Origin: Candidatus Pacearchaeota archaeon
GTDB taxonomy: Archaea; Nanobdellota; Nanobdellia; Pacearchaeales; GW2011-AR1
Direction of reading: 5' to 3'
DNA length: 52,638 nucleotides
Assembly: GCA_017609405.1 (NCBI GenBank)
Contig: JAFCDZ010000004.1
Span: 1-52,638 of the forward strand
Shown: positions 1 to 52,638 of the stretch, piece by piece
Layout: each line of letters opens with the position of its first letter
Position numbering within the stretch: position 1 is the stretch's first letter
Notes under the pieces: model-generated
Told to the model about the DNA's origin: nothing
What the model saw: the letters and a program-made list of their open reading frames with translations, nothing else
Database searches by the model: none
Made by a program: the position numbers and the translations under genes

Positions 1-113
1 GCCTTTATTTAAGAGTTATAACAATTATTTCCTTTTGTAATGTTTAGCATCAAAACCAAAGAGAAATAAAATCATAACTTAAATTATTTAAAATAGGTTA
101 TTTTATACTATAT

Positions 114-353
114 ATGGATTTAAATGAGTTTAAAGAAAAATTAAAAAGATATAACTACCAAGATATTATAGTAACAGATCATGCTATCTTGCAAGCGTCG
201 GTAAGGGGTGTTGATTTGAGTGAAGTTAAAAAGAATATACTTAATCCTATAAGATTAGTTTATGTAAGAAAGCAGGATGCTAAAAAACCCAATGAAGAAA
301 AATATGATTGTTATTTTGCCTACTCAAAAATTTATATCATAGATACATCTTAG
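114..353 (+). CDS. DUF4258-like small protein, putative toxin of a TA-like pair
   Basis: 79-aa ORF. The segment IIVTDHAILQASVRGVDLSEVKKNI fits the His...Arg-Gly core I associate with DUF4258. It lies 72 nt upstream of a DUF2283-like ORF on the same strand. Confidence 0.5.
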   Translation: MDLNEFKEKLKRYNYQDIIVTDHAILQASVRGVDLSEVKKNILNPIRLVYVRKQDAKKPNEEKYDCYFAYSKIYIIDTS

Positions 354-425
354 TGATGAATAAAAAGATTATTATAGTAACAGTTATTAAAATAAATAGG
401 GATTGGCAAAAGGCAATAAGTTAAA

Positions 426-767
426 ATGGAAAAATTTAATTTTAATTATGACTATGAAAATGATGATCTGTTTATTTATTTAGAAGAGAAAAAATCAGAG
501 GGAGCAGTAGAATTAGGAAATTTTATTTTAGATTTTGATAATAAAGGTAATCTAGTAGCTATGCAAATCCTTAATGTTACAGAAGTTCTTTCAAAAATAC
601 TCTCAAAGGTTAAAGAGTTTTCAAAGATTAAAGAAATAGAAATGGAGATTATTAATTTTAGAAATATGGATGCTATTAAATTTTGCATTTCTGATGATAA
701 AACAAAAGAAAAAGCAGTTATATTAATTCCGCATATCAAAGAAAAAAGTCCAGTTTTATCTCATTAG
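426..767 (+). CDS. DUF2283-like small protein, putative antitoxin partner
   Basis: 113-aa ORF. FNYDYENDDLFIYL...GNLVAMQILNV matches the YD.e.D.lyi...G.ivgiEil pattern of DUF2283 (from memory). Confidence 0.55.
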   Translation: MEKFNFNYDYENDDLFIYLEEKKSEGAVELGNFILDFDNKGNLVAMQILNVTEVLSKILSKVKEFSKIKEIEMEIINFRNMDAIKFCISDDKTKEKAVILIPHIKEKSPVLSH

Positions 768-855
768 TTTGTTGAGAGATTTTTTTAACAGCGAGAGGTT
801 TTAGTCTTTTGAGAGAGAGTTTGCTTTACAGCAAATATTAATAAAACTAAGATAT

Positions 856-1206
856 TTAAATTAAAAAAGGAATGAAAATAGCAATTAATACAGAAAGAGA
901 ACCATAACCTAAAAATGCAATTTGATAAAATTTTGTTGGTAATCTTACATTAAACAAATAAGAAGGAATTGCTATAATTGATAATATGGTACCACCATTT
1001 AGATACCATTGAAACAATTCTGGTAATTTAGACCAGTCACTATAAAATATTTGCCATAATAAAAAGGCATTGGCTACTATGCCTAATCTTCCAATGTGTC
1101 CTTGTCTAAATTCTTTTATTCCAAATAAAATTAATAGAAATAACATACCATAAGATATTATTTTTGGGATGAATACCAAACTCTCAACCATAAACGCTAT
1201 AGTCAT
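856..1206 (-). CDS. small multi-pass membrane protein
   Basis: 116-aa ORF with 3-4 hydrophobic segments. It is the last gene of a tightly packed minus-strand operon, 4 nt from the upstream gene. Confidence 0.6.
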   Translation of the reverse strand: MTIAFMVESLVFIPKIISYGMLFLLILFGIKEFRQGHIGRLGIVANAFLLWQIFYSDWSKLPELFQWYLNGGTILSIIAIPSYLFNVRLPTKFYQIAFLGYGSLSVLIAIFIPFLI

Positions 1207-1210
1207 TTGA

Positions 1211-1471
1211 TTACCTCAATTTTTTTCTTTTGAATATAACCTCCGCAACTGTTCTACCATATGATTTTCCTTTTGGTCTTAGAGTCACTACCTGCCCCTT
1301 TAGTTTTGCTAATCTCTTTTTTGCTTGCATATACCCTCTTTGCCCTTTTTCAGGAGCATTTAGACCGGCTACTCTTATATATTGAGATCCCATAACTCTT
1401 CTTCTAATTACAAAAGTATCCCCATCTATTATTTTTTGCACTTTTCTTCTAATTGATTTCATTTTTATCAC
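1211..1471 (-). CDS. short staphylococcal-nuclease (SNase/thermonuclease)-like protein
   Basis: 86 aa. It shows DGDTF...IRVAGLNAPE...YGRTVAEV, the characteristic SNase OB-fold motif order, but is much shorter than canonical SNase. It overlaps the upstream gene by 4 nt. Confidence 0.55.
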   Translation of the reverse strand: MIKMKSIRRKVQKIIDGDTFVIRRRVMGSQYIRVAGLNAPEKGQRGYMQAKKRLAKLKGQVVTLRPKGKSYGRTVAEVIFKRKKLR

Positions 1472-1803
1472 CCATTACAAGTTGGATTATACTCAGAGAT
1501 TAGTTGTTGTTCTACTTTTGTTCTATCTTCTTGAGTTGATTCTGGCATTTTATGAATACCAATAAATAAGTTTGATTCGCTTCCTGCAATTCTAACCCAA
1601 CAATTATAAGCATGATGTGATTTATAAAAACCTCTTTCCGATAGATTGCTAGATTCTCCAACATAGATTAATCGATAATATCCTTCCTTTTTCCCCTTGA
1701 CCATTATTACATAAACCGCAGATCTAAAAGGAGGGTCCCATTTTGTAATCTCAAACGGCCCTTCAAAAGATATTTTCTTTGATTTGCCCAATACAATTGT
1801 CAC
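1468..1803 (-). CDS. GIY-YIG-like nuclease domain protein
   Basis: 111 aa. AVYVIM...YRLIYVGESSNLSER...H...E..YNP resembles the GIY / YIG / Arg / Glu-Asn motif order. It has 4-nt overlaps on both sides. Confidence 0.5.
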   Translation of the reverse strand: MTIVLGKSKKISFEGPFEITKWDPPFRSAVYVIMVKGKKEGYYRLIYVGESSNLSERGFYKSHHAYNCWVRIAGSESNLFIGIHKMPESTQEDRTKVEQQLISEYNPTCNG

Positions 1804-2243
1804 GATTTAGCACCTCCGTAGTTTTGTATATTTTTTTGAACTATATCTAAAAATGACATTATGTCTTTTATTTTATCTTTAGTTATCATAATCTCACCAA
1901 AAGTTTCCCATCTATCTTCCTTCTTCTTTGCTTCTTTTATGCGGATAAATGGTTCGCCAAAAGGAGAAACAAAAGTATCCAAGAACAATATATGGTTGCT
2001 ATTTAACCATACTTTTTTTTGCCATTGTCCATTTCCATTAAAGAAATAAATTATAGAATTACCTAGTCTCTCTCCATGCACCCTTCCGATCGACTCTAAA
2101 TAATAAAGATGTTTTTTAACGGTGGCCCATGAAAGCTTGGTTCCTTCAGATATTTGGTTTATTGAAGCTTTCTTATTTTTTGCTAGGAAAACTTCTATCT
2201 TTTTTCTTTCCGTATTTTCATCAATTTTTGATATATCTACCAT
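1800..2243 (-). CDS. winged-helix DNA-binding protein
   Basis: 147 aa. The N-terminal INQISEGTKLSWATVKKHLYYLESIGRV is a typical wHTH recognition region. It is the first gene of the 2243->856 operon. Confidence 0.55.
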   Translation of the reverse strand: MVDISKIDENTERKKIEVFLAKNKKASINQISEGTKLSWATVKKHLYYLESIGRVHGERLGNSIIYFFNGNGQWQKKVWLNSNHILFLDTFVSPFGEPFIRIKEAKKKEDRWETFGEIMITKDKIKDIMSFLDIVQKNIQNYGGAKS

Positions 2244-2314
2244 AACAAATATTATAAAATTAAAGTTTAAATATTTTTCGTTTTTTTTAAGAATATTCTC
2301 AAGAAATATGAGAA

Positions 2315-2797
2315 TTAAATTTTAGGTATTAAACTAGCATAATCTATTGATTTTCTCCTTTTGTCCCATTTAGCAATTTGCATAAATTTGTTGCTCTTTA
2401 TTCCATACTTCAATAAATCCTCTCTTCTTAAAATATTAAACAAATGGGACAATCTACCTAAACCTTTAGAAGAAATCAAAAAAGATTCAACAGGATTTAA
2501 TAATTGAGTATAGCCCCAAAGTTGACCTAGATCCTTTAGTGTTAATTTTTTATCTTTTACTTCTACAAAAACAAGTTTAAAGTCTTTTCCTTTCCTTAGA
2601 ATCCCAACAATGTCTACTTTAATGTTTAAGCCAATTGCTTCTTTACATTCTATACCTTTACTTTTGAGAACAACATCTAAATTTCTTCTTGATGTCTCAT
2701 AAGTTGTTTCAATAGTATAACCTCTATATTTATCATTAAGATAATTTTGTAGCCATTCTTTTATTTCAGGATACAGTTTTTCTTCTTCCTTACTCAT
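2315..2797 (-). CDS. PD-(D/E)xK-like nuclease candidate (possible restriction subunit)
   Basis: 160 aa. VDIVG...(13 aa)...FVEVK fits the D-x(n)-E-x-K spacing. It is the last gene of the methyltransferase operon and overlaps the upstream gene by 8 nt. Confidence 0.4.
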   Translation of the reverse strand: MSKEEEKLYPEIKEWLQNYLNDKYRGYTIETTYETSRRNLDVVLKSKGIECKEAIGLNIKVDIVGILRKGKDFKLVFVEVKDKKLTLKDLGQLWGYTQLLNPVESFLISSKGLGRLSHLFNILRREDLLKYGIKSNKFMQIAKWDKRRKSIDYASLIPKI

Positions 2798-3707
2798 GGT
2801 AACCTAACTTTTTTGCTATTTCTTTCCAACTATCAAAATGTTTTCCTCTTATTTTAGGATGTATTGAAGGATGATTTTCATCTGGATGTTTTTGTTTTTT
2901 CTTTGTTAAGTCTCTTGTTTCCCAATAATATTTATGATGGGCTTCTGAAATTGGTTTTCCTTTATATTTTTTGGATTTTGATGCATATTTTTCCCAATTT
3001 TTTCTATTCAAATCAGCAAACTTTTTCAGAAGTTTATTTTTGTGTTCAACATTAAATCCTATTTTCTCAAATTCTTCAGCCCATATTTTTATTTGATGTT
3101 CCTTGTAATTTCTCATTCCCCCCTTATAGAATTTTAAAGTAGGATCAACAATGTTTGGGTGAGCAAATCGTATTGTATGGATAGGAACATCTAAATCTTT
3201 TAATAGATTGGCAATATCAATGCAAAGATCCCAATTAGTCATAATCTCTATATAAACTCTATTTTCAAAATCTTTCCAAGCCACATTACTTTTTCTTATA
3301 TGAGCAGTAACATCGGCGATTCCTCTAAGAAATTCTATTTTAACATCTCTGGGTGCACTGAATATTTCTTTAGGTATCCTAAAATCTCTCCAGCTAATTT
3401 TATTTTTAAGATACGCATTTATTGTTCTTATTAGGTAATCTCCGTTAGGTTTTGAGAAAGATATGTGAGCAATATTTGGTTTTGAGGTGTCCCAATTCAT
3501 ATCTACCCCGACGAGTGGTTTTAACCTTCCAACAATATCTAACAAACTAGCTTTTATTGATTGTTGGGTATTCTCACCTTCAATTACCAAATTTTTATGA
3601 GGAATGTCTATTATTATCTCTGTTTCTTTATTACCTCTAATAATTTGTCCTTTCCCTACAATCATTCCAAGCAAATAAGCTATATCGGGATTTAACATTT
3701 TTATCAC
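2790..3707 (-). CDS. protein with two LAGLIDADG-like helices (candidate nuclease / restriction subunit)
   Basis: 305 aa. DIAYLLGMIVGKG near the N-terminus and IEFLRGIADVTAHI about 120 aa later resemble the two motif helices of a monomeric LAGLIDADG fold. It overlaps the methyltransferase gene by 4 nt. Confidence 0.35.
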   Translation of the reverse strand: MIKMLNPDIAYLLGMIVGKGQIIRGNKETEIIIDIPHKNLVIEGENTQQSIKASLLDIVGRLKPLVGVDMNWDTSKPNIAHISFSKPNGDYLIRTINAYLKNKISWRDFRIPKEIFSAPRDVKIEFLRGIADVTAHIRKSNVAWKDFENRVYIEIMTNWDLCIDIANLLKDLDVPIHTIRFAHPNIVDPTLKFYKGGMRNYKEHQIKIWAEEFEKIGFNVEHKNKLLKKFADLNRKNWEKYASKSKKYKGKPISEAHHKYYWETRDLTKKKQKHPDENHPSIHPKIRGKHFDSWKEIAKKLGYHE

Positions 3708-4513
3708 TTTTTGAATATAAGTATGTACTCATGTATTTTATTTACTCTAAATACAAACGGATAGCCTAATGGCCTCATATTATTATATTCTTTTTGCCTA
3801 TCCCATATTATTATATCGTCAAGCTCAAATCCTATTTCCTTCATCTTATTTACAATGTCCATATGAAATGGATAAAATTTAGATTTTTTGCGGATGTCCA
3901 TAACTACAATAATACAATACTTACCTTTCTTTAATACTTTGTAAACTCCAACAAATGCTTCCTTTAATTTTTCTAAAAATTTATCGTAGTCATGTATATT
4001 TCCTAAATCTTCTTCAGAATCGCTATACTTTCTAATCTGTTTTCTATCAGCAGAACGTACTTGTGTAAGTATATCCCAATATGGTGGAGAAGTTATTACT
4101 AAATCAACAGAATTTTCTGGTAATATTTTGGGTAATTCAAACACAGTTTTGTTATATATTTCTGGTTTAATTAAATCCTCTTTTGATTGATTTAAACTTA
4201 ATTGAACATTTCTTATTCTGTCTTTTGTTAATTTTACATATTCCTCCGATAATTCAAAACCAATTCCTTTCTTTCCCAGTTGATATGCTGACACTACTGT
4301 GCTGCCACTTCCTAAAAAAGGATCCAAAATGACTTCGCCTTTGTCTTTTGTAAAAATTTTAATGAGTCTAGAAGTTAATTTGGTAGGAAACATTGCAGGA
4401 TGTTTAAGTTTTCTTTCCTCACTTGTTTTTTCAATATCCCTCCAAATACTAAAAGAGTATTGTAACCACGTTTTTCCATCTAAATTGTTCATCCTTTTTT
4501 TCATTCTCACCAT
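3704..4513 (-). CDS. DNA methyltransferase, N4-cytosine/N6-adenine family (SPPY), motif order I then IV
   Basis: 269 aa. HPAMFP...ILDPFLGSGSTV (AdoMet motif I block) precedes DLVITSPPYWD (catalytic motif IV). Confidence 0.85.
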   Translation of the reverse strand: MVRMKKRMNNLDGKTWLQYSFSIWRDIEKTSEERKLKHPAMFPTKLTSRLIKIFTKDKGEVILDPFLGSGSTVVSAYQLGKKGIGFELSEEYVKLTKDRIRNVQLSLNQSKEDLIKPEIYNKTVFELPKILPENSVDLVITSPPYWDILTQVRSADRKQIRKYSDSEEDLGNIHDYDKFLEKLKEAFVGVYKVLKKGKYCIIVVMDIRKKSKFYPFHMDIVNKMKEIGFELDDIIIWDRQKEYNNMRPLGYPFVFRVNKIHEYILIFKK

Positions 4514-6207
4514 AAACTTTTTTCTGACATCAGTTTTTTTAATGAATCTTCAATGATCCTTCTTTCAGATTTGCTAATATCATATAGCTTATAAACATAA
4601 TTATCTAGTTCTCTAAGAAGTTTTTTCTTATCTCTTATTCTTTCTAATTTTTCAACAATCTTAATTACATTTTTTTGTTTCTTTTTATCAACCAATTTAA
4701 TAGGTATTTTACCAAGATATACATTATCGGTATGCATTGTTAATTTTGATTTGTTGTAAATTGCATACATTAAATAGAAATTGATAAGTTTAGAATTCAA
4801 TAATCCAAGAAGATATTTTATATCTATTGTTTTATTATGTACGACTATATTTGTTATGGTATCAAAAGTTAAACATCCTTCTTTATCAATAGCTGATATT
4901 ATTCCCGCTTCACTTGAAAAAATATTTTGTAAAATTATCTTTTCGTTTTTAATTAGCTCTAATTTTGGTGTGTTATTAACTGCTTTGTTTATGTCTATGT
5001 AGTATGTAATAGAATAAGAAAATTTAGAAATGTTATTTCCTTTAATTATTGGTTTATTATTCTTACTTTTTGTTTTGGAGATTAAAGAAGAATTTGGACT
5101 TATGGTAATCCCCCTAAATATCTCTGCCAGATTTTCTAACGGTTTTCCAGAATTATTTATTTTTTCTATTAATTCATAATGTGCCTTTTCCTCAAACATT
5201 AAGAAATTATTATATTTCTTGAATATTTCTTGTGGTACTAAAAATACTTTTTGTTCTTCTAAGGGTTTTTCTTTTTTTTCAAAAACTTTAATTAAAACTT
5301 TATGATTCTTTAATTCATTTTTGTTTCTTGTTTTTTTAATAAACAAAATAATCTGTTCCCCCCTTACCCCCTTAAAACATGAACCAAGATCATAAATATG
5401 CAATATTTTTGAATTCTCAAGTAAAAAAGCCCTTAATCTGGAATAAGAATTAACTCTCAATAATGTCTTTGGCAAAACAAAAGCCATTATTCCCCCATCC
5501 TTTAATAACTCAAAAGATTTAGCAATAACTAACGATGCCGCGTTTGTGCTTCCATTAGCAATTTTGGAGTATATAGATTCGTTTATGTCATAGTCCCGAC
5601 CATTTTTTAATGTTACATATGGCGGATTTCCAATTATAAAGTCAAATCCTCCATCTTTTAGAATCTCTGAAAACTCTTTTTCCCAATCGAATGCTTTATT
5701 ATCTATTTTTTTATTTCCAACAATAGAATTACCCGTTCTTATGTTCTTCTCTAGAATTCTTAAAGATTCTGTATTTTGTCCATTCCTTAACCAGAGATTA
5801 ATTCTGGTTATCTTTGTAGCAGAGTCATTTAAATCTACACCATAAATATTATTTAATGCGTTTTTGTTCAATCTCTTTAAGAAATTATACGCATTTACTA
5901 AGAAAACCCCACATCCACAAGTAGGATCCAAAATTTTGGAATCTGGTTTTATATTAAGATAATTAATCATATAATTGACAATTTCTTGAGGGGTGTAAAA
6001 TTGTCCTAAATTTTTTCGTTCTTCTTCCTTGATTAATCTTTCAAAAAGAGCCCCCAATGTATCTTCTTGGATGTTTAATAATTTCTGTTCTTTAATTTTG
6101 AGAATAACATTTTGTACAATCTCATCTTCGTATGGCATAGATTCTAATGTTGCTTCATCTATTCTAAGTACATCATCCTTCTTTTTTTGTAGTAAAATGG
6201 TTTCCAT
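4507..6207 (-). CDS. gamma-class N6-adenine DNA methyltransferase (Eco57I/TaqI-like) with C-terminal target-recognition region
   Basis: 566 aa. It shows GQFYTP, ILDPTCGCGVFL (motif I) and FIIGNPPYV (motif IV), followed by a long C-terminal region. Confidence 0.85.
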   Translation of the reverse strand: METILLQKKKDDVLRIDEATLESMPYEDEIVQNVILKIKEQKLLNIQEDTLGALFERLIKEEERKNLGQFYTPQEIVNYMINYLNIKPDSKILDPTCGCGVFLVNAYNFLKRLNKNALNNIYGVDLNDSATKITRINLWLRNGQNTESLRILEKNIRTGNSIVGNKKIDNKAFDWEKEFSEILKDGGFDFIIGNPPYVTLKNGRDYDINESIYSKIANGSTNAASLVIAKSFELLKDGGIMAFVLPKTLLRVNSYSRLRAFLLENSKILHIYDLGSCFKGVRGEQIILFIKKTRNKNELKNHKVLIKVFEKKEKPLEEQKVFLVPQEIFKKYNNFLMFEEKAHYELIEKINNSGKPLENLAEIFRGITISPNSSLISKTKSKNNKPIIKGNNISKFSYSITYYIDINKAVNNTPKLELIKNEKIILQNIFSSEAGIISAIDKEGCLTFDTITNIVVHNKTIDIKYLLGLLNSKLINFYLMYAIYNKSKLTMHTDNVYLGKIPIKLVDKKKQKNVIKIVEKLERIRDKKKLLRELDNYVYKLYDISKSERRIIEDSLKKLMSEKSLW

Positions 6208-6350
6208 TATTTGTCCTCTTTTTTGAGTTTTTTCTCCATAAAGTTTTCAAACTGTTTAGAGATGACCCCACCTTTTTTATCACAATACTCCTTAAATCTG
6301 TCATAAATTTCAGAATCAACAAACAAAGTAACCCTCTTTTTAGCCACCAT
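6207..6350 (-). CDS. ribbon-helix-helix (CopG-like) small regulator
   Basis: Not in the ORF track because it is only 47 aa: MVAKKRVTLFVDSEIYDRFKEYCDKKGGVISKQFENFMEKKLKKEDK. It has the beta-strand/helix/helix pattern. Its TAA shares 1 nt with the ATG of the methyltransferase (TAATG). Confidence 0.55.
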   Translation of the reverse strand: MVAKKRVTLFVDSEIYDRFKEYCDKKGGVISKQFENFMEKKLKKEDK

Positions 6351-6540
6351 TACTCCTTTTATTTAATTTTATGTAATATTATTTACTTCTTTCTTTATAA
6401 ATTTTATGAACAATTTTACAGTGGCGGTGGAAACGATTTTCTTTTTATAAATTTTCCACTCTTAGTCCTTTAGGAACCTTTCCTTCCGTAATAGCCCATC
6501 TATTAAACCCCCCCTCTTCTAATATCTCTCACCATAAACA

Positions 6541-6981
6541 TCAAAACTTCCCTTTCTTATACCTATATCTCCTATATCCTTTGTTATCAAGCTCTTCATT
6601 TAATAATTCATCTACAATTTGCTGATATTTATCCCATCTGGAGACATGAATGAATTTTACTTTTTTGAAGTTTTCAATTAGTTTCTGAACTTTTATAAAG
6701 AGAGGGAGAAGATTTTGATTTCTGACTCTATACTCTCCTAAAAGTTGTTTGACTACTAATTCAGAATCAAGAAAACAAGTTACTTCTTCTTTTGTAAATT
6801 TTGATGCAAGCTCAAGGGCTTTTATAAGAGCTTCATATTCTGCAATATTGTTTGTAACTCTTTCTCCAATAAATCCAGAATATTTTGTTAAAATATTCCC
6901 GTCTTTTCTTACAATTACTCCAATTGCTCCTGGCCCAGGATTTCCTCTCGCACCCCCGTCAGAATTTGTGTATATCATCAT
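6541..6981 (-). CDS. rnhA: ribonuclease HI (type 1 RNase H)
   Basis: 146 aa. DGGARGNPGPGAIG, NNIAEYEALIKALE and DSELVVKQ are the RNase HI acidic-residue motifs. Confidence 0.85.
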   Translation of the reverse strand: MMIYTNSDGGARGNPGPGAIGVIVRKDGNILTKYSGFIGERVTNNIAEYEALIKALELASKFTKEEVTCFLDSELVVKQLLGEYRVRNQNLLPLFIKVQKLIENFKKVKFIHVSRWDKYQQIVDELLNEELDNKGYRRYRYKKGKF

Positions 6982-7781
6982 AAGTTATCTAAAGGAGATT
7001 TAATATTCTTTATTGAAGCTTGTGAAATATGTGTATATATTTGAGTTGTTTTTATATTAGAATGTCCGAGTAACTTTTGAATAATTCTCAAATCAGTTCC
7101 AGATTCAAGGAGGTGTGTTGCAAATGAATGTCTGAGCAAATGTGGATAAACACGCTTTTTAATTCCCGCCTTTTTTGCAGAGTTCTGAATTATCTGGGCA
7201 ATTGTCTTTTTGGTTAGTTTTCCTTTGCGGTTAGATTCAAATAAAATTTTTGAATTTGAAAGTTTACAATAGCTCTTTAATTCTTCTCGTATAGATTCAG
7301 GAATATTGACAAATCTATCTTTTCTTCCTTTTCCTAAATTAATCTTGATTAAATTTTCTTCAAAATTAATGTCTCCTTTTTTAAGATTGGTTATTTCAGA
7401 AACTCTTAAACCACAACCATAGAGTAATTTTATTATTAGTCTATGTTTAATATTTGAAGTTGAATTTACCATTTTTTTAATTTCCTTGGATGTTAAAATT
7501 TCTGGTAAAGTTTTACTTTGTTTAGGGTTTGGGATATTGAGTTCTTGATGTAAAATTTCCCTAAAAAAATATTTAATAGCAAAAACCATAGTTCTTACAG
7601 AAGAAGCTTCTTTATTTTTTAAAGATTTGAGAATAAATCTTTTTGCACTTTCTGAATTGATACCTTTTTTGCTTGCAAATTCAAGAAAGTTCTTAACATA
7701 AAGCAAATAATTTTTAATAGTTTCTTTAGAATAATTCTTTAATTCAAGATTTTCTTGTAATTCCCTTAATAATTCTTGCAT
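6978..7781 (-). CDS. xerA: tyrosine recombinase, XerA/XerC/XerD-like
   Basis: 267 aa. It has an N-terminal SAM-like core-binding domain, then GLRVSE (Arg), HLLRHSFATHL (His-x-x-Arg), LLGHS and TQIYTH (catalytic Tyr). It overlaps rnhA by 4 nt. Confidence 0.9.
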   Translation of the reverse strand: MQELLRELQENLELKNYSKETIKNYLLYVKNFLEFASKKGINSESAKRFILKSLKNKEASSVRTMVFAIKYFFREILHQELNIPNPKQSKTLPEILTSKEIKKMVNSTSNIKHRLIIKLLYGCGLRVSEITNLKKGDINFEENLIKINLGKGRKDRFVNIPESIREELKSYCKLSNSKILFESNRKGKLTKKTIAQIIQNSAKKAGIKKRVYPHLLRHSFATHLLESGTDLRIIQKLLGHSNIKTTQIYTHISQASIKNIKSPLDNL

Positions 7782-7809
7782 AATTCTATTTATATTTGTA
7801 ATTTATAAA

Positions 7810-7870
7810 GGTTACTATACCTCCACTTTAAGACTAAATAGAAACCAAAATCTCACAATAGTTTATGTTA
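7810..7870 (+). repeat. 61-bp direct repeat, copy 1 (partner at 17409..17469)
   Basis: GGTTACTATACCTCCACTTTAAGACTAAATAGAAACCAAAATCTCACAATAGTTTATGTTA. It is 60/61 identical to copy 2, with the single mismatch at 7831 vs 17430. It starts 29 nt upstream of the xer ATG, and identity stops exactly after GTTA. Confidence 0.95.
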
Positions 7871-7877
7871 TATTCAA

Positions 7878-8254
7878 TTTCAGTTTCGCCCTTGATTAAG
7901 TTTTTTGTGTGTTTCAAGAACAAGTTTTTCTACTTCAGATCCACAAACTTCGCATGGTTCATTTTCTTCTTCACAACAATCATAATTGACTAAACAATTT
8001 AGACAATAATGCCACCATGCCTCTTCTTCATTTAATTTAGAGTTACAATTTGAACAAAAATAACCTTCTTGATAAACTTCAACTTTGTGTCCAGGTTTAA
8101 CTAACCTACATAATTCTGGCATGGCTAATTCCATAAATCTATACAGCTCAGTTTGTGGTATATTCTTTAATTCTTCTTCTAAATCTCTGATTGTTTTAAT
8201 CATATAAGATAGAAGTTTTATTTAAGTATTTAATTTTAACGGGCGAAACTGAAA
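7878..8254. repeat. unit A: perfect 14-bp inverted repeat pair enclosing one promoter+gene
   Basis: TTTCAGTTTCGCCC at 7878-7891 and GGGCGAAACTGAAA at 8241-8254 (14/14). The left arm starts 7 nt after the GTTA at 7867-7870. The right arm is followed by CTCTTCGGGATTT. Confidence 0.9.
7880..8203 (-). CDS. Cys-rich hypothetical protein (cargo of unit A)
   Basis: 107-aa ORF in an AT-rich background, with CSNC...CLNC...CC...CEVC clusters. Its last codons (GRN-stop) lie inside the left IR arm. Confidence 0.6.
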   Translation of the reverse strand: MIKTIRDLEEELKNIPQTELYRFMELAMPELCRLVKPGHKVEVYQEGYFCSNCNSKLNEEEAWWHYCLNCLVNYDCCEEENEPCEVCGSEVEKLVLETHKKLNQGRN

Positions 8255-8321
8255 CTCTTCGGGATTTCTTTCGCTTCGCTCAAGAAACTTAAATTATATG
8301 TATTATAAGCATTAGTTTTAC
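8255..8321 (+). repeat. junction repeat E1 (CTCTTCGG hairpin ... ATTAGTT end)
   Basis: Starts with CTCTTCGGGATTT. The hairpin GCGAAA(8243-8248)...C(TTCG)G...TTTCGC(8269-8274) spans the junction. Contains TTCGCTTCGCTC and ends with ATTAGTT (8311-8317). Confidence 0.6.
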
Positions 8322-8368
8322 TTGATAATACACGAAAACATTTATATATCTTAAACAAGATTTATGAT

Positions 8369-9133
8369 ATGATGAAGGATTGGGAAATTGCTTTGCAAAA
8401 ATTTCTAAAAAAATGGGAAAATAAAAAGGAGGTAATTGGTGCGCTTGTTTGTGGAAGCTACATCACTGGAAATCCCAGCAAACATTCTGATATTGACATT
8501 CACATTATTTTAGATTCAAAAACTTCTTGGAGAGAAAGAGGTAATGAAATCATCAATGGAATTTTGATTGAATATTTTGCTAATCCTATAAAAAATATTA
8601 TGAATATCTTGAAGACGATTATAAACAAAGAAGGAGAGTTAATGCTCATATGTTTTGCACTGGCAAAGTTCTTTTTGATAAAACATGTGAATTAAAAAAA
8701 TTGATTAAGGATTCACAAAAATATCTCATAAAAAAATATCCTAAACAAAACAAAATACAGGTGGAATCTGCAAAGTATCATCTTTGGGGACACATGTGAT
8801 AATTTGGAGGAAGTTTTTGAAGCAAATGCAAAAGAATTCTTTTTTGTTTTCTATAATAACTTGAATTTTTTATTTGAAACATATGCGGAATTTTTACAAT
8901 TTGATTCAATACCTGTTCATAAATTAAGACGTTTTCTTGTAAATAAAAAAGACAAGAAAAAATATCTTATAAGTGATTTTCCCGATAAAAAATTTGTAAA
9001 ACTATTTGTAAGAGCTATTAATCTTAAAAATAAATCTAAAATGATGAAAGAGTATCAAAAACTAACAAAATATGTTTTTGATAGAATGGGAGGATTTAAT
9101 ATTGATGGTTGGAAAATCAAAACTCCTGCTTAA
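8369..9133 (+). pseudogene. nucleotidyltransferase (KNTase/ANT-like) gene disrupted by at least two frameshifts
   Basis: The N-terminal part (8369..8695) carries GSYITGNPSKHSDIDIH (GS...DxD NTase motif). The middle part reads on in another frame (..YEYLEDDYKQRRRVNAHMFCTGKVLFDKTCELKKL..). The C-terminal part is ORF 8804..9133. Confidence 0.6.
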
Positions 9134-9164
9134 TAGTTTATGAAGTCAGATAAAGCAAATTGTT

Positions 9165-9252
9165 CTGTCTCACTCAATACCCAAATATATTCTTGTAACT
9201 TCGTTACTTGCATAGTTCTTTCGGAAAAATTCATAACTTATAAAAATTAACT
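9165..9252 (+). repeat. junction repeat E2
   Basis: CTCACTCAATACCCAAAT, hairpin GTAAC-TTC-GTTAC (9195-9207), CTTTCGGAAAAATT, and the end ..TCATAACTTATAAAAATTAACT. It aligns with E3b/E4 (..TCATAACCGCAAAACGTTAGTT). Confidence 0.55.
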
Positions 9253-9267
9253 TCTTTTAAAATTAAT

Positions 9268-9804
9268 ATGGTAATAAAGATTGTAGGTAATAGAATTTAT
9301 TTAAAAGAAATGGATGAAAGTGATGCGAAAAAACTCCACGAATACTCAAAAGAACCAAAATTAAATGAGTTTTCAGGACCCTACAAAGCATCAGAATCAA
9401 TAGACAAGGCAAAAGAGTATATTAAAGAATGTAAAAAAAATATTTTAGAAAATAAATCTTATGTTTTAGGTATATATAAAAAAAATACAAACGAGTTTGT
9501 TGGAACAATAGGTTTTTTTGATTTAGACGATGAAAATAAAAGTGGGGAAATAGGATTTTGGATTGCTAGAAATTACTGGAATAGAGGTTATATGACAGAA
9601 GCAGTTAGTTTAATGACACATTTCATTTTCAAAGTTTTAAAATATCACAGAATTTGTGCTCACTTCCATGAATTAAATAAGGCAGTTGAAAGAGTCTTAA
9701 GTAAAGCAGGATATAAAAAAGAAGGGGAATTAAAAGAAGCACTTAAATCAAAAGAAGGTAAGTATTATAATGAGATTATTTATGGTATAACAAGTAATTC
9801 TTGA
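9268..9804 (+). CDS. GNAT family N-acetyltransferase (RimJ/RimL-like)
   Basis: 178 aa. It shows the typical IYLKEMDESDAKKLHEY N-terminus and the GFWIARNYWNRGYMTEA acetyl-CoA motif A region. Confidence 0.8.
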   Translation: MVIKIVGNRIYLKEMDESDAKKLHEYSKEPKLNEFSGPYKASESIDKAKEYIKECKKNILENKSYVLGIYKKNTNEFVGTIGFFDLDDENKSGEIGFWIARNYWNRGYMTEAVSLMTHFIFKVLKYHRICAHFHELNKAVERVLSKAGYKKEGELKEALKSKEGKYYNEIIYGITSNS

Positions 9805-9840
9805 ATGCAATATTGTCTAAATTTCTTTTATTATCAAGCA

Positions 9841-10116
9841 TTAAATATGCAATATCTTAAAGGTCTTGAATCCTTGGAATTTTTCTTCTTTTAATTCAAC
9901 ATTTCTTATCTGAGCATGTTTTGGACCTTTTTTGCAAAGCTCAATCATCTTATTAACTGCATTAGAATCTCCTTCTAAGAACGCCTCAACCCTTCCATCT
10001 TCAAGGTTTCTAACAAATCCTTTGACATTTAATTCTTCTGCTTTCATTTTCACAAAAGACCTAAAAAAAACTCCTTGCACAGTTCCCTCTATATATAATC
10101 TAACAGCTTTTTTCAT
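9841..10116 (-). CDS. acyP: acylphosphatase
   Basis: 91 aa. GTVQGVFFRSFV...GFVRNLEDGRVE is the acylphosphatase signature. Confidence 0.9.
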   Translation of the reverse strand: MKKAVRLYIEGTVQGVFFRSFVKMKAEELNVKGFVRNLEDGRVEAFLEGDSNAVNKMIELCKKGPKHAQIRNVELKEEKFQGFKTFKILHI

Positions 10117-10223
10117 ACTTAAACCACTAAAAGCAAGTTTATATCTTTTATGTATTTTTATTTAATATATTCTTAAGACACCCATTAATAAGATATTTAA
10201 ATACCTAAAACCCTTTTCTAAAT

Positions 10224-10340
10224 ATGGGAGAAAATAAAGACTGTCCTTGTCCATATATGGATTGTCCAAGACATTCAAACTGTGAAAAATGCCAAGAATA
10301 TCACCATAAGAGAGGAGAGAAAACTTTTTGCGGGAAATAA
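10224..10340 (+). CDS. 38-aa Cys-rich micro-protein
   Basis: Not in the track. MGENKDCPCPYMDCPRHSNCEKCQEYHHKRGEKTFCGK has a regular C-x-C / C-x5-C-x2-C pattern. It looks more protein-like than the overlapping track ORFs 10162..10347(-) and 10282..10509(+). Confidence 0.4.
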   Translation: MGENKDCPCPYMDCPRHSNCEKCQEYHHKRGEKTFCGK

Positions 10341-10366
10341 AAAACAAAAAATAAAATTATTTCTTT

Positions 10367-10558
10367 TTACTCCTTACTTACATTTACTGCTTTTGGACCT
10401 CTATCCCCTTTTCCAACTTCAAAAGAAACCTCGTCATCTTCTCTTAATGAAGCTTCTTTTTTTATATCTGAATGATGGAAAAAATACTCCTTGCCATCTT
10501 CACCTTTGATAAACCCAAAGCCCTTCATATTATTAAAAAACTTCACTTTTCCTTTCAT
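10367..10558 (-). CDS. cspA: cold-shock domain protein
   Basis: 63 aa. KGKVKFFNNMKGFGFI (RNP1) and EYFFHHSDI (RNP2-like) are present. Confidence 0.9.
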   Translation of the reverse strand: MKGKVKFFNNMKGFGFIKGEDGKEYFFHHSDIKKEASLREDDEVSFEVGKGDRGPKAVNVSKE

Positions 10559-10667
10559 TTGAATTTTTTTAAATTCGAATGTTTGAAAATCTTTGATTTT
10601 ACTTTCATGATTATATAACCTCCTTACAAGAATTCGAATGATTGTGAATTTCTGATTTTATTTTCAT
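10555..10667 (-). promoter_or_regulatory. csp leader: two 37-nt imperfect direct repeats, each encoding a 17-18-aa mini-ORF
   Basis: Repeats at 10572-10608 and 10631-10667 are 31/37 identical. On the minus strand they encode MKIKSEIHNHSNSCKEVI (10611..10667) and MKVKSKIFKHSNLKKFK (10555..10608). AAGGAGGT lies 9 nt before the second ATG, and its TGA overlaps the csp ATG (ATGA). Confidence 0.5.
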
Positions 10668-10771
10668 CTACTCTCCATAGAAGTCAAAACTTCAATAATA
10701 AATATAATAATCTGTTCTTTTTAAGGCTTTGCATACCCAAACTTTAAAAATAATGCTTATTATTTAGATTT

Positions 10772-12226
10772 ATGGGGGGAAAAGTGTCTATTGAAGAATT
10801 GAGTAACTTTTGTAAGAGGAAAGGATTTGTTTTTCAATCAAGCGAGATTTATGGAGGTTTGGCGGGATTCTGGGATTTCGGACCATTAGGTGTTGAATTA
10901 TTCAATAACATAAAAGAATTTTGGTGGAAATACTTTGTAAATAATAGAAGAGATATTGTTGGGTTAGATGCCAGCATTATATCCCATCCAAGAATATGGA
11001 AGGCTTCTGGACATCTTGATAGGTTTAATGATGTTGCTGTAGTTTGTAAGAAATGCGGAAAATCAACGAAGATAGATTCCTCTGAAATTGGGAAAGTAAA
11101 ATGTGGGTGTGGGGGGGAATATGAAGTGAAGGGAGAGTTCAACCTTATGTTTAAAACATCAATCGGTGCTCTTGATCCTATCACAGCATATCTAAGGGCT
11201 GAAACAGCACAGGGAATGTTTGTTGATTTTAAAACAATCTTTCAGACCTATAGAGTTGAATTACCCTTCGGTATTGCACAAATTGGAAAATGTTTTAGGA
11301 ATGAGATAGCACCAAGGGATTTTTTGTTTAGAAGCAGGGAATTTACAATAGCAGAATTCGAATTTTTTATAAATCCTGAAGAAAAGAAATGCCCTATTTT
11401 AGATAAAGAACATTTAGAAATTAAATTTAATTTTCTTGATAAAGAAACTCAAGAAAAAGGAAAAAGTTCTCTAAGAAAAACAACAATAAAAGAGATTTTA
11501 AAAGAAAAAAGATTAGGTGAATGGCATGCTTATTGGTTAGCAGAACAAATTTTATTTTTTAATAAACTCGGATTAGTGGATATAAAAATAAGGGAGCATA
11601 CAAAAGATGAATTAAGCCATTATTCCTCAGCAACTTTTGATATTGATTATCTTTACCCTTTTGGTTCAAGAGAAGTGGCTGGAAATGCTAATAGAGGTCA
11701 ATTTGATTTAACACAGCATCAAAAAGAAAGCAAAAAAAACCTTGAAGTCTTTGATTCTAAAACAGGAAAAAAAGTTATTCCAAGAGTAATTGAACCAACT
11801 TTTGGAATGGAGAGGATTTTTTTAGCTATCCTTTCTAAAGCATATACTTTTGATAAGGAAAGAGGGAACATTGTTTTAAAATTACCAAGATTCTTAGCAC
11901 CAATTAAAGCAGGAATTTTTCCAATTGTTAAAAATCCAAAATATATCAAAATAGCAAAAGAAATTGAGGATAATCTAAAAGAATTTTTTACTGTTTTTTA
12001 TGATGAGGGTGGAAGTATCGGTAGGAGGTATGCAAGGCAAGATGAAAATGGAACACCTTACTGTATTACTATTGACGAAAAAACCCCAATTGATAATACT
12101 GTTACTATTAGAGATAGGGATACAACAAGGCAGATAAGAGTTAAAATATCTGAATTAATAAATACTCTTAATTTATTAATCAATAATAAAATAAAATTTG
12201 AAAAAGCTGGAGAACTTGTAAAATGA
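10772..12226 (+). CDS. glyS: glycyl-tRNA synthetase, archaeal/eukaryotic alpha2 type
   Basis: 484 aa. It shows FQSSEIYGGLAGFWDFGPLGVEL, class II motifs (FRNEIAPR, GMERI) and a C-terminal anticodon-binding domain (GSIGRRYARQDE.GTPYCITID). Confidence 0.95.
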   Translation: MGGKVSIEELSNFCKRKGFVFQSSEIYGGLAGFWDFGPLGVELFNNIKEFWWKYFVNNRRDIVGLDASIISHPRIWKASGHLDRFNDVAVVCKKCGKSTKIDSSEIGKVKCGCGGEYEVKGEFNLMFKTSIGALDPITAYLRAETAQGMFVDFKTIFQTYRVELPFGIAQIGKCFRNEIAPRDFLFRSREFTIAEFEFFINPEEKKCPILDKEHLEIKFNFLDKETQEKGKSSLRKTTIKEILKEKRLGEWHAYWLAEQILFFNKLGLVDIKIREHTKDELSHYSSATFDIDYLYPFGSREVAGNANRGQFDLTQHQKESKKNLEVFDSKTGKKVIPRVIEPTFGMERIFLAILSKAYTFDKERGNIVLKLPRFLAPIKAGIFPIVKNPKYIKIAKEIEDNLKEFFTVFYDEGGSIGRRYARQDENGTPYCITIDEKTPIDNTVTIRDRDTTRQIRVKISELINTLNLLINNKIKFEKAGELVK

Positions 12227-12573
12227 GTGAAGAATGTATTTTTTGCAAAATCTCAAGAGGAGAAATCCCCTCTGAGAGAATTTATGAAAATGAAGAATTT
12301 TTCTCAATTTTTGATATTGACCAATCTCATCCAGGGCATGCTTTAGTTATATCAAAAAAACATTATGAGACAACTTTTGATTTACCAAAAGAGCTTGGGG
12401 TTTATCTTTTGGATTGTATAACTGAAACTGCAAAAAAATTAAAAGAAAAATATGATGCAGAAGGATTTAATATCATCAATAATAATTCAAAAGTTGCTGG
12501 CCAGGTTATCCCTCATGTTCATTTTCATATATTGCCAAGAAAGCAAGGGGATTCTCCAGCAAAAATTTATTAA
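12223..12573 (+). CDS. HIT family hydrolase
   Basis: 116 aa. CIFCKI and the histidine triad HVHFHILPR are present. It overlaps glyS by 4 nt. Confidence 0.9.
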   Translation: MSEECIFCKISRGEIPSERIYENEEFFSIFDIDQSHPGHALVISKKHYETTFDLPKELGVYLLDCITETAKKLKEKYDAEGFNIINNNSKVAGQVIPHVHFHILPRKQGDSPAKIY

Positions 12574-12646
12574 TGGCTCTGGGGAGATTCTAACTCCCGA
12601 CCTCTGCCTCATGAGAGCAGCGCTCTAAACACTGAGCTACAGAGCC
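12574..12646 (-). tRNA. tRNA with CAU anticodon (elongator Met or Ile2), no encoded CCA
   Basis: Hand fold of the reverse complement: GGCTCTG-T-A-GCTC-AGTGTTTA-GAGC-G-CTGCT-CTCATGA-GGCAG-AGGTC-GGGAG-TTAGAAT-CTCCC-CAGAGCC-A (73 nt). The G1-C72 pair argues against an initiator. Its 3' end abuts the HIT stop codon. Confidence 0.9.
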
Positions 12647-12723
12647 CTTATTTTTTACAAATAAAAACAATTTAAAAGATTTGTCATAGTAAGATTTAAA
12701 TTCTCTTATTTCATTAACCTCTT

Positions 12724-12954
12724 ATGGGTATTGAGGTTTTATCTAATTCAACTCAAACAATTGCTCATCTTGTAAGGGAGATAGGAAATATAGGATTGTG
12801 GTTGCATGCTCTTGGTATCTCTATTGTTTTGTGGATAATTATTCAAATAATTTTAATAATTCAAAATAGAGTCAAAAGAAAAACAATAAATAAAATTAGA
12901 GAAGATTTATCAAGAATTGAGAAAAAAATTGATAAATTATCTAAGAAAATTTAA
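12724..12954 (+). CDS. small membrane protein with C-terminal coiled-coil
   Basis: 76 aa with one long hydrophobic stretch (LWLHALGISIVLWIIIQIILII) and a Lys-rich tail. Confidence 0.5.
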   Translation: MGIEVLSNSTQTIAHLVREIGNIGLWLHALGISIVLWIIIQIILIIQNRVKRKTINKIREDLSRIEKKIDKLSKKI

Positions 12955-13151
12955 TCTTCTTTAATAGCTTCTTTTAATTGCCTCTTTTTTAATCTAACTA
13001 AATACCCTGCTATTTGATTTCTTGTTTTTTTACTCTCTGTTAGACCATCAAGTATTTTTTTATTTTTTTCAAAATCTGTTGTGAATTCAATACCTTTCTT
13101 TATTAATTCCTCTGCTACTCTCTTTATTGTGCTTGATTTTATTTTTCCCAT
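12951..13151 (-). CDS. rps17e: 30S ribosomal protein S17e
   Basis: 66 aa. MGKIKSSTIKRVAEELIKK... is the typical S17e N-terminus. Confidence 0.9.
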   Translation of the reverse strand: MGKIKSSTIKRVAEELIKKGIEFTTDFEKNKKILDGLTESKKTRNQIAGYLVRLKKRQLKEAIKED

Positions 13152-13333
13152 GTTTAAACTTCATAAATTGCATATTTAAATGTTTTTGTTTTGCTGGCTC
13201 TTCTAAATTTTTTTTAAAATCTTAATTAATTACTATGAAAAATATCTGGTTTATTGAAAAAGTTGTTATGTGCAATTTGTCCTCCACTCACTTTAAAAAC
13301 AAGGTTTATATAGTTCTTAATTTAATATTTATT

Positions 13334-13747
13334 ATGAGAATTGGGATAATTGGCTCTATGCAATTTACTGAAAAGATGCTTGAAGTTAGAGATAAACTTC
13401 GGGAATTGGGTCATGATGCTTTTGTTACAGATCTTCATAAAGCATTAGTTGGAAAAACTGATGAAGAAAAAGAAAAAATCAAACTTCATCAAAAATATAA
13501 CATGGATGCAATTCGTGAATTTTGGAGAGCTATGCAAGGTGCTGATGCTGTTCTTGTTTTGAACTTTAATAAAAAGGGTATTAAAAATTATATTGGTGGC
13601 AATACTTTAATGGAAATTGGTTTTGCCCATGTATTAAATCAAAAAATTTTCTTATGGAACCCCATTCCAGATATCCCTTACTATAAAACAGAAATTGAAG
13701 CTGTTAAACCGATTATTATTAATGGAGATCTTTCTAAGATTCAATAA
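13334..13747 (+). CDS. nucleoside 2-deoxyribosyltransferase-like (Rossmann-like) protein
   Basis: I prefer the internal ATG at 13334 (MRIGIIGSMQF...). The upstream 33 codons of track ORF 13235.. look like non-coding read-through. The family call is tentative. Confidence 0.5.
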   Translation: MRIGIIGSMQFTEKMLEVRDKLRELGHDAFVTDLHKALVGKTDEEKEKIKLHQKYNMDAIREFWRAMQGADAVLVLNFNKKGIKNYIGGNTLMEIGFAHVLNQKIFLWNPIPDIPYYKTEIEAVKPIIINGDLSKIQ

Positions 13748-13913
13748 TTTCAAATCCAACACTACTTTTTTAAACAATCTTTTATTTGTTTTATCATGGT
13801 CTTTAAAGTTTATTTCTCTCAGGATAATTCTTTAGAAAAAATCTATAATAAATCAATAAAAGAACTTGAAAGTTTTCATAAAGATTTATAAAAGAGAGAT
13901 GTCATTTTATCCT

Positions 13914-14498
13914 ATGAATCAAACACTCAAAAATCTTGCTAAGGCTTTTATTGGCGAGAGTCAGGCAAGAAATAGATATACTATTTATGCAAAAATTGCA
14001 CAAAAAGAGGGTTTTGAGCAAATTGCAGAGATTTTTCTAATTACTGCAGAAAATGAAAGAGAGCATGCTAAATGGTTATTTAAATTAATTAATGAGTTAA
14101 AAGAGAATTCAGGAGAAGAGATTAATGAAATTCAAGTTGAATCTTCTGTTCCAACAATTCTTGGGGACACTGCTGAAAATCTAAAAGCTTCAATAAATGG
14201 AGAAAATTATGAGCACACTCAAATGTATCCAGAATTTGCAGAAATTGCTGAGAGCGAAGGTTTTCCAGAAATTGCTTCTCGTTTAAGGGCAATTGCAAAA
14301 GCAGAGGAGCATCATGAAGAGAGATTCAAAGAAATTTTAGAAGAAATTGAAGGAGATACTATTTTCAAGAAAGGGGAAAAAGTTTATTGGGTATGTAGAA
14401 AATGCGGCTATGTGCATGAAGGTAAGGAACCTCCAGAATCTTGCCCTTCTTGTAGCCACCCAAAAAATTATTTTGAGCTTAAATGTGAAGAATATTAG
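13914..14498 (+). CDS. rbr: rubrerythrin
   Basis: Ferritin-like E..H motifs ([37 protein letters not shown]) plus a C-terminal rubredoxin CRKCG...CPSC. I prefer the ATG at 13914 over the TTG at 13866. Confidence 0.9.
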
Positions 14499-14500
14499 TT

Positions 14501-15325
14501 CTATTTCAATCTCAAGAATTTTATAATATTGTCATTATCTTGATAATATTCTTCAGCTTTTTTTGCAAGCTCGCCAGAAGAAACTAAAAGAGGAATCATA
14601 TTATATGGTTTAGCTTTTTTTATCAAATCAATTAAGTCATCGGTGGATATTTTTTTCTTGTCTTTTGCTTGCATAAAGAATTTAAGTTTTCCTAAATCAG
14701 AATTAACTTCAACAATCGCAAGATACTCTCTTTTTTTAATTTGAATTTCGTCTATTATTTTGATGTTTTTCTTTTCAAGAAATTTTCTGACTTCTTCTAT
14801 AAAATCTCCTGAATCTTTTTCAACATTTTGTTTTGCTGGAAGTTCCTTCTTTTGTGGCGGCTCTTTTTTTATTTCCTCATTATTCTTTTTTTCTTCCTCT
14901 TGCTTTTTTAGTGGCTCTTCTTTTTCTTCATAAAAAGCATATCTCCACATAATCTTTCCATCTTTTTGAAAGCCAATAGCAAAATCTTTTAAATTTCTCA
15001 ATGCAACTCTTATTGGAGGTATCTGTTTATCATCTTCTAGTATTCCTTTTTCTTTTAATAATAAGAATGCTTCTTTTTCCCTACTTTTTAAATAATTGGA
15101 AAATTTTTCAAGTTCCTTTTCTTGTCCTGGGATATAGTATAATGGAGAGCTTCCAATTTTCATATAACTTATTTTTAATTTTTTTTCATTTACTAATTCT
15201 GCTAAGAATGCCGATGCAAGGAGGGAATCTATTCCAGCTTTTTTAGAAACTTGTATAACATACATAGGACCCTCTTTTTTAATTATCTCCAAAATTCTGT
15301 TTTTGGTTTCTTCAGCGTTGTTCAT
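14501..15325 (-). CDS. winged-helix protein with a long Glu/Lys-rich linker and an uncharacterised C-terminal domain
   Basis: 274 aa. The N-terminal RILEIIKKEGPMYVIQVSKKAGIDSLLASAFLAELVNEKKL is wHTH-like. Function is not assignable from sequence alone. Confidence 0.6.
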   Translation of the reverse strand: MNNAEETKNRILEIIKKEGPMYVIQVSKKAGIDSLLASAFLAELVNEKKLKISYMKIGSSPLYYIPGQEKELEKFSNYLKSREKEAFLLLKEKGILEDDKQIPPIRVALRNLKDFAIGFQKDGKIMWRYAFYEEKEEPLKKQEEEKKNNEEIKKEPPQKKELPAKQNVEKDSGDFIEEVRKFLEKKNIKIIDEIQIKKREYLAIVEVNSDLGKLKFFMQAKDKKKISTDDLIDLIKKAKPYNMIPLLVSSGELAKKAEEYYQDNDNIIKFLRLK

Positions 15326-15359
15326 AGAAGAATTAGATTTTTTTCAGTTATAAATATTA

Positions 15360-15878
15360 TCATAATCTGACCCATCTAATTTCATAGTATATTACATCAC
15401 CTTCATTGTCAACAATTGCAATTAAGAGGTTCTTTCTTGTGGAATGTGCAACCCTGTTTTTTGCGGAAAATTCAGTCCATCTAAAATTATTTTTTTCTAA
15501 ATCTACAAAAACAATCCACTTTGAATGTTCTTTTTTTGGAGAACATCCCTTATCATAGACTCTAAAATCTCCTCCGAACTTAAATCCACTTTTTACAACA
15601 TACCCCTTTTCTCTGAGGTCCTTGAATACAATGTATCTTGCCAGACTCTTTTTATCTTTTCCTAATATTTTCTTTTTTACTTCTTCTAAAGATAATTTTT
15701 TATTTCTTGAATAAACCTCTATTTTCTCTTTTTCAAGTAAATAAATAACTTCCTCATCAAGATAAGAGATTATATTTTTTTCAAGGCTTCCAAGGGAAGA
15801 TTTTTCAAATAATGAAAATGCATTTGAATCATTACTCAAAACCTTTCCTCCAAGAAGATATGCTCTTATTTTTTTCAT
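15360..15878 (-). CDS. endA: tRNA-splicing endonuclease (homotetramer-type EndA)
   Basis: 172 aa. YIVFKDLREKGYVVKSGFKFGGDFRVY, HSKWIV and RVAHSTRKNLLIAIVD are present. Confidence 0.9.
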   Translation of the reverse strand: MKKIRAYLLGGKVLSNDSNAFSLFEKSSLGSLEKNIISYLDEEVIYLLEKEKIEVYSRNKKLSLEEVKKKILGKDKKSLARYIVFKDLREKGYVVKSGFKFGGDFRVYDKGCSPKKEHSKWIVFVDLEKNNFRWTEFSAKNRVAHSTRKNLLIAIVDNEGDVIYYEIRWVRL

Positions 15879-16304
15879 ATTTTTATCAATTCTCTTTTAT
15901 ATATAAGTTTTTAGTTTCGAAGAAGAGTTATTTGAATTATTACTAAGATAAGAAATTTAAATTAGAAACTTTACTTTTTATCCTTCTTTAATAAGAATTA
16001 TTTTGTAAAGATTCTTCTTTTTTCCCTTTATAAATAAGAAATGCTCCATATCCAATTAAAGCAATAGATAATATGATTATAATCATATTTAATGGTTCTG
16101 CCCATGAACAATAATGAGCCATGTTTCCTAAGATTGTTCCACATGAATCAGAAGCTGTTTTTAAACTTAGCCATTTATCTGCTACATCATATCCAAATAC
16201 AGAAACTTTATAATGATAAAAAGGGATGTATCATCATAGATAGGTTTTCAATAAAGCAGTTAATTCCATAAAAACTTATAAAACCTATTTTTCTTTTTTT
16301 TGTT

Positions 16305-17369
16305 ATGGTCGGAGTTTATTCTGATAAAGATATCAGGGAATTAATTAAAAAAGGAGTTATTCAGGGAAATATAAATGACGAGCAAATACAACCTTCTTCA
16401 CTTGATTTAACTCTCGGTTCTTATGTTTATTGCTTACCTTTTTCATCAATCCTTAGTGCTTCTGACTCTTTTGAGGATTATCTTGAAAGATATTCAGCAT
16501 ATAAATTAAATCTTGATGAAAAACCTCTTTTTTTACATAAAGGAGTTCTTTATATAATTGAGCTGCAAGAGAGAGTATCTCTTCCGGAAGGAATTCTTGC
16601 ATTATCTAATCCAAAAAGCTCTACTGGAAGGACAGATATTCATGTAAGGTTGATAACAGAACCAAACCAGGGGAAGAAACAATTATTTGATATTATTCCT
16701 GAAAATTATTCAGGAAAACTTTGGTTAGAGGTTTATTCAAACTCTTTTGATATAATGGTTTACAAAGGCCTCTCTTTAAATCAAATAAGGTTCTATGACA
16801 AAGCAACAAAACAAGTTGAAAAACAAGAACTAATTAAGGTAAATAATGATAAAGGGGTTCTTTTTAATGACAAGGGTGTAGCTGAACCTCATTTTTTTGG
16901 AGATAGTGTGTTATTATCCCTTCATCTTCCAAAAGATGGCGTTGTTGGTTATATTGCTAAAAAAAGCCCATATCCTGTTGATTTGTCCAAAAAAGAAAAC
17001 AAAATAGATTATTTTTTTGAAGAATTAAGAAACCAAAATAATGGAATAATTATTGAAAAAGATTCTTTCTATATTCTTGTTTCAAAAGAAATTGTTAAAA
17101 TCCCTGAAAATTTATGCGCAGAATTAGAACCTTTTGATTCTTTTACTGGAGAGTATAGGGTACATTATGCAGGATTTATTGATCCTGGTTTTGAAGGAAG
17201 AATTGTTTTAGAAATAAGAAATTTTGGTCCAAGGTTTTTATTAAGAGATAACCAAGTAATTGGAAGATTAAAATTTTTCAAATTAAAACAACCCCCATAT
17301 AATAAGTATGGTGTAAATAGCAATTATCAGCAACAAAAAGGCCCAAGATTGGCGAAGTTTTTTAGTTGA
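16305..17369 (+). CDS. dcd: dCTP deaminase-like protein, long (~350-aa) form
   Basis: 354 aa. IQPSSLDLTLG and NPKSSTGRTDIHVR are dUTPase/dCTP-deaminase-fold motifs. A second beta-barrel-like half (GFIDPGFEGRIVLEIRN) follows. Confidence 0.7.
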   Translation: MVGVYSDKDIRELIKKGVIQGNINDEQIQPSSLDLTLGSYVYCLPFSSILSASDSFEDYLERYSAYKLNLDEKPLFLHKGVLYIIELQERVSLPEGILALSNPKSSTGRTDIHVRLITEPNQGKKQLFDIIPENYSGKLWLEVYSNSFDIMVYKGLSLNQIRFYDKATKQVEKQELIKVNNDKGVLFNDKGVAEPHFFGDSVLLSLHLPKDGVVGYIAKKSPYPVDLSKKENKIDYFFEELRNQNNGIIIEKDSFYILVSKEIVKIPENLCAELEPFDSFTGEYRVHYAGFIDPGFEGRIVLEIRNFGPRFLLRDNQVIGRLKFFKLKQPPYNKYGVNSNYQQQKGPRLAKFFS

Positions 17370-17408
17370 TTTTGAGTTTGTTGAAAATCTCTATTTAGAT
17401 TTTAGAGG

Positions 17409-17469
17409 GGTTACTATACCTCCACTTTAGGACTAAATAGAAACCAAAATCTCACAATAGTTTATGTTA
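17409..17469 (+). repeat. 61-bp direct repeat, copy 2 (partner at 7810..7870)
   Basis: 60/61 identical to copy 1, in the same orientation and 9,599 bp downstream. It begins 40 nt after the dcd stop. Identity again stops right after GTTA (17466-17469). Confidence 0.95.
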
Positions 17470-17548
17470 AAGAAAATATTTCCACTTTCTCCGTCGCTGT
17501 TTTAACTTTTATCGTCGGAGACAAGTCTCAAATTCTTATTTTGATATC

Positions 17549-17621
17549 TTCGTTTAACGCTCCAATCTGAAATTGTTTTTGTTGGATGTGCAACTTCAGA
17601 TAACATCGCTGATTAAACGAA
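17549..17621. repeat. 73-bp imperfect palindrome directly downstream of the unit B ORF (attC-like in size and ends)
   Basis: Outer arms are TTCGTTTAA 17549-17557 and TTAAACGAA 17613-17621 (9/9). Inner arms are TCTGAA 17566-17571 and TTCAGA 17595-17600. The left end contains GTTTAAC (RYYYAAC-type box) and the right end ATTAAAC. Confidence 0.6.
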
Positions 17622-17633
17622 ATTAGTGAATTT

Positions 17634-17810
17634 TTATTCTATCTTTTTTCCAAAAAATATTCTTATCGAGAACAACCAGAAAATTATTGCAGAAATTAAT
17701 AAAACCCAGTAGGTTGTTGTTGCAATTCCCGAAATATTTCTAATCGTAAAAAGTGTTAGTGCAACACCAAATACGGATGCTCCATCGATAAATCTTCTGT
17801 CGATTTTCAT
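17634..17810 (-). CDS. 58-aa two-TM hypothetical protein (cargo of unit B)
   Basis: Below the track length cutoff. MKIDRRFIDGASVFGVALTLFTIRNISGIATTTYWVLLISAIIFWLFSIRIFFGKKIE. A TATA-like box (plus-strand CTATATAAAT, 17831-17840) lies about 25 nt upstream of the ATG. Confidence 0.45.
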   Translation of the reverse strand: MKIDRRFIDGASVFGVALTLFTIRNISGIATTTYWVLLISAIIFWLFSIRIFFGKKIE

Positions 17811-17901
17811 AGTTTTATTAATTTCTCAAACTATATAAATTTTATTGTTCTCTAAAAAATCCACTAACTACGATATCAAAGAATTCTCGAAAGTGGAAAT
17901 A

Positions 17902-18126
17902 CTCTTCGGAATTTTTCCACTTCGTGAAAAACCGTCTTGCAGACTATTCCTCGTCCTCGCTTTCAGATCGGATTCCTTAACACACATTAAACGGTTCGCT
18001 CCGTTGCACTCGCTCACCCATATTTTTTGCTTCGCAAAAAACACTCGAGGTCACTTCGCTCCGCTCGTTTTGGCCCAAATTCTTGCTTCGCAAGAACTTC
18101 TCATAACCGCAAAACGTTAGTTTCAA
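17902..18126 (+). repeat. junction repeat E3 (two tandem, degenerate copies E3a/E3b)
   Basis: Starts with CTCTTCGGAATTT. Contains GGTTCGCTCCGTTGCACTCGCTCACCCATAT plus hairpin TTTTTGC-TTC-GCAAAAA (18024-18040). This is followed by GAGGTCACTTCGCTCCGCTCG..GGCCCAAAT plus hairpin TTCTTGC-TTC-GCAAGAA (18080-18096). Ends with GTTAGTTTCAA. Confidence 0.7.
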
Positions 18127-18419
18127 TCAGAAGCCGGCTCTTGCTGTTCTACAAGTAACTTTTCCAATTCATATTTTGGATGAATTTTAAAAAGCCTATA
18201 AGAAATAAAATGATGCTTTCCAGTTACAATATCTCCAATCATTTCTACGGAAAATGGGATGATTATTGGTGCTAAATATGGGCAGTGATATGTTGCGACT
18301 GTGCTTAAACCTAATCCCAATAGACCATAAATTCTGTTTCCTACATTGTACATTATTGTATGTCCATCAATTTTCCTAATTTGATACTGCAAATCTTCTA
18401 TTTGTTCATCTAAAGTCAT
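18123..18419 (-). CDS. hypothetical membrane-associated protein (cargo of unit C)
   Basis: 98-aa ORF with a hydrophobic core (IYGLLGLGLSTVATYHCPYLAPIIIPF). Its last codons (PASD-stop) lie inside the left IR arm. A TATA-like box (plus-strand TAGTATATAA, 18441-18450) lies about 25 nt upstream of the ATG. Confidence 0.55.
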   Translation of the reverse strand: MTLDEQIEDLQYQIRKIDGHTIMYNVGNRIYGLLGLGLSTVATYHCPYLAPIIIPFSVEMIGDIVTGKHHFISYRLFKIHPKYELEKLLVEQQEPASD

Positions 18420-18469
18420 AATTAAATAGTAACTGGAAAGTAGTATATAAAGTTAACGCCGGCTTCTGA
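18127..18469. repeat. unit C: perfect 12-bp inverted repeat pair enclosing one promoter+gene
   Basis: TCAGAAGCCGGC at 18127-18138 and GCCGGCTTCTGA at 18458-18469 (12/12). The left arm starts 7 nt after GTTA (18116-18119). The right arm is followed by CTTTGGATTTT. Confidence 0.9.
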
Positions 18470-18625
18470 CTTTGGATTTTTTGCCTTCACCCAACGTTGC
18501 ACTAAAATCCAACCTCTAACGAGGGAAACTAACAGCGATTAAGAGGCTACGCTCGGTTGCACCTCGCTCCACCCAAATTCTTCACTATGTTCGGAACTTC
18601 GTTAAATCGCATATGTTAGTTGCAA
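18470..18625 (+). repeat. junction repeat E4 (three consecutive hairpins)
   Basis: Hairpin TTGGATTTT 18472-18480 / AAAATCCAA 18513-18521, then CCTC-TAAC-GAGG, then the long imperfect palindrome 18527-18621. Contains CTCGCTCCACCCAAAT and ends with GTTAGTTGCAA. Confidence 0.7.
18527..18621. repeat. 95-bp attC-like imperfect palindrome
   Basis: AACTAAC (18527-18533) pairs with GTTAGTT (18615-18621), and GCGATT (18535-18540) pairs with AATCGC (18605-18610). The spacers are unequal (1 vs 4 nt). The G+C-rich interior 18543-18574 is about 69% G+C by my count. Confidence 0.55.
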
Positions 18626-19079
18626 TTTGAGATTTGGGCTAAAAAATAGTCAAATTAAAAATTTGAGTAATTATAAAAAAGAAGTTGGCATCTAAAGATT
18701 TTCAGTAAACGAAAGATAAGCTTGAGTTTTGTATGCATTTCTTACTCTGTCGCCCCATTCTGCTCTTTCTGAGGGGCTCAATCCGTTATCTCTATCATCC
18801 AAAACTCTTCTCGCTGTTTCTTCAGCAGTTATTGCACCTATATCATATCTACCGCCTTTCGCTCTTTCTATTGTAGCAACTGCTGTGCTCAATGCAGTTC
18901 TAGATGCTTGTCCTCTTTTAAATGCTTGCATATACAATGCTTGCAGATACATATCTGCGATTCCTTGTGACATTTTAATTCACCTTATATCTAGTTGCAA
19001 TAGCAAGTATTTAAATCTTTCTGTTATTCACTACTATGAAGATACAACGCCAACTTCTAAGGTACGCCCAAATCTCAAA
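18626..19079. repeat. unit D: perfect 14-bp outer plus 10-bp inner inverted repeat pairs enclosing one gene
   Basis: Outer pair: TTTGAGATTTGGGC 18626-18639 / GCCCAAATCTCAAA 19066-19079 (14/14). Inner pair: AGAAGTTGGC 18680-18689 / GCCAACTTCT 19049-19058 (10/10). The outer left arm starts 7 nt after GTTA (18615-18618). The outer right arm is followed by CTTCTTCGCC. Confidence 0.9.
18692..18973 (-). CDS. Ala/Arg-rich hypothetical protein of foreign composition (cargo of unit D)
   Basis: 93-aa ORF with 3 Lys, 10 Arg and many Ala, unlike the Lys/Ile/Asn-rich neighbours. It is visibly more G+C-rich. GGTGA lies 7 nt upstream of the ATG. Confidence 0.55.
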   Translation of the reverse strand: MSQGIADMYLQALYMQAFKRGQASRTALSTAVATIERAKGGRYDIGAITAEETARRVLDDRDNGLSPSERAEWGDRVRNAYKTQAYLSFTENL

Positions 19080-19125
19080 CTTCTTCGCCTACGGCTCCGA
19101 CCACACTGCGCTCTCTTTTCTTAAG
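19080..19125 (+). repeat. junction repeat E5 (truncated/degenerate)
   Basis: CTTCTTCGCCTACGGCTCCGACCACACTGCGCTCTC... is G+C-rich. It sits in the same position relative to the right IR arm as E1/E3/E4 and has no clean GTTAGTT end. Confidence 0.45.
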
Positions 19126-19290
19126 TAGGAAATAAATAACAAAACCAAAAAGAACAAAAAATATTTAAACTCCTTTATTTTTTGATTTTTATGGATATTA
19201 GCAAGCAAATTTTATTCTTGAATGCTTTGCTAATCAGTGTTCTGTTACTGCTGTTATAATTCTGCTTCTTTTTTGAAGCAGGGAGGTAAA

Positions 19291-19590
19291 ATGTCTAAAG
19301 ATTCAAGAGATTATTCTGTGCGAGAGGAATATGATTTTTATAATTGTATTTTTCCATTTGAATTCTTGAGTTTTAATGGATTCAGAGAAAGAGATTTTTC
19401 TATAGCTCAGTTTCCTATTTTTATGGTCAATCCAGATAATGGAGAAGTCTTTTATTGTTCGAATTTTAGAAGAGGTTATTATAAGCCAAGAAAACCAAGT
19501 ATGACAAATGGCGCCAATTTTTCAGAAGAGAGAAAAAGAACATTATTAGATTTACTTGAAAAATGGAACTCCCAAAAAAGAGAACAATAA
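19291..19590 (+). CDS. hypothetical protein
   Basis: I prefer the ATG at 19291, preceded by GGGAGG 5 nt upstream, giving 99 aa. No recognisable motif. Confidence 0.5.
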   Translation: MSKDSRDYSVREEYDFYNCIFPFEFLSFNGFRERDFSIAQFPIFMVNPDNGEVFYCSNFRRGYYKPRKPSMTNGANFSEERKRTLLDLLEKWNSQKREQ

Positions 19591-19621
19591 AGATTTTAAA
19601 TACAGTTTCATATAAATAAAA

Positions 19622-22093
19622 ATGGTGGAAATAAATTTTAAGAAAATCGAAGAGAAGTGGCAAAAGAAATGGGAAGAAGCAAAGCTCTTCGAGGTCAAGG
19701 AATTAAAAGATAAAAAGAAATTTTATATTCTTGAAATGTTTCCTTATCCTTCTGGAGAAGGTCTTCACATGGGCCATGCATTAAATTATACCATAGGAGA
19801 TATTTATTCAAGATTTAAGATTATGCAAGGTTTTAATGTTCTTCATCCAATGGGCTATGATGCTTTGGGTTTGCCAGCTGAAAATGCAGCAATTGAAGCA
19901 GGAATCCACCCAGAAGATTATACAAATAATTCTATAAAGAATTTTATTAAACAGCAGAAAGCTTTAGGATTAAGTTATGATTGGTCAAGAATGATTAACA
20001 CTGCAAATCCAGAATATTATAAATGGGACCAGTGGATTTTCCTAAAAATGTTTGAAAAAGGATTAGTTTACAAAAAAACTTCTGCAGTTAATTGGTGTCC
20101 AAAATGCAATACTGTTTTAGCAAATGAGCAGGTTCATAACGGAAAATGTTGGAGGCATAGTGACACTGATATTGAAATAAAACATCTTGAACAATGGTAT
20201 TTTAAGATAACTGATTATGCTGAGGAACTTTATGATATGATTAATGAATTAAAAGAATGGCCAAATAGAACAAAAGCAATGCAGAGAAATTGGATTGGAA
20301 AAAGTTATGGAACAGAAATTTTATTTGAAATTAATGGAGAAAAATGGCCAATATTCACAACAAGACCCGATACTATTTATGGAGTTACTTTTATGGTTAT
20401 TTCTGCACAGCATCCAAGATTAATGGAGCTTGTTACAGAAGAGCAAAAACAAGAAGTTGAGGAATTTTTGAAAAGATTAAGAAGCGTAAGTGAGAAAGAA
20501 TTAGAAGAAATGGAGAAAGAAGGTGTTTTTACAGGAAGTTATGCAATTAATCCTCTGACAAAAGAAAAAGTCCCTGTTTATGCAGGTAATTTTGTAATTG
20601 CAGATTATGGCTCAGGTATGGTAATGGCTGTTCCTGCTCATGACCAAAGAGATTTTGAGTTTGCTAAAAAATATAATATTCCAATAAAAGTTGTTATTCA
20701 GCCTGATGCCTATGAATTAAATCCTGAAAAAATGTCAAGAGCATATACTGGAAGCGGGACATTAATCAATTCTGAAGAGTTTAATGGCTTAAATAATCAT
20801 GATGCAATTGACGAAATAACAAAATATTTAGAGAAAAGAGGATTGGGTAAAAGAACTGTTCAATATAAATTAAGAGACTGGCTTATTTCAAGGCAGAGAT
20901 ATTGGGGAACCCCAATTCCTCTGATTCATTGTGAAAAATGCGGAGTTGTTCCTGTTCCAGAAGAAGAGCTTCCTGTTGAGCTTCCTAAAAATGTTGAATT
21001 TGGAAAAGGAAATCCTTTAGAAACTGCAGAAGATTGGGTTAATGCTACTTGCCCTAAATGTGGAGGGCCTGCAAAAAGAGAAACAGATACAATGGATACT
21101 TTTGTGAATTCTTCTTGGTATTATTTGAGATTTTGCGACCCCCATAATAGCAAAGAAATCTTTGATAAAGAAAAAGCAAATTATTGGGTTCCAATTGATT
21201 TGTATATTGGAGGAGCAGAGCATGCTTGTATGCATTTAATTTATATTCGGTTTTACACAAAATTCTTGAGAGATATTGGTTTATTAAAAATCGATGAGCC
21301 AGCAATCAAATTATTCCATCAAGGAATGCTTCATGGAGCAGATGGAAATAAGATGTCTAAATCACTTGGAAATGTTATTAATCCTCTTGATATTATTGAA
21401 AAATATAGTGCTGATTCCCTTAGATTGGCATTAATGTCTTTTGCATCTCCTGATAGCGATAGCCAGTGGGATGAGAAAATTCTTATTGGAGGACATAAAT
21501 TTCTTGAAAAAGTCTATGATTATTATAATAATGTTGAAATTATTGAAGAGGACAAGCAGACTGAAAGCAAACTTCATAAAACAATTAAATCTGTTACAAA
21601 ATTAATTGAAGAAATTAGATATAATTTAGCAATAATTGAATTAAGAAAACTTTTTGAAAAAATGCCTAAAAAAACTTCTAAAGAAGTTCTTGAAAATTTC
21701 TTGAAAATGTTAAGTCCTTTTTGTCCTCATATTGCAGAGGAGCTTTGGGAAAAAATTGGAAATGAGCCATTTATTAGTAATTCAAAATGGCCTGAAGCAG
21801 ATGAATCAAAAATAGATGAAAAATTAGAGCAACAAGAAAAAGCAGTTGATTCTCTTGTTTCAGATATTATTCGAGTTGTTAAATTAGTAAAAGATAAAGG
21901 AGGCTCTGCTTCTAAAGCATATATTTATGTCTTGCCTGATGAAAAAGAGGTTTATTTGAATGAAAAAGAAAATATTCAAAAAAGAGCAGGAATTGAGATT
22001 GAGATTTTTGCTGTTAATGATAAAGACAAATATGATCCTGAAAACAAATCCAAAAAAGTCAAACCTTGGAAACCTGGAATTTATTTAGAATGA
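19622..22093 (+). CDS. leuS: leucyl-tRNA synthetase, bacterial-type architecture
   Basis: 823 aa. It shows HMGH, KMSKS, and a near-collinear match to the E. coli-type block GLVYKKTSAVNWCP..TVLANEQV..G.CWR......QWYFKIT.YAEEL...WP...K.MQRNWIGKS. Confidence 0.95.
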   Translation: MVEINFKKIEEKWQKKWEEAKLFEVKELKDKKKFYILEMFPYPSGEGLHMGHALNYTIGDIYSRFKIMQGFNVLHPMGYDALGLPAENAAIEAGIHPEDYTNNSIKNFIKQQKALGLSYDWSRMINTANPEYYKWDQWIFLKMFEKGLVYKKTSAVNWCPKCNTVLANEQVHNGKCWRHSDTDIEIKHLEQWYFKITDYAEELYDMINELKEWPNRTKAMQRNWIGKSYGTEILFEINGEKWPIFTTRPDTIYGVTFMVISAQHPRLMELVTEEQKQEVEEFLKRLRSVSEKELEEMEKEGVFTGSYAINPLTKEKVPVYAGNFVIADYGSGMVMAVPAHDQRDFEFAKKYNIPIKVVIQPDAYELNPEKMSRAYTGSGTLINSEEFNGLNNHDAIDEITKYLEKRGLGKRTVQYKLRDWLISRQRYWGTPIPLIHCEKCGVVPVPEEELPVELPKNVEFGKGNPLETAEDWVNATCPKCGGPAKRETDTMDTFVNSSWYYLRFCDPHNSKEIFDKEKANYWVPIDLYIGGAEHACMHLIYIRFYTKFLRDIGLLKIDEPAIKLFHQGMLHGADGNKMSKSLGNVINPLDIIEKYSADSLRLALMSFASPDSDSQWDEKILIGGHKFLEKVYDYYNNVEIIEEDKQTESKLHKTIKSVTKLIEEIRYNLAIIELRKLFEKMPKKTSKEVLENFLKMLSPFCPHIAEELWEKIGNEPFISNSKWPEADESKIDEKLEQQEKAVDSLVSDIIRVVKLVKDKGGSASKAYIYVLPDEKEVYLNEKENIQKRAGIEIEIFAVNDKDKYDPENKSKKVKPWKPGIYLE

Positions 22094-22539
22094 CCTCTCA
22101 GTTAGGTTACATGGAATCACCCTATGACGAATCCTCTTTTAATTATTTTTTGAATGAATATTATAAGTGGATAGAAGGGCATCAAAAAGCTCTTTGTTTT
22201 CCTTCTTTTGATGATGCAAAAGCTCATTTTGAGAGAAGAATAAATTTTCAAGATGGCGGCCAAGAAATCAGCATCTCTCATAAAACTCTTTTTGAAATCT
22301 GGTATATTTGGAATTATTTTTCAGGAAAAAATAATCTTCCAAGATGGGCAATGGAAGTGTATCAAAATGTTAGAGGAATTTCATTTACTCTTTTTGGATG
22401 TGACCCAATAAGAAATCCCGAGCTTTTTGTTTTTGAAACCTTTGAAAGAGTTCAAAAAAATTTAGATTCTCTATTAGAAAACATTAATGGAACAATAGTT
22501 AATTTGTCTGCTTTAACTCAAGGAATTCAATATGAATAA
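22090..22539 (+). CDS. hypothetical protein
   Basis: 149 aa from the ATG at 22090, which overlaps the leuS stop (ATGA). No recognisable motif. Confidence 0.55.
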   Translation: MTSQLGYMESPYDESSFNYFLNEYYKWIEGHQKALCFPSFDDAKAHFERRINFQDGGQEISISHKTLFEIWYIWNYFSGKNNLPRWAMEVYQNVRGISFTLFGCDPIRNPELFVFETFERVQKNLDSLLENINGTIVNLSALTQGIQYE

Positions 22540-22580
22540 ATATTCAAAACTTTTAAAAAACCCTTTTTCCTAATATTTTT

Positions 22581-23657
22581 ATGAAAGAAAGGATTGCAGG
22601 GATTTCTGTTTTAGCAAATTTTATACTTGCTGTTTCAAAAGTCTTAATAGGAATTATAACTAATTCAGCATCTGTTTTAGCAGAAGGAGTTCATTCAGGA
22701 ATGGATATCTTTTCTTCTGCAATTAGTTTAATTGGAATTAAAATCTCTAAAAAACCTGTTGACGAGAGACACCCTTATGGATATTATAAATTTGAGGTCT
22801 TATCTGGATTGGTTATAACTATCATTTTATTTGCAACAGGTCTTGGAATTATTTACGAAGCATATCAAAATTTTCTATCTCCATCTGTTGTTAGTGTAGG
22901 CTCTTTAAGTTTAGGGGTTATGATTTTTTCAGCAATTGTTAATGAGACAATGGCAAGATTGAAAATTTATTATGGTAAAAAAGAGAATTCTGTAAGTTTA
23001 TTGTCAGATGGAGTTCATTCAAGAGTTGATGTTTATACTTCTATTGCAGTTTTGTTAGGCTTACTTATCACTCCTTATTGGAATTATGCTGATTCAATTA
23101 TGGCTTTATTAATTGGATTGTATATTATAAAAGAATCATTTGAGATTGGGAAAGAGGCAACAGACTCTTTATTAGATGTTTCTGCAGGAGAAGAAGTTGA
23201 GAATAAAATAAAAAAGATTGTGAAAGATGAAAAAATTGAATTAGAGGAGCTTAAAACCCAGAAAAAAGGTTCAGTTATTACTGCAAATCTTGTGATTAAG
23301 CTTCCAAGTAATTTAAGTGTAGAAAAAGCTACTAAAATTTCAAATGCTCTCAAAGAAAAATTAATGGAGAAAATTGATGGATTAGGGTATGTTGCAATTC
23401 AAATTAAAAGTCATGAGGTTATTGATAGTTCTTTTGCTCCTCTTGAAGTTTCAAGTATTGGAGGATTTGGTTTTGGAAGAGGTTTTGGATGGCAAAGAAG
23501 GGGAAAAATGAAAACTCAAATTCCAGAAGCAGTTGGAGCAGGTCCTGGAGGATATTGTGTTTGTGAAAATTGCGGTTACAAGGTTAAGCATCAGAGAGGG
23601 GTTCCATGCTCAACCTTAAAATGTCCTAAATGCGGAGGAAAAATGAGGAGAGAATGA
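22581..23657 (+). CDS. cation diffusion facilitator (CDF) transporter with an extra Gly/Arg-rich and Cys4 zinc-ribbon tail
   Basis: 358 aa with a six-TM CDF core (HSGMDIFSS, LSDGVHSRVD) and a cytoplasmic domain. The tail is GGFGFGRGFGWQRRGK...GGYCVCENCGYKVKHQRGVPCSTLKCPKCGG. Confidence 0.85.
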   Translation: MKERIAGISVLANFILAVSKVLIGIITNSASVLAEGVHSGMDIFSSAISLIGIKISKKPVDERHPYGYYKFEVLSGLVITIILFATGLGIIYEAYQNFLSPSVVSVGSLSLGVMIFSAIVNETMARLKIYYGKKENSVSLLSDGVHSRVDVYTSIAVLLGLLITPYWNYADSIMALLIGLYIIKESFEIGKEATDSLLDVSAGEEVENKIKKIVKDEKIELEELKTQKKGSVITANLVIKLPSNLSVEKATKISNALKEKLMEKIDGLGYVAIQIKSHEVIDSSFAPLEVSSIGGFGFGRGFGWQRRGKMKTQIPEAVGAGPGGYCVCENCGYKVKHQRGVPCSTLKCPKCGGKMRRE

Positions 23658-24076
23658 CCCAAAACCAAATTAAATATTCCTTAATAAAAACAAGTCGCCA
23701 ATTGTGGAGAGTCTTACCGATTCTTTTGGGAACTATTTTGCTAGTTAGTTTGGTCAATGTCCTTGTTCCCAAAGAATTCTTTTTAAGATTATTCTCTGGA
23801 AGTTCTATTTTAGATCCTATTCTTGGTGCTTTGATTGGAAGTATTTTAGCTGGGAATCCTATTACTAGTTATATTCTTGGAGGAGAGTTTTTGAAACAAG
23901 GAATAAGCTTAATTGCTGTTACATCTTTTATTGTTGCATGGGTAACTGTTGGGATTATTCAACTTCCAGCAGAATCAATGTTATTAGGAAAAAAATTCGC
24001 AGTTATAAGAAATGTTGTTAGTTTTGTTTTATCAATTATCATAGCAGTTGTTTTATATTTGATTATGTTTGTTTAA
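23654..24076 (+). CDS. permease half (4 TM)
   Basis: 140 aa from the ATG at 23654, which overlaps the CDF stop (ATGA). All hydrophobic helices. Confidence 0.65.
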   Translation: MTQNQIKYSLIKTSRQLWRVLPILLGTILLVSLVNVLVPKEFFLRLFSGSSILDPILGALIGSILAGNPITSYILGGEFLKQGISLIAVTSFIVAWVTVGIIQLPAESMLLGKKFAVIRNVVSFVLSIIIAVVLYLIMFV

Positions 24077-24077
24077 A

Positions 24078-24581
24078 ATGGCATCAGAAAAATCACCAAC
24101 AGGATGGTATTATTTTTTTGTAGTTGTGCTTGCATATCTTTTGTTATTCTTTCTTAATCCAGAAAAGTTTTTCTTAGTTTGGAATTTTTTTATTGGAATT
24201 ATTGTTAAAATTATTCCTGTTTTTATTCTTGTTTTTATTTTAATGTTTTTGTCTGATTATTTTATTCATCCTAAGAAATTAGTTAAACACTTGAGGGGGA
24301 ATAAAATAAAAACTTGGGCTTTAGTCATAGTTGGAGGAGTTCTATCTTCTGGACCAATTTATATGTGGTATCCTTTATTAGCAGATTTGAAAAGAAAAGG
24401 ATTGAAACCATCTTTTATTGCAGCTTTTCTTTATAATAGAGCGATTAAACTTCCTCTTTTGCCGTTGATGATTTTTTATTTTGGAGTTAAATATGTTGCT
24501 TTACTCTCTTTTTTAATGATAATCTTCTCTATCTTAGATGGAGTTTTAGTAGAAAAAATTTTGGAGGTTTTTGAAAAATGA
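24078..24581 (+). CDS. permease half (4-5 TM)
   Basis: 167 aa from the ATG at 24078 (the track used TTG at 24069). It starts immediately after the previous permease half. Confidence 0.65.
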   Translation: MASEKSPTGWYYFFVVVLAYLLLFFLNPEKFFLVWNFFIGIIVKIIPVFILVFILMFLSDYFIHPKKLVKHLRGNKIKTWALVIVGGVLSSGPIYMWYPLLADLKRKGLKPSFIAAFLYNRAIKLPLLPLMIFYFGVKYVALLSFLMIIFSILDGVLVEKILEVFEK

Positions 24582-24877
24582 GAATTGCAATTGCATCTGA
24601 AGGAAAGGATGAAAATTCAGAAATTAGTCTTAGAGGGGGGAGAGCCTCTTTTTATTTAATTTTTGAAGACGGAGAATTAATAGAAGCAATAAAAAACCCT
24701 TTTGCTGTTGGAGGTGGTGGAGCTGGTTTTAGTGTAGCATATATGTTAGCAGATAAAGATGTGGAATTGGTAATTGCTGGAAGAATTGGTCCAAATATGG
24801 CTGCAGCATTAAGAGAAAGGGGCTTGGATTTTAAAGAGATGCAGGGAAAAGTTTATGAAGTTATTAAATCCCTTTAA
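24578..24877 (+). CDS. NifB/NifX-type (dinitrogenase FeMo-cofactor-binding fold) small protein
   Basis: 99 aa. MRIAIAS.G......HFG-like start, GGGGAG and VELVIAGRIGPNMAAAL match the family pattern from memory. Confidence 0.7.
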   Translation: MRIAIASEGKDENSEISLRGGRASFYLIFEDGELIEAIKNPFAVGGGGAGFSVAYMLADKDVELVIAGRIGPNMAAALRERGLDFKEMQGKVYEVIKSL

Positions 24878-24884
24878 TTTTAAG

Positions 24885-25166
24885 ATGCCACGACCATTTA
24901 GAAGAAGGAGAATTTGTGGAAGACCGAATGTTTGTTTTTTTAAACCTGCTGGAATTAGATTAAGAGATTTGGGAATGGTTTCTTTATCTATAGATGAGTT
25001 TGAAGCATTGAGATTAGTTGATTATGAGAATATTCCTCAAGAAGAAGCAGCAAAAAAGATGAAGATTTCTCAGCCCACTCTTTCAAGAATTTTATCTTCT
25101 GCTAGAAAAAAGCTTGCTGAGGCAATAATTGAAGGAAGAGCAATAAGAATTGAAGAAGAATATTAA
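24885..25166 (+). CDS. DUF134 (UPF0251) HTH protein
   Basis: 93 aa from the ATG at 24885. It shows MPRPFRRRRICGRPNVCFFKPAG...EFEALRLVDYE...QEEAAKKMKISQPTLSRIL. Confidence 0.8.
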   Translation: MPRPFRRRRICGRPNVCFFKPAGIRLRDLGMVSLSIDEFEALRLVDYENIPQEEAAKKMKISQPTLSRILSSARKKLAEAIIEGRAIRIEEEY

Positions 25167-25178
25167 AAAAATAAAAAA

Positions 25179-25490
25179 TTAATCAAGTTCTTTTAGCCTC
25201 TTCTTAAGATTTTTTAGCTCTTCTTCAAGAGCTTCAATCTCTTCTTGGACAAGTTCCTTTTCTTCTTCTTTGCTTATCCTTGCTGAAGGGGTTCCTTGGA
25301 CTCTTTGAGAATTTGCTCTCCAGCCAAAAAACCTCCAACCAAACCCAGCACCCTTTCTCCATCCAAAACCTCTTCCTCTTCCAGGAATACCTTTTGTATA
25401 GCCAGGGCTATTGTATCCTGCACAGAATCCAAGGCCTCTTCCAGTCATAGGTCCTTGCCCATTTGGTCCAGTTCCGTCTCCGAATGGCAT
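25179..25490 (-). CDS. DUF5320-like Gly/Arg-rich protein with C-terminal coiled coil
   Basis: 103 aa. It shows MPFGDGTGPNGQGPMTGRGLGFCAG, GRGRGFGWRKGAGFGWR, then EEEKELVQEEIEALEEELKNLKKRL. Confidence 0.7.
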   Translation of the reverse strand: MPFGDGTGPNGQGPMTGRGLGFCAGYNSPGYTKGIPGRGRGFGWRKGAGFGWRFFGWRANSQRVQGTPSARISKEEEKELVQEEIEALEEELKNLKKRLKELD

Positions 25491-25620
25491 TTTACCTCCA
25501 AATTTAGTTATGAATATATATTCATAATACTATTTAAATCTTTCGATTCCTAAAATAAATTATCAAAAGGTATATAAATAAGATTCTTATTTAATAATCA
25601 ATTAAATATATGGAGGAGTT

Positions 25621-25785
25621 ATGGGAGAAGAAACTGCAAAAGATAACTGCATCTTTCCAAAATGTCCTAAATGTGGGAAAGGGTATCTATTACCTTTTTC
25701 ATATAAAGAGGATGTTTTTGAGAAGTGGAAGTGCAGTAATGATGAGTGCGGATATACTGTTCAAAAAAGAGAAAGAAGAAATTAG
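25621..25785 (+). CDS. 54-aa zinc-ribbon protein
   Basis: Not in the track. MGEETAKDNCIFPKCPKCGKGYLLPFSYKEDVFEKWKCSNDECGYTVQKRERRN. GGAGG lies 5 nt upstream and a TATA-like TATATAAATA at 25571-25580. I prefer it over the overlapping track ORF 25610..25807. Confidence 0.5.
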   Translation: MGEETAKDNCIFPKCPKCGKGYLLPFSYKEDVFEKWKCSNDECGYTVQKRERRN

Positions 25786-26399
25786 ATTAGAGGTATTTTT
25801 ATTCTAAATTTATCAATTAGAAATTTATAGACCATAAATATAGCTGTAAGTATAAAAAGATATATAACAAATTTATATTTTTCTTTATGGAGAAGGTACT
25901 TTTTTCTTCTTTGGTTTTTCATCTTAATTAAATCAATTATCTCATCTCCAAAATATAATGATAAAAAAGTTCCAATTGCAGAAAGAATTATTATGCTCCA
26001 AAAAGGAATTGGATTTAGTAGTATATGCTTAAAAAGAATCAACAAAAAGGTTTTTTCATATATCCAGGGATATCTTATAATTACAAAAATATTTGAGGAT
26101 ATCGCAATAATCCATACAAAAATTTCAGAATATATCATTCTTATTTTTGCAATCATTCTTAAAGGAAAATCAAGAAGAATTCCTGCATCTGCAATAGGAG
26201 TGCATAATACAAAAAAAGACCAAGTTAAAAAACTAACAAGAATTCCATTATCAAGCCCAAATTTAAAAATTGAGATTATAGAATAAATTATAACAACCAA
26301 AAAAACTCCAAGAAATTTTACAAGAGGATGAGAGTGTTTATGAATCTTTAAACTTCTTATTAGTTTTTTATTATTTATTTCTTCCCCTCTTTTTTTCAT
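25782..26399 (-). CDS. multi-pass membrane protein
   Basis: 205 aa with about 6 hydrophobic helices. No recognisable motif. Confidence 0.6.
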   Translation of the reverse strand: MKKRGEEINNKKLIRSLKIHKHSHPLVKFLGVFLVVIIYSIISIFKFGLDNGILVSFLTWSFFVLCTPIADAGILLDFPLRMIAKIRMIYSEIFVWIIAISSNIFVIIRYPWIYEKTFLLILFKHILLNPIPFWSIIILSAIGTFLSLYFGDEIIDLIKMKNQRRKKYLLHKEKYKFVIYLFILTAIFMVYKFLIDKFRIKIPLI

Positions 26400-26450
26400 A
26401 TTTTAAAAAAGTTTTTTTATTTTATAAGTTTTGTGAAACCCTTCTAAAAC

Positions 26451-26686
26451 TTCGAATCCAAATGCCCGAACCAGGATTCGGGCCTCATATCAAAGATATT
26501 CGACCTGCTTCGCCCAAGCGTGGTAAGCAGGCCTCACAAAGTTCGACCTGATACGCTTACTCACTTCGTTCGTAATCAAATTAGGCCTCACCAAAGCACT
26601 GAAGCTCGACCTGATACGCTTACTCACTTCGTTCGTAATCATATCAAACCTAAAGGTTCGAATCCAAATGCCCGAACCAGGATTCG
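26451..26686. repeat. 30-bp perfect direct repeat pair duplicating the 3' end of tRNA-Arg plus its flank
   Basis: TTCGAATCCAAATGCCCGAACCAGGATTCG at 26451-26480 and 26657-26686 (30/30). The second copy covers the last 18 nt of the tRNA plus 12 nt of trailer. Confidence 0.95.
26543..26641. repeat. 36-bp perfect tandem-type direct repeat (period 63) between the two tRNA-end copies
   Basis: TCGACCTGATACGCTTACTCACTTCGTTCGTAATCA at 26543-26578 and 26606-26641. A third, diverged unit at 26499-26540 starts with the same TCGACCTG. All units recall the T-arm CAGGTTCGAA read on the tRNA strand. Confidence 0.9.
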
Positions 26687-26757
26687 AACCTGGATTCCAA
26701 CCTGTTTGCAGAGCAAACTTCCGCAAGGTTGTGTTCTATCCCTTGAACTATTCGGGC
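26669..26757 (-). tRNA. tRNA-Arg (GCG) with a ~17-nt intron at the canonical 37/38 position
   Basis: Hand fold: GCCCGAA-T-A-GTTC-AAGGGATA-GAAC-A-CAACC-TTGCGG[AAGTTTGCTCTGCAAAC]A-GGTTG-GAAT-CCAGG-TTCGAAT-CCTGG-TTCGGGC-A. The intron forms GTTTGC-TCT-GCAAAC. A TATA-like TTTATAAAG lies about 25 nt upstream. Confidence 0.85.
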
Positions 26758-26922
26758 TTTTGTTAAGTATACTCTTTATAAATTTAAAATCTCTTCTTTT
26801 ATATATTTTAATTAGAAAAACTATTATTAGCATTATATCACTTTTTACACAGAGCCAAACAAACCAAAAACCTTATAAACCAGGGTTATGTTCCAATAAC
26901 ATAAATTCTTAGATATTCTAAA

Positions 26923-27573
26923 ATGGATGAATTAAAAAATAAAATCCTTAAAACAGGAACAACTATTGTAGGTATTGTATGCAAGGATGGAGTTGTGATT
27001 GCATCAGATAGGCAAGTCACTGCTGGGAATATTGTAATGTCAAAAAAAGAAAGAAAAGCTTTCCAGGTAAATGATTATTTAGTAATGGCTGGGACAGGTA
27101 TTGCAGCAGATATACAAAGAGTTCCAAAAATTCTTTCAGCAGAACTTAAACTAAAAGAACTTCGCTCACACTCAAGGCCAAGCGTAAAAGATGCTGCAAG
27201 TTTACTTGGTCATTTATCTTATTCTGGAATAAGACAGCCCTCTATGATACCTCAGCAGGCAGGCTTTTTATTAGCAGGATATAATGAAGATGGAACTACA
27301 GAATTATATTCTATTGAGCCAGCAGGGAGTGTTACAAAAGTAGAAGATTATGATGCTAACTTTGGCTCAGGAATGCCTTTTGTTCTTGGATTTCTTGAAA
27401 GAAATTATAAAAAAGACATAACTCTTAAAGAAGGAATAGAATTAGCAAAAGAAGCAATAAAATCTTCAACTCAAAGAGATGTTGGGTCTGGCTATGGAAT
27501 AGATATTTACACTATCAGCAAGGATGGAATTAAAAAAGTGTTTGAAAAAGAATTTAAAGAATCATTAGACTAA
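26923..27573 (+). CDS. psmB: proteasome subunit beta
   Basis: 216 aa with a short propeptide followed by the catalytic TTIVGIVCKDGVVIASD. Confidence 0.95.
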   Translation: MDELKNKILKTGTTIVGIVCKDGVVIASDRQVTAGNIVMSKKERKAFQVNDYLVMAGTGIAADIQRVPKILSAELKLKELRSHSRPSVKDAASLLGHLSYSGIRQPSMIPQQAGFLLAGYNEDGTTELYSIEPAGSVTKVEDYDANFGSGMPFVLGFLERNYKKDITLKEGIELAKEAIKSSTQRDVGSGYGIDIYTISKDGIKKVFEKEFKESLD

Positions 27574-27587
27574 TTTTGGAGGTTTTT

Positions 27588-29471
27588 ATGGATATACTGA
27601 AGGCAATAACTGATGAATTAAAAGGACAGATTAAGGAAGGAATTTTTGAAGGAGCAAACATAGTTCTTTATACCGATAATGAATATTTCTTTAAGGAAGG
27701 AGAGGGAAAAATAAGAGAGTTAGTCGATAAATTTAAGAAAAGAATTGAGTTGAGGGCTGATCAAAAAATTCTTAAAGATAAAGAGTTTGTTGAAAATGTT
27801 ATAAAGGAAATTGTTCCTCCAGAAGCAGAGGTTTCTAATATTATTTTTGATGTTCAGAGAAGTGTTGTTATAATTGAAGCAAAAAAACCAGGATTAGTGA
27901 TTGGAAAAAAAGGATTGCTATTAGATGAGATAAAAAAGAGGACTCTTTGGGTCCCTGTTGTTAGACGTTCTCCTGCAATTCAAAGCAAGATAACTGAGAA
28001 TATAAGAGCTGTTTTATATGCAAATAATACTTATCGAAGAAGATTCTTAAATAAGGTTGGGACTAAAATTTATTCTAATTGGAGCACTGAAAAATCAAAT
28101 AGTTGGGTGAGAATATCTTTTTTAGGAAGCGGCAGGCAAGTTGGAAGAAGCGCATTGTTACTTCACACACCAAATTCAAAAGTTTTATTGGATTGTGGTA
28201 TTGATGTTGCTGCTCAGGGTTCTGAAAAATTTCCTCAATTAGATGTTCCAGAGTTTGATTTATCTCAATTAGACGCAGTCATTATTTCTCATGCTCATTT
28301 AGACCATGTTGGTCTGTTGCCTTATCTTTACAAAATGGGATATAGGGGGCCAGTTTATATGACTGAGCCAACAAGAGACATTGCTGCATTGATTTCTTTG
28401 GATTTCATAGGTGTAGCATACAAACAAGCAGTGGAGCCTTTGTTTAGTTCAAAAGATGTTAAAGAGATGGTTAAGCACAGTATTTGTTTGAACTATGGTG
28501 AAGTTACTGATATAACTCCTGATATAAGAATTACTTTTTATAATTCAGGCCATGTTCTTGGAAGCGCAATGGTTCATATAAATATTGGAAATGGGGCACA
28601 TAATTTGCTTTATACAGGTGATTATAAATATGGAAGAACTCGCCTTCTTGATCCAGCCCACACGAACTTTCCAAGGTTAGAATCAATTATAACAGAATCA
28701 ACTTATGGAGCAAAAGAAGATGTCCTTCCTTCAAGAAAAGTTTCAGAATCTACATTATTAGAATTAATTAAAAAAACTATTGAAAGAGGTGGGAAAGTTC
28801 TAATTCCTGAATTAGGTCTTGGAAGAGCTCAGGAAACTATGTTAATTATTGAAGACGCTATAAAACAAGGGCTTTTAGATAAGATACCGGTTTATATTGA
28901 TGGAATGATTTGGGATATTAATGCTATTCATACAGCATATCCGGATTTTTTGGGTGGGAATATAAGGTCAAAAATTTTTCAAGATAATAATCCTTTTACT
29001 TCTGATATTTTTAAAAGAGTTGGTTCTCCTCAAGAGAGAAAAGAAGTAATTGAAGGTGGCCCATGCGTTGTTCTCGCAACTTCAGGTATGCTTGTTGGTG
29101 GAGCATCAGTAGAATACTTTCGTGAATTTGCTCCAAACCCAAAAAACAGCATAATTTTTGTTTGTTATCAGGGTGTAGGTTCATTAGGAAGACAAGTTCA
29201 AGAAGGTTTAAAACAGACAAAAATGATTGTTGAGGGTCATGAAGAAACTGTTGATATTAATCTTGAAGTTCATACTATACCTGGATTAACTGCTCATGCA
29301 GGAAGGAATGAGATACTCAACTTCTTTAATAGATTGAAGCCCAAGCCAAAAAGAATAATAATTAATCATGGTGAATTATCAAAAAGTTTAGACTTAGCTT
29401 CAACACTTTATAGGTCCCAAAGAGCTGAAACAAATGTTCCTCGTAATTTAGAAGTTCTTAGATTGAAATAA
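27588..29471 (+). CDS. aCPSF1: KH-domain beta-CASP metallo-beta-lactamase RNase
   Basis: N-terminal KH repeats (VIGKKG), HAHLDHVG and beta-CASP motifs. I prefer the ATG at 27588, preceded by GGAGG. Confidence 0.95.
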   Translation: MDILKAITDELKGQIKEGIFEGANIVLYTDNEYFFKEGEGKIRELVDKFKKRIELRADQKILKDKEFVENVIKEIVPPEAEVSNIIFDVQRSVVIIEAKKPGLVIGKKGLLLDEIKKRTLWVPVVRRSPAIQSKITENIRAVLYANNTYRRRFLNKVGTKIYSNWSTEKSNSWVRISFLGSGRQVGRSALLLHTPNSKVLLDCGIDVAAQGSEKFPQLDVPEFDLSQLDAVIISHAHLDHVGLLPYLYKMGYRGPVYMTEPTRDIAALISLDFIGVAYKQAVEPLFSSKDVKEMVKHSICLNYGEVTDITPDIRITFYNSGHVLGSAMVHINIGNGAHNLLYTGDYKYGRTRLLDPAHTNFPRLESIITESTYGAKEDVLPSRKVSESTLLELIKKTIERGGKVLIPELGLGRAQETMLIIEDAIKQGLLDKIPVYIDGMIWDINAIHTAYPDFLGGNIRSKIFQDNNPFTSDIFKRVGSPQERKEVIEGGPCVVLATSGMLVGGASVEYFREFAPNPKNSIIFVCYQGVGSLGRQVQEGLKQTKMIVEGHEETVDINLEVHTIPGLTAHAGRNEILNFFNRLKPKPKRIIINHGELSKSLDLASTLYRSQRAETNVPRNLEVLRLK

Positions 29472-32400
29472 TTTCTTTGAGTATATTATTATTAATATTG
29501 CTATACTTATGATTAAATTTAATATATTAAATACTGGAAGAATATTGAATTGAGAACAATCAATCATTCTTGTTTCTTTTTCTTCACTTCCGTCAGGGTT
29601 TTGTTTAATGTATGTACAATTGATTATTTTTCCTGCTCCATTCTCACCAGAACAAGAACCATCACAAACAATATAATATAATGAGCCTCTGCTCCTATTG
29701 TCCCAACATTTTTCATTCATCCATACACAATTGCCAAATTTACAACTGTCTTTATTACAATCTTCCTCAGTAGTGTATGACGAGCATCTTAATAATGAGA
29801 GTTCAGAGCATCTTATACCTTTATATGCTTCTTCTTTATATTCTTTGCAAACACCATTTTCGCAATATTTTCCAAATAAAGAGCAAACTTCTCCACATTC
29901 TCCACAGTTTGATTGTTGTATCATTCCAGATACACATTTACTTACATTGTTGTTGAATAATAAACATTCCCCATTTCGATATTCTTGCCAATTTGCATAG
30001 CAGTTTGAATTGCCACTACCTCCTCCTGTGCTACTTCCAGAACCACTTCCTGAGCCCACAATAATTTTAAAAAAGATTCCTTTTATTTCCGATAACATAC
30101 CCTCTTCGGATATACAAGAGATATTAGCATTATACTCTCCAATTTCTAAACTAATGTTTTTTGTGAAACTCTTTCGCGATTCTCTTTCCATTGCTTCTTC
30201 TTCTGAACCATTAATTGATAAATTACATGAGGAGATATTCAAATTTCCACTAATGTTAAACAATACTTCATTGTTAGTTAATTCAGAATTATTATTTGGA
30301 CTTATTAAGGTTATCTCAAAATTTTCTACAGGTGATACTGCAGATACAATTTCAAATTCTTCAATACTGCTCTCAACACTTGTTCCTCTCTCATCATAGC
30401 AAACAACTTTCCATGAATAAATTCCTTCATTATTAAAACTTTCTGAGAACCAGCTAATTAATCCAGAATAACTTTGTTGTTCTCTGTAGAATTTTGGGTC
30501 ATCTTTTGTATCTTTTAATTCCTCATTAATATATATGGAACAATTTTTTATTTTTGTTGAATTATCTTTTATTCCAAAAGTTAATCTAATAATTCCATTT
30601 CCTTTTTCAACTTTTGTTCCATGAATTGGGCTTAAAAGCATTAATTCAAAACCATATCTTATTTTTGCAAGAGGATAATTATCTTTATTATCTACAATAT
30701 TAGAAATTACATATGGAGAATCACAAATTTCATTTCTATCTTTGTCCTCACAGGTGTCTGAAAAACCTGTTCCATCTATTTTTCCCCAATAATTTCCACC
30801 ACTATATTTCCCCCCAATTATATTTTTCACTTTTTGTAGTGTTGTGTTCCATTTATTTATTCCAATTCTTTCATAAACAATATTCTGTGAATTATTGAAT
30901 AAATTATTAAAAATATAATTTTGTCTGGTGTCACTTGTTAAGTGCAATCCTATTTGATTATTAATTATCTTTGAATTTGTTAATATACTATTTTCTATTC
31001 CTTCAAGAACAAGACCTTTATAATTATTTTTTATTGTAATGTTTTTTAAGGTGTATCTTAAGCCCCTCTTGATTTTTATTCCTATATTACTTGAATGAGT
31101 TATCACTCTTTCTAATTCTGCTCCAATACATTCATAAAGAGATATAGCACCCTCACTGCTCCCCCTTAATGAGATGTTTATATCTCTTATTTTTAATGCT
31201 CCAATATTATGAGCATAGATATTACTATCTTTTGCTTTAACTTTTGTTATATTTACACTTCTTCCAGAATCAAGAACAATTATTTTTCCAATTTCATTTT
31301 TTGAAGAAATGTTTTGAATATTCAAAAAATCTGTACTATGTCCATAAATTCCTTTATCGAAATGTTCAAATGAACAATTTCTTATTCTTACTTTAGAAAC
31401 ATCATAAATATAAATTCCGTAACCAATGTTTTTGAAATTACAATTTTTTATTGTTATATTTCTCTGGCTAATTAAAGAAATTCCTTTTTTTCCAAAATTA
31501 TATCCATCACCAATTATCCAATTTCCTCTACAATCAAGAGTGATGTTGTCTGTTTGTATTTTAATACAATCATCATTCAGAGTGATGTTATTGGTTAAAT
31601 AATATTCTTTATTAGAGTAAATTATTCTTCTACAATAATTTATTGTTGGTTCTTGAGCTTCTACTCTAAATTGTTCTTCAGAAGAATTAAGAATTTTAAT
31701 ATTAAGAGTAGTTGTGTTTTTATTTCCTACATAATCTTCTGCAGTAATGTTGAGTGAGTAATTTCCTGCTATTAATTTACTTTTGTTTATCAAAAAGTTG
31801 TCTAAATCTATTTCAAATATTGTGGTATCATTTAATTCAAAACTCTTTATTCCTGATTTATCTGTTGCATTTATATAATATCTTAATGATTGGTTATCCC
31901 ATATCTCTAAACTCCTATTTATGTTGAATTTTGGTGGGGTTGTATCAAGTGCGAAACTTATACTGCTTTGATTCATATTTCCTGCAGAATCATTTGCATA
32001 GAAAATATATGTATAATGTCCCTCATTAATATTAATATAATGTGGAGAGGTATAAGTAATATTATTTGTTCCATTATAATACCATAAAGTATCAATTTTA
32101 GATAAATCGCTCGCTGTGAAATTAATCAAGATTTCTGAAGATTTGTAGGTTATATTTTTCGGCGAATAAACTACTAATATTGGGATTGTTGTGTCTTTAG
32201 TAAATACAACTTTTGAATAATTTTCATTTCCAATTGTATCATTTGCCCAAACAATCCAGGTATTTTTTCCTTCATTTGAGGTTAAACCAGTAATATTCTG
32301 ACCACAAGTAATTGTTGTATTTGTTATTCCTAAATCAGTTGAGTACCAGCAAGTATCAAGTCCTATATCATCTCTTGCGGTATAATTTAATTCTACTACA

Positions 32401-35400
32401 TCTATATCGTAAGTTTTATTTAAAGGATGGATTATTTTAATTTTGGGAGGGGTTGTATCAATAATTATCTTTCGTGTTTCAGTTGAATTCTTATTTTCAG
32501 ATTTGTCATAAGATGTAGCATTTATATAATATTCATCGTCTTCAAGGTTGGTAATGTTCCAGAAAAAGGTGCTTTCTATAGATGTATTACTTTTGACTAA
32601 TTCTCCTTTTGAATTATAAATAAATATTATGGAGTTCTTCAGGTTTTTGTCCAGAGTTGTTAAATTTATCTCTATATACCTTTTGTTGGTTATTGTATTA
32701 TTCTCTGGTGTTGGAGATGTAAATTCTATCTCAGGGGTTTCGTTATCTATAACCACCTTTATGGTTTTTGTTGAATTTTTATTTCCAAAACCATCTATAA
32801 CACTTGCATTTATATAATAAACACCATTATCTAACTCAGAAAATTCGTGTTCCACTGCTTCCTGAGCACTTTTTGTTTTAAAGTTTATTTTATCAACAAT
32901 TCTCTCACTCTCATTATATAAGTACAGCTCAATCCATGAAGATGTTCTATCAGAAACATTTATTTTTATGATGATATTGTCTTTATTTAAGAAAACTTCT
33001 TCGTCACTTGGAATTATATCTACTCTGGGGGATTCACTATCTTTTGATATTGGATAATAATCATTATAATTCATAAGATACCCTTGTTCATAATTCATGA
33101 AGACAATTTTTTTAATATCACAAAACCCGTCATTATTTTTATCATCACATATTTCTGAAAAACCTGTTCCATTAGGATATGCCCAATAATTTCCCCCAAC
33201 ATTAAATAAGCCCATTATCCCCTCACCACTTCTTTTTTCATCATTAAATACCCCGTTTAGTTTAGTGTCTTTTTGAGGAGATTTTTTTAAAACATCAAAA
33301 AAAGTTTTTTGTATCTCAAAAAAAGTGTTTATTGTATTGTTAAATAAATTATTGTACACTTTAAAATTGTCTGGAATGTCGCAGTTGTTATTCTTACAAT
33401 GATAATAAAATACAATTCCTTTTGAGTTATTTTCAATAAGATTTCTCTTTATTGTAGAATTAGAAACATCTATTCTGATTCCTTCATTATTTCTTTTTAT
33501 TATATTGTTTTCTAAAACACTTCTTTTTGAGTGGTCATATATTTTTATACCTATTTTATTTTCTATTATTGTGCTATTTGTTATATTTACATCTGAAATA
33601 TCACTGAAAATTCCAATAGTATTATTTATAGTAGTACAAGAATCAATGGTGAATTTTTCTTGTGGAGCGCTTCCTGCAGAAATTCCTTTTTCTTTGTTTC
33701 CAATTGCTGTTATGTTTTTTAAGAATGTGCCTCCGGATTTCCCACTATTGAAACCAATTATATTGTTATTTAATACAGAATCAAACGCACTTATGTTATT
33801 TCCCATAATTGAGATTCCATAGTAATTATTAGATGAACTAATGTTTCTTAAAATAATGTTTTTCCCATCAACCAGTAATCCATTATTTTTGAGATTATCT
33901 GAACCATTTATAGTTACATTTTCAATAATAATATCATTCCCACAAACAATTAATTCAGAGAGTATCTTGTTTTTTATAAAATCACTTCCACCATAGAATT
34001 CTATTTTTCTATTTCCAGAACCAATTACATTCTCAAAGTTAACTTTTTCGCAATTTTTTATCTCGTGAAGCACAGGGTCTATATCCCATTCTTTATTCTC
34101 CAGAACTTTTAAATTAATTAAATCAAGGTTCTCTACTTTTCCCCTAATAGTAATTCCTGTTTGAAGATTATTTTCTATCCTTGAATTCTCCACTCTTCCA
34201 GAAGTACTCAAGGCGTTTATCACACCATTCTTACCAAAACCATTAAGAAGTATTCCTTTTCTATTTCCAGTTATAGAAACATTTTCAACAACAAAATTAG
34301 AAACCCCTCTCAAAGCAATCCCTGCTCTTGGGTCATCTTTTTCATTATAATAACTCTCTTTAAACTCAGAATCTTTTATAAAAATAGAGTCAGAGTTTTC
34401 AACAGAGAGTCCTGTATGAACTTTATCTGATTTTATATTTTTGAATAATATATTTGTGGAATTATAAACGAAGATTCCGTTTCTCTTCAAATCTTCTGAT
34501 TGGGTTATTGTTATATTTTTTACTTCAAAATTATTTACACTACATAAAATTAATTCAGGTGTTTTTTTGTTCTCTAAAGAACCTGAATTGTTCAAATAGT
34601 TTAGATAAATAAATTTAATATTTTTATCATCTGTAACATTGATTATTTTGTTATCGCAAGAATATGTTTTGTCTTTTCCTAATATAATTTCAATATCTTT
34701 TATTCTTGAGCCAAATATTTTTGAATTTTCTATAATATTTTCTTCAGCTTTTCCAATTAAGATTCCAAATCTTGAATACTTTTTTGTGTTATTAATCTCC
34801 ACATTTTTTATTAAATTCTTAATTGTTCCATAATCAAGTCTTATTTGTTCATAACCAGAACCTTCTATTTTTGAATTAATTATCTTATTTTCTTGACCAC
34901 CATTTATTAAAACACCTCTTCTCCCACTTTTAGCAGTTATGTTTTCTAAAATAGTTTTATTAGAATTAGTTATCTCTATTATTTCCCACCCCCCTAAAAA
35001 AACAGAATTCTTAATAATATTACCCCTACCCTGATTTATTCCAAGACTTTTTAATATTCCATGAGAGTGTTTTTTTGCTGCGTTTACAATTGTATTATTA
35101 TCCGAATATGATAAATAAATATTATATTGACTTCCTTTATCATACCAAAAAGATTCTCCAAAGAATAAATTTTCAAAATTATTTTTATTTGAAAACAAAG
35201 AATATATATTGTACTCTTTTGTATCTATAAACGAAACATTTGTTACCTTGTTGTTATCTGAACCAAGAAGATAAATTGCTCTTGTATTGTTTCCAAGAAA
35301 GGAAACATTTTCAATTCTTGAATCATTTGTTTTGAATAAATATATTCCATATGACCAGTTTTGGAATATACAATTTTTTATTGTAATGCTCTTTTTATTT

Positions 35401-36368
35401 TCAGAACTTATACCTCTTTTTCCATCTTGAAAACCAATTATATTATAACCATTACAATCAAGTATTGTATTATTGCGATATATATTAAAGCTATATCTTG
35501 ATGTTATGTTTTTGGTTAATCTAACAATCTCGCACTCTTTATTCTCTAATGCAGTGTCGCAAGAACTATAACTATCACAATAACAAACTTTTTTTTCACC
35601 ACACCTGTATCTACATCCATTTTCAACACCTTCATCTCGAAATTTATCCCCTGCTGTTTTGTTGCAAATATTTTCTGAACTTTTTATTATTGTACACCCA
35701 CTCTTCCAAAAATCATACCTAGAATTATTACACATTTTATTTTTTTTAAGAATAATATAATTACCACGATAACACTTTATCCCTCCCTCACCATTTGAAT
35801 TAACTATATTATTGATAAATTCATTATAATATGGCTGATATGTACCAATTCCAAACCGGCCATTAAAATTAGCGGTATTATTTATTAATTTATTTCTATA
35901 TCCGTTTCTAATAAAAATTCCATATCCAGAATTAAAATTAACTGTATTATTAATTATTATATTATCATCTGTATAAATCCCTATACCCTTCCTATAATTA
36001 AAATTAGCAGTATTATTTATTAATTGGCAATTTTTAGAATGATCAATACTTAATACAATTCCTTCTGTAAAATTAAAAACTCTACAATTTTTTACAGTTA
36101 TATTTTTTCCACGTAAGATAATCCCATATTTCAATAAGCCTGATGGTTTATTTGTGAATATCTTATGCCCCCTACAATCAAGAGTAGCATTATTAGCATA
36201 AATCTCAAAACAGTTCGCTGTTGTATAAACATCTGAATTCAAAACATATTCCCCTGGTTTTGTTATTTTCTGGCACGAAGAAATCTCTTCTGCACTAGAA
36301 CAAAAACTAATAAAAGATAGCATCTGGAATATTAATATTATCAATAAAATATACCTCTCTTTTATCAT
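29448..36368 (-). CDS. giant (2306-aa) secreted surface protein: three right-handed beta-helix (NosD/PbH1-like) blocks, Ig-like repeats, Gly/Ser linker, Cys-rich module, C-terminal anchor
   Basis: It has a signal-peptide-like N-terminus. Many N-x-I/N-N-T pectate-lyase-type turns are present (NNTANFN, GIGIY...), with repeated TTPPKI/ETPEIE-bounded Ig-size modules. GSGSGSGSSTGGGSGNS is followed by a Cys-rich region, and the protein ends with TM + KK. It overlaps the aCPSF1 3' end by 24 nt (convergent). Confidence 0.9.
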   Translation of the reverse strand: MIKERYILLIILIFQMLSFISFCSSAEEISSCQKITKPGEYVLNSDVYTTANCFEIYANNATLDCRGHKIFTNKPSGLLKYGIILRGKNITVKNCRVFNFTEGIVLSIDHSKNCQLINNTANFNYRKGIGIYTDDNIIINNTVNFNSGYGIFIRNGYRNKLINNTANFNGRFGIGTYQPYYNEFINNIVNSNGEGGIKCYRGNYIILKKNKMCNNSRYDFWKSGCTIIKSSENICNKTAGDKFRDEGVENGCRYRCGEKKVCYCDSYSSCDTALENKECEIVRLTKNITSRYSFNIYRNNTILDCNGYNIIGFQDGKRGISSENKKSITIKNCIFQNWSYGIYLFKTNDSRIENVSFLGNNTRAIYLLGSDNNKVTNVSFIDTKEYNIYSLFSNKNNFENLFFGESFWYDKGSQYNIYLSYSDNNTIVNAAKKHSHGILKSLGINQGRGNIIKNSVFLGGWEIIEITNSNKTILENITAKSGRRGVLINGGQENKIINSKIEGSGYEQIRLDYGTIKNLIKNVEINNTKKYSRFGILIGKAEENIIENSKIFGSRIKDIEIILGKDKTYSCDNKIINVTDDKNIKFIYLNYLNNSGSLENKKTPELILCSVNNFEVKNITITQSEDLKRNGIFVYNSTNILFKNIKSDKVHTGLSVENSDSIFIKDSEFKESYYNEKDDPRAGIALRGVSNFVVENVSITGNRKGILLNGFGKNGVINALSTSGRVENSRIENNLQTGITIRGKVENLDLINLKVLENKEWDIDPVLHEIKNCEKVNFENVIGSGNRKIEFYGGSDFIKNKILSELIVCGNDIIIENVTINGSDNLKNNGLLVDGKNIILRNISSSNNYYGISIMGNNISAFDSVLNNNIIGFNSGKSGGTFLKNITAIGNKEKGISAGSAPQEKFTIDSCTTINNTIGIFSDISDVNITNSTIIENKIGIKIYDHSKRSVLENNIIKRNNEGIRIDVSNSTIKRNLIENNSKGIVFYYHCKNNNCDIPDNFKVYNNLFNNTINTFFEIQKTFFDVLKKSPQKDTKLNGVFNDEKRSGEGIMGLFNVGGNYWAYPNGTGFSEICDDKNNDGFCDIKKIVFMNYEQGYLMNYNDYYPISKDSESPRVDIIPSDEEVFLNKDNIIIKINVSDRTSSWIELYLYNESERIVDKINFKTKSAQEAVEHEFSELDNGVYYINASVIDGFGNKNSTKTIKVVIDNETPEIEFTSPTPENNTITNKRYIEINLTTLDKNLKNSIIFIYNSKGELVKSNTSIESTFFWNITNLEDDEYYINATSYDKSENKNSTETRKIIIDTTPPKIKIIHPLNKTYDIDVVELNYTARDDIGLDTCWYSTDLGITNTTITCGQNITGLTSNEGKNTWIVWANDTIGNENYSKVVFTKDTTIPILVVYSPKNITYKSSEILINFTASDLSKIDTLWYYNGTNNITYTSPHYININEGHYTYIFYANDSAGNMNQSSISFALDTTPPKFNINRSLEIWDNQSLRYYINATDKSGIKSFELNDTTIFEIDLDNFLINKSKLIAGNYSLNITAEDYVGNKNTTTLNIKILNSSEEQFRVEAQEPTINYCRRIIYSNKEYYLTNNITLNDDCIKIQTDNITLDCRGNWIIGDGYNFGKKGISLISQRNITIKNCNFKNIGYGIYIYDVSKVRIRNCSFEHFDKGIYGHSTDFLNIQNISSKNEIGKIIVLDSGRSVNITKVKAKDSNIYAHNIGALKIRDINISLRGSSEGAISLYECIGAELERVITHSSNIGIKIKRGLRYTLKNITIKNNYKGLVLEGIENSILTNSKIINNQIGLHLTSDTRQNYIFNNLFNNSQNIVYERIGINKWNTTLQKVKNIIGGKYSGGNYWGKIDGTGFSDTCEDKDRNEICDSPYVISNIVDNKDNYPLAKIRYGFELMLLSPIHGTKVEKGNGIIRLTFGIKDNSTKIKNCSIYINEELKDTKDDPKFYREQQSYSGLISWFSESFNNEGIYSWKVVCYDERGTSVESSIEEFEIVSAVSPVENFEITLISPNNNSELTNNEVLFNISGNLNISSCNLSINGSEEEAMERESRKSFTKNISLEIGEYNANISCISEEGMLSEIKGIFFKIIVGSGSGSGSSTGGGSGNSNCYANWQEYRNGECLLFNNNVSKCVSGMIQQSNCGECGEVCSLFGKYCENGVCKEYKEEAYKGIRCSELSLLRCSSYTTEEDCNKDSCKFGNCVWMNEKCWDNRSRGSLYYIVCDGSCSGENGAGKIINCTYIKQNPDGSEEKETRMIDCSQFNILPVFNILNLIISIAILIIIYSKKLFQSKNF

Positions 36369-36461
36369 GAAATATTTAGGAATAGCTTCTTTAAAAAATT
36401 AATTAAATCCTCGAGAATCTATAAAAGGAAAGTTTATAAATTTCTTTTCTGTTTAACTAAT

Positions 36462-39107
36462 ATGAAAAAAGAGGTAATTATAATAAATTTGTCTTTAATA
36501 CTTTCTTTAGCATCTTTACTTGCATTCAGTCAGGAAAATATTGGAAATCCTCCGGGAGATTTAAAAGAAAATTATCTTCCTGGACAGATTTTAGACGGTT
36601 GGATAAACATTAGTTTAAATCAAGAAAGCAATCTTAATCTGAGATATAACAATCAAGAAATAAGCCTCCTTGATTTTTTGAGGAAAAATTCTGCTTATTT
36701 TTCTTGTGAGCCATCAAGTTGCAATTCTACTTATGAGGTTACTGGAAGCGGTGAGGATACAATTTCTTTTAATTTGAACCATGGTGCGGAGAAAATTCTT
36801 GGAATTCGTGTGGATGGTATTATCTCAGGGATAAGTTATGTTGGTTTTAATCTAACAAGCAACGCAACAGCAAATTGCAAGAATCAGATAGAATTGGATG
36901 TTTTGAATGATGGTGTAATTGATGTAATAAATACAAAAGGGTTGGAAGAAACTTGTTTAACAAAAAAGGGATGCTATGATTCTAATTTAGAAAATGAAGA
37001 ATATTTTCTTTCTTCAACAAGAGCGTATTGTCAAAAAATAAGATTTCCAATATCCCCCTCTTTTAAAGTTGGTGCTTGGATTAAGAAAGTTGAAGATGGA
37101 GACTCAAATGTTTTAATAAAAATATATAATCAAGACCATGGATTTACAGGTAAGAGCTGTATAATTAATCGTGAAGAAATAAGTCCTGCTGGAGGAGAAG
37201 TTTCTTGTGATATTAATCTATCTACTAAAGAAACCGAGAATTATTACATCTGTATTCTTCAGGATAATGATAATGGAAAATATAAAATAAGAGGTAATAT
37301 AAATCCTTCTGAAAAATGTGGTTATAATGGTGATCCTGAACTTCCTTATGACTTTGTTGGGGCATATGATATCTTTATCAAAAGTAAAAAATTTGCAGAT
37401 ATTGGAGAAATTTCAATAACAAATAAAAATTTTTATGGAGATGATTTATCAAGTCTTGTAGAACAATATCTCTTTAAAGAATTTGGAAATGAACAAGAAG
37501 TTAATTGCAGTTTGGGGTGCACTATACCTATTTTAATAAAAGCAAAAACCCCTCAAAAAATAACTTTGTCTAATCTAAAAGTTATTTACAGAAAAAGAAC
37601 TGGAGAAACAGAAAAAAATTCATTTTATGATGTTCAAGAAATAAGTCCAAAAATAAGCATGGAATTCACAAAACTTAATCTTGTACCTGCTAATTTTTCT
37701 GCCCCCCGGGTGGAAGGAGAATATAATATTTCTATTTTTCTTGGAAATGTGAAAGTTCTTAACAAGACAATTATTGTAAAAAGATTACAGGATATTACTG
37801 GGATAACTCCAAATATTGGTGCAGCAGGAATACCTATTAAACTAAAAGCAGAAATCCCTAACGAATCTCTTACACAAGGTTATGTTTATACATGGGATTT
37901 TGGGGATAACTCAGAAAACTTGACTACAACAACAAACAATGTTGAGCATATTTATGAGAATATTGGAACTTATTTTATAACAATAAATGTCAAAAAAGAT
38001 AATTTTGAATACTCAAAAAAATTTAAGATTGTTATTGGCTCCCCTAAAGATATCTTAAATAAAACCCTTTATGAGAAATTAAATCAAACACTAAAAATAG
38101 AAAACTATCTCAAATCTCTTCCAGAGTTAGAAAGAAGAATTCTTTTGGAGAAAATTGGCATTGATGAAATCAAGAGCAATCTTAGCAGGATTCAACAAGA
38201 GTTCATACAGGCAAATTCTGTTGACACATACATAAATTTAACAAGAGATATTTTTAGCATAAGAATTCCTTTAGAAATCTCTGAGTCTTATCTAGAAGAA
38301 CCATTTTTCCCAAAAAAAGAAGAAATAAATCCTGAGTTAGTTGGAGCAGTTACAGGTGGATATGATTCTAATAAATATGATGAACTGGCTCAAGGAATTG
38401 AAGACTGGATTAAGAAGAATCTTTTACCTGTGATTTCTAAAAAACAATACCTAATTAGATATCCAGATGATGAAGATAAAATAAATTTCATAAAAATACA
38501 TATTCAAGGGAATGAAGAGGTTTATTTTTTCATCAAAAAACCAGCAGAAGTTTTAGATAATTCTAAGTTAGAAGAAGATAATTATTATTATGTCCTCTTA
38601 TCTCCAACAAAACAAGATGTATCTTTTATAATTTATGGGGACCTTAATCAGGATAATGTTCAATTCTTCTTATCACCTGATTTAAGGAAGATAAGATTAA
38701 ATAATGAACAACAACCAGCTGAGATAAAAGAAGAAACTGATTGGAAGATGAAAGCATTAATTTATACTTTAATTATCTTGTTTTCAGGATTTGTCTTGTA
38801 TATTTTTATTGCTTTTTGGTATATGAATAAATACGAGTCTTATTTATTTAAAAATAAAGTTGATTTAATAAACATTATGAGATATATCACAATAGAATCA
38901 AGAAAAGGAAAAACAGATTATGAAATAGAGAACGCACTAAAAAAAGCAGGTTGGTCTAATGAACAAATTACCTATGCGATAAATAAATTTCATGGAAGAA
39001 ATACCGGTGTTCCAGGGTCAAGAGTGCTTAATAAAATATTAAAAATATTAAAAAGAAAAAATAATCATCCAAACCAGCCAAATCCTGTTCCAAGAAGATA
39101 TTATTAA
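36462..39107 (+). CDS. 881-aa secreted/anchored surface protein with a PKD-like domain
   Basis: It has a signal peptide, YTWDFGDNSENLTTTTNNVEHIYENIGTYFITINV (PKD signature WDFGDG-like), one TM near residue 770 and a ~100-aa cytoplasmic tail. Confidence 0.85.
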   Translation: MKKEVIIINLSLILSLASLLAFSQENIGNPPGDLKENYLPGQILDGWINISLNQESNLNLRYNNQEISLLDFLRKNSAYFSCEPSSCNSTYEVTGSGEDTISFNLNHGAEKILGIRVDGIISGISYVGFNLTSNATANCKNQIELDVLNDGVIDVINTKGLEETCLTKKGCYDSNLENEEYFLSSTRAYCQKIRFPISPSFKVGAWIKKVEDGDSNVLIKIYNQDHGFTGKSCIINREEISPAGGEVSCDINLSTKETENYYICILQDNDNGKYKIRGNINPSEKCGYNGDPELPYDFVGAYDIFIKSKKFADIGEISITNKNFYGDDLSSLVEQYLFKEFGNEQEVNCSLGCTIPILIKAKTPQKITLSNLKVIYRKRTGETEKNSFYDVQEISPKISMEFTKLNLVPANFSAPRVEGEYNISIFLGNVKVLNKTIIVKRLQDITGITPNIGAAGIPIKLKAEIPNESLTQGYVYTWDFGDNSENLTTTTNNVEHIYENIGTYFITINVKKDNFEYSKKFKIVIGSPKDILNKTLYEKLNQTLKIENYLKSLPELERRILLEKIGIDEIKSNLSRIQQEFIQANSVDTYINLTRDIFSIRIPLEISESYLEEPFFPKKEEINPELVGAVTGGYDSNKYDELAQGIEDWIKKNLLPVISKKQYLIRYPDDEDKINFIKIHIQGNEEVYFFIKKPAEVLDNSKLEEDNYYYVLLSPTKQDVSFIIYGDLNQDNVQFFLSPDLRKIRLNNEQQPAEIKEETDWKMKALIYTLIILFSGFVLYIFIAFWYMNKYESYLFKNKVDLINIMRYITIESRKGKTDYEIENALKKAGWSNEQITYAINKFHGRNTGVPGSRVLNKILKILKRKNNHPNQPNPVPRRYY

Positions 39108-39148
39108 AATATAGAAAACTTTAATAAATAAGAAAAACTCATAAAGAC

Positions 39149-39787
39149 ATGATAAGAACAATCTTTGAAAAATTAGCCTCTTGGTGGTTTAAAAATAAAA
39201 AAGATATAAATTTAGGGTTTTATGGACCACCAAACGCAGGAAAAACAAGTTTAGCAAATAGAATCTGTAAGGATTTTTTAGGCGAAGAATTAGGAAAAGT
39301 AAGCAAAATCCCGCACGAAACAAGAGAGGTTCAATTTAGAGAGAGTGTAGAGGTTGAATATGATGGTAAAAAAATGAAACTTAAATTAGTAGATACTCCT
39401 GGAATTGCTACAAAAGTTGATTATGAAGATTTCTTAAAATATAAACTAAAAAAATCAGAAGCAAAGAAAAGAGCAAAAGAAGCAACTCAAGGAATTGTTG
39501 AGGCAATAAAATGGCTTGAAGATATGGATGTAGTCGTAGTTGTTTTAGATGCAACAGAAAACCCCTATAATCAAGTAAATATAACAATAATCGGAAACCT
39601 TGTTGCTAGAAAAATTCCTGTCCTGATTGTAGCAAATAAAATTGATTTAAAAAAAGCAGATATTAAGAGAATAAAAGCAGCTTTTCCAGAGTATCCTGTT
39701 GTTGGGATTAGTGCAAAATACGGTAATAATATAGAAGAATTTTATAGGGAAGTATTTAATATATCAAAAAAGAGAAAGAAAAAATAA
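39149..39787 (+). CDS. small GTPase (Era/Arf-like P-loop)
   Basis: 212 aa with G1 GPPNAGKTS, G3 DTPG, G4 NKID and G5 SAK. Confidence 0.85.
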   Translation: MIRTIFEKLASWWFKNKKDINLGFYGPPNAGKTSLANRICKDFLGEELGKVSKIPHETREVQFRESVEVEYDGKKMKLKLVDTPGIATKVDYEDFLKYKLKKSEAKKRAKEATQGIVEAIKWLEDMDVVVVVLDATENPYNQVNITIIGNLVARKIPVLIVANKIDLKKADIKRIKAAFPEYPVVGISAKYGNNIEEFYREVFNISKKRKKK

Positions 39788-39788
39788 A

Positions 39789-40199
39789 ATGGTAAAAAAA
39801 AGAGGGAAAGGCAAAATAAGCAAGTTTTCAATTCAATTCTTGCCTTATTCTAGAATAAAAAATCTAAATAGCAATGAAAGAATCAAGAAACTTCTTAATA
39901 TTGCTTCTAAAAACAACATTATTGTTCTGCAAGGAAGGCTTGAGCCAGAGGAGGAAGCTGAATTAATTAAGCAAACAATGATTGAAATTGGAAAGAAAAA
40001 AGAGTTTAAAGGAATTGAATTAGCAGTTCTTCCTGAAAAGCAGGAAGCAAATCTTTTTGAAAAATTAAGAAGGAATTTTGCAAAAGTTTTATCTGGAACT
40101 GACTTGAACACTTTTACAGTTATAGGTCCAGCAGCTATTGTAAAAGAAATCAACAAAAATCCCGAAAAAATAGAACTATTTCTTAATAACAGAAGATAA
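39789..40199 (+). CDS. archaeal conserved protein, DUF2073-like
   Basis: 136 aa. It starts 1 nt after the GTPase stop. The family assignment is from memory of the conserved GTPase/DUF2073/Zn-ribbon gene triad. Confidence 0.6.
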   Translation: MVKKRGKGKISKFSIQFLPYSRIKNLNSNERIKKLLNIASKNNIIVLQGRLEPEEEAELIKQTMIEIGKKKEFKGIELAVLPEKQEANLFEKLRRNFAKVLSGTDLNTFTVIGPAAIVKEINKNPEKIELFLNNRR

Positions 40200-40234
40200 C
40201 AAAGTTTTATATATGATTATTTCATATAAAAAAT

Positions 40235-40612
40235 ATGCCACACCAATGTGTTCATTGCGGTAAAATCTATCCTACTGGAAGCAAAGAGATATTAGAAGGC
40301 TGTAGCTGTGGAAGCAGATTTTTTTATTATATCAAGGATGAGGAATATCAAAAATTAAAAGAGAAAATTCCTCTTTTAACTAAGGAAGAGAAGAAGCAGA
40401 TTGAGAGAGATATTAGGGAAATGTCTGGAATCAAAAAAGAGGATGCTCCCATTGTTTTAGATTTAGAATCTATAAGAGCAATAAGTCCTGGAAAATTTGA
40501 AATAGATATTGTTAATTTATTTAATAAACATAGGCCAATTATATATAAGGTAGAAGAGGGAAAATATATAATTGATTTAGCATCTACTTTTGAGAAAAAT
40601 AAAAAAAATTGA
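40235..40612 (+). CDS. Zn-ribbon protein, DUF2072-like
   Basis: 125 aa. The N-terminal HQCVHCG...CSCG is a Cys4 ribbon. Confidence 0.65.
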   Translation: MPHQCVHCGKIYPTGSKEILEGCSCGSRFFYYIKDEEYQKLKEKIPLLTKEEKKQIERDIREMSGIKKEDAPIVLDLESIRAISPGKFEIDIVNLFNKHRPIIYKVEEGKYIIDLASTFEKNKKN

Positions 40613-40619
40613 TTTTAAA

Positions 40620-41873
40620 ATGAAGAAAATATTAAAAGAGGTTTTAGAAGAGATAAAGCCTCAAAAAAAAGAAGTGCTTAAGATTAGGAGAGAACTTATT
40701 GCAATTACTTCTCAAATGAAAAGAGAAATTAAGAAGAATAATATCTCTGCAGAAGTTTTTGTTGGTGGCAGTTTTGCAAAAGGTACTATGATAAAGAGAA
40801 ATGGTATGGATATCGATATTTTTATAAGGTTTGATAAAAAATATTCTGAACAAGAAATGAAAAAATTAACAAAAAAAATAATCTCCTTTTTAAAATATAA
40901 GGTTGTTAAAGGTTCAAGGGACTATTTTAAGGTGAAAATTTCTGATGCTATTCTGGAAATTGTCCCTATTCGAAAGATAGCTAAACCTGAGCAAGCAGAG
41001 AATGTAACTGATTTATCTTATTTTCATGTAAAGTACGAGAATAAAAAATTAAATAATCAACTTAGGGATGAAATTCGATTAGCAAAAGCATTCTGTCATG
41101 CTTCAGGATGTTATGGGGCAGAGTCATATATCAGAGGTTTTTCTGGATATGGTCTTGAACTATTGCTAATTTATTATCAAACTTTTGAAAAATTTGTAAA
41201 GGAGATTTCATCAATAAAAACCAAGAAATTTATTGATATAGAGAAAAAATATAGAAATGAGAGAGAAGCATTAATGAGTATGAATAGTTCAAAGCTGGAA
41301 TCTCCAATTATTCTTGTTGACCCTGTATTAAAAGGGAGAAATGCTTTGGCAGCATTATCCCATGAAAAATTTATTAAATTTCAAAAATGGTGCAAAAAAT
41401 TTCTAAAAAAACCTTCAAAGAAATTTTTTGTAGAAGAGAAAATAGATTTAGATAAATTAAAAGAAAAAGCAAAAGAATCTGAAAATAAGGTATTTCTTAT
41501 AATCAAGACAAATAAACAAGAAGGAGATATTGCAGGAACTAAGTTATTGAAGTTTAACGAATTCTTAAAAAGAGAGCTCTCAAAAAAATTTGAGATAACT
41601 AAAAGTTTTTTTGAGTATTCTGGAAAAAAAGAAGGATTTTCCTTTATTGAAGTTAGAAAAAAGGAGAAAATAATTATTGAAGGACCTTTCAAAAAGGATA
41701 AGAAGAACCTCGAGAGGTTTATAAAAAAACACGCAGATGTTTTCTTTAAAAATGATAGGGTTTATGCTATAGAAATTGTTGAAGAAACAGTTAAAGAGTT
41801 TTTAAAGAGTTTTATCAAGAATAAAAAGAAGATAATTAAAGATATGGGAATTACAAAAATTAAGATTTTATAA
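40620..41873 (+). CDS. cca: CCA-adding enzyme (archaeal class I tRNA nucleotidyltransferase)
   Basis: 417 aa from the ATG at 40620. VFVGGSFAKGTMIKRNGMDIDIFIRF is the class I NTase GS...DxD motif, and AKAFCHASGCYGAE is also present. Confidence 0.85.
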   Translation: MKKILKEVLEEIKPQKKEVLKIRRELIAITSQMKREIKKNNISAEVFVGGSFAKGTMIKRNGMDIDIFIRFDKKYSEQEMKKLTKKIISFLKYKVVKGSRDYFKVKISDAILEIVPIRKIAKPEQAENVTDLSYFHVKYENKKLNNQLRDEIRLAKAFCHASGCYGAESYIRGFSGYGLELLLIYYQTFEKFVKEISSIKTKKFIDIEKKYRNEREALMSMNSSKLESPIILVDPVLKGRNALAALSHEKFIKFQKWCKKFLKKPSKKFFVEEKIDLDKLKEKAKESENKVFLIIKTNKQEGDIAGTKLLKFNEFLKRELSKKFEITKSFFEYSGKKEGFSFIEVRKKEKIIIEGPFKKDKKNLERFIKKHADVFFKNDRVYAIEIVEETVKEFLKSFIKNKKKIIKDMGITKIKIL

Positions 41874-42633
41874 CCTTGTCAAATAAGAATGCAATAGATT
41901 GTATAAAGAATGGTGAGTTAAGCCACAAAGCTATTTGTTCTCTTTCTTCATATGGAGAGATATAAAATAAAGCTTCTTTTTTGTCAACAATGAAAAATTT
42001 AGCATTTATATCTATTTTTTTTATTTTTATACCAATTTTTTCTGAAACTTCTTTTATTTTATCTTCTTCTCCGCTCATTGCAATTTTTATTTTTATCCCC
42101 CTTTTTTTTAGAGTGTCTACAATTGTTTTAAATGAACTTAATCTTGGATAAATATCTAATAAAGAGGTACATATAAGAACTTCTTTTGTAGCACTTTCCA
42201 AGAAATCTCTCAATTGGTTTGAGATATTTAATTTCCCCCTTAATATTGATGCAGAAGCTTCCTTGTGGAAGTTTTCATTTTGTTCATAAAGTGCTTTTAA
42301 TTTTTCAAACTCTTCTGTTTCTTTTATTCTTGAAATATACTCAATTTTTTCTCTTGCTTCTTTTTGGACATTATTTTTTAATTTTTCAATTATTACTTCT
42401 GGTTTTACTCCAATGTATCTTACCGGTTTCCCTAATTTAACAAGAGCAAAGCCCTTTTTTTCAAGGTTTTCTAATACATCATATGTTCTTGACCTTGGAA
42501 TTCCAGAAATTTCTGCTACCTCTCCAGCAGAGGCAATTCCTTTTGAAAGCAAAGCTAACCAAGCTTTTGCTTCATACATGTTAAGGTCAAAAATATCCCT
42601 TATTTTGTTTATTAATTCTTCTTTTACGAACAT
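41860..42633 (-). CDS. trmB: TrmB family transcriptional regulator
   Basis: 257 aa. LNMYEAKAWLALLSKGIASAGEVAEISGIPRSRTYDVLENLEKKGF is the TrmB wHTH. Confidence 0.85.
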   Translation of the reverse strand: MFVKEELINKIRDIFDLNMYEAKAWLALLSKGIASAGEVAEISGIPRSRTYDVLENLEKKGFALVKLGKPVRYIGVKPEVIIEKLKNNVQKEAREKIEYISRIKETEEFEKLKALYEQNENFHKEASASILRGKLNISNQLRDFLESATKEVLICTSLLDIYPRLSSFKTIVDTLKKRGIKIKIAMSGEEDKIKEVSEKIGIKIKKIDINAKFFIVDKKEALFYISPYEEREQIALWLNSPFFIQSIAFLFDKVIKS

Positions 42634-42697
42634 TTTACTACTAAATAATAACTATATCCTTTATAAATCTTTGGGTTATGTTACTTTTATAAAGTAA

Positions 42698-43621
42698 TTA
42701 CAAACTAATCAAGAAATTTGCTAAAAGAGCCACAATAATTCCTGCAGAGATAAAAGGCATTGCAGGGTAGGGTCTTTTCTTTTCTGAGAAAAGAAGTAAT
42801 ATGCTAAGCCCAATAACAGAGCCAATTATAACTGCAATTGAATAAGATATTCCCGAGGAAATAAGAAATATTCCTGAAATAATCATTGGAAAGAAAAAAT
42901 CTCCACCACCAAGAATTGCTATATTCACTCTAAATCTCTTATTTTTTAATTCACTCTTTTTCATTTTTTTTATCTTTTCTTTTTGCTTTTTACTTAGGTA
43001 AGGCACAAGCAATCCAGGAAAGATTTTTAATTTTTTCATGTGATAGTTCGCCATTCTCTGCATTATACCTGAATGCCATACAGCCCACATATCATAGACA
43101 GAAATAAGTATAAGAAGAAATAATGCCACAATTATATTTATTGTATTAGACCACTGAGAAAGAAATGCAACAAAAATAACTGCAATTCCAGGATATACAA
43201 AAAGTTCTGTTAAATTGTGCAATAATATATTTTTTTTATAAACTTTAAAATACCCAAGAATTATTCCTCCAATGAGTATTACAATCTCTTTAAAATAAAA
43301 TTGAGGGGTAAATGAGATAAATGTTATTGCCATTGCAATAGATGAGACAATAAAAAACCAGAATTTAATTATATAATCAAGTTCTAATTCAGATAAAAAT
43401 AAAATAATAAATACAGCAAATGTAAAAGCAATTACTATCTGAATAATTGCTGAAATTGGTGATTGTTCTTTGTCTTTTCCAAAACCATAAGGTAATTTGT
43501 CAATTTTTTGATTATTCTCTTCAAAATTAAAAGCATAGTAACTAATAACTTTTAATGAAATTAATTGTGCTATTAGAAAAATAATAAGAATAAGCAAGCT
43601 AATCTTTATTTCATGTTTCAT
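42698..43621 (-). CDS. presenilin/signal-peptide-peptidase homologue (A22 aspartyl intramembrane protease)
   Basis: 307 aa with about 9 TM. It shows SVYDMWAV (YD), ILGGGDFFFP (GxGD) and YPAMPF (PAL-like). Confidence 0.8.
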   Translation of the reverse strand: MKHEIKISLLILIIFLIAQLISLKVISYYAFNFEENNQKIDKLPYGFGKDKEQSPISAIIQIVIAFTFAVFIILFLSELELDYIIKFWFFIVSSIAMAITFISFTPQFYFKEIVILIGGIILGYFKVYKKNILLHNLTELFVYPGIAVIFVAFLSQWSNTINIIVALFLLILISVYDMWAVWHSGIMQRMANYHMKKLKIFPGLLVPYLSKKQKEKIKKMKKSELKNKRFRVNIAILGGGDFFFPMIISGIFLISSGISYSIAVIIGSVIGLSILLLFSEKKRPYPAMPFISAGIIVALLANFLISL

Positions 43622-43853
43622 ATAGTAAGAATAATTTCATGGTTTTTAAATCTAATCTCTTCTTTAGCTCTGTTAAAAAGTTCGATTCAATATAAATTAT
43701 AGGAGGGCTAATAGAAAACCCTTATAAGTAAAGCTCAACATTTTCAGTTGGATTCAGCAGCACTTCTGTCTTTATTTCTGTAGAACGAGGCATCTGATTT
43801 ATCGAACTTTTCACAAAATTTGTTTAGTGTTTATTTATTAACTCCTATGTCCT

Positions 43854-46800
43854 TTAGGGCTTTTCATCAAAGCTTTTCCTTCTTACTATTAAATATCCAA
43901 GAAGGATTAAAACGCTTATTAATAAATTCCTTATGTCAAAGAATGGAATAAGAGAGTATTCACATTGAACTGTTATTGAACCATCTTTACATTTTTCTTT
44001 GTTTTTATGAGGGTCATAGTAACAATAACTTCCTTCGCAGGTGTAATTGTCCCATTCATTATAAGGAAATACATTGCCTTTTCTTTTACTAATTATTTCA
44101 TTATCCCAGGTCCATGTTGCAGTCCATGAAATATCTAATAATCCATCACTACAATCATCATTGTTATTATATCTAATTGTGCAATTACCAATATCTTGAG
44201 TAGATATCTCGTTTCCTTCTGCATTTGTTATAATCCTTATATACCTCTTATTTCCATCACAAATATTGGCACTATTATTCCAAACACAAGAACATTCAAC
44301 TTTTACTGGTTCCCCTGTAGGAGAAAGAGTATCTTTACCACACTTTTCGTCTATCTTACTTGATACTCCATAGGAGTCTCCTTCACAATCTTCTTTTGTT
44401 AAATAATCTACACAAGTTGTTATCTCTCTTCCAGGTATTGGAACACATTTTCCCTCTTCTTCATCACAGGTCTCTCCATCTGGGCAACAAATATCTCCCC
44501 CGTAAGAACAACCAAGAGAATTTCCATCAGCATCTATAAATTGCCCTTGAGTTTTATTACAAGAAACCCCTTCTAAATTTATTGAAAATTCATTTACAAC
44601 TTCTGAAGAAATATCTTCGTAGCCTAAGATTAATTTAATTAAGTAATTACCTCTCTTGCTTATTCTAATTATACCCTTTACACTGTTTGTTTCGTTTCCT
44701 CTTTTTGAAAATTTTAATTCCTCTTGTTCATTATCTTTTTTTAGAGACCAATTAAATAAAAGTTCTGGAGAATGTAATGATTTATTTTCTGATATATCAA
44801 TAGGAATATTTGAACTTTTTGCAGTGTGGATTTCATTAGGGCATGCACCATATAAACATTTTATTATATAATTTTTGTTACTATGATTCATTTCAAGAAT
44901 ATAGCTTTCTTTACCAGAAAAATCAATTGGAACACTACCTCCATCACTAATATTTCCAATTATATTTCTAAAATTTCTTGGTTCATCTATATATGCAAAA
45001 ACTTGTTTTTCCCTCTCTGCACTCTGATTTAAAATAAGAATGTTAATTTTTTCTCTTTTAACTATTTCACCTCTATTATTCTTTACTGTTAATTCAATTG
45101 TTTTCTGGCCACTATTTACAAATTTTATTTTATTTGCTTTTAATTTTGATATTTTTTTAGTATATGTAACATTTTTTGTTAATATATATGAGGTGCCTGC
45201 ATTATTAAATTTAACAGGTTCATCAAAGCTCCAGTTTATAGTTAGAACATCATCAGGGTCTGTGAAGTTTTCTGCTAATCCTATTAAAGAAGGTTCATTG
45301 AAATAAACCTGCTTATCTATAGGAGAGATTATAACTCCTTGTGTTTGGCTATCATTTTCATAATTATTGATTTTCATATTTTCACTTTGAATATTTAAGT
45401 CTTCAGATTCAAAATAAAACTTATCATTATCACCCAACAGAGCGTGACCTCTTCTAAAGTCTTCATAAGTTATTTTCCAAACACCAATTAATCTACCTTC
45501 AATATCAACAGTTGCAGTTATATTTCTTATGAAGTCGTCACTAATAAGGTCGTCTTCATAAATTTTTAAAATCTTTGTTGTTCCAGCCTCTAATCCAGTA
45601 TTATTTATAATTAATAAAACAGTGTCATTAATATACGCTTCATCTATTTCTTCACCTTTTGTATTTGCCCAATAAGCATTTGCTGTTGCTGATATTGAAC
45701 TACAACATATTTTAATAGGATAATCAGGATAATCCCCAGCAGAGACATGAGCGTTTGTCTCAGAAGATAAACTTGCAACTATTTTTTCATTCTCTTCACA
45801 ATCATCGCCATTATTTGTATTTATGGAATGGCACTTTAAATCACCATAACATACTGGAATATTATAGTTACTTAATGAAGGAACTTCTGCATGAGAGTTA
45901 TCTTCATAAAATAAATTTAAAACCTTGTTATTTTCACTACAATCATGGGGGTTTTTATTAGAATATTCTTTTCCAAATATTTCATTATAACATATCGCAT
46001 ATTCATAAGAGCTGTTCCATAACCCAGCATGGGAGTTATTCTGCTGATATAACTTGAATATTATCTGTGTTCTGTTTGAACAGTAATGTCCTGTTGCTTC
46101 GCTATTATCTGTTTGTTGATTATCTTGTTCTTCTGGAGAATCATCGCTGATTTTTGTAACATAAATTTTAATTTCTGAAACATTATGAACAAAGGAGTTG
46201 TGGTAATCAGGATCTGCTTCAGACCCTCCAGGCTGATATCTTGAAGCAATATAACACCCTATAGGATTAAAATTACTATTAGCATTTATAATAGCACTTT
46301 TTATACTCCCATCACAAGAAAGAGATTCTATTTCATGAGGGGTTGTAAAACTTTCACCATTATCAAATTCAATGTTATAATAAATTCCATTTAAAACATA
46401 GAAATCTTTAAGATCTAAATTATAGTAATCTTCTTCGAATGTTATAATATTTTCACCTTCATTTAATTCACAATTTGTTTCATTAATATCTGAAATACCA
46501 TCATAGATAAGATAATATCCTCTGTAACTATTTGTAAGATATCTCCTAAAGCCAGGTATCTTATTTATTGATAAAATCTTTTCGTCATTAAAATATAATT
46601 TTCCTTTTGTGTTACCTTTTGTTGCAAATTTAATTTTTACATCTAAACTGTTAGTTCTGATACATTCCTGTTCATCCTTAACCCCTCTAACAAGAGTACT
46701 TATTGTTCGAGACTTACCAAGGTTATCCTCCTCTAAAATAATTGGATCTCTTTGTGTAACCCTTTTATAATTGGGGCTATTTCTGCAAACAATCCACTCC

Positions 46801-46862
46801 TCACCATGAACATAACTAACTAAAAATAAGAATATGAACAAAATTATTAGCCCTCTTTTCAT
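43854..46862 (-). CDS. 1002-aa secreted Cys-rich surface protein with C-terminal anchor
   Basis: Signal peptide MKRGLIILFIFLFLVSYVHG, a Cys-rich C-terminal third, and an ending IPFFDIRNLLISVLILLGYLIVRRK.... Confidence 0.85.
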   Translation of the reverse strand: MKRGLIILFIFLFLVSYVHGEEWIVCRNSPNYKRVTQRDPIILEEDNLGKSRTISTLVRGVKDEQECIRTNSLDVKIKFATKGNTKGKLYFNDEKILSINKIPGFRRYLTNSYRGYYLIYDGISDINETNCELNEGENIITFEEDYYNLDLKDFYVLNGIYYNIEFDNGESFTTPHEIESLSCDGSIKSAIINANSNFNPIGCYIASRYQPGGSEADPDYHNSFVHNVSEIKIYVTKISDDSPEEQDNQQTDNSEATGHYCSNRTQIIFKLYQQNNSHAGLWNSSYEYAICYNEIFGKEYSNKNPHDCSENNKVLNLFYEDNSHAEVPSLSNYNIPVCYGDLKCHSINTNNGDDCEENEKIVASLSSETNAHVSAGDYPDYPIKICCSSISATANAYWANTKGEEIDEAYINDTVLLIINNTGLEAGTTKILKIYEDDLISDDFIRNITATVDIEGRLIGVWKITYEDFRRGHALLGDNDKFYFESEDLNIQSENMKINNYENDSQTQGVIISPIDKQVYFNEPSLIGLAENFTDPDDVLTINWSFDEPVKFNNAGTSYILTKNVTYTKKISKLKANKIKFVNSGQKTIELTVKNNRGEIVKREKINILILNQSAEREKQVFAYIDEPRNFRNIIGNISDGGSVPIDFSGKESYILEMNHSNKNYIIKCLYGACPNEIHTAKSSNIPIDISENKSLHSPELLFNWSLKKDNEQEELKFSKRGNETNSVKGIIRISKRGNYLIKLILGYEDISSEVVNEFSINLEGVSCNKTQGQFIDADGNSLGCSYGGDICCPDGETCDEEEGKCVPIPGREITTCVDYLTKEDCEGDSYGVSSKIDEKCGKDTLSPTGEPVKVECSCVWNNSANICDGNKRYIRIITNAEGNEISTQDIGNCTIRYNNNDDCSDGLLDISWTATWTWDNEIISKRKGNVFPYNEWDNYTCEGSYCYYDPHKNKEKCKDGSITVQCEYSLIPFFDIRNLLISVLILLGYLIVRRKSFDEKP

Positions 46863-47101
46863 AATTTTATTACTTTTTTCAAATTTATAAATCTTCTTAA
46901 TTTATTTTTTATTGAAAATTTGATTTTAATTTATTAAAGGGGTTGTTAAAAAATGGGTTAATTAATAAGTTTCCTTGGAAGATGATTTTAAACAGTTGTT
47001 GTTGGTTGGATATTCTATGTTGGTCAGAGGAGGCTTTTCTACTTGTTGAACTCTTCTATGAAATCTTTTCCCTTAACTTAATTTTCTTAACAAATACTAA
47101 T

Positions 47102-48520
47102 TTATCCTTTTACAACACCAATTGGTTTCATTTTTGCTACAAGATTTCCAATTCCTACTTCATGTGAAACTTTAACAACTTCATCAATGTCTTTATAAAC
47201 TTCTGGAGCTTCTTCTACAACACCTTTATAACTTCCAGATTCAAGAGTAATTCCTTTTTGTTCGAGTTTTGTTTCTATTTCCTCTTTTTTTAATTTTCTT
47301 ATTGCTTCTCCTCTTGACATTACCCTCCCAGCACCATGGGCAGTGCTTCCAAAAGAAATTTCTTCAGCTTTTTTTGTTCCAACTAAAACATAAGATGCTG
47401 TTCCCATGCTTCCTGGAATAATTATGGGTTGTCCAACTTTTCTATAATCTTCTGGAATCTCTTTTCTTCCTGGACCAAAACTTCTTGTAGCCCCTTTTCT
47501 CATAACTAAAACTTCTTTCTCTTCTCCATCAATTTTATGTTTTTCAAATTTAGCAATATTATGGCATATGTCATAAACAACATCAATTTTTATTTCTGGA
47601 AAAATATATTTCATTTCTTCTCTTATCCAATGAGTTATTATTTGTTTGTTTGCAAAAGCAAAATTCGCTGCACAAGCCATTGCAGATAAATACTTTTTTC
47701 CTAATTCAGATTTTATTGGAGCATTGACTAATTCTCTATCTTGCTCAGGCCATCCATACTCTCTTTCCATTAGTTTTATGTAATCTGATGCCACTTGATG
47801 TCCTAAGCCTCTTGAACCACAGTGAATCATTAATACAACTTGGTCTTTTTTTAATCCAAAAACCTCTGCAACTTTTTCATCAAAAATTTCATCTACAATT
47901 TGGAGTTCTAAGAAGTGGTTTCCTGCACCAAGAGTTCCTAATTGTCCAATCCCTCTTTTTTTCGCTCTTTCTGATACATCTTCTGGATTTGCCCCAAGCA
48001 TCTTTCCATTTTCTTCTATATGCTTCCAATCTTCATCAACTCCATAACCTTTTTTAATTGCCCACTGAGCTCCATTAATTAAGACTTCATCTAATTCTTT
48101 TTTTGATAAATTGAATTTACTTCCCCTTCCAACTCCAGAGGGAATTTTTCTAAACAAAGAATGAGTTATCTCTTTTTCTTTTCCCTTTATATCTTCTTTT
48201 TTCAGATTTGTTTTTAGAAGACGAACAGAACAATTAATGTCATACCCAACTCCTCCTGGAGAGATTATTCCTTCATTAACGTCAAATGCAGCAACCCCTC
48301 CGATTGGGAAGCCATAGCCAGTGTGTACATCTGGAAGAGCAATAGAATACCTTATTATCCCTGGAAGCATAGCAACATTAGCAATTTGTTTTATAGCATC
48401 ATCTTCTACATCTAACAATAAATTAGAGGACACAAAAACCTTTCCTGGAACCAACATCCTTCCTTCTTTTGGAAGTTCATATATTGCTTTATCTATTTTT
48501 TTTAATTTTTCTTTATACAT
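47102..48520 (-). CDS. rtcB: RNA 3'-phosphate ligase RtcB
   Basis: 472 aa. It shows LPDVHTGYGFPIGGV, GGVGYDINC, GAGNHF, HCGSRGLGHQ and AHGAGR. Confidence 0.95.
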   Translation of the reverse strand: MYKEKLKKIDKAIYELPKEGRMLVPGKVFVSSNLLLDVEDDAIKQIANVAMLPGIIRYSIALPDVHTGYGFPIGGVAAFDVNEGIISPGGVGYDINCSVRLLKTNLKKEDIKGKEKEITHSLFRKIPSGVGRGSKFNLSKKELDEVLINGAQWAIKKGYGVDEDWKHIEENGKMLGANPEDVSERAKKRGIGQLGTLGAGNHFLELQIVDEIFDEKVAEVFGLKKDQVVLMIHCGSRGLGHQVASDYIKLMEREYGWPEQDRELVNAPIKSELGKKYLSAMACAANFAFANKQIITHWIREEMKYIFPEIKIDVVYDICHNIAKFEKHKIDGEEKEVLVMRKGATRSFGPGRKEIPEDYRKVGQPIIIPGSMGTASYVLVGTKKAEEISFGSTAHGAGRVMSRGEAIRKLKKEEIETKLEQKGITLESGSYKGVVEEAPEVYKDIDEVVKVSHEVGIGNLVAKMKPIGVVKG

Positions 48521-48771
48521 TTTATTATATCTTTAGATAATAAATTAGCTTTAATTAATCTTTCTATTTCATCTTTACGATTTATATTTAATTCATAATA
48601 TTCTTTTCCAAGTCCATTAACTCTTTTATAAATTAAACAATTAATATCATAATTTTCTTTTAATAATTCAGATAGTTTATCTAAATTAAATCTTTTTTTT
48701 GAAATAATCTTTAGGTATTTTTGTTTTCTTATTCTTCTAAGTGTTGTATATTTTTTATCACGATAATATTT
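48502..48771 (-). pseudogene. start-less 89-codon open frame, possible remnant of a LAGLIDADG-type homing endonuclease
   Basis: KYYRDKKYTTLRRIRKQKYLKIISKKRFNLDKLSELLKENYDINCLIYKRVNGLGKEYYELNINRKDEIERLIKANLLSKDIIKCIKKN. It has no ATG and overlaps the rtcB start by 19 nt in another frame. The similarity call is by eye only. Confidence 0.3.
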
Positions 48772-48800
48772 TTAAATTAAATTGGCGTTGTAAAATTACA

Positions 48801-49001
48801 ATGAATAAGTGGTTAGAGCTTTTCATAGGAATAGTATTAATTATCTCTGCTATATTAGTGTGGGGCTTTTCTTATCAATGGGGCGATTTCTGGAATTTTG
48901 GAAGAGCAGCATGGGAATTTCTTAAAGGAGGAATTATCTGGTTTATCATTGGTCTTGGTTTGATATTTATACTTCTTGGAATAATTGATTTAACTGACTA
49001 A
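48801..49001 (+). CDS. 66-aa two-TM protein
   Basis: I prefer the ATG at 48801: MNKWLELFIGIVLIISAILVWGF...IIWFIIGLGLIFILLGIIDL. Confidence 0.45.
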   Translation: MNKWLELFIGIVLIISAILVWGFSYQWGDFWNFGRAAWEFLKGGIIWFIIGLGLIFILLGIIDLTD

Positions 49002-51638
49002 TCGAATCCTAATTAACTCTAATTTTCGCTCCAACCAATCCCTAAATCCTCCAAGAACTTTTTTATCAGATTTATAAGAATAATCATGAATAATTTCAGG
49101 CGAATCTGTTTTTCTAATATAGTGAATTAACAATATAGCAACTAATAAAAATAACAAGACAACAATCCATAATAAATAATTCACTTTATATACAACACCA
49201 TCAGAATCTTCAACAATCAATTCCAACTTCATCATAATTTTTCATGAAATCATAGCAATGTGCTGGAAATTCTTCATCTCCAAGAAAATTAATATCCAAT
49301 CTGCCACTTTCCCTATCATATCTTGCTTCTGAAACAACATTACCGCTAATAGGGTCTTTAGTTCTATGAACAACTACATTTCCATCAACAACAGGTTCTA
49401 ATTTAATATACTCTTTTGGAGAGCATCTTAGTTTCTCAGTTTTCATAGGAGAACAATTATTTAAATCAACACAAGTCCTTGTAACATAGCTATCAACAAA
49501 TACATTGTCTATAAGAACGTCTTCTATATCATACTCTGGCCTGCAATCACTCCATTCTGAACAAGACCAGTTAGAATAACAAGAACATTGTTTTGGAGCA
49601 GGTTTTTCAGAATCAATTCCACAAAAGTTCCCATCATAGCAGTCAATAGGGTAACTTAGACCATTCTCACATTCAGACCATGAGCAAATCCAATCAGGCT
49701 CGCAATCAGAATCAACAACATCAATAAACCAATATTTAATATCATACAACACATCATCTTTATAAATTTCTGCAACAACACTCACATTATTAAAAACCTT
49801 AACAGATAAATTATAACCATCTCCAACTATAACACCATCTTTCTTCCAAACAACATCAAAGCCATCAGCAACAACAGACAACAATATCTCATCACCTTTC
49901 CCAACATATAATTTATCTTCTATAGGATATTTCTTAATATCTAAAAAACACTTATAATTCCCAAAAAAATACTTTTCTAAATCAGAAACTATACCATAGT
50001 TTCTTTTCAATTTCATCTTCAATGAATTATCTGTTAAATCAACAGTTTCATTCTCAATCCTTCCATCAGGATAAACAGTATATACATCAATCTTATCCCA
50101 GCATAATAGCTTATATCTGTCAAGAGCCCTTATTCTATCAAGAACAGGTTTTAGACCAGGGTCATAAAATAATTTGGTTAAATTTTTCTTCTTCCAATAA
50201 TTATAAACACTCTCTTTCAACACACACTTTCTCAATACATCAACTCTATTATTATAATAACCACAAGAATAAGCACTACAAATAGCCTTATTATAACAAA
50301 GAGCTCCCATAACAGCACAATTTGCTTCTCCATTTCCATCAATACAAACAGCAGGACTGTTGCATTCTTCCCATATAGAGGATTTCCATTCAGTATATCC
50401 ATCACCATCAAAATCCCCACACTCCTTTAACATGACATTATTCATAGAACAATACTTTCTTGTTTCTCCTGCATTGCAAGCATCTGTTTTATATCCTCCA
50501 CCACCTCCACCCCCAGAACTTCCTCCTGAATCACCACTACTACATCCCTCATCAACAGAACCATCACAATCATTATCAATTCCATCACCACAAACCTCTG
50601 ATGCACCTGGATTTATAGAACTTGAGCTATCATCACAATCACCGCCCTGAGTAACATAACCTGAAGGCAAACTTGAACCAGAACATACTTGCTGAACAAC
50701 ACTTCCTGCTCCATAACCATCACCATCTGAATCAACATAACCATTAAGATATTGATAAACAGAAGCATCAGAATCATCACAATCTCCATCAGAAGAGCAA
50801 TCATTACCATAACCATAACCATCATGATCAGAATCTGAACAATCTTTAACTTTAAAATCAACACTAACATAAACAGATATATTACAATATGTGCCATTAG
50901 CATAAAACAGATATGTTTTATTTCCAGGACTTGATTCAGTTGTATAACCTGAGTAAGATTCATTAGAATAGAATTTGTTGTATGATTTGAAGAGCCATCG
51001 CTCCAAAATAAAGCACTAATTAATTGATTTGATACACTTGAGAAATTATTAACAGATAAATTTTGCCATACAGGATTAATTGAAGCACTGAAATTAATTA
51101 AAAAATCAAGAGGATTTTCAGATCCTTCTATTGGAGAAAATACTTTAATTGTGATGTTAACATTCCCACATGCTGGGTCATCACAATCTACTCCTGTCGC
51201 AGCATCAGCATCATAAGCCCCATTGTTATTGTTACAATTATTATCAATTCCATCATCACATATCTCAGTAGCATTAGGGTTTATGTTTGGGTTGGAGTCG
51301 TTGCAATCGAATATAGGCAATCCTACACAACCCGGTTCATTTGCATAACCCCCCCCACCTCCACCACTATAAATAAAAAAATTGTCTGAATCATTATCTT
51401 CATAGTAGATATCGGGGGGATTATTCCAACAATCATAATATTTCTTATTTGTAGTGTTGTAACAACCATCTTCTTGACAAATATAAATCAAATAAAAAGT
51501 GGGGGATTCTTCTTGACACCAATAGTTATTTGTATTATTCAAACTATCATATGTACAAGGGTCTCCATCAGAAATTGAAATAACCTTTCCAATGCTAAAT
51601 ATAAGAAATACTATTAGAAATAAATAATTAATTTTCAT
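48990..51638 (-). pseudogene. about 880-aa Cys/Asp-rich surface protein gene split into three ORFs by two homopolymer frameshifts
   Basis: Signal peptide and Cys-rich start are in ORF 50613..51638, whose frame is meaningful only down to about 51005. It continues in ORF 49210..51006 (DxDGDGYG and CGDGIDNDCDG metal-binding-type repeats). The TM anchor is in ORF 48990..49235. The frame changes sit at run AAAA 51005-51008 and run TTTTT 49238-49242 (plus-strand coordinates). Confidence 0.6.
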
Positions 51639-51702
51639 ATCATTAAGTAGGATCTTTTTTTTAAAAATCTTTGTTTTGTTATGTTGTTTATTAAAAATTT
51701 TT

Positions 51703-52638
51703 TTAGTCTTTAATAAAGATGGTTTTCTTTTGTTTTTTTAGAAAATTTCGAAGAGCAGTAAGAGGTTTCATTAATGTGTCTCTTAAAAGCTGTTTTTGAT
51801 AGAATAAAGAGTTGGATAAATCTTTCCAACCCAAAACTAATTCTACATTAAGATCTGATTGAGAAATGGGTTTGTAAGGTTTTTCCGGTATTATTCTCTC
51901 TACCTTTTTCCTAGTTTTTTTAATACCTTCATAAAAAAAGTTTCTTATATTATCATTTCGAAAATAATAGTACTCAGATGGTTTTATATACAATCCCTTA
52001 TAAAGATCAGCTAAAGATTCATTAGTTAATTTTTTGGATGGATTATTGATATCTGTAGTTAAATAAAAATTGAGATAATCAGAAAATTCAAAAGGAGCAA
52101 CTTCTCCCATTAATAAATAAATTTCTCTTTTTTCAATATATTCACCATTTAATCTTTTTTGAATCAACTCGTTCAATTTTCTTAACTTAACGATTCCATC
52201 TAAAGAAATTTTTTCTAATTCCATAAGTTTTTTATCTGGAATCATCTGTGGAGATTTATTTAGTACTCCATGTCCGAGTGCGTGTAATAAACTTGGATAT
52301 GAAGGATATGTTTTTCCTACTGATAGATTAATCATCTTTTTTTTTGTAAGTGGAGAGTAATAATAAAATTCTTTTATTGAATCTTCTGAATAAATTTCTT
52401 CCCCCCTTAATAAGCAAAAAATATCTGATAAAATGCTATTAACAGGGTTGTGAAAATACCTCAAATCTCCAATAACTATCTCTGTTCCACCAGGGCTTGT
52501 TACAAAATTATATGGAACTCCCCGCTCATTCAAATAATCAATAATTTCTTTTTTTGCTAATTCTTCTAATTTTTCTGTGGGTGTATCATAAGGAACATGA
52601 AAGTGTTCAGTTACTATTTTTCTATGGTCTCTTAATTG
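51703..52638 (-). CDS. hypothetical protein, 5' end outside the window
   Basis: The frame stays open upstream of the TTG called at 52533 all the way to the window edge (..QLRDHRKIVTEHFHVPYDTPTEKLEELAKKEIIDYLNERGVPY..). No recognisable motif. Confidence 0.6.
   Translation of the reverse strand, partial: QLRDHRKIVTEHFHVPYDTPTEKLEELAKKEIIDYLNERGVPYNFVTSPGGTEIVIGDLRYFHNPVNSILSDIFCLLRGEEIYSEDSIKEFYYYSPLTKKKMINLSVGKTYPSYPSLLHALGHGVLNKSPQMIPDKKLMELEKISLDGIVKLRKLNELIQKRLNGEYIEKREIYLLMGEVAPFEFSDYLNFYLTTDINNPSKKLTNESLADLYKGLYIKPSEYYYFRNDNIRNFFYEGIKKTRKKVERIIPEKPYKPISQSDLNVELVLGWKDLSNSLFYQKQLLRDTLMKPLTALRNFLKKQKKTIFIKD

Follow-up and report, generated by a model that had tools for sequence, protein, structure and literature searches.

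A 61-bp sequence lying beside the gene of a XerA-family tyrosine recombinase, and repeated 9.6 kb away in the same genome, is probably the attI-type docking site of a cassette platform served by that recombinase, although the enzyme lacks the I2 insert of integron integrases. The sequence was found in a Candidatus Pacearchaeota archaeon, in a window (the whole stretch of DNA analysed, 52,638 nucleotides) of ~29% G+C that is archaeal in character, with EndA, S17e and an archaeal-type gene set. The first-pass annotation of this DNA had placed the repeat in an attI-like position, with units stacked at its GTTA end, and this proposal is supported by a module conserved in relatives, by covariation within attC-like elements, by the pairing of each cassette start with its own R'' box, and by a switch from constant to variable sequence after GTT. 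The integron criterion of a docking site adjoining the recombinase gene (attI) appears to be met, on comparative and not biochemical grounds.

Two copies of the 61-bp repeat

The first copy, GGTTACTATACCTCCACTTTAAGACTAAATAGAAACCAAAATCTCACAATAGTTTATGTTA, occupies 7810-7870 on the plus strand, and the second, at 17409-17469 on the same strand, agrees with it at 60 of 61 positions as a direct repeat, the single mismatch being A7831 versus G17430 and the start-to-start distance 9,599 bp, which confirms the positions and near identity first reported. No third copy is present in the window at up to three mismatches, a level at which no match is expected by chance (100 shuffles), and the suspicion that the repeat might be dispersed is thus not borne out within this stretch. 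An exact search of metagenome sequence for AAAATCTCACAATAGTTTATGTTA gave no matches. As had been described, copy 1 lies close to the start of the recombinase gene and copy 2 close to the end of dcd, with 28 nt between copy 1 and the ATG of the recombinase gene (7781, minus strand) and 39 nt between the dcd stop (17369) and copy 2. In both copies, identity stops at GTTA, similarity downstream is at baseline, and a unit-specific inverted repeat opens exactly 7 nt on; the internal junctions, which end in ACGTTA (18119) and ATGTTA (18618), are again followed by arms after 7 nt, all as the first reading had it. Upstream, the 22 nt before the repeats are weakly homologous between the copies (14/22, P ~0.0013 against random 22-mer pairs of the window), after which similarity returns to baseline. 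At copy 1, this flank belongs to the xerA promoter region (7782..7809, minus strand), whose TATA-like box TTTATAAATT at 7800-7809 aligns in relatives; at copy 2, positions 17387-17408 are a diverged homologue of the same region in which the TATA box has been lost.

Copy 1 (7810..7870) begins with an element here termed box 1, GGTTACTATAC at 7810-7820, which abuts the xerA TATA box, continues through a degenerate dyad at 7833-7862 (ACTAAATAGAAA / CCAAAA / TCTCACAATAGT), and ends in TTAT followed by GTTA (7867-7870), with the exchange point placed after GTT. Its reading as an attI-like site rests on the conserved module and on the population switch at that point, and copy 2 (17409..17469), without an adjoining recombinase gene, would be an orphan site of the same kind. 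The dyad arms are complementary at only 7 of 12 positions, and the predicted folding of both strands of both copies is no better than that of shuffled sequence, which indicates that the repeat is not a hairpin or an RNA in this genome. Searched at Rfam gathering thresholds, the whole window returned two tRNAs only and no match for the repeat, so that a known non-coding RNA, one of the findings that would have refuted the attI-like reading, was not encountered; Rfam in E-value mode on 17380-19250 gave nothing meaningful. These results bear on the idea that the repeat has no role in recombination and is a promoter or operator element, or the gene of a small RNA, of which a second copy arose by chance. 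The conservation of box 1 and its position against the TATA box would suit a promoter element, yet copy 2 has neither a TATA box nor a gene to regulate on either strand, there is no RNA match or fold, and the GTT end is the point at which DNA is exchanged in populations, leaving this idea barely tenable. A related partial motif that had been reported at 6453-6474 could not be upheld: only 11-13 of its 22 positions agree with the repeat, and since agreement at 14/22 or better with one or another 22-mer of the repeat is found at >1,500 positions of each strand, the resemblance is attributed to chance.

A XerA-family recombinase without the I2 insert

The recombinase gene (6978..7781, minus strand) encodes 267 aa and was identified by NCBIfam profile and alignments. 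The protein passes the XerA-family test, scoring 253.9 bits on the NCBIfam model recomb_XerA_Arch against a cutoff of 220, and fails the IntI-family test, scoring 212 bits, in two pieces, on the integron integrase model TIGR02249 against a cutoff of 265. The XerA of P. abyssi (4a8e) aligns with it over the full length (E 6e-56), whereas residues 185-237 of VchIntIA (2a3v), the 53 residues of the I2 region, have no counterpart and face only nine residues. As judged from these profiles and alignments, the enzyme is a XerA-family recombinase without the IntI I2 insert. Its closest homologues are named Pacearchaeota or Nanoarchaeota, and since homologues at 68-76% identity are very numerous in Pacearchaeota, the gene seems to be one of the conserved, housekeeping-type genes of this lineage.

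The I2 insert defines integron integrases and is held to allow safe recombination of folded attC hairpins. In known integrons, attC recombination is considered to require I2 (PMC7790495; Messier & Roy 2001 cited there), and the absence of I2 here counts against XerA as the integrase. That XerA acts on the 61-bp repeat is inferred from conserved adjacency only, and its recombination activity is likewise an inference.

Cassettes and attC-like elements

The units described at first as bounded by inverted repeats are integron-type cassettes. After each GTTA, and after each internal junction, a perfect arm of 12-14 nt opens at a distance of 7 nt, and a small minus-strand ORF separates it from its reverse complement, 320-430 nt further downstream. 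Following copy 1, cassette U1a (7871..8314, plus strand) starts with the 7-nt TATTCAA and has arms at 7878-7891 and 8241-8254 that form a perfect 14-nt inverted repeat around a Cys-rich ORF of 107 aa (7880-8203, minus strand) without a Pfam family above threshold. It closes with a decayed short attC remnant (8255-8314, ending GCATTA), identified by visual comparison with the attC consensus and without a covariance-model match. The adjoining 8315..9810 (plus strand) is inferred to hold probable decayed older cassettes, again without a covariance-model match: a nucleotidyltransferase gene broken in two (8369-8695 and 8804-9133; Pfam Polbeta/NTP_transf_2), an attC relic at about 9180-9250 recognised from the sequence by its ACCCAAAT motif and not matched by the covariance model, and a GNAT acetyltransferase (9268-9804; Pfam Acetyltransf_3).

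Copy 2 heads an array of three cassettes, U2a-U2c, in the same orientation and with no recombinase gene adjoining. U2a (17470..18119, plus strand; 7-nt AAGAAAA; arms 17477-17489 and 17889-17901) carries an ORF for a hydrophobic protein of 58 aa (17634-17810, minus strand) and a divergent long attC-like element ending ACGTTA, which the covariance model matches weakly at 17979-18126 (11.5 bits, E 2.6); its start pairs at four of five positions with its own R'' flank. U2b (18120..18618, plus strand; 7-nt GTTTCAA; arms 18127-18138 and 18458-18469; ORF 18123-18419, minus strand, 98 aa) has a canonical attC-like element with its core at 18521-18625 (87.1 bits, E 4e-17). In the predicted fold of the U2b circular-form junction, a 12-bp arm stem encloses two hairpins and an R-bulge-L stem, at -36.6 kcal/mol for the top strand and -40.5 kcal/mol for the bottom strand (z about -6.5), and the two strands fold equally well. 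Integrons recombine the folded bottom strand, with resolution by replication; in the attC-like sites, there is no G-T versus A-C bias (12 vs 15) that would tell one strand from the other. The last cassette, U2c (18619..19130, plus strand; 7-nt GTTGCAA; arms 18626-18639 and 19066-19079), encodes 93 aa at 18692-18973 on the minus strand and has an attC truncated after the right arm. The window therefore holds one intact (U2b), one divergent (U2a), one truncated (U2c) and one relic attC; beyond U1a, the first patch holds relics only, by covariance model and by eye, and with this degree of decay the arrays of the window look old.

The attC-like elements share the order R'' (nnnTAACA), L'' directly after it, hairpins, L', a bulge of 2-3 nt, and R' (TGTTA plus 3 nt). 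The internal hairpins often have UUCG-type loops and a conserved CCACCCAAATT motif, and the junction regions are richer in G+C. Because a naive TAAC...GTTA regular expression performed no better than on shuffled sequence (140 matches vs 212), it was replaced by a covariance model, R1, built from eight junction elements, which gives 31 matches in 43 sources. Outside the window, 21 matches have E <1e-4, and every one of them is antiparallel to xerA and situated upstream of it; single arrays count as many as eight. The L helix is 92.8% paired, against 30-37% in slid controls, and eight of its nine pairs are altered on both sides; its covariation score is 0.426 versus 0.149 in shuffles, none of 500 of which reaches 0.426. 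No variation is seen in the inner R pairs; within the array, the three outer ones are mostly unpaired, as expected if the 3' partner belongs to the next cassette. The first 5 nt of a cassette pair at 4.25 of 5 positions with the 5 nt before its own TAAC (n=16), and those 5 nt pair at only 2.0 of 5 with the start of the next cassette (n=16, p=0.0013). By these comparisons, the elements satisfy the attC definition of R''/L''/L'/R' boxes and a conserved fold over variable sequence, with the core TAACA/TGTTA, and the expected complementarity between a cassette start and its own inverse core is present as well. As the start and arm of each unit are complementary to the 5' side of its own R'', every unit comes to be bounded by a private perfect inverted repeat; these private arms, which prolong the stem past two intervening hairpins, are the two halves of a hairpin site split by the crossover, not transposon ends.

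The xerA-proximal module in relatives

Comparison with related loci identified a module upstream of xerA that is common to most close relatives (L003, L004, L006-L011, the L090 series and others). In the orientation of the window, it consists of the TATA box, GGTTACTAWAC, ~10 nt, a lineage-specific dyad, ATGTT(A) and NNNNCAA; after the four variable bases and CAA, the arm begins at offset 7. In 12 loci, a single box 1 lies 30-50 nt upstream of xerA, and the element is almost absent from the rest of the DNA retrieved. The dyads of Pacearchaeota relatives have arms of 10-16 nt and a spacer of ~6 nt. For example, the dyad of L009 is near-perfect (CGTAATACCAA-N6-TTGGTATTACG), that of L008 has 16-nt arms around a 6-nt spacer, and that of L007 has 14-nt arms. 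In more distant Nanoarchaeota of the Woesearchaeota type, a canonical 11-6-11 dif-like site, TTCGTATAA-N6-TTATACGAA, lies directly upstream of xerA at a locus that carries no cassettes, and it agrees with the published architecture of archaeal dif, 11-6-11 with imperfect inverted repeats (PMC2958812).

The presence of such sites raises the possibility that the 61-bp repeat is primarily the chromosomal dif site, in which the dyad would be the XerA core site for dimer resolution and IMEX-like elements would pile up beside it without any dedicated attI. The recombinase is a bona fide XerA, the Woesearchaeota-type site stands at xerA without cassettes, and the Pacearchaeota dyads sit at the same place. 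However, the switch from constant to variable sequence falls at GTT, 4-10 nt outside the dyad and not in its spacer. Among lineages whose XerA is ~70% identical, GTT(A) and the attC boxes are kept but the dyad is not the same, and in the window the dyad is degenerate, as noted above. In addition, a dif site is expected once per chromosome, in the termination region, and a single occurrence is a condition that two copies 9.6 kb apart do not satisfy, and a direct dif pair at that spacing would delete GlyRS, EndA, tRNA-Met and S17e. While a pure dif site is thus unlikely, it does not exclude the docking-site interpretation, as the dyad may serve as dif and the GTT box as the point of cassette entry.

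Exchange point and cassette mobility

The position of the exchange point could be narrowed in the L090 sample series, where one XerA of identical sequence occurs on 21 contigs, most of which break 90-476 nt upstream of xerA (seven places examined). To the left of ...CCGTTATGTT, these contigs are identical at 90 of 90 positions; to the right of GTT, five read CAACTCAATCGTGAGCC..., one reads AAGTCCAATTTTTGTT, and one ends exactly at GTT. The unit beginning CAACTCAATCGTGAGCC... is also found in L086, where it follows GTT from its first base (78 nt, 93.7% identical), with another XerA nearby and a left side that is unrelated (13/40 agreement). In L007, the attCs use GAACA/GTTC and the xerA-proximal site ends ...TTTTGTTC|, likewise in GTTC, so that the terminal tetranucleotide of the docking site covaries with the attC core. 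The fourth base, directly after GTT, goes with the downstream cassette (L090/L093/L086 and L007), and since it travels with the cassette, GTTA is one base too long as exchange point. By these comparisons, DNA is exchanged at or inside GTT, and the exact nick within ATGTT is not resolvable. Homologues of the U2c ORF, at 67-79% amino acid identity, are spread over four contexts, and ...GATGTTA precedes each of them; one homologue, in L086 near another XerA, has the same arms and a complete attC. By the evidence of these contexts, the cassettes are mobile.

The same layout is found outside the Archaea in a Gracilibacteria (CPR) locus, which encodes a 275-aa recombinase without I2 (238.6 bits on the XerA_Arch model) beside a site ending ...TAGTTA|, and whose cassettes have starts that pair with their own R'' and attCs that match model R1. 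This distribution is relevant to the suggestion that a canonical, I2-bearing IntI encoded elsewhere moves the cassettes, with XerA uninvolved and the adjacency to xerA being a hot spot or a coincidence. Archaeal integrons with classical IntI, as well as attC clusters, were described by Ghaly et al. 2022, whose survey recognises an integrase by its IntI-specific domain, records Pacearchaeales genomes only among attC clusters lacking an integrase, and includes a Pacearchaeota attC that is short and classical (PMC9668308). The R boxes TAAC/GTTA also match the classical core site, and an IntI elsewhere is not excluded, only 52 kb of the genome being visible. Yet in over ten independent lineages, the CPR bacterium among them, the arrays directly adjoin xerA and share one divergent orientation, no IntI-type gene occurs in any of those ~20-kb loci, and a distant IntI would not explain why the tetranucleotide of the docking site covaries with the attC core within one genome (L007). 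An IntI acting from elsewhere is therefore considered improbable, somewhat more so than a pure dif site.

The second copy and the interval between the copies

Outside the repeat, the two copies have diverged (14/22 in the flank against 60/61 within it), which points to constraint on the 61 bp or to recent conversion, and the ends of the repeat coincide with box 1 and GTTA. No second copy of the xerA-proximal site was found in five close relatives within ~10 kb on each side of xerA, making the orphan copy a singular case. The first-pass annotation had described the DNA between the copies as core genome, which holds for GlyRS, tRNA-Met, S17e and EndA but not for 7871 to ~9800, a decayed cassette array, nor for the right end, where dcd has no homologue above 47% identity. 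Homologues of dcd are thus too distant for a synteny test, and since no dcd relatives were found in metagenome contigs, no empty site or alternative content of copy 2 was recovered. Comparison of the window genes with all loci by tblastn found only an acylphosphatase shared near xerA, in L002. The possibility that dcd is itself a giant cassette was rejected, there being no junction features upstream of it.

It had also been stated that the pair is not the attL/attR of an integrated element, which is reasonable given the gene content and a recombinase encoded outside the interval, though insertion of a circle between two identical sites is not formally excluded. In either form, the copies would be the ends of a 9.6-kb insertion. 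Direct repeats with a tyrosine recombinase beside one of them, and a dcd without close homologue at the right end, are compatible with such an event; however, attL and attR should enclose their own integrase, and here the recombinase lies outside an interval that holds the housekeeping genes named above. Furthermore, the same site is single-copy beside xerA in relatives, and the homology to the left of both copies runs into the xerA promoter, unlike an att core. An insertion of this kind is accordingly very improbable, only marginally less so than a promoter or RNA function. The docking-site interpretation has a difficulty of its own here, as it leaves unexplained why the housekeeping genes between two direct copies 9.6 kb apart have not been deleted. 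Recombination of attI with attI has a low efficiency in known integrons (a rate of ~1.8 x 10^-4 for IntI1; PMC7790495), and by analogy two direct copies would be tolerable.

Proposed mechanism

The proposed docking site comprises box 1 at the xerA TATA box, then the dyad (degenerate here), then TTATGTT(A), and a cassette is a gene with a foldable attC-like site of ~100-200 nt, starting right after GTT. In the circular form of a cassette, its arms and start are predicted to form a single long stem centred on the exchange point, and in the inferred mechanism the excised circle would fold its attC. A folded attC may then be joined to the double-stranded site by XerA through strand exchange at G|TT, in the manner of IntI acting on attI x attC. 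Copy 1 would be the native site beside xerA, and copy 2 a duplicated, recombinase-less site that is used in trans and kept by selection; the origin of the duplication is unexplained, and the activity of copy 2 is an inference.

Comparison with known systems

The system has the layout and, as far as comparison can tell, the logic of an integron with a XerA-family enzyme, the enzyme assignment being inferred. Like integrons, it has a recombinase gene divergent from an adjoining docking site that is followed by an array of genes with hairpin sites, core boxes of the form nnnTAAC and GTTRRRY-like with conserved structure and variable sequence, cassette starts complementary to their own R'', exchange at or inside GTT, and typical cassette cargo (GNAT, nucleotidyltransferase and small unknown ORFs). 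Unlike in integrons, the enzyme is of the XerA family and lacks the IntI-defining I2 "additional domain", the attC-like sites are larger (~100-215 nt) with the internal motifs CCACCCAAATT and CGTTGCACT, a long cassette-specific outer stem places perfect inverted repeats of 9-15 nt on both sides of each gene, the ORFs of many cassettes are oriented towards the recombinase, a dif-like dyad forms part of the docking site, and a second docking site without integrase exists in this genome.

With archaeal Xer/dif, the system shares the protein family and, in relatives, a dyad of the 11-6-11 type beside the gene; it differs in that the switch point lies outside the dyad, cassette arrays follow, and the site is present twice. 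In bacteria, dif also adjoins xerS and xerH. In Thermococcales, dif and xerA are not neighbours (PMC2958812). A further parallel is offered by IMEX, in which integrase-less elements use the host Xer, the substrate is a folded hairpin, and elements stack in tandem beside the Xer site. The CTX phage, for example, integrates as a folded single strand at dif1. The present units differ from phages and islands in being cassettes of one gene each with R/L boxes of the attC type; their crossover lies outside the dif spacer, and there are no replication or packaging genes. No Xer-linked integron-like system in DPANN or CPR was found in the searchable literature, though an earlier description is not excluded; the nearest match is Ghaly et al. 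2022 only, which requires the IntI domain (PMC9668308).

Implications for integron origin

The origin of integrons from Xer-type enzymes remains open, being a published hypothesis for which, according to its authors, intermediates are lacking (PMC7790495). Escudero et al. proposed a state in which hairpin-bearing elements use Xer as the ancestor of integrons (PMC7790495), and the present system, by analogy, resembles this Xer-like, hairpin-element stage. Arrays of the attC type beside an I2-less XerA and a dif-like dyad recur in many Pacearchaeota and in the Gracilibacteria locus. It is possible, though this can be put forward only tentatively, that the I2-less XerAs of DPANN and of at least some CPR are working integrases of a distinct integron class whose docking site is built onto the dif-like site beside xerA. 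If so, they would provide a living example of the stage at which a Xer-like ancestor was hijacked by hairpin-bearing elements, and dimer resolution and cassette capture may both fall to one enzyme, with more than one docking site used in trans. Should XerA indeed be the enzyme, tools that require IntI would under-report complete integrons in DPANN and CPR by logging them as integrase-less attC clusters, the requirement for I2 would not be universal, and the orphan duplicated site would be a case of one recombinase serving two arrays. The hypothesis of integron origin would then be testable in a natural system.

Conserved motifs within the attC-like sites

The attC-like sites of the window and of five comparison loci around xerA homologues from other genomes or contigs (L003, L004, L008, L011 and L086) are hairpin sites in which the sequence otherwise covaries, but two sequence motifs are kept within them. 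The central loop carries the motif CCACCCAAATT (or CACCCATATTTT), and CGTTGCACT lies in the hairpin that separates the right arm from R'', with examples in the window at positions 18497-18505 and 18560-18572. This differs from classical attC sites, and since the loops of the latter are not conserved in sequence, the role of these internal motifs remains unexplained. In comparison locus L007, an array of eight attC-like sites (L007 5035-9783) displays the core GAAC/GTTC instead of TAAC/GTTA. The array includes a mini-unit of roughly 213 bp without an ORF, starting with TATGCAATTTTGCTCC, and this start is found three times as an exact repeat of 35 nt (at 6035, 9658 and 9871).

Genes and repeats of the window

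Within the decayed array that follows copy 1 of the attI-like site, a gene for a minimal nucleotidyltransferase (Polbeta/NTP_transf_2; window 8369-9133) is broken into one ORF at 8369-8695 and another at 8804-9133, separated by a short overlapping ORF; the gene is probably a pseudogene. Copy 2 is adjoined by dcd (window 16305-17369), encoding a long-form dCTP deaminase for which no homologue above 47% identity was found among 5.8 billion proteins. By contrast, the nearby XerA has hundreds of homologues at 68-76% identity. Instead of belonging to the "core", dcd may be of foreign origin or evolve fast.

To the left of the xerA-rnhA pair, window 426-6207 encodes several small unknown ORFs, a DUF2283 gene (426-767) and restriction-modification-type methyltransferases, namely an N6_N4 MTase (3704-4513) and an Eco57I/N6_Mtase/TaqI_C fusion (4507-6207). 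The Pfam families of this region figure among the archaeal cassette cargo of Ghaly et al. (PMC9668308); a search of window 426-6207 for an attC-like site found none.

An intron-containing tRNA is located on the minus strand (window 26669-26757); its "anticodon" as given by ARAGORN has 4 bases. The 3' end of the tRNA recurs 206 nt downstream as a 42-nt copy, 90% identical, and two tandem repeats of 50 nt (26539-26588 and 26602-26651; 90% identical) lie in between. The region (window 26444-26757) resembles a scar, left either by integration at the tRNA or by duplication of the tRNA end. Finally, a minus-strand ORF of 2,306 aa (window 29448-36368) contains several internal repeat families whose period is about 66-69 nt, as well as longer repeats, and presumably encodes a giant surface protein.

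Related recombinase loci

In Woesearchaeota-type loci, a canonical dif-like site, TTCGTATAA-N4-6-TTATACGAA, is found directly upstream of xerA at about 50-90 nt (L014, L022, L026, L031, L051 and L064), in contrast to Thermococcales, where dif was reported not to adjoin xerA (PMC2958812). Bacterial XerA_Arch-family recombinases lacking the I2 insert are also adjoined by attC-type arrays, as seen in Paenibacillus (L058, 9944-18550), where the attC-like sites lie downstream of the recombinase gene, and in a Gracilibacteria MAG (L053, 6190-10810). The latter shares the layout of the archaeal loci, including the divergent gene, a site ending in TAGTTA and own-start pairing.

Follow-up and report, generated by a model that had tools for sequence, protein, structure and literature searches.

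Directly upstream of a tyrosine recombinase gene, a short open reading frame is enclosed by an exact inverted repeat, and the locus raises the question of what kind of genetic unit this is and how it relates to the enzyme next to it. The question was addressed in a window of 52,638 nucleotides, by which we mean the whole stretch of DNA analyzed, and in loci from related genomes and metagenomes. The window is archaeal, has a G+C content of ~29%, and contains an intron-containing tRNA.

The comparisons set out here led us to conclude that the repeat-bounded unit (unit A) is probably a gene cassette that belongs to an integron-like system of gene capture, linked to Xer/dif, in a DPANN archaeon of the Pacearchaeota type. 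The features of the locus are listed in Table 1.

Unit A is delimited by an exact 14/14 inverted repeat, the left arm of which follows GTTA (7867-7870) and the heptanucleotide TATTCAA, that is, at a 7-nt offset, and the right arm of which runs into CTCTTCGGGATTT (8255-8267). The 8-mer CTCTTCGG comes after the right arms of both unit A and unit B (17902) and occurs three times on the + strand and not at all on the - strand of the window. No further copies of the unit A arm at <3 mismatches were found in the window. The same register is kept by the three units at 17.4-19.1 kb and by at least 12 units of related genomes; units B, C, and D each have their own distinct arms (17477/17889, 18127/18458, and 18626/19066, respectively). 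These observations reproduce what the first-pass annotation had described, namely the 14/14 repeat, its 7-nt register to GTTA, the CTCTTCGG after the right arm, and the offset common to units A-D. The local hairpin that it proposed, formed by the right arm, CTCTTCGG, and TTTCGC (8269-8274, 3' of the right arm), is present in the minimum-free-energy fold but is marginal (z -2.26, with 5 of 200 shuffles folding too), and TTTCGC itself, taken there for a partial third copy of the arm, is more plausibly interpreted as what remains of a conserved recombination-site hairpin. A GTTA immediately within the right arm, as seen in units A and C, did not prove to be a general feature. The array of units B-D contains the only attC-like site of the window that is intact (18522-18625), as well as a composite site (18031-18126).

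Table 1. Features of the recombinase-proximal patch and of the second array in the window.
Feature	Position	Strand	Remarks
XerA-family tyrosine recombinase, 267 aa	6978..7781	-	transcribed away from the cassettes
Resident region R1 (attI/dif-like)	7788..7870	+	direct repeat with 17387-17469
GTTATATTCAA, crossover core and right-arm-like 11-mer	7867..7877	+	left boundary of cassette A
Left inverted-repeat arm, TTTCAGTTTCGCCC	7878..7891	+	
Cargo ORF, 107 aa, Cys-rich small protein	7880..8203	-	stop codon inside the left arm
AT-rich region upstream of the cargo	8204..8240	-	TATA-like TTAAATA ~25 nt before the ATG; conserved in L164-L167
Right inverted-repeat arm, GGGCGAAACTGAAA (reverse complement of the left arm)	8241..8254	+	
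Degenerate attC-like site E1	8255..8321	+	compared with the intact cassette in L164-L167
Second cassette cargo, Pol-beta-type nucleotidyltransferase region in three ORFs	8369..9133	+	Pfam Polbeta/NTP_transf_2
attC 3'-half remnant E2	~9170..9225	+	CCCAAAT at 9180, ACTTCGTTACT at 9198, GTTC core at 9215-9218
Resident region, second copy R2	17387..17469	+	followed by units B-D
Units B (17466-17901), C (18116-18469), and D (18615-19079)	17466..19079	+	

The unit A cassette was recovered from four other metagenome contigs (L164-L167) with a 95% identical protein and identical arms, and at least 10 short contigs encode the 95%-identical cargo protein (P0121). The window and L164-L167 present five different left neighbors, comprising three different attC 3' ends, one contig ending after 8 nt, and the xer-proximal region of the window, and in all five the identity begins exactly at GTTA. 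At this boundary, L164-L167 share an identical ...TTGAATATAAC end, beyond which the sequence differs in each context. The block conserved among the five copies reaches 11 nt beyond the left arm and, to the next GTTA, ~160 nt beyond the right arm. In the intact copies, the right arm is followed by CTCTTCGGGATTTTTCGCCTTCGGCGAAAACC..., then by R'' GAATATAAC, a full attC-like site, and the next GTTA, and this R'' is perfectly complementary (9/9 positions) to GTTATATTC, with which the cassette itself starts. The identity of the cassette and its boundary are well supported by this comparison. The earlier description of unit A as a cassette-like unit is upheld, but the mobile block extends from GTTA to the next GTTA and includes the attC-like site, rather than running from arm to arm.

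The window copy matches the intact copies on its right side only up to CTCTTCGGGATTT. Site E1 retains this linker, a distal hairpin remnant (8265-8287), an L' remnant, and a mutated core with right arm, ATTAGTTTTAC (8311-8321); a deletion has removed R'', L'', and the first of the inner hairpins. A 166-nt contig of an independent run matches positions 8136-8301 exactly, which rules out that the degenerate state of the junction arose in the assembly of this record. Unit A is probably now fixed and immobile, since its own attC-like site has been largely deleted. The sequencing runs containing this genome are shallow (word shares of 0.05-0.12, contigs at 2-5x) and yielded exact fragments and no informative excision or circle joints. 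The unit A junction (E1) gave no covariance-model match at E<=10 and E2 gave no full match, and both were compared by hand and by alignment only; in these comparisons, the junction repeats E1 and E2 noticed in the first-pass annotation proved to be what is left of attC-like 3' halves.

Homologues less similar to the cargo (78% and 70% identity) reside in ordinary chromosomal neighborhoods without arms in three further loci, one of which keeps a relic of the 3' arm region, and therefore the cargo gene family is not exclusively cassette-borne. Relatives with the ORF and no arms, which had been proposed as evidence against a cassette, were seen among these distant homologues; the cassette copies in L164-L167 keep the arms. 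As already described, the Cys-rich ORF finishes in the left arm. Alignments of the cargo protein show nine invariant cysteines (C32, C50, C53, C67, C70, C76, C77, C84, and C87). Its AlphaFold2 model (pLDDT 86) had no match among PDB folds at E<=0.001, and the protein falls into no Pfam, NCBIfam, or PADLOC family. The AT-rich region upstream of the ORF, judged by its sequence, is a putative promoter of the cassette's own gene.

The nucleotidyltransferase region behind unit A carries a frameshift at a G4 run (8786-8789), and its distal part aligns with ~160-aa homologues. In relatives, an additional A follows position 8589 and would bring the first two frames together, and the A6 run at this position (8590-8595) is probably the place of a second frameshift. 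In one related locus, the two parts are separate genes; the region therefore represents a single gene that has been frameshifted twice or two genes with one frameshift between them in total, and the decay claimed for it is evident from at least one frameshift. No arms were detected for the nucleotidyltransferase cassette, the best candidate having 5 mismatches in 14. Site E2 was assigned as the 3' half of an attC-like site because it keeps CCCAAAT, ACTTCGTTACT, and the GTTC core. The GNAT gene that follows (9268-9804) may or may not be a member of the array, and the acylphosphatase gene beyond it is syntenic with xerA in locus L002.

Between the right arm and the next GTTN, the junctions of the arrays follow one order of elements: small hairpins, often TTCG- or TACG-capped, R'' (NNNNN-NAAC), L'', a TTGCA-looped hairpin, CCACCCAAAT, another hairpin, ACTTC, L', (G/A)AT, and GTTN. 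A covariance model built here from seven sites retrieved 43 sites in the window and the loci. In the alignment of these 43 sites, 89.8% of the cells are paired, compared to 64.1% in shuffles, the covariation score is 0.582, compared to 0.154 in shuffles and 0.07-0.12 in slid-partner controls, and double changes occur in 22 of the 26 pairs of the site structure; these counts were taken from a model-fitted alignment, a procedure that favors the structure, yet the margin is still large. By this model, the junctions form the foldable R''-L''...L'-R' hairpin that defines attC sites.

In integrons, complementarity between the inverse core and the start of the same cassette is the classical argument for placing the crossover between G and TT (G/TT). 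The same complementarity was observed here. In 18 cassettes, the 5 nt beyond the core matched the cassette's own start at a mean of 3.7/5 positions and the start of the next cassette at 1.7/5, the own start being the better match in 15 of the 18, and the fourth core base (GTT followed by A, C, or G) covaries with the cassette's own R''. From the own-start match and the fourth-base covariation it follows that the crossover lies to the left of core position 4. An insertion site beside the recombinase gene, with its boundary at G/TT as in integrons, is thus present, the crossover itself being resolved only to within TGTT.

The recombinase matches Pfam Phage_integrase (1.7e-44), passes the NCBIfam model recomb_XerA_Arch (253.9 bits, cutoff 220), and fails the integron integrase model integrase_gron (212 bits in two stretches, cutoff 265). 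Its best PDB matches are the XerA proteins of P. abyssi and T. acidophilum, and it aligns over its full length with the former (4a8e). In contrast, the alignment with the integron integrase VchIntIA (2a3v) breaks where query residues 175-185 face chain residues 184-238, so that 10 recombinase residues stand opposite 54 IntI residues; therefore the IntI-specific additional domain near patch III, the mark of IntI-type integrases, is absent from the recombinase. Metagenome-assembled genomes of DPANN archaea, named as Pacearchaeota, Woesearchaeota, or Nanoarchaeota, encode dozens of homologues that are 70-75% identical to it. The neighboring recombinase is a conserved Pace-/Woesearchaeota XerA. 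Its XerA model score, PDB matches, and conservation across Pacearchaeota correspond to the host Xer enzyme on which integrative mobile elements exploiting Xer (IMEX) rely.

The resident region R1 between xerA and unit A is a near copy of R2, with 74 of 83 positions identical and 60 of 61 in the last 61 nt, and R2 carries its array without an adjacent recombinase. R1 comprises a left-arm-like 11-mer, AAATCTCACAA (7848-7858), an 8-nt center, TAGTTTAT (7859-7866), and the core GTTA, which lies 86 nt from the xer ATG; the resident site of the window thus reads AAATCTCACAA + TAGTTTAT + GTTATATTCAA, with a degenerate left arm. A TATA-like box at ~7800-7809 within R1 is a putative xer promoter. As a single strand, R1 is unstructured (z +0.98) and forms no hairpin. 

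A GTTN core is located ~85-95 nt upstream of the xer start in ~18/19 close relatives (recombinase 60-75% identical), and behind it each of these relatives has a different cargo. The comparison of xer-proximal regions proposed in the first-pass annotation thus revealed a changing cargo beside a conserved recombinase, as anticipated, but no fixed 61-bp sequence: the repeat is real within the window and varies between genomes, only the xer promoter, the left-arm-like element, and the core being conserved. The same comparison supports the second short cassette array that had been postulated beside the recombinase. Several contigs of relatives stop at or just past the core, one of them exactly at ...ATATGTT, which is what a population-variable locus would produce.

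Upstream of xerA in at least ten of the loci, we found the pattern of GTTA, 7 nt (mostly NNNNCAA), an arm, and, further on, the reverse-complement arm with CT(C/T)T, always on the strand opposite xerA and each time with its own arm sequence and its own cargo. The consensus GTTN-N4-CAA holds for at least 25 cassette starts. Locus L002 has ATTA in place of the core and no cassette. In the first scans of xer-selected loci, 33/36 attC-like matches were on the strand opposite xerA and nearly all were upstream of it, an adjacency that is partly a selection effect, as the loci were mostly fetched via the recombinase. The contigs fetched via cargo genes were short and had no xerA, and an xer-independent sampling of arrays in IMG/VR by the junction pattern returned four chance matches, no covariance-model match, and no recombinase.

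In six loci with XerA proteins of ~41-45% identity, a palindromic dif-like site lies upstream of xerA in the 11-6-11 layout AACTTCGTATAA - 6 nt - TTATACGAAC(TT). It would be a dif-type site and, as regards chromosome dimer resolution, a candidate only. The left-arm motif ACTTCNYTWAA precedes GTTN by 6-8 nt in 40 of the 43 attC-like sites, and two loci carry (T)TCGTATAA + 6 nt + GTTN at the cassette entry point. Because the left-arm motif is shared with the dif-like site, ACTTC plus L' of the junctions is considered homologous to the left arm of dif. Where the right arm would lie, the junctions have GTTN-N4-CAA, which is only loosely similar to TTATACGAAC. The 7-nt offset is explained in the same terms, since GTTA plus 7 nt makes up the right-arm-like 11-mer and the cassette-specific arms start just outside it. 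The deduced crossover falls on the border of the central region and the right arm, and it is at the border of the central region and an arm that tyrosine recombinases cleave. In addition, TTATGTTATAT (7861-7871) resembles TTATGTTAAAT, which we take to be the XerD arm of E. coli. Counted over the whole window with one mismatch allowed, the left-arm motif (43 observed, 42.8 expected) is uninformative in this AT-rich DNA. According to a review, att stem-loops are also bound by XerA of P. abyssi, though less tightly. A literature search returned no published link between XerA and archaeal attC arrays.

These data bear on the strongest competing explanation, according to which the cluster is an ordinary archaeal CALIN (a cluster of attC sites without an integrase gene) served in trans by a classical IntI, and XerA is a housekeeping dimer resolvase whose proximity is incidental or reflects a dif hot spot. 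Archaeal integrons have been documented with 539 attCs, six IntIs in 75 genomes, and mostly CALINs, and the tabulated cases include MAGs from Pacearchaeales and Woesearchaeales in which 3-4 attCs occur and IntI is absent (Ghaly et al., 2022; PMC9668308). Archaeal attCs were recombined by bacterial IntI1 in the same study (PMC9668308), and the R''/L''/L'/R' organization and GTTN core of the sites described above are likewise those expected from a CALIN. We nevertheless consider this explanation unlikely, since the core keeps a fixed distance from xerA across recombinases of 40-75% identity, the sites have a constant orientation relative to xerA, and 40/43 junctions carry the dif-like left arm. 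Moreover, no IntI-type gene was found in the 52-kb window or the fetched flanks, and only six IntIs were found among the 75 archaeal integron-bearing genomes.

The inverted-repeat arms directly adjoin the 11-mer, at a constant offset of 0, in 12 of the tested boundaries. Their first base is T, and their last three are mostly GCC or GGC. About half of the tested cassette boundaries have no detectable arms, and therefore the arms are not obligatory. Two loci share the same 13-nt arm with unrelated cargo. TATA-like boxes, presumably acting as promoters, precede the cargo ORFs. When the junction of a circularized intact unit A was folded in silico as a single strand, the structure reached -54.6 kcal/mol (z -10.3) and paired the arms (14 bp), R'' with its own R', and L'' with L' in one compound structure. 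On this modeling, the arms may be the outer stem of a recombination structure.

An alternative is that the arms act in RNA, as processing, stabilizing, or circularization stems, and that unit A is simply a gene with structured flanks. The ORF is indeed bracketed by arms, and many junction hairpins have UNCG-type loops (TTCG, TACG) on the + strand. On the other hand, the TATA-like box of the cargo is inside the right arm, so that the mRNA would not be expected to include the two arms together, and the cargo of arm-bearing cassettes is antisense in 10 cases and sense in 6, yet the register of the arms to GTTN never changes. Arms that lie 40 nt apart are also present in an ORF-less cassette of 112 nt, and no Rfam family was detected in the cassette regions at either gathering or E-value thresholds. 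A function in RNA is thus very improbable as the main explanation.

A small transposon or MITE with the 14-bp arms as terminal inverted repeats would likewise appear as a short ORF flanked by inverted repeats. This possibility is scarcely credible, since the arms differ between units and form no TIR family, the conserved block reaches beyond both arms, and neither a transposase nor a target duplication was found; family-wide TIRs bounding the unit and a target-site duplication, by which such elements are recognized, are both missing here. Finally, a chance inverted repeat has practically no standing and is refuted, for although many 11- to 13-nt AT-rich inverted repeats arise by chance in the window, the number of register-constrained units (GTTA + 7 nt + exact arm of >=12 nt whose reverse complement lies 60-1500 nt away) is 5, whereas 200 dinucleotide shuffles gave 0.32 on average and never more than 3, the arms have 50% G+C in a genome of 29% G+C, and identical arms occur in four other contigs.

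Under the preferred reading of a Xer/dif-linked gene cassette, a complete cassette would consist, from the xerA side, of G/TTN-N4-CAA, a cassette-specific left arm of 10-18 nt, a cargo that may point either way and probably has a promoter of its own, and the complementary right arm, followed by CTCT with one to three small hairpins and then by the attC-like hairpin site. The latter would be composed of R'' (ending in NAAC), L'', two inner hairpins, ACTTCNYTWAA overlapping L', a 6- to 8-nt center, and the next GTTN. Recombination would take place within or beside TGTT, at the border of the central region and the right arm, which corresponds to the G/TT point of integrons. Unit A would have entered the resident site directly upstream of xerA, and the greater part of its attC-like site would have been lost later; the nucleotidyltransferase cassette that follows is decaying as well. 

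The arms, which start 1 nt beyond the 11-bp right arm, would in a single-stranded circle extend the R''/R' and L''/L' helices into one long stem. Only excision as a circle, or looping-out of the cargo from an array in single-stranded form, would make this stem complete. A circle formed by the intact relatives of unit A should have the joint ...AACGGCATATG/TTATATTCAATTTCAG. In this mechanism, XerA is the presumed catalyst, and folded single-stranded DNA its presumed substrate. A more far-reaching version holds that DPANN gene capture runs on the housekeeping XerA, with the xerA-upstream site serving both as a dif-type site and as the cassette entry, the attC-like sites acting as folded mimics of dif, and the arms locking the circle. 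We consider the chances of this version to be evenly balanced; if true, it would describe an integron without an integron integrase, either as a convergent invention or as a living model of the Xer-like ancestor of IntI integrons.

The system shares with integrons a tyrosine recombinase gene divergent from the adjacent insertion site, tandem single-gene cassettes separated by imperfect-palindrome R''-L''...L'-R' sites, the GTTN core with an inverse core complementary to the cassette's own start, a crossover at or beside G/TT, and a site structure kept by compensatory changes. In contrast to integrons, the recombinase is XerA-type, without the IntI-specific additional domain, and this extra domain is held to enable IntI to use folded attC hairpins. 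Furthermore, the sites are longer (~95-180 nt) and have two inner hairpins and a conserved dif-left-arm motif, and an extra, cassette-specific outer stem, formed by the arms, surrounds the cargo. The integron arrangement of co-oriented, promoterless cassettes behind a common Pc is not seen here, as the cargo occurs in either orientation, apparently with its own promoters, and no common Pc-type promoter was identified.

IMEX, especially CTX-phi, have no recombinase of their own and integrate by a dif-like site of the host Xer, and the single-stranded DNA of CTX-phi folds into a dif-like hairpin. The units described here resemble them in lacking a recombinase of their own and in forming tandem arrays at the site, and they may also resemble them in integrating beside a dif-like site of the host Xer, in having dif-like junctions (arm, 6- to 8-nt center, arm), and, as with CTX-phi, in that a folded hairpin mimicking the Xer site would be the substrate. 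They differ from IMEX in being single-gene cassettes of 0.1-2.3 kb in integron-like arrays rather than phages or islands, and in having an archaeal host with a single XerA rather than XerC/XerD and a site immediately upstream of xerA. The pdif modules of Acinetobacter plasmids are small gene modules between Xer-type sites in changing contexts and are similar in this respect, whereas their sites are inverted and those found here are direct, hairpin-forming, and located beside the recombinase gene. Standard tools would file the 17.4-19.1 kb array and similar Pacearchaeales and Woesearchaeales arrays as CALINs; unlike CALINs, the cluster adjoins a candidate recombinase and a resident site and is not orphaned. 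What is new here is an integron-like array that has an apparently dif-like resident site and junctions and whose neighboring XerA is without the IntI domain.

For Pace- and Woesearchaeota, attC clusters thereby acquire a consistent neighboring XerA with a resident site, and their junctions carry the dif-like arm of that enzyme family. The region upstream of xerA emerges as a hypervariable accessory-gene locus in very small genomes, at which many assemblies break. Taken together, the results suggest that integron-like gene capture in these archaea is carried out by an ordinary Xer/dif enzyme rather than by a specialized integron integrase. Should XerA prove to be the catalyst, this would account for the orphan arrays found in DPANN archaea, and one small enzyme with sites of ~100 nt would constitute a minimal system of hairpin-site recombination. 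Integron integrases are thought to derive from Xer-like recombinases, and such a system would bear on the origin of integrons and of their cassettes.

Among metagenome loci of relatives (L-numbers), an identical 13-nt arm, TCACGAGAACGCC, is common to two cassettes of L003 and L039 whose cargo is unrelated and whose right-arm 7-mers and linkers differ. Since the same arm brackets unrelated cargo and cassette arms show family resemblances (T...GCC), the arms are not simply derived from the cargo. The L005 array, which adjoins xerA and comprises at least eight cassettes, also holds two copies of a roughly 112-nt cassette that lacks an ORF and has a full attC-like site and 10-nt arms separated by 40 nt.

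A homologue of the cargo of unit A, the cassette upstream of xerA in the window, was found in L168 (78% identical), flanked by eIF-6 and aspartate decarboxylase genes. It is without a 5' arm and without an attC, and its 3' flank, ATCAAGAACGAAACTCAGGTTGAAAT, is similar to the cassette's arm plus 7-mer; the homologue is either a source gene or a decayed insertion. In L164, an intact unit A cassette is adjoined by genes for a 974-aa ResIII helicase, an 8xMP protein and a ThsB-TIR-like protein, which are defence-type genes at the array border. The nucleotidyltransferase region, the second cassette cargo of the window, has two frame breaks, each inside a homopolymer run, the first of which is A7 in related contigs; the breaks represent either sequencing error or genuine decay.

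The attI/dif-like resident region is present in two direct-orientation copies 9.6 kb apart, with cores identical at 60 of 61 positions, and the housekeeping genes for GlyRS, tRNA-Met, S17e, tRNA-splicing endonuclease and dCTP deaminase lie between them. Such an arrangement would be expected if a circle bearing a single site of this kind had integrated at the xer-proximal site, which may be how the duplication arose. Six Woesearchaeota-type relatives (L012, L020, L024, L029, L062, and L102) carry a palindromic dif-like site, AACTTCGTATAA-N6-TTATACGAAC, directly upstream of xerA (about 40-70 nt). The dif site of Thermococcales has been reported as not adjoining xerA (PMC2958812).

Elsewhere in the window, two methyltransferase genes are separated from the cassettes by the xerA-RNase H pair and lie past it, and an intron-containing tRNA is preceded by two direct-repeat pairs (42-50 nt, 90% identity) that look like duplicated tRNA fragments.

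Locations of features in the window and in relatives
Feature	Source	Position	Detail
Methyltransferase genes	window	3704-6207	Eco57I/MmeI-type N6-MTase fusion (566 aa); N4/N6 MTase
Resident region	window	7788-7870; 17387-17469	
Homopolymer runs	window	8590-8595; 8786-8789	A6; G4
Direct-repeat pairs	window	26444/26650; 26539/26602	repeats and tRNA together: 26444-26757
Intron-containing tRNA	window	26669-26757	
Shared-arm cassettes	L003; L039	4982-5583; 533-948	
ORF-less cassette	L005	7468-7681 and 3845-4058 (minus strand)	
Cargo homologue	L168	3960-4400	
Defence-type genes	L164	865-4537	
Contig end	L084	1-89	...ATATGTT

The xer-proximal core is a frequent end point of metagenome contigs, which stop at the core or just past it (L084, L007, L008, L088, and L090). 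Ends of this kind fit a first cassette that varies between strains.

Follow-up and report, generated by a model that had tools for sequence, protein, structure and literature searches.

Integron cassettes are mostly promoterless and co-oriented, and they are expressed from Pc. The G|TT crossover of these elements lies inside the attC stem, and hence the R' and R'' boxes come to stand at opposite ends of a cassette. In the integron integrase VchIntIA, an additional, IntI-specific domain, situated around patch III / helix I2, contacts extrahelical bases of the folded attC. Xer recombinases are regarded as the ancestors of integron integrases, and the origin of attC and of the cassettes is a long-standing question. 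Clusters of attC sites that lack an integrase are reportedly set apart as CALINs (Cury et al. 2016). Modules of accessory genes, as in the pdif modules of Acinetobacter plasmids and in IMEX, are also thought to be moved by a host recombinase of the Xer type. The Xer site of Pyrococcus abyssi, dif, reads ATTGGATATAA-TCGGCC-TTATATCTAAA (Cortez et al. 2010, PMC2958812).

The locus considered here belongs to a stretch of 52,638 nucleotides from a Candidatus Pacearchaeota archaeon, which was analysed as a whole and is referred to as the window. Sequence comparison makes it likely that three cassettes (B, C and D) make up an array of the integron type, joined to a second copy of an attI-like site that directly follows dcd, and moved by a XerA-like recombinase. 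An earlier note on this DNA had held that no known architecture combines unit-specific terminal repeats with a shared docking site. It had set integrons aside on the ground that their palindrome follows the ORF and does not surround it. That claim fails: the locus matches the integron type, whose cassettes likewise have R' and R'' at opposite ends. The stem is much longer here (a 12-nt box plus a cassette-specific extension of 10-30 nt), and this makes the split palindrome conspicuous on both sides of the gene.

Cassettes and their inverted repeats

The three units are bounded by perfect inverted repeats of 13 nt (B), 12 nt (C) and 14 nt (D), as the earlier note had read them, and a fourth unit of identical geometry (7878-7891/8241-8254) adjoins the recombinase gene (Table 1). 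GTTA occurs at 17466, 18116 and 18615, the left arm always starts exactly 7 nt further on, and the right arms are followed immediately by CTCTTCGG, CTTTGG and CTTCTTCG. TATA-like boxes lie inside the units, ORFs B, C and D are all encoded on the minus strand, and the last codons of ORF C are encoded by the left arm of its unit. The earlier note was also right to exclude a chance origin: the interval 17370-19140 (about 1.8 kb) contains five perfect inverted repeats that are 12 nt or longer and enclose loops of 100-600 nt, whereas 2000 dinucleotide shuffles contained 0.10 on average and in no case as many as three.

Table 1. Positions of the recombinase gene, attI-like sites, cassettes and their parts in the window.
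Feature	Position	Strand	Remarks
XerA-family tyrosine recombinase, candidate cassette recombinase	6978..7781	minus	267 aa
attI and R' box of the first cassette	7782..7878	+	attI 7782-7866; box GTTATATTCAAT 7867-7878
Cassette A, first after the recombinase attI	7868..8290	+	arms 7878-7891 / 8241-8254 (14/14)
ORF of cassette A	7880-8203	minus	107 aa
Leader remnant of cassette A	8255-8290		attC core lost
EndA gene (tRNA-splicing endonuclease)	15360-15878
S0, second copy of the attI-like site, directly after dcd	17408..17466	+	ends at G of crossover G|TT
R' box GTTAAAGAAAAT	17466..17477	+	'GTTA + 7 nt' of the earlier note; reverse complement of ATTKSNNNYAAC
Cassette B	17467..18116	+	arms 17477-17489 / 17889-17901
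ORF B	17634-17810	minus	58 aa, two TM segments, own TATA box
Leader hairpins of cassette B	17902-17972
attC 'S1' of cassette B	17973-18127		duplicated core
Cassette C	18117..18615	+	box 18116-18127; arms 18127-18138 / 18458-18469
ORF C	18123-18419	minus	98 aa
Leader of cassette C	18470-18521
attC 'S2' of cassette C	18522-18626
Cassette D	18616..19140	+	box 18615-18626; arms 18626-18639 / 19066-19079
Inner inverted-repeat pair of cassette D	18680-18689 / 19049-19058
ORF D	18692-18973	minus	93 aa; TATA about 19008-19015
Leader of cassette D	19080-19129
R''-like remnant of cassette D	19130-19140		AAATAAATAAC only

Within one cassette, R' and R'' are complementary at eight or nine of nine positions: in cassette B, R'' TTCCTTAAC (17973-17981) and the sequence at the cassette start, GTTAAAGAA, match at 8/9 positions, and in cassette C, R'' GAAACTAAC (18525-18533) is complementary to the start GTTAGTTTC at 9/9. 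Cassette D lacks an attC core and therefore forms the end of the array. ORFs A-D could be placed in no family of Pfam or PADLOC, one weak PADLOC match having been set aside. In the window they run antisense to the array direction and have their TATA boxes within the cassettes, so that the promoterless, co-oriented arrangement of integron cassettes is not seen there; in two arrays elsewhere (L016 and L202) the ORFs are co-oriented.

The arms are not peculiar to the window. For 27 of 57 sites an exactly matching partner, 10 nt or longer and no more than 3 kb away, was found, compared with 10 and 3 of 57 in controls, and in 25 of the 27 partnered sites the arm directly abuts the box. In L016 the arms reach 26-34 nt. 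The pairwise covariation that the earlier note had asked about is seen in cassette C, whose arms differ between the window (CC/GG) and L265, from another sample (TT/AA), by two compensatory base-pair changes. The D family is uninformative on covariation, its arms being invariant in most units; a one-sided change breaks one pair in L263/L264, and the arms are lost or decayed in L004/L007. Judged from sequence, the unit-specific arms are the outer extension of the R stem of each cassette's own attC: with the crossover deep inside that stem, its two halves end up flanking the gene. A simulated excised junction of cassette C folds into a single hairpin (dG -40.5, against -20.2 +/- 2.9 in shuffles; z = -7). 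The arms probably stabilise or nucleate the hairpin fold of the excised circle, and where the array DNA is single-stranded, they may make the gene loop out, so that the two attC sites that flank it come together.

The attC-like and attI-like sites and the crossover

The sequences between the units had been taken as background by the earlier note. They are more than that: these GC-rich spacers (44-48% G+C, against about 30% for the window, and G-rich on the sense strand of the ORFs) are the attC-like sites themselves. A conserved 12-nt box, ATTKSNNNYAAC, occurs at about 60 sites on contigs of CPR bacteria and DPANN archaea, in the forms ATTTCGCCTAAC / GTTAGGCGAAAC and variants that fit RYYYAAC/GTTRRRY; the junction geometry is found widely in other genomes. 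In an RNAalifold consensus of 32 sites, the L stem has 10 bp, and nearly every one of its pairs shows double changes, in 8-20 of the 32 sequences; the consensus also has an invariant AAGTT/AATTT helix that includes a G.T pair, and a GGT/ACC helix. Like attC sites, these sites are imperfect palindromes in which R''/R' and L''/L' boxes can be recognised, and they differ from classical attC in their sequence-conserved apex. In the same alignment, the G.T pairs of the G-rich strand never vary, and the junction has two unpaired G residues and an asymmetric spacer. The invariant G.T pairs point to the G-rich strand, the minus strand of the window, as the one that would fold. Folded alone, the spacers give a non-significant z of about -1.6, and Rfam 15 contained nothing similar, whether at the gathering threshold or at E<=10. 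The orientation of the genes relative to the spacers is free; that of the spacers relative to attI and the recombinase is fixed.

The first examples from CPR bacteria (L016 and L041) came from a 14-mer scan of genome contigs that returned mostly chance matches, and a scan of viral contigs for these sites returned chance-like matches only. Arrays were found in L016, a Falkowbacteria contig, and in the metagenome contigs L212 and L202. The cassettes carry small genes of varied kinds (GNAT, nucleotidyltransferase, methyltransferase, HAD, Maf and proteins of no known kind). For a comparison of the dcd-leuS interval, a scan of genome contigs with dcd found no relative, the closest dcd homologues being at most 47% identical, and a search for 'empty' junctions of leader and box gave nothing convincing apart from one possible case, a 14-nt unit in L191.

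The position of the crossover can be read from cassettes that occur in more than one place. An identical D' cassette with its attC is present on seven contigs, which diverge right after ATTGCATATAAC (..TATAAC) into at least four different contexts, one of them attI with a recombinase; the break point between contexts is the AAC/GTT of the box. In the window, S0 is identical at 61 of 62 positions to 7810-7870, between the recombinase gene and the first cassette, and this identity also stops at GTTA. Both breaks place the crossover at the G|TT of R', and the 'GTTA docking site' of the earlier note is this crossover box. Its suggestion of a hotspot of cassette capture and exchange also holds. The same or related cassettes are found in several different neighbourhoods. 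Unit D recurs in L003, L253-L264 and others, where the array around it varies; the leader and attC modules of homologous D units look unrelated, which is unexpected under simple cassette inheritance. A homologue of cassette C (C', in L265) is placed at attI beside a recombinase gene, and homologues of ORF C in L266, L271 and L274 are ordinary chromosomal genes without arms. The gene in cassette C is a captured copy, its counterpart in other DPANN genomes lying next to eIF2-gamma as an ordinary gene of the chromosome; the cassette copy has a C-terminal extension of five residues, encoded by the arm.

Cassettes lie directly at attI beside homologous recombinase genes in at least seven independent loci from two domains of life. 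The box is followed, after about 60-120 nt, by the recombinase start codon in the window, L003, L256, L260, L265, L143/L223 and L200; L201 and L202 have the box and attI with the recombinase gene inverted, and in all of these attI adjoins that gene. Homologous attI sites can hold different first cassettes (L003 vs L256). The attI of L201/L202 contains repeated TATATCCGAAC/GTTCGTATAT palindromes that match the L arm of attC.

The recombinase, the proposed mechanism and its alternatives

The protein encoded at 6978-7781 matches Pfam Phage_integrase (1.7e-44) and belongs to the XerA family (NCBIfam XerA_Arch, NF040815: 253.9 bits, cutoff 220); its closest PDB match is P. abyssi XerA, with 193 bits in one continuous stretch. 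Aligned with VchIntIA (2a3v), its residues 5-175 correspond to 6-184 and its residues 185-266 to 238-319. VchIntIA residues 185-237 (about 53) have no counterpart, so that the IntI-specific domain is absent and the protein is not an integron integrase by this mark. The array-adjacent recombinases are 263-273 aa long where complete and have XerA_Arch as their best model. All five that were scanned with NCBIfam match the IntI model, TIGR02249, below its cutoff and in two stretches. The earlier note had pointed to the tyrosine recombinase about 10 kb away as a possible cassette enzyme; the repeated adjacency of such genes to cassettes and the similarity of motifs make this likely. What speaks against it is that the array B-D lies 9.6 kb from the gene, that its last cassette has no complete attC, and that the protein lacks the domain by which VchIntIA touches the extrahelical bases.

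On the plus (C-rich, 'top') strand, a cassette starts at the TT of the 12-nt R' box, G|TTAGTTNCAAT. The cassette-specific arm comes next, followed by the gene with its own archaeal promoter (antisense here), the complementary arm, a GC-rich leader of small hairpins and finally the cassette's own attC, in which the R'' box and the L stem lead to a conserved three-way junction, and L' and R' follow as far as the next G. In the mechanism proposed, the XerA-like recombinase and its homologues would bind the folded G-rich strand, in which the R duplex (the box) and the L duplex (..ATATCCGAAGTT..) would imitate the two 11-bp arms of dif. Cutting would occur after ..TAA|C, and cassettes would be excised as circles and inserted at attI. 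The crossover being the inner end of the R stem, integration would leave one half of the stem at each cassette end, and once a cassette is excised as a circle, its arms would fold together with the box, the L stem and the core into one long hairpin.

Several other readings have to be weighed against this one. An ordinary IntI-dependent CALIN, served by a canonical integrase elsewhere or in another cell, is the strongest of them, though unlikely; the XerA-like neighbours would then be housekeeping dimer resolvases. The window protein scores above the XerA equivalog cutoff, and on that ground may be a plain chromosomal dimer resolvase; the fit of the boxes to RYYYAAC/GTTRRRY is another point for the CALIN reading. 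Archaeal integrons are reported mostly as CALINs, and the archaeal IntIs reported have the IntI-specific domain (PMC9668308), which also counts for a CALIN. Against this, the recombinase gene starts or ends about 60-120 nt from a cassette-ending box in at least seven loci of two domains, the box and L arm resemble the arms of XerA dif sites, attI in L201/L202 has the same half-site palindromes, and no protein with the IntI insertion was found among about 270 fetched loci. It is less probable still that a Xer-type enzyme acts on double-stranded DNA, with dif-like arms joined by cruciform extrusion and the units moving as modules of the pdif/IMEX kind. The boxes do resemble dif arms, and L212 has a core-less site (about 3361-3390), ATTGAATATAA-C..14 nt..G-TTATATTC, near an ordinary dif. 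However, the invariant G.T pairs and strand-asymmetric hairpins of the GCGAAGC type point to one folding strand, an insert of 80-110 nt with a conserved three-way junction would be needless in a double-stranded site, and the crossover is seen at one box only.

A feature at the RNA level (a structured RNA, processing stems or introns such as bulge-helix-bulge ones cut by EndA, with the arms as long-range helices that release or circularise the ORF RNA) is very improbable. Its supports are the richness in G of the spacers on the sense strand of the ORFs, the covarying stems and the nearby EndA gene, but Rfam gave no match even at E<=10, the promoters lie inside the arms, the genes are freely oriented relative to the spacers and the break points are crossovers at the DNA level. 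Bulge-helix-bulge introns were considered by fitting the arm junctions by hand on both strands and were rejected, the helices being perfect, without 3-nt bulges, and the flanks lacking the motif, in which two such bulges stand on either side of a 4-bp helix. That each unit is a small MITE- or IS-like element with its own terminal repeats, targeting sites with GTTA, is hardly credible: perfect repeats do bracket genes at a fixed distance from a conserved motif, but no two units have the same arms, where such families share their terminal repeats, the units are flanked by the conserved box and leader and not by target-site duplications, no transposase is present, and natural variants place the attI-side cassette boundary at the box and not at the arm ends.

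It is proposed tentatively, as an idea with somewhat less than an even chance, that CPR bacteria and DPANN archaea share a 'Xer-integron', with a short XerA-type recombinase that has no IntI domain, a folded attC of dif half-sites around a conserved three-way junction, and cassettes whose long private stems are kept by compensatory change. If true, it could represent an ancestral state that preceded classical integrons, or an independent invention. With its XerA-like recombinase, dif-arm-like boxes and a half-site common to attI and attC, the locus is a candidate intermediate or parallel form, and cassette C would offer a concrete example of cassette formation. Current tools would score such arrays as CALINs, that is, as integrase-less, and integron-like gene exchange in ultra-small, host-dependent lineages may therefore be under-recognised.

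Comparison with known systems

Pdif modules and IMEX resemble the locus in that accessory-gene modules are associated with a Xer-type recombinase, but they use complete double-stranded XerC/XerD sites, without folded attC-like sites, a recombinase-side attI or module-specific stems. XerA/dif shares the recombinase family; the half-site here, ATTGAATATAA (box ATTGAATATAA|C), differs from ATTGGATATAA at one position, and the deduced cut is likewise at the border of arm and spacer. Unlike dif, a single double-stranded site of 28 bp (11-6-11) in the region of replication termination, the arms here are 80-110 nt apart and apparently pair in a folded single strand, and the sites are numerous and bracket accessory genes. 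By the rule that two or more attC sites must stand without an integron integrase within 4 kb, the array at 17.4-19.1 kb is a CALIN, as it has three attC-type sites (S1, S2 and the remnant, at 17973-19140) and the nearest recombinase gene ends at 7781. It differs from a CALIN in opening with a near-identical copy of the attI that stands beside the recombinase gene 9.6 kb away.

The closest likeness is with the integrons themselves, both the chromosomal and mobile ones of bacteria and the archaeal ones of Ghaly et al. 2022 (PMC9668308). A tyrosine recombinase gene adjoins attI, and tandem cassettes alternate with attC sites, which are imperfect palindromes that contain R''/R' (RYYYAAC/GTTRRRY) and L''/L' boxes. 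Strands cross over at G|TT, one cassette is found in different arrays, and the genes carried are small and varied. Here, unlike in integrons, the recombinase is XerA-like and without the IntI-specific domain, the R boxes are of 11-12 nt and resemble dif arms, the free 'variable terminal structure' of attC is replaced by a sequence-conserved three-way junction (G-AAGTT..AATTT-G-GGT..ACC), the R stem extends into cassette-specific arms of 10-30 nt, the DPANN type has an extra GC-rich leader domain, and the window cassettes have their own promoters and lie antisense to the array. The locus is a variant of the integron kind and not a separate category.

Inverted repeats and genes of the array

The locus is a real cassette exchange locus of the integron kind. 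An earlier note, made from the sequence alone, had guessed at cassette exchange in the array of units B, C and D after dcd, and this was borne out by breakpoints at G|TT, by a duplication of attI and by the presence of the same cassette in several contexts; its suggestion of a new category of architecture was not, as the locus belongs with integrons. The three inverted repeats reported to bracket these units (arms, specific to each unit) are perfect and in place, as are the GTTA tetramer 7 nt ahead of every left arm, the CTYTTYGG-type motif behind every right arm and the TATA-like boxes located within the units for all three ORFs. Nor are the repeats due to chance: when perfect repeats 12 nt or longer, enclosing loops of 100-600 nt, were counted, 17370-19140 contained five, against a mean of 0.10 in 2000 dinucleotide shuffles, none of which held three or more.

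ORFs B, C and D all lie on the minus strand, and a Pfam search of them matched no family. The 58-aa product of ORF B has two TM segments and recalls small membrane toxins. In cassettes B and C, the complementarity of the 15 nt directly 5' of the start codon to a stretch of the same ORF may form an mRNA stem masking the ribosome-binding site. The contig itself is archaeal and of low GC, and encodes a tRNA-splicing endonuclease, ribosomal protein S17e and TrmB; by annotation, relatives of ORF D are Nanoarchaeota and one dcd relative is from Pacearchaeota. Its listed tRNA is probably an archaeal tRNA with an intron.

Coordinates of features in the window and in related loci (L numbers: other CPR/DPANN genomes or metagenome contigs)
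Feature	Position	Strand	Description
Integron-like platform	window 6978-9805		complete, near the B-D array; recombinase, attI, cassette A and further genes
Tyrosine recombinase gene	window 6978-7781	minus	
Cassette A	window, arms 7878-7891/8241-8254		107-aa ORF, no family
Nucleotidyltransferase-type gene	window 8369-8695 and 8804-9133		apparently stop-interrupted
Degenerate attC	window ~9140-9225		
GNAT acetyltransferase	window 9268-9804		
Start-codon complementarity, cassette B	window 17691-17705 / 17812-17826		15/15
attC of cassette B	window 17973-18127		155 nt, duplicated internally; two tandem core-motif copies, AAGTT..TTTGGGCC and ..TATGGGTG
Start-codon complementarity, cassette C	window 18216-18230 / 18426-18440		14/15
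tRNA	window 26669-26757	minus	89 nt; Rfam 55 bits; ARAGORN gives 4-base anticodon 'gcgg'
HTH regulator gene, 3' end	L003 4590-4710		directly repeated (AATCTCTGATTTTG..CTATCTGT) flanking ~70-nt insert, at outer edge of array
Cassette with unrelated gene	L141 1518-2345		arms TCAGAAGTCGGCC/GGCCGACTTCTGA nearly those of cassette C; same leader family
Short unit	L191 index ~1899	minus	right box GTTATATGATGT, then just 14 nt (GCCGTTTTTCCGGT) to next left box; may be an 'empty' cassette
Site without core	L212 3361-3390		ATTGAATATAAC-TTAGCGATTGCT-GTTATATTC; boxes and stem ends retained, three-way junction precisely deleted; resembles near-ordinary dif-type site
Rearranged recombinase gene	L260 88-130 and 1357-1400		beside D' cassette (homologue of D); truncated after 128 codons by a rearrangement, which introduces repeat of sequence also found at locus start
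ORF C family	L266 2501-2785, L271 2501-2824		conserved small gene adjoining eIF2-gamma

Recombination sites and crossover point

The inter-unit spacers have a G+C content of 44-48%, against about 30% for the window, are C-rich on the plus strand and share motifs found nowhere else in the window; an Rfam search of them gave no matching family. On the minus (G-rich) strand, the element comprises a 12-nt left box ATTKSNNNYAAC, a stem, then G-AAGTT, a hairpin, AATTT-G-GGTG, a second hairpin and ACC-G, the returning stem, the right box GTTRNNN... and, in this genome, a leader of 50-70 nt of small GC-rich hairpins ending RAGT, with the next arm directly after. It recurs as an array of five in L016 (Falkowbacteria, CPR), in another Patescibacteria contig (L041) and in metagenome contigs, where a pattern scan returned 120 loci, about 60 of them clearly this element and many with textbook integron core sites (e.g. 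GCCTAAC ... GTTAGGC). Consensus folding of 32 of these copies with RNAalifold gave an R stem TAAC/GTTA, a 10-bp L stem with double (compensatory) changes in 8-20 of the 32 at nearly every pair, and a tight three-way junction made of an invariant AAGTT/AATTT helix with a G.T pair and a GGT/ACC helix. Because of the G.T pairs, the G-rich strand is the predicted folding strand of this attC-like site.

The spacers are recombination sites, with crossover placed at the GTTA because the D cassette stands in several contexts, cassette ends are complementary and attI is duplicated. Homologues of ORF D with 67-79% identity are found in other Nanoarchaeota, in differing gene neighbourhoods. An 87-aa variant (P0007) is present on seven contigs from sister samples, all seven identical in the gene, both arms, the promoter-side leader and attC; past ATTGCATATAAC on the other side the sequences differ, comprising three distinct attC sites and, in L256, attI followed by a recombinase gene. 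Read on the plus (C-rich) strand, the break at ATTGCATATAAC corresponds to the classical G|TT in R' core sites. The cassette start after G|TT is complementary, beyond the consensus, to R'' of its own attC (9/9 in cassette C, GTTAGTTTC versus GAAACTAAC; 8/9 in B; 8/8 in L003 and in two cases in L016). On the plus strand past the recombinase gene, about 85 nt are followed by GTTATATTCAAT and then by cassette A, the fourth arm-bracketed gene. The 62 nt ahead of the recombinase-side GTTA are identical at 61 positions to the stretch directly downstream of dcd, and identity stops at GTTA; the B-D array therefore begins at a second attI copy. The layout of cassette, box, ~60-120 nt and recombinase start is also seen in L003, L256, L260 (gene truncated), L265, L143/L223 and L200, whereas in L202 and L201 box and attI adjoin the 3' end of the gene. 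The first cassette differs between L003 and L256, although their recombinases and attI sites are homologous.

Cassette D, the last, retains an R'' remnant only and lacks the attC core; leader and attC modules of homologous D units look unrelated, and between C and its homologue C' whole sub-hairpins are swapped with junction motifs retained. Such differences could stem from fast hairpin-wise turnover among attC copies, or from exchange at a second point, at the base of the arm.

Unit-specific arms and the origin of cassette C

The geometry described for the window recurs beyond it: at 27 of 57 sites (shifted probe 10/57, reversed probe 3/57), a perfect reverse complement to 10 nt or more of the 20 nt adjoining the left box lies no further than 3 kb away, and in 25 of these 27 the match touches the box without a gap. 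CPR-type arms directly follow the right box (GTTRNNYGATGT|arm) and reach 26-34 nt, while in the DPANN type the leader hairpins separate the 9-bp box stem from RAGT|arm. The latter arms usually have at the end a GC clamp whose inner boundary is constant (..GGC|G ... A|GCC..), resembling a GNA-loop minihairpin with the gene in place of the loop. Genes lie within cassettes in either orientation. Cassette C' of L265, a contig from another sample, has 87% protein identity to cassette C, and its arms (CAGAAGTTGGC/GCCAACTTCTG) differ from those of the window (CAGAAGCCGGC/GCCGGCTTCTG) by two adjacent compensatory changes, one side being inside coding sequence. The earlier note had proposed a test for such pairwise covariation between strains; arm pairing is maintained.

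With the crossover at the innermost position of the R stem, the R'-side part distal to it is moved to the opposite end of the cassette upon integration. This part measures 6 nt in classical integrons, whereas here it is the 11-nt box and a private extension. The arms may make the fold more stable once the cassette is an excised circle or, alternatively, bring together the attC sites on either side while the array DNA is single-stranded. The simulated junction of excised cassette C (DNA parameters) folds as one composite hairpin that takes in arms, box, L stem, core and leader branches, with a dG of -40.5 kcal/mol versus -20.2 +/- 2.9 for shuffles.

In other DPANN genomes, members of the ORF C family are ordinary chromosomal genes adjoining eIF2-gamma or ribosomal protein genes, with neither arms nor attC, whereas cassette copies carry an arm-encoded 5-residue C-terminal extension (EPASD / EPTSD) and a stop codon within the box. 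The armless homologues and this arm-encoded ending argue that cassette C is a host-lineage gene captured together with its promoter.

Recombinase type and comparison with integrons

Array-adjacent recombinases with a complete gene all measure 263-273 aa. In an NCBIfam scan of five, the archaeal XerA model was best for each (window recombinase 253.9 bits, cutoff 220), and the integron-integrase model matched in two pieces only. Compared with solved structures, the window recombinase aligned over its whole length with P. abyssi XerA, but its alignment with VchIntIA leaves out residues 185-237, the IntI-specific domain. Archaeal IntIs published to date possess this domain (PMC9668308). P. abyssi dif reads ATTGGATATAA-TCGGCC-TTATATCTAAA (PMC2958812); in the present sites the box reads ATTGAATATAA|C and the deduced crossover falls where arm and spacer meet; such boxes fit a Xer enzyme. 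The attC L arm (..ATATCCGAAGTT..) reappears as palindromes TATATCCGAAC..GTTCGTATAT in attI of L201 and L202. A folded attC would present two duplexes, R and L, imitating the two dif arms.

Four features, for whose combination no description was found in open-access papers and bioRxiv preprints, distinguish this locus from described integrons: the recombinase is Xer-type and without the IntI domain, the boxes are dif-like, the attC apex is a junction conserved in sequence, and the stems are long and cassette-specific.
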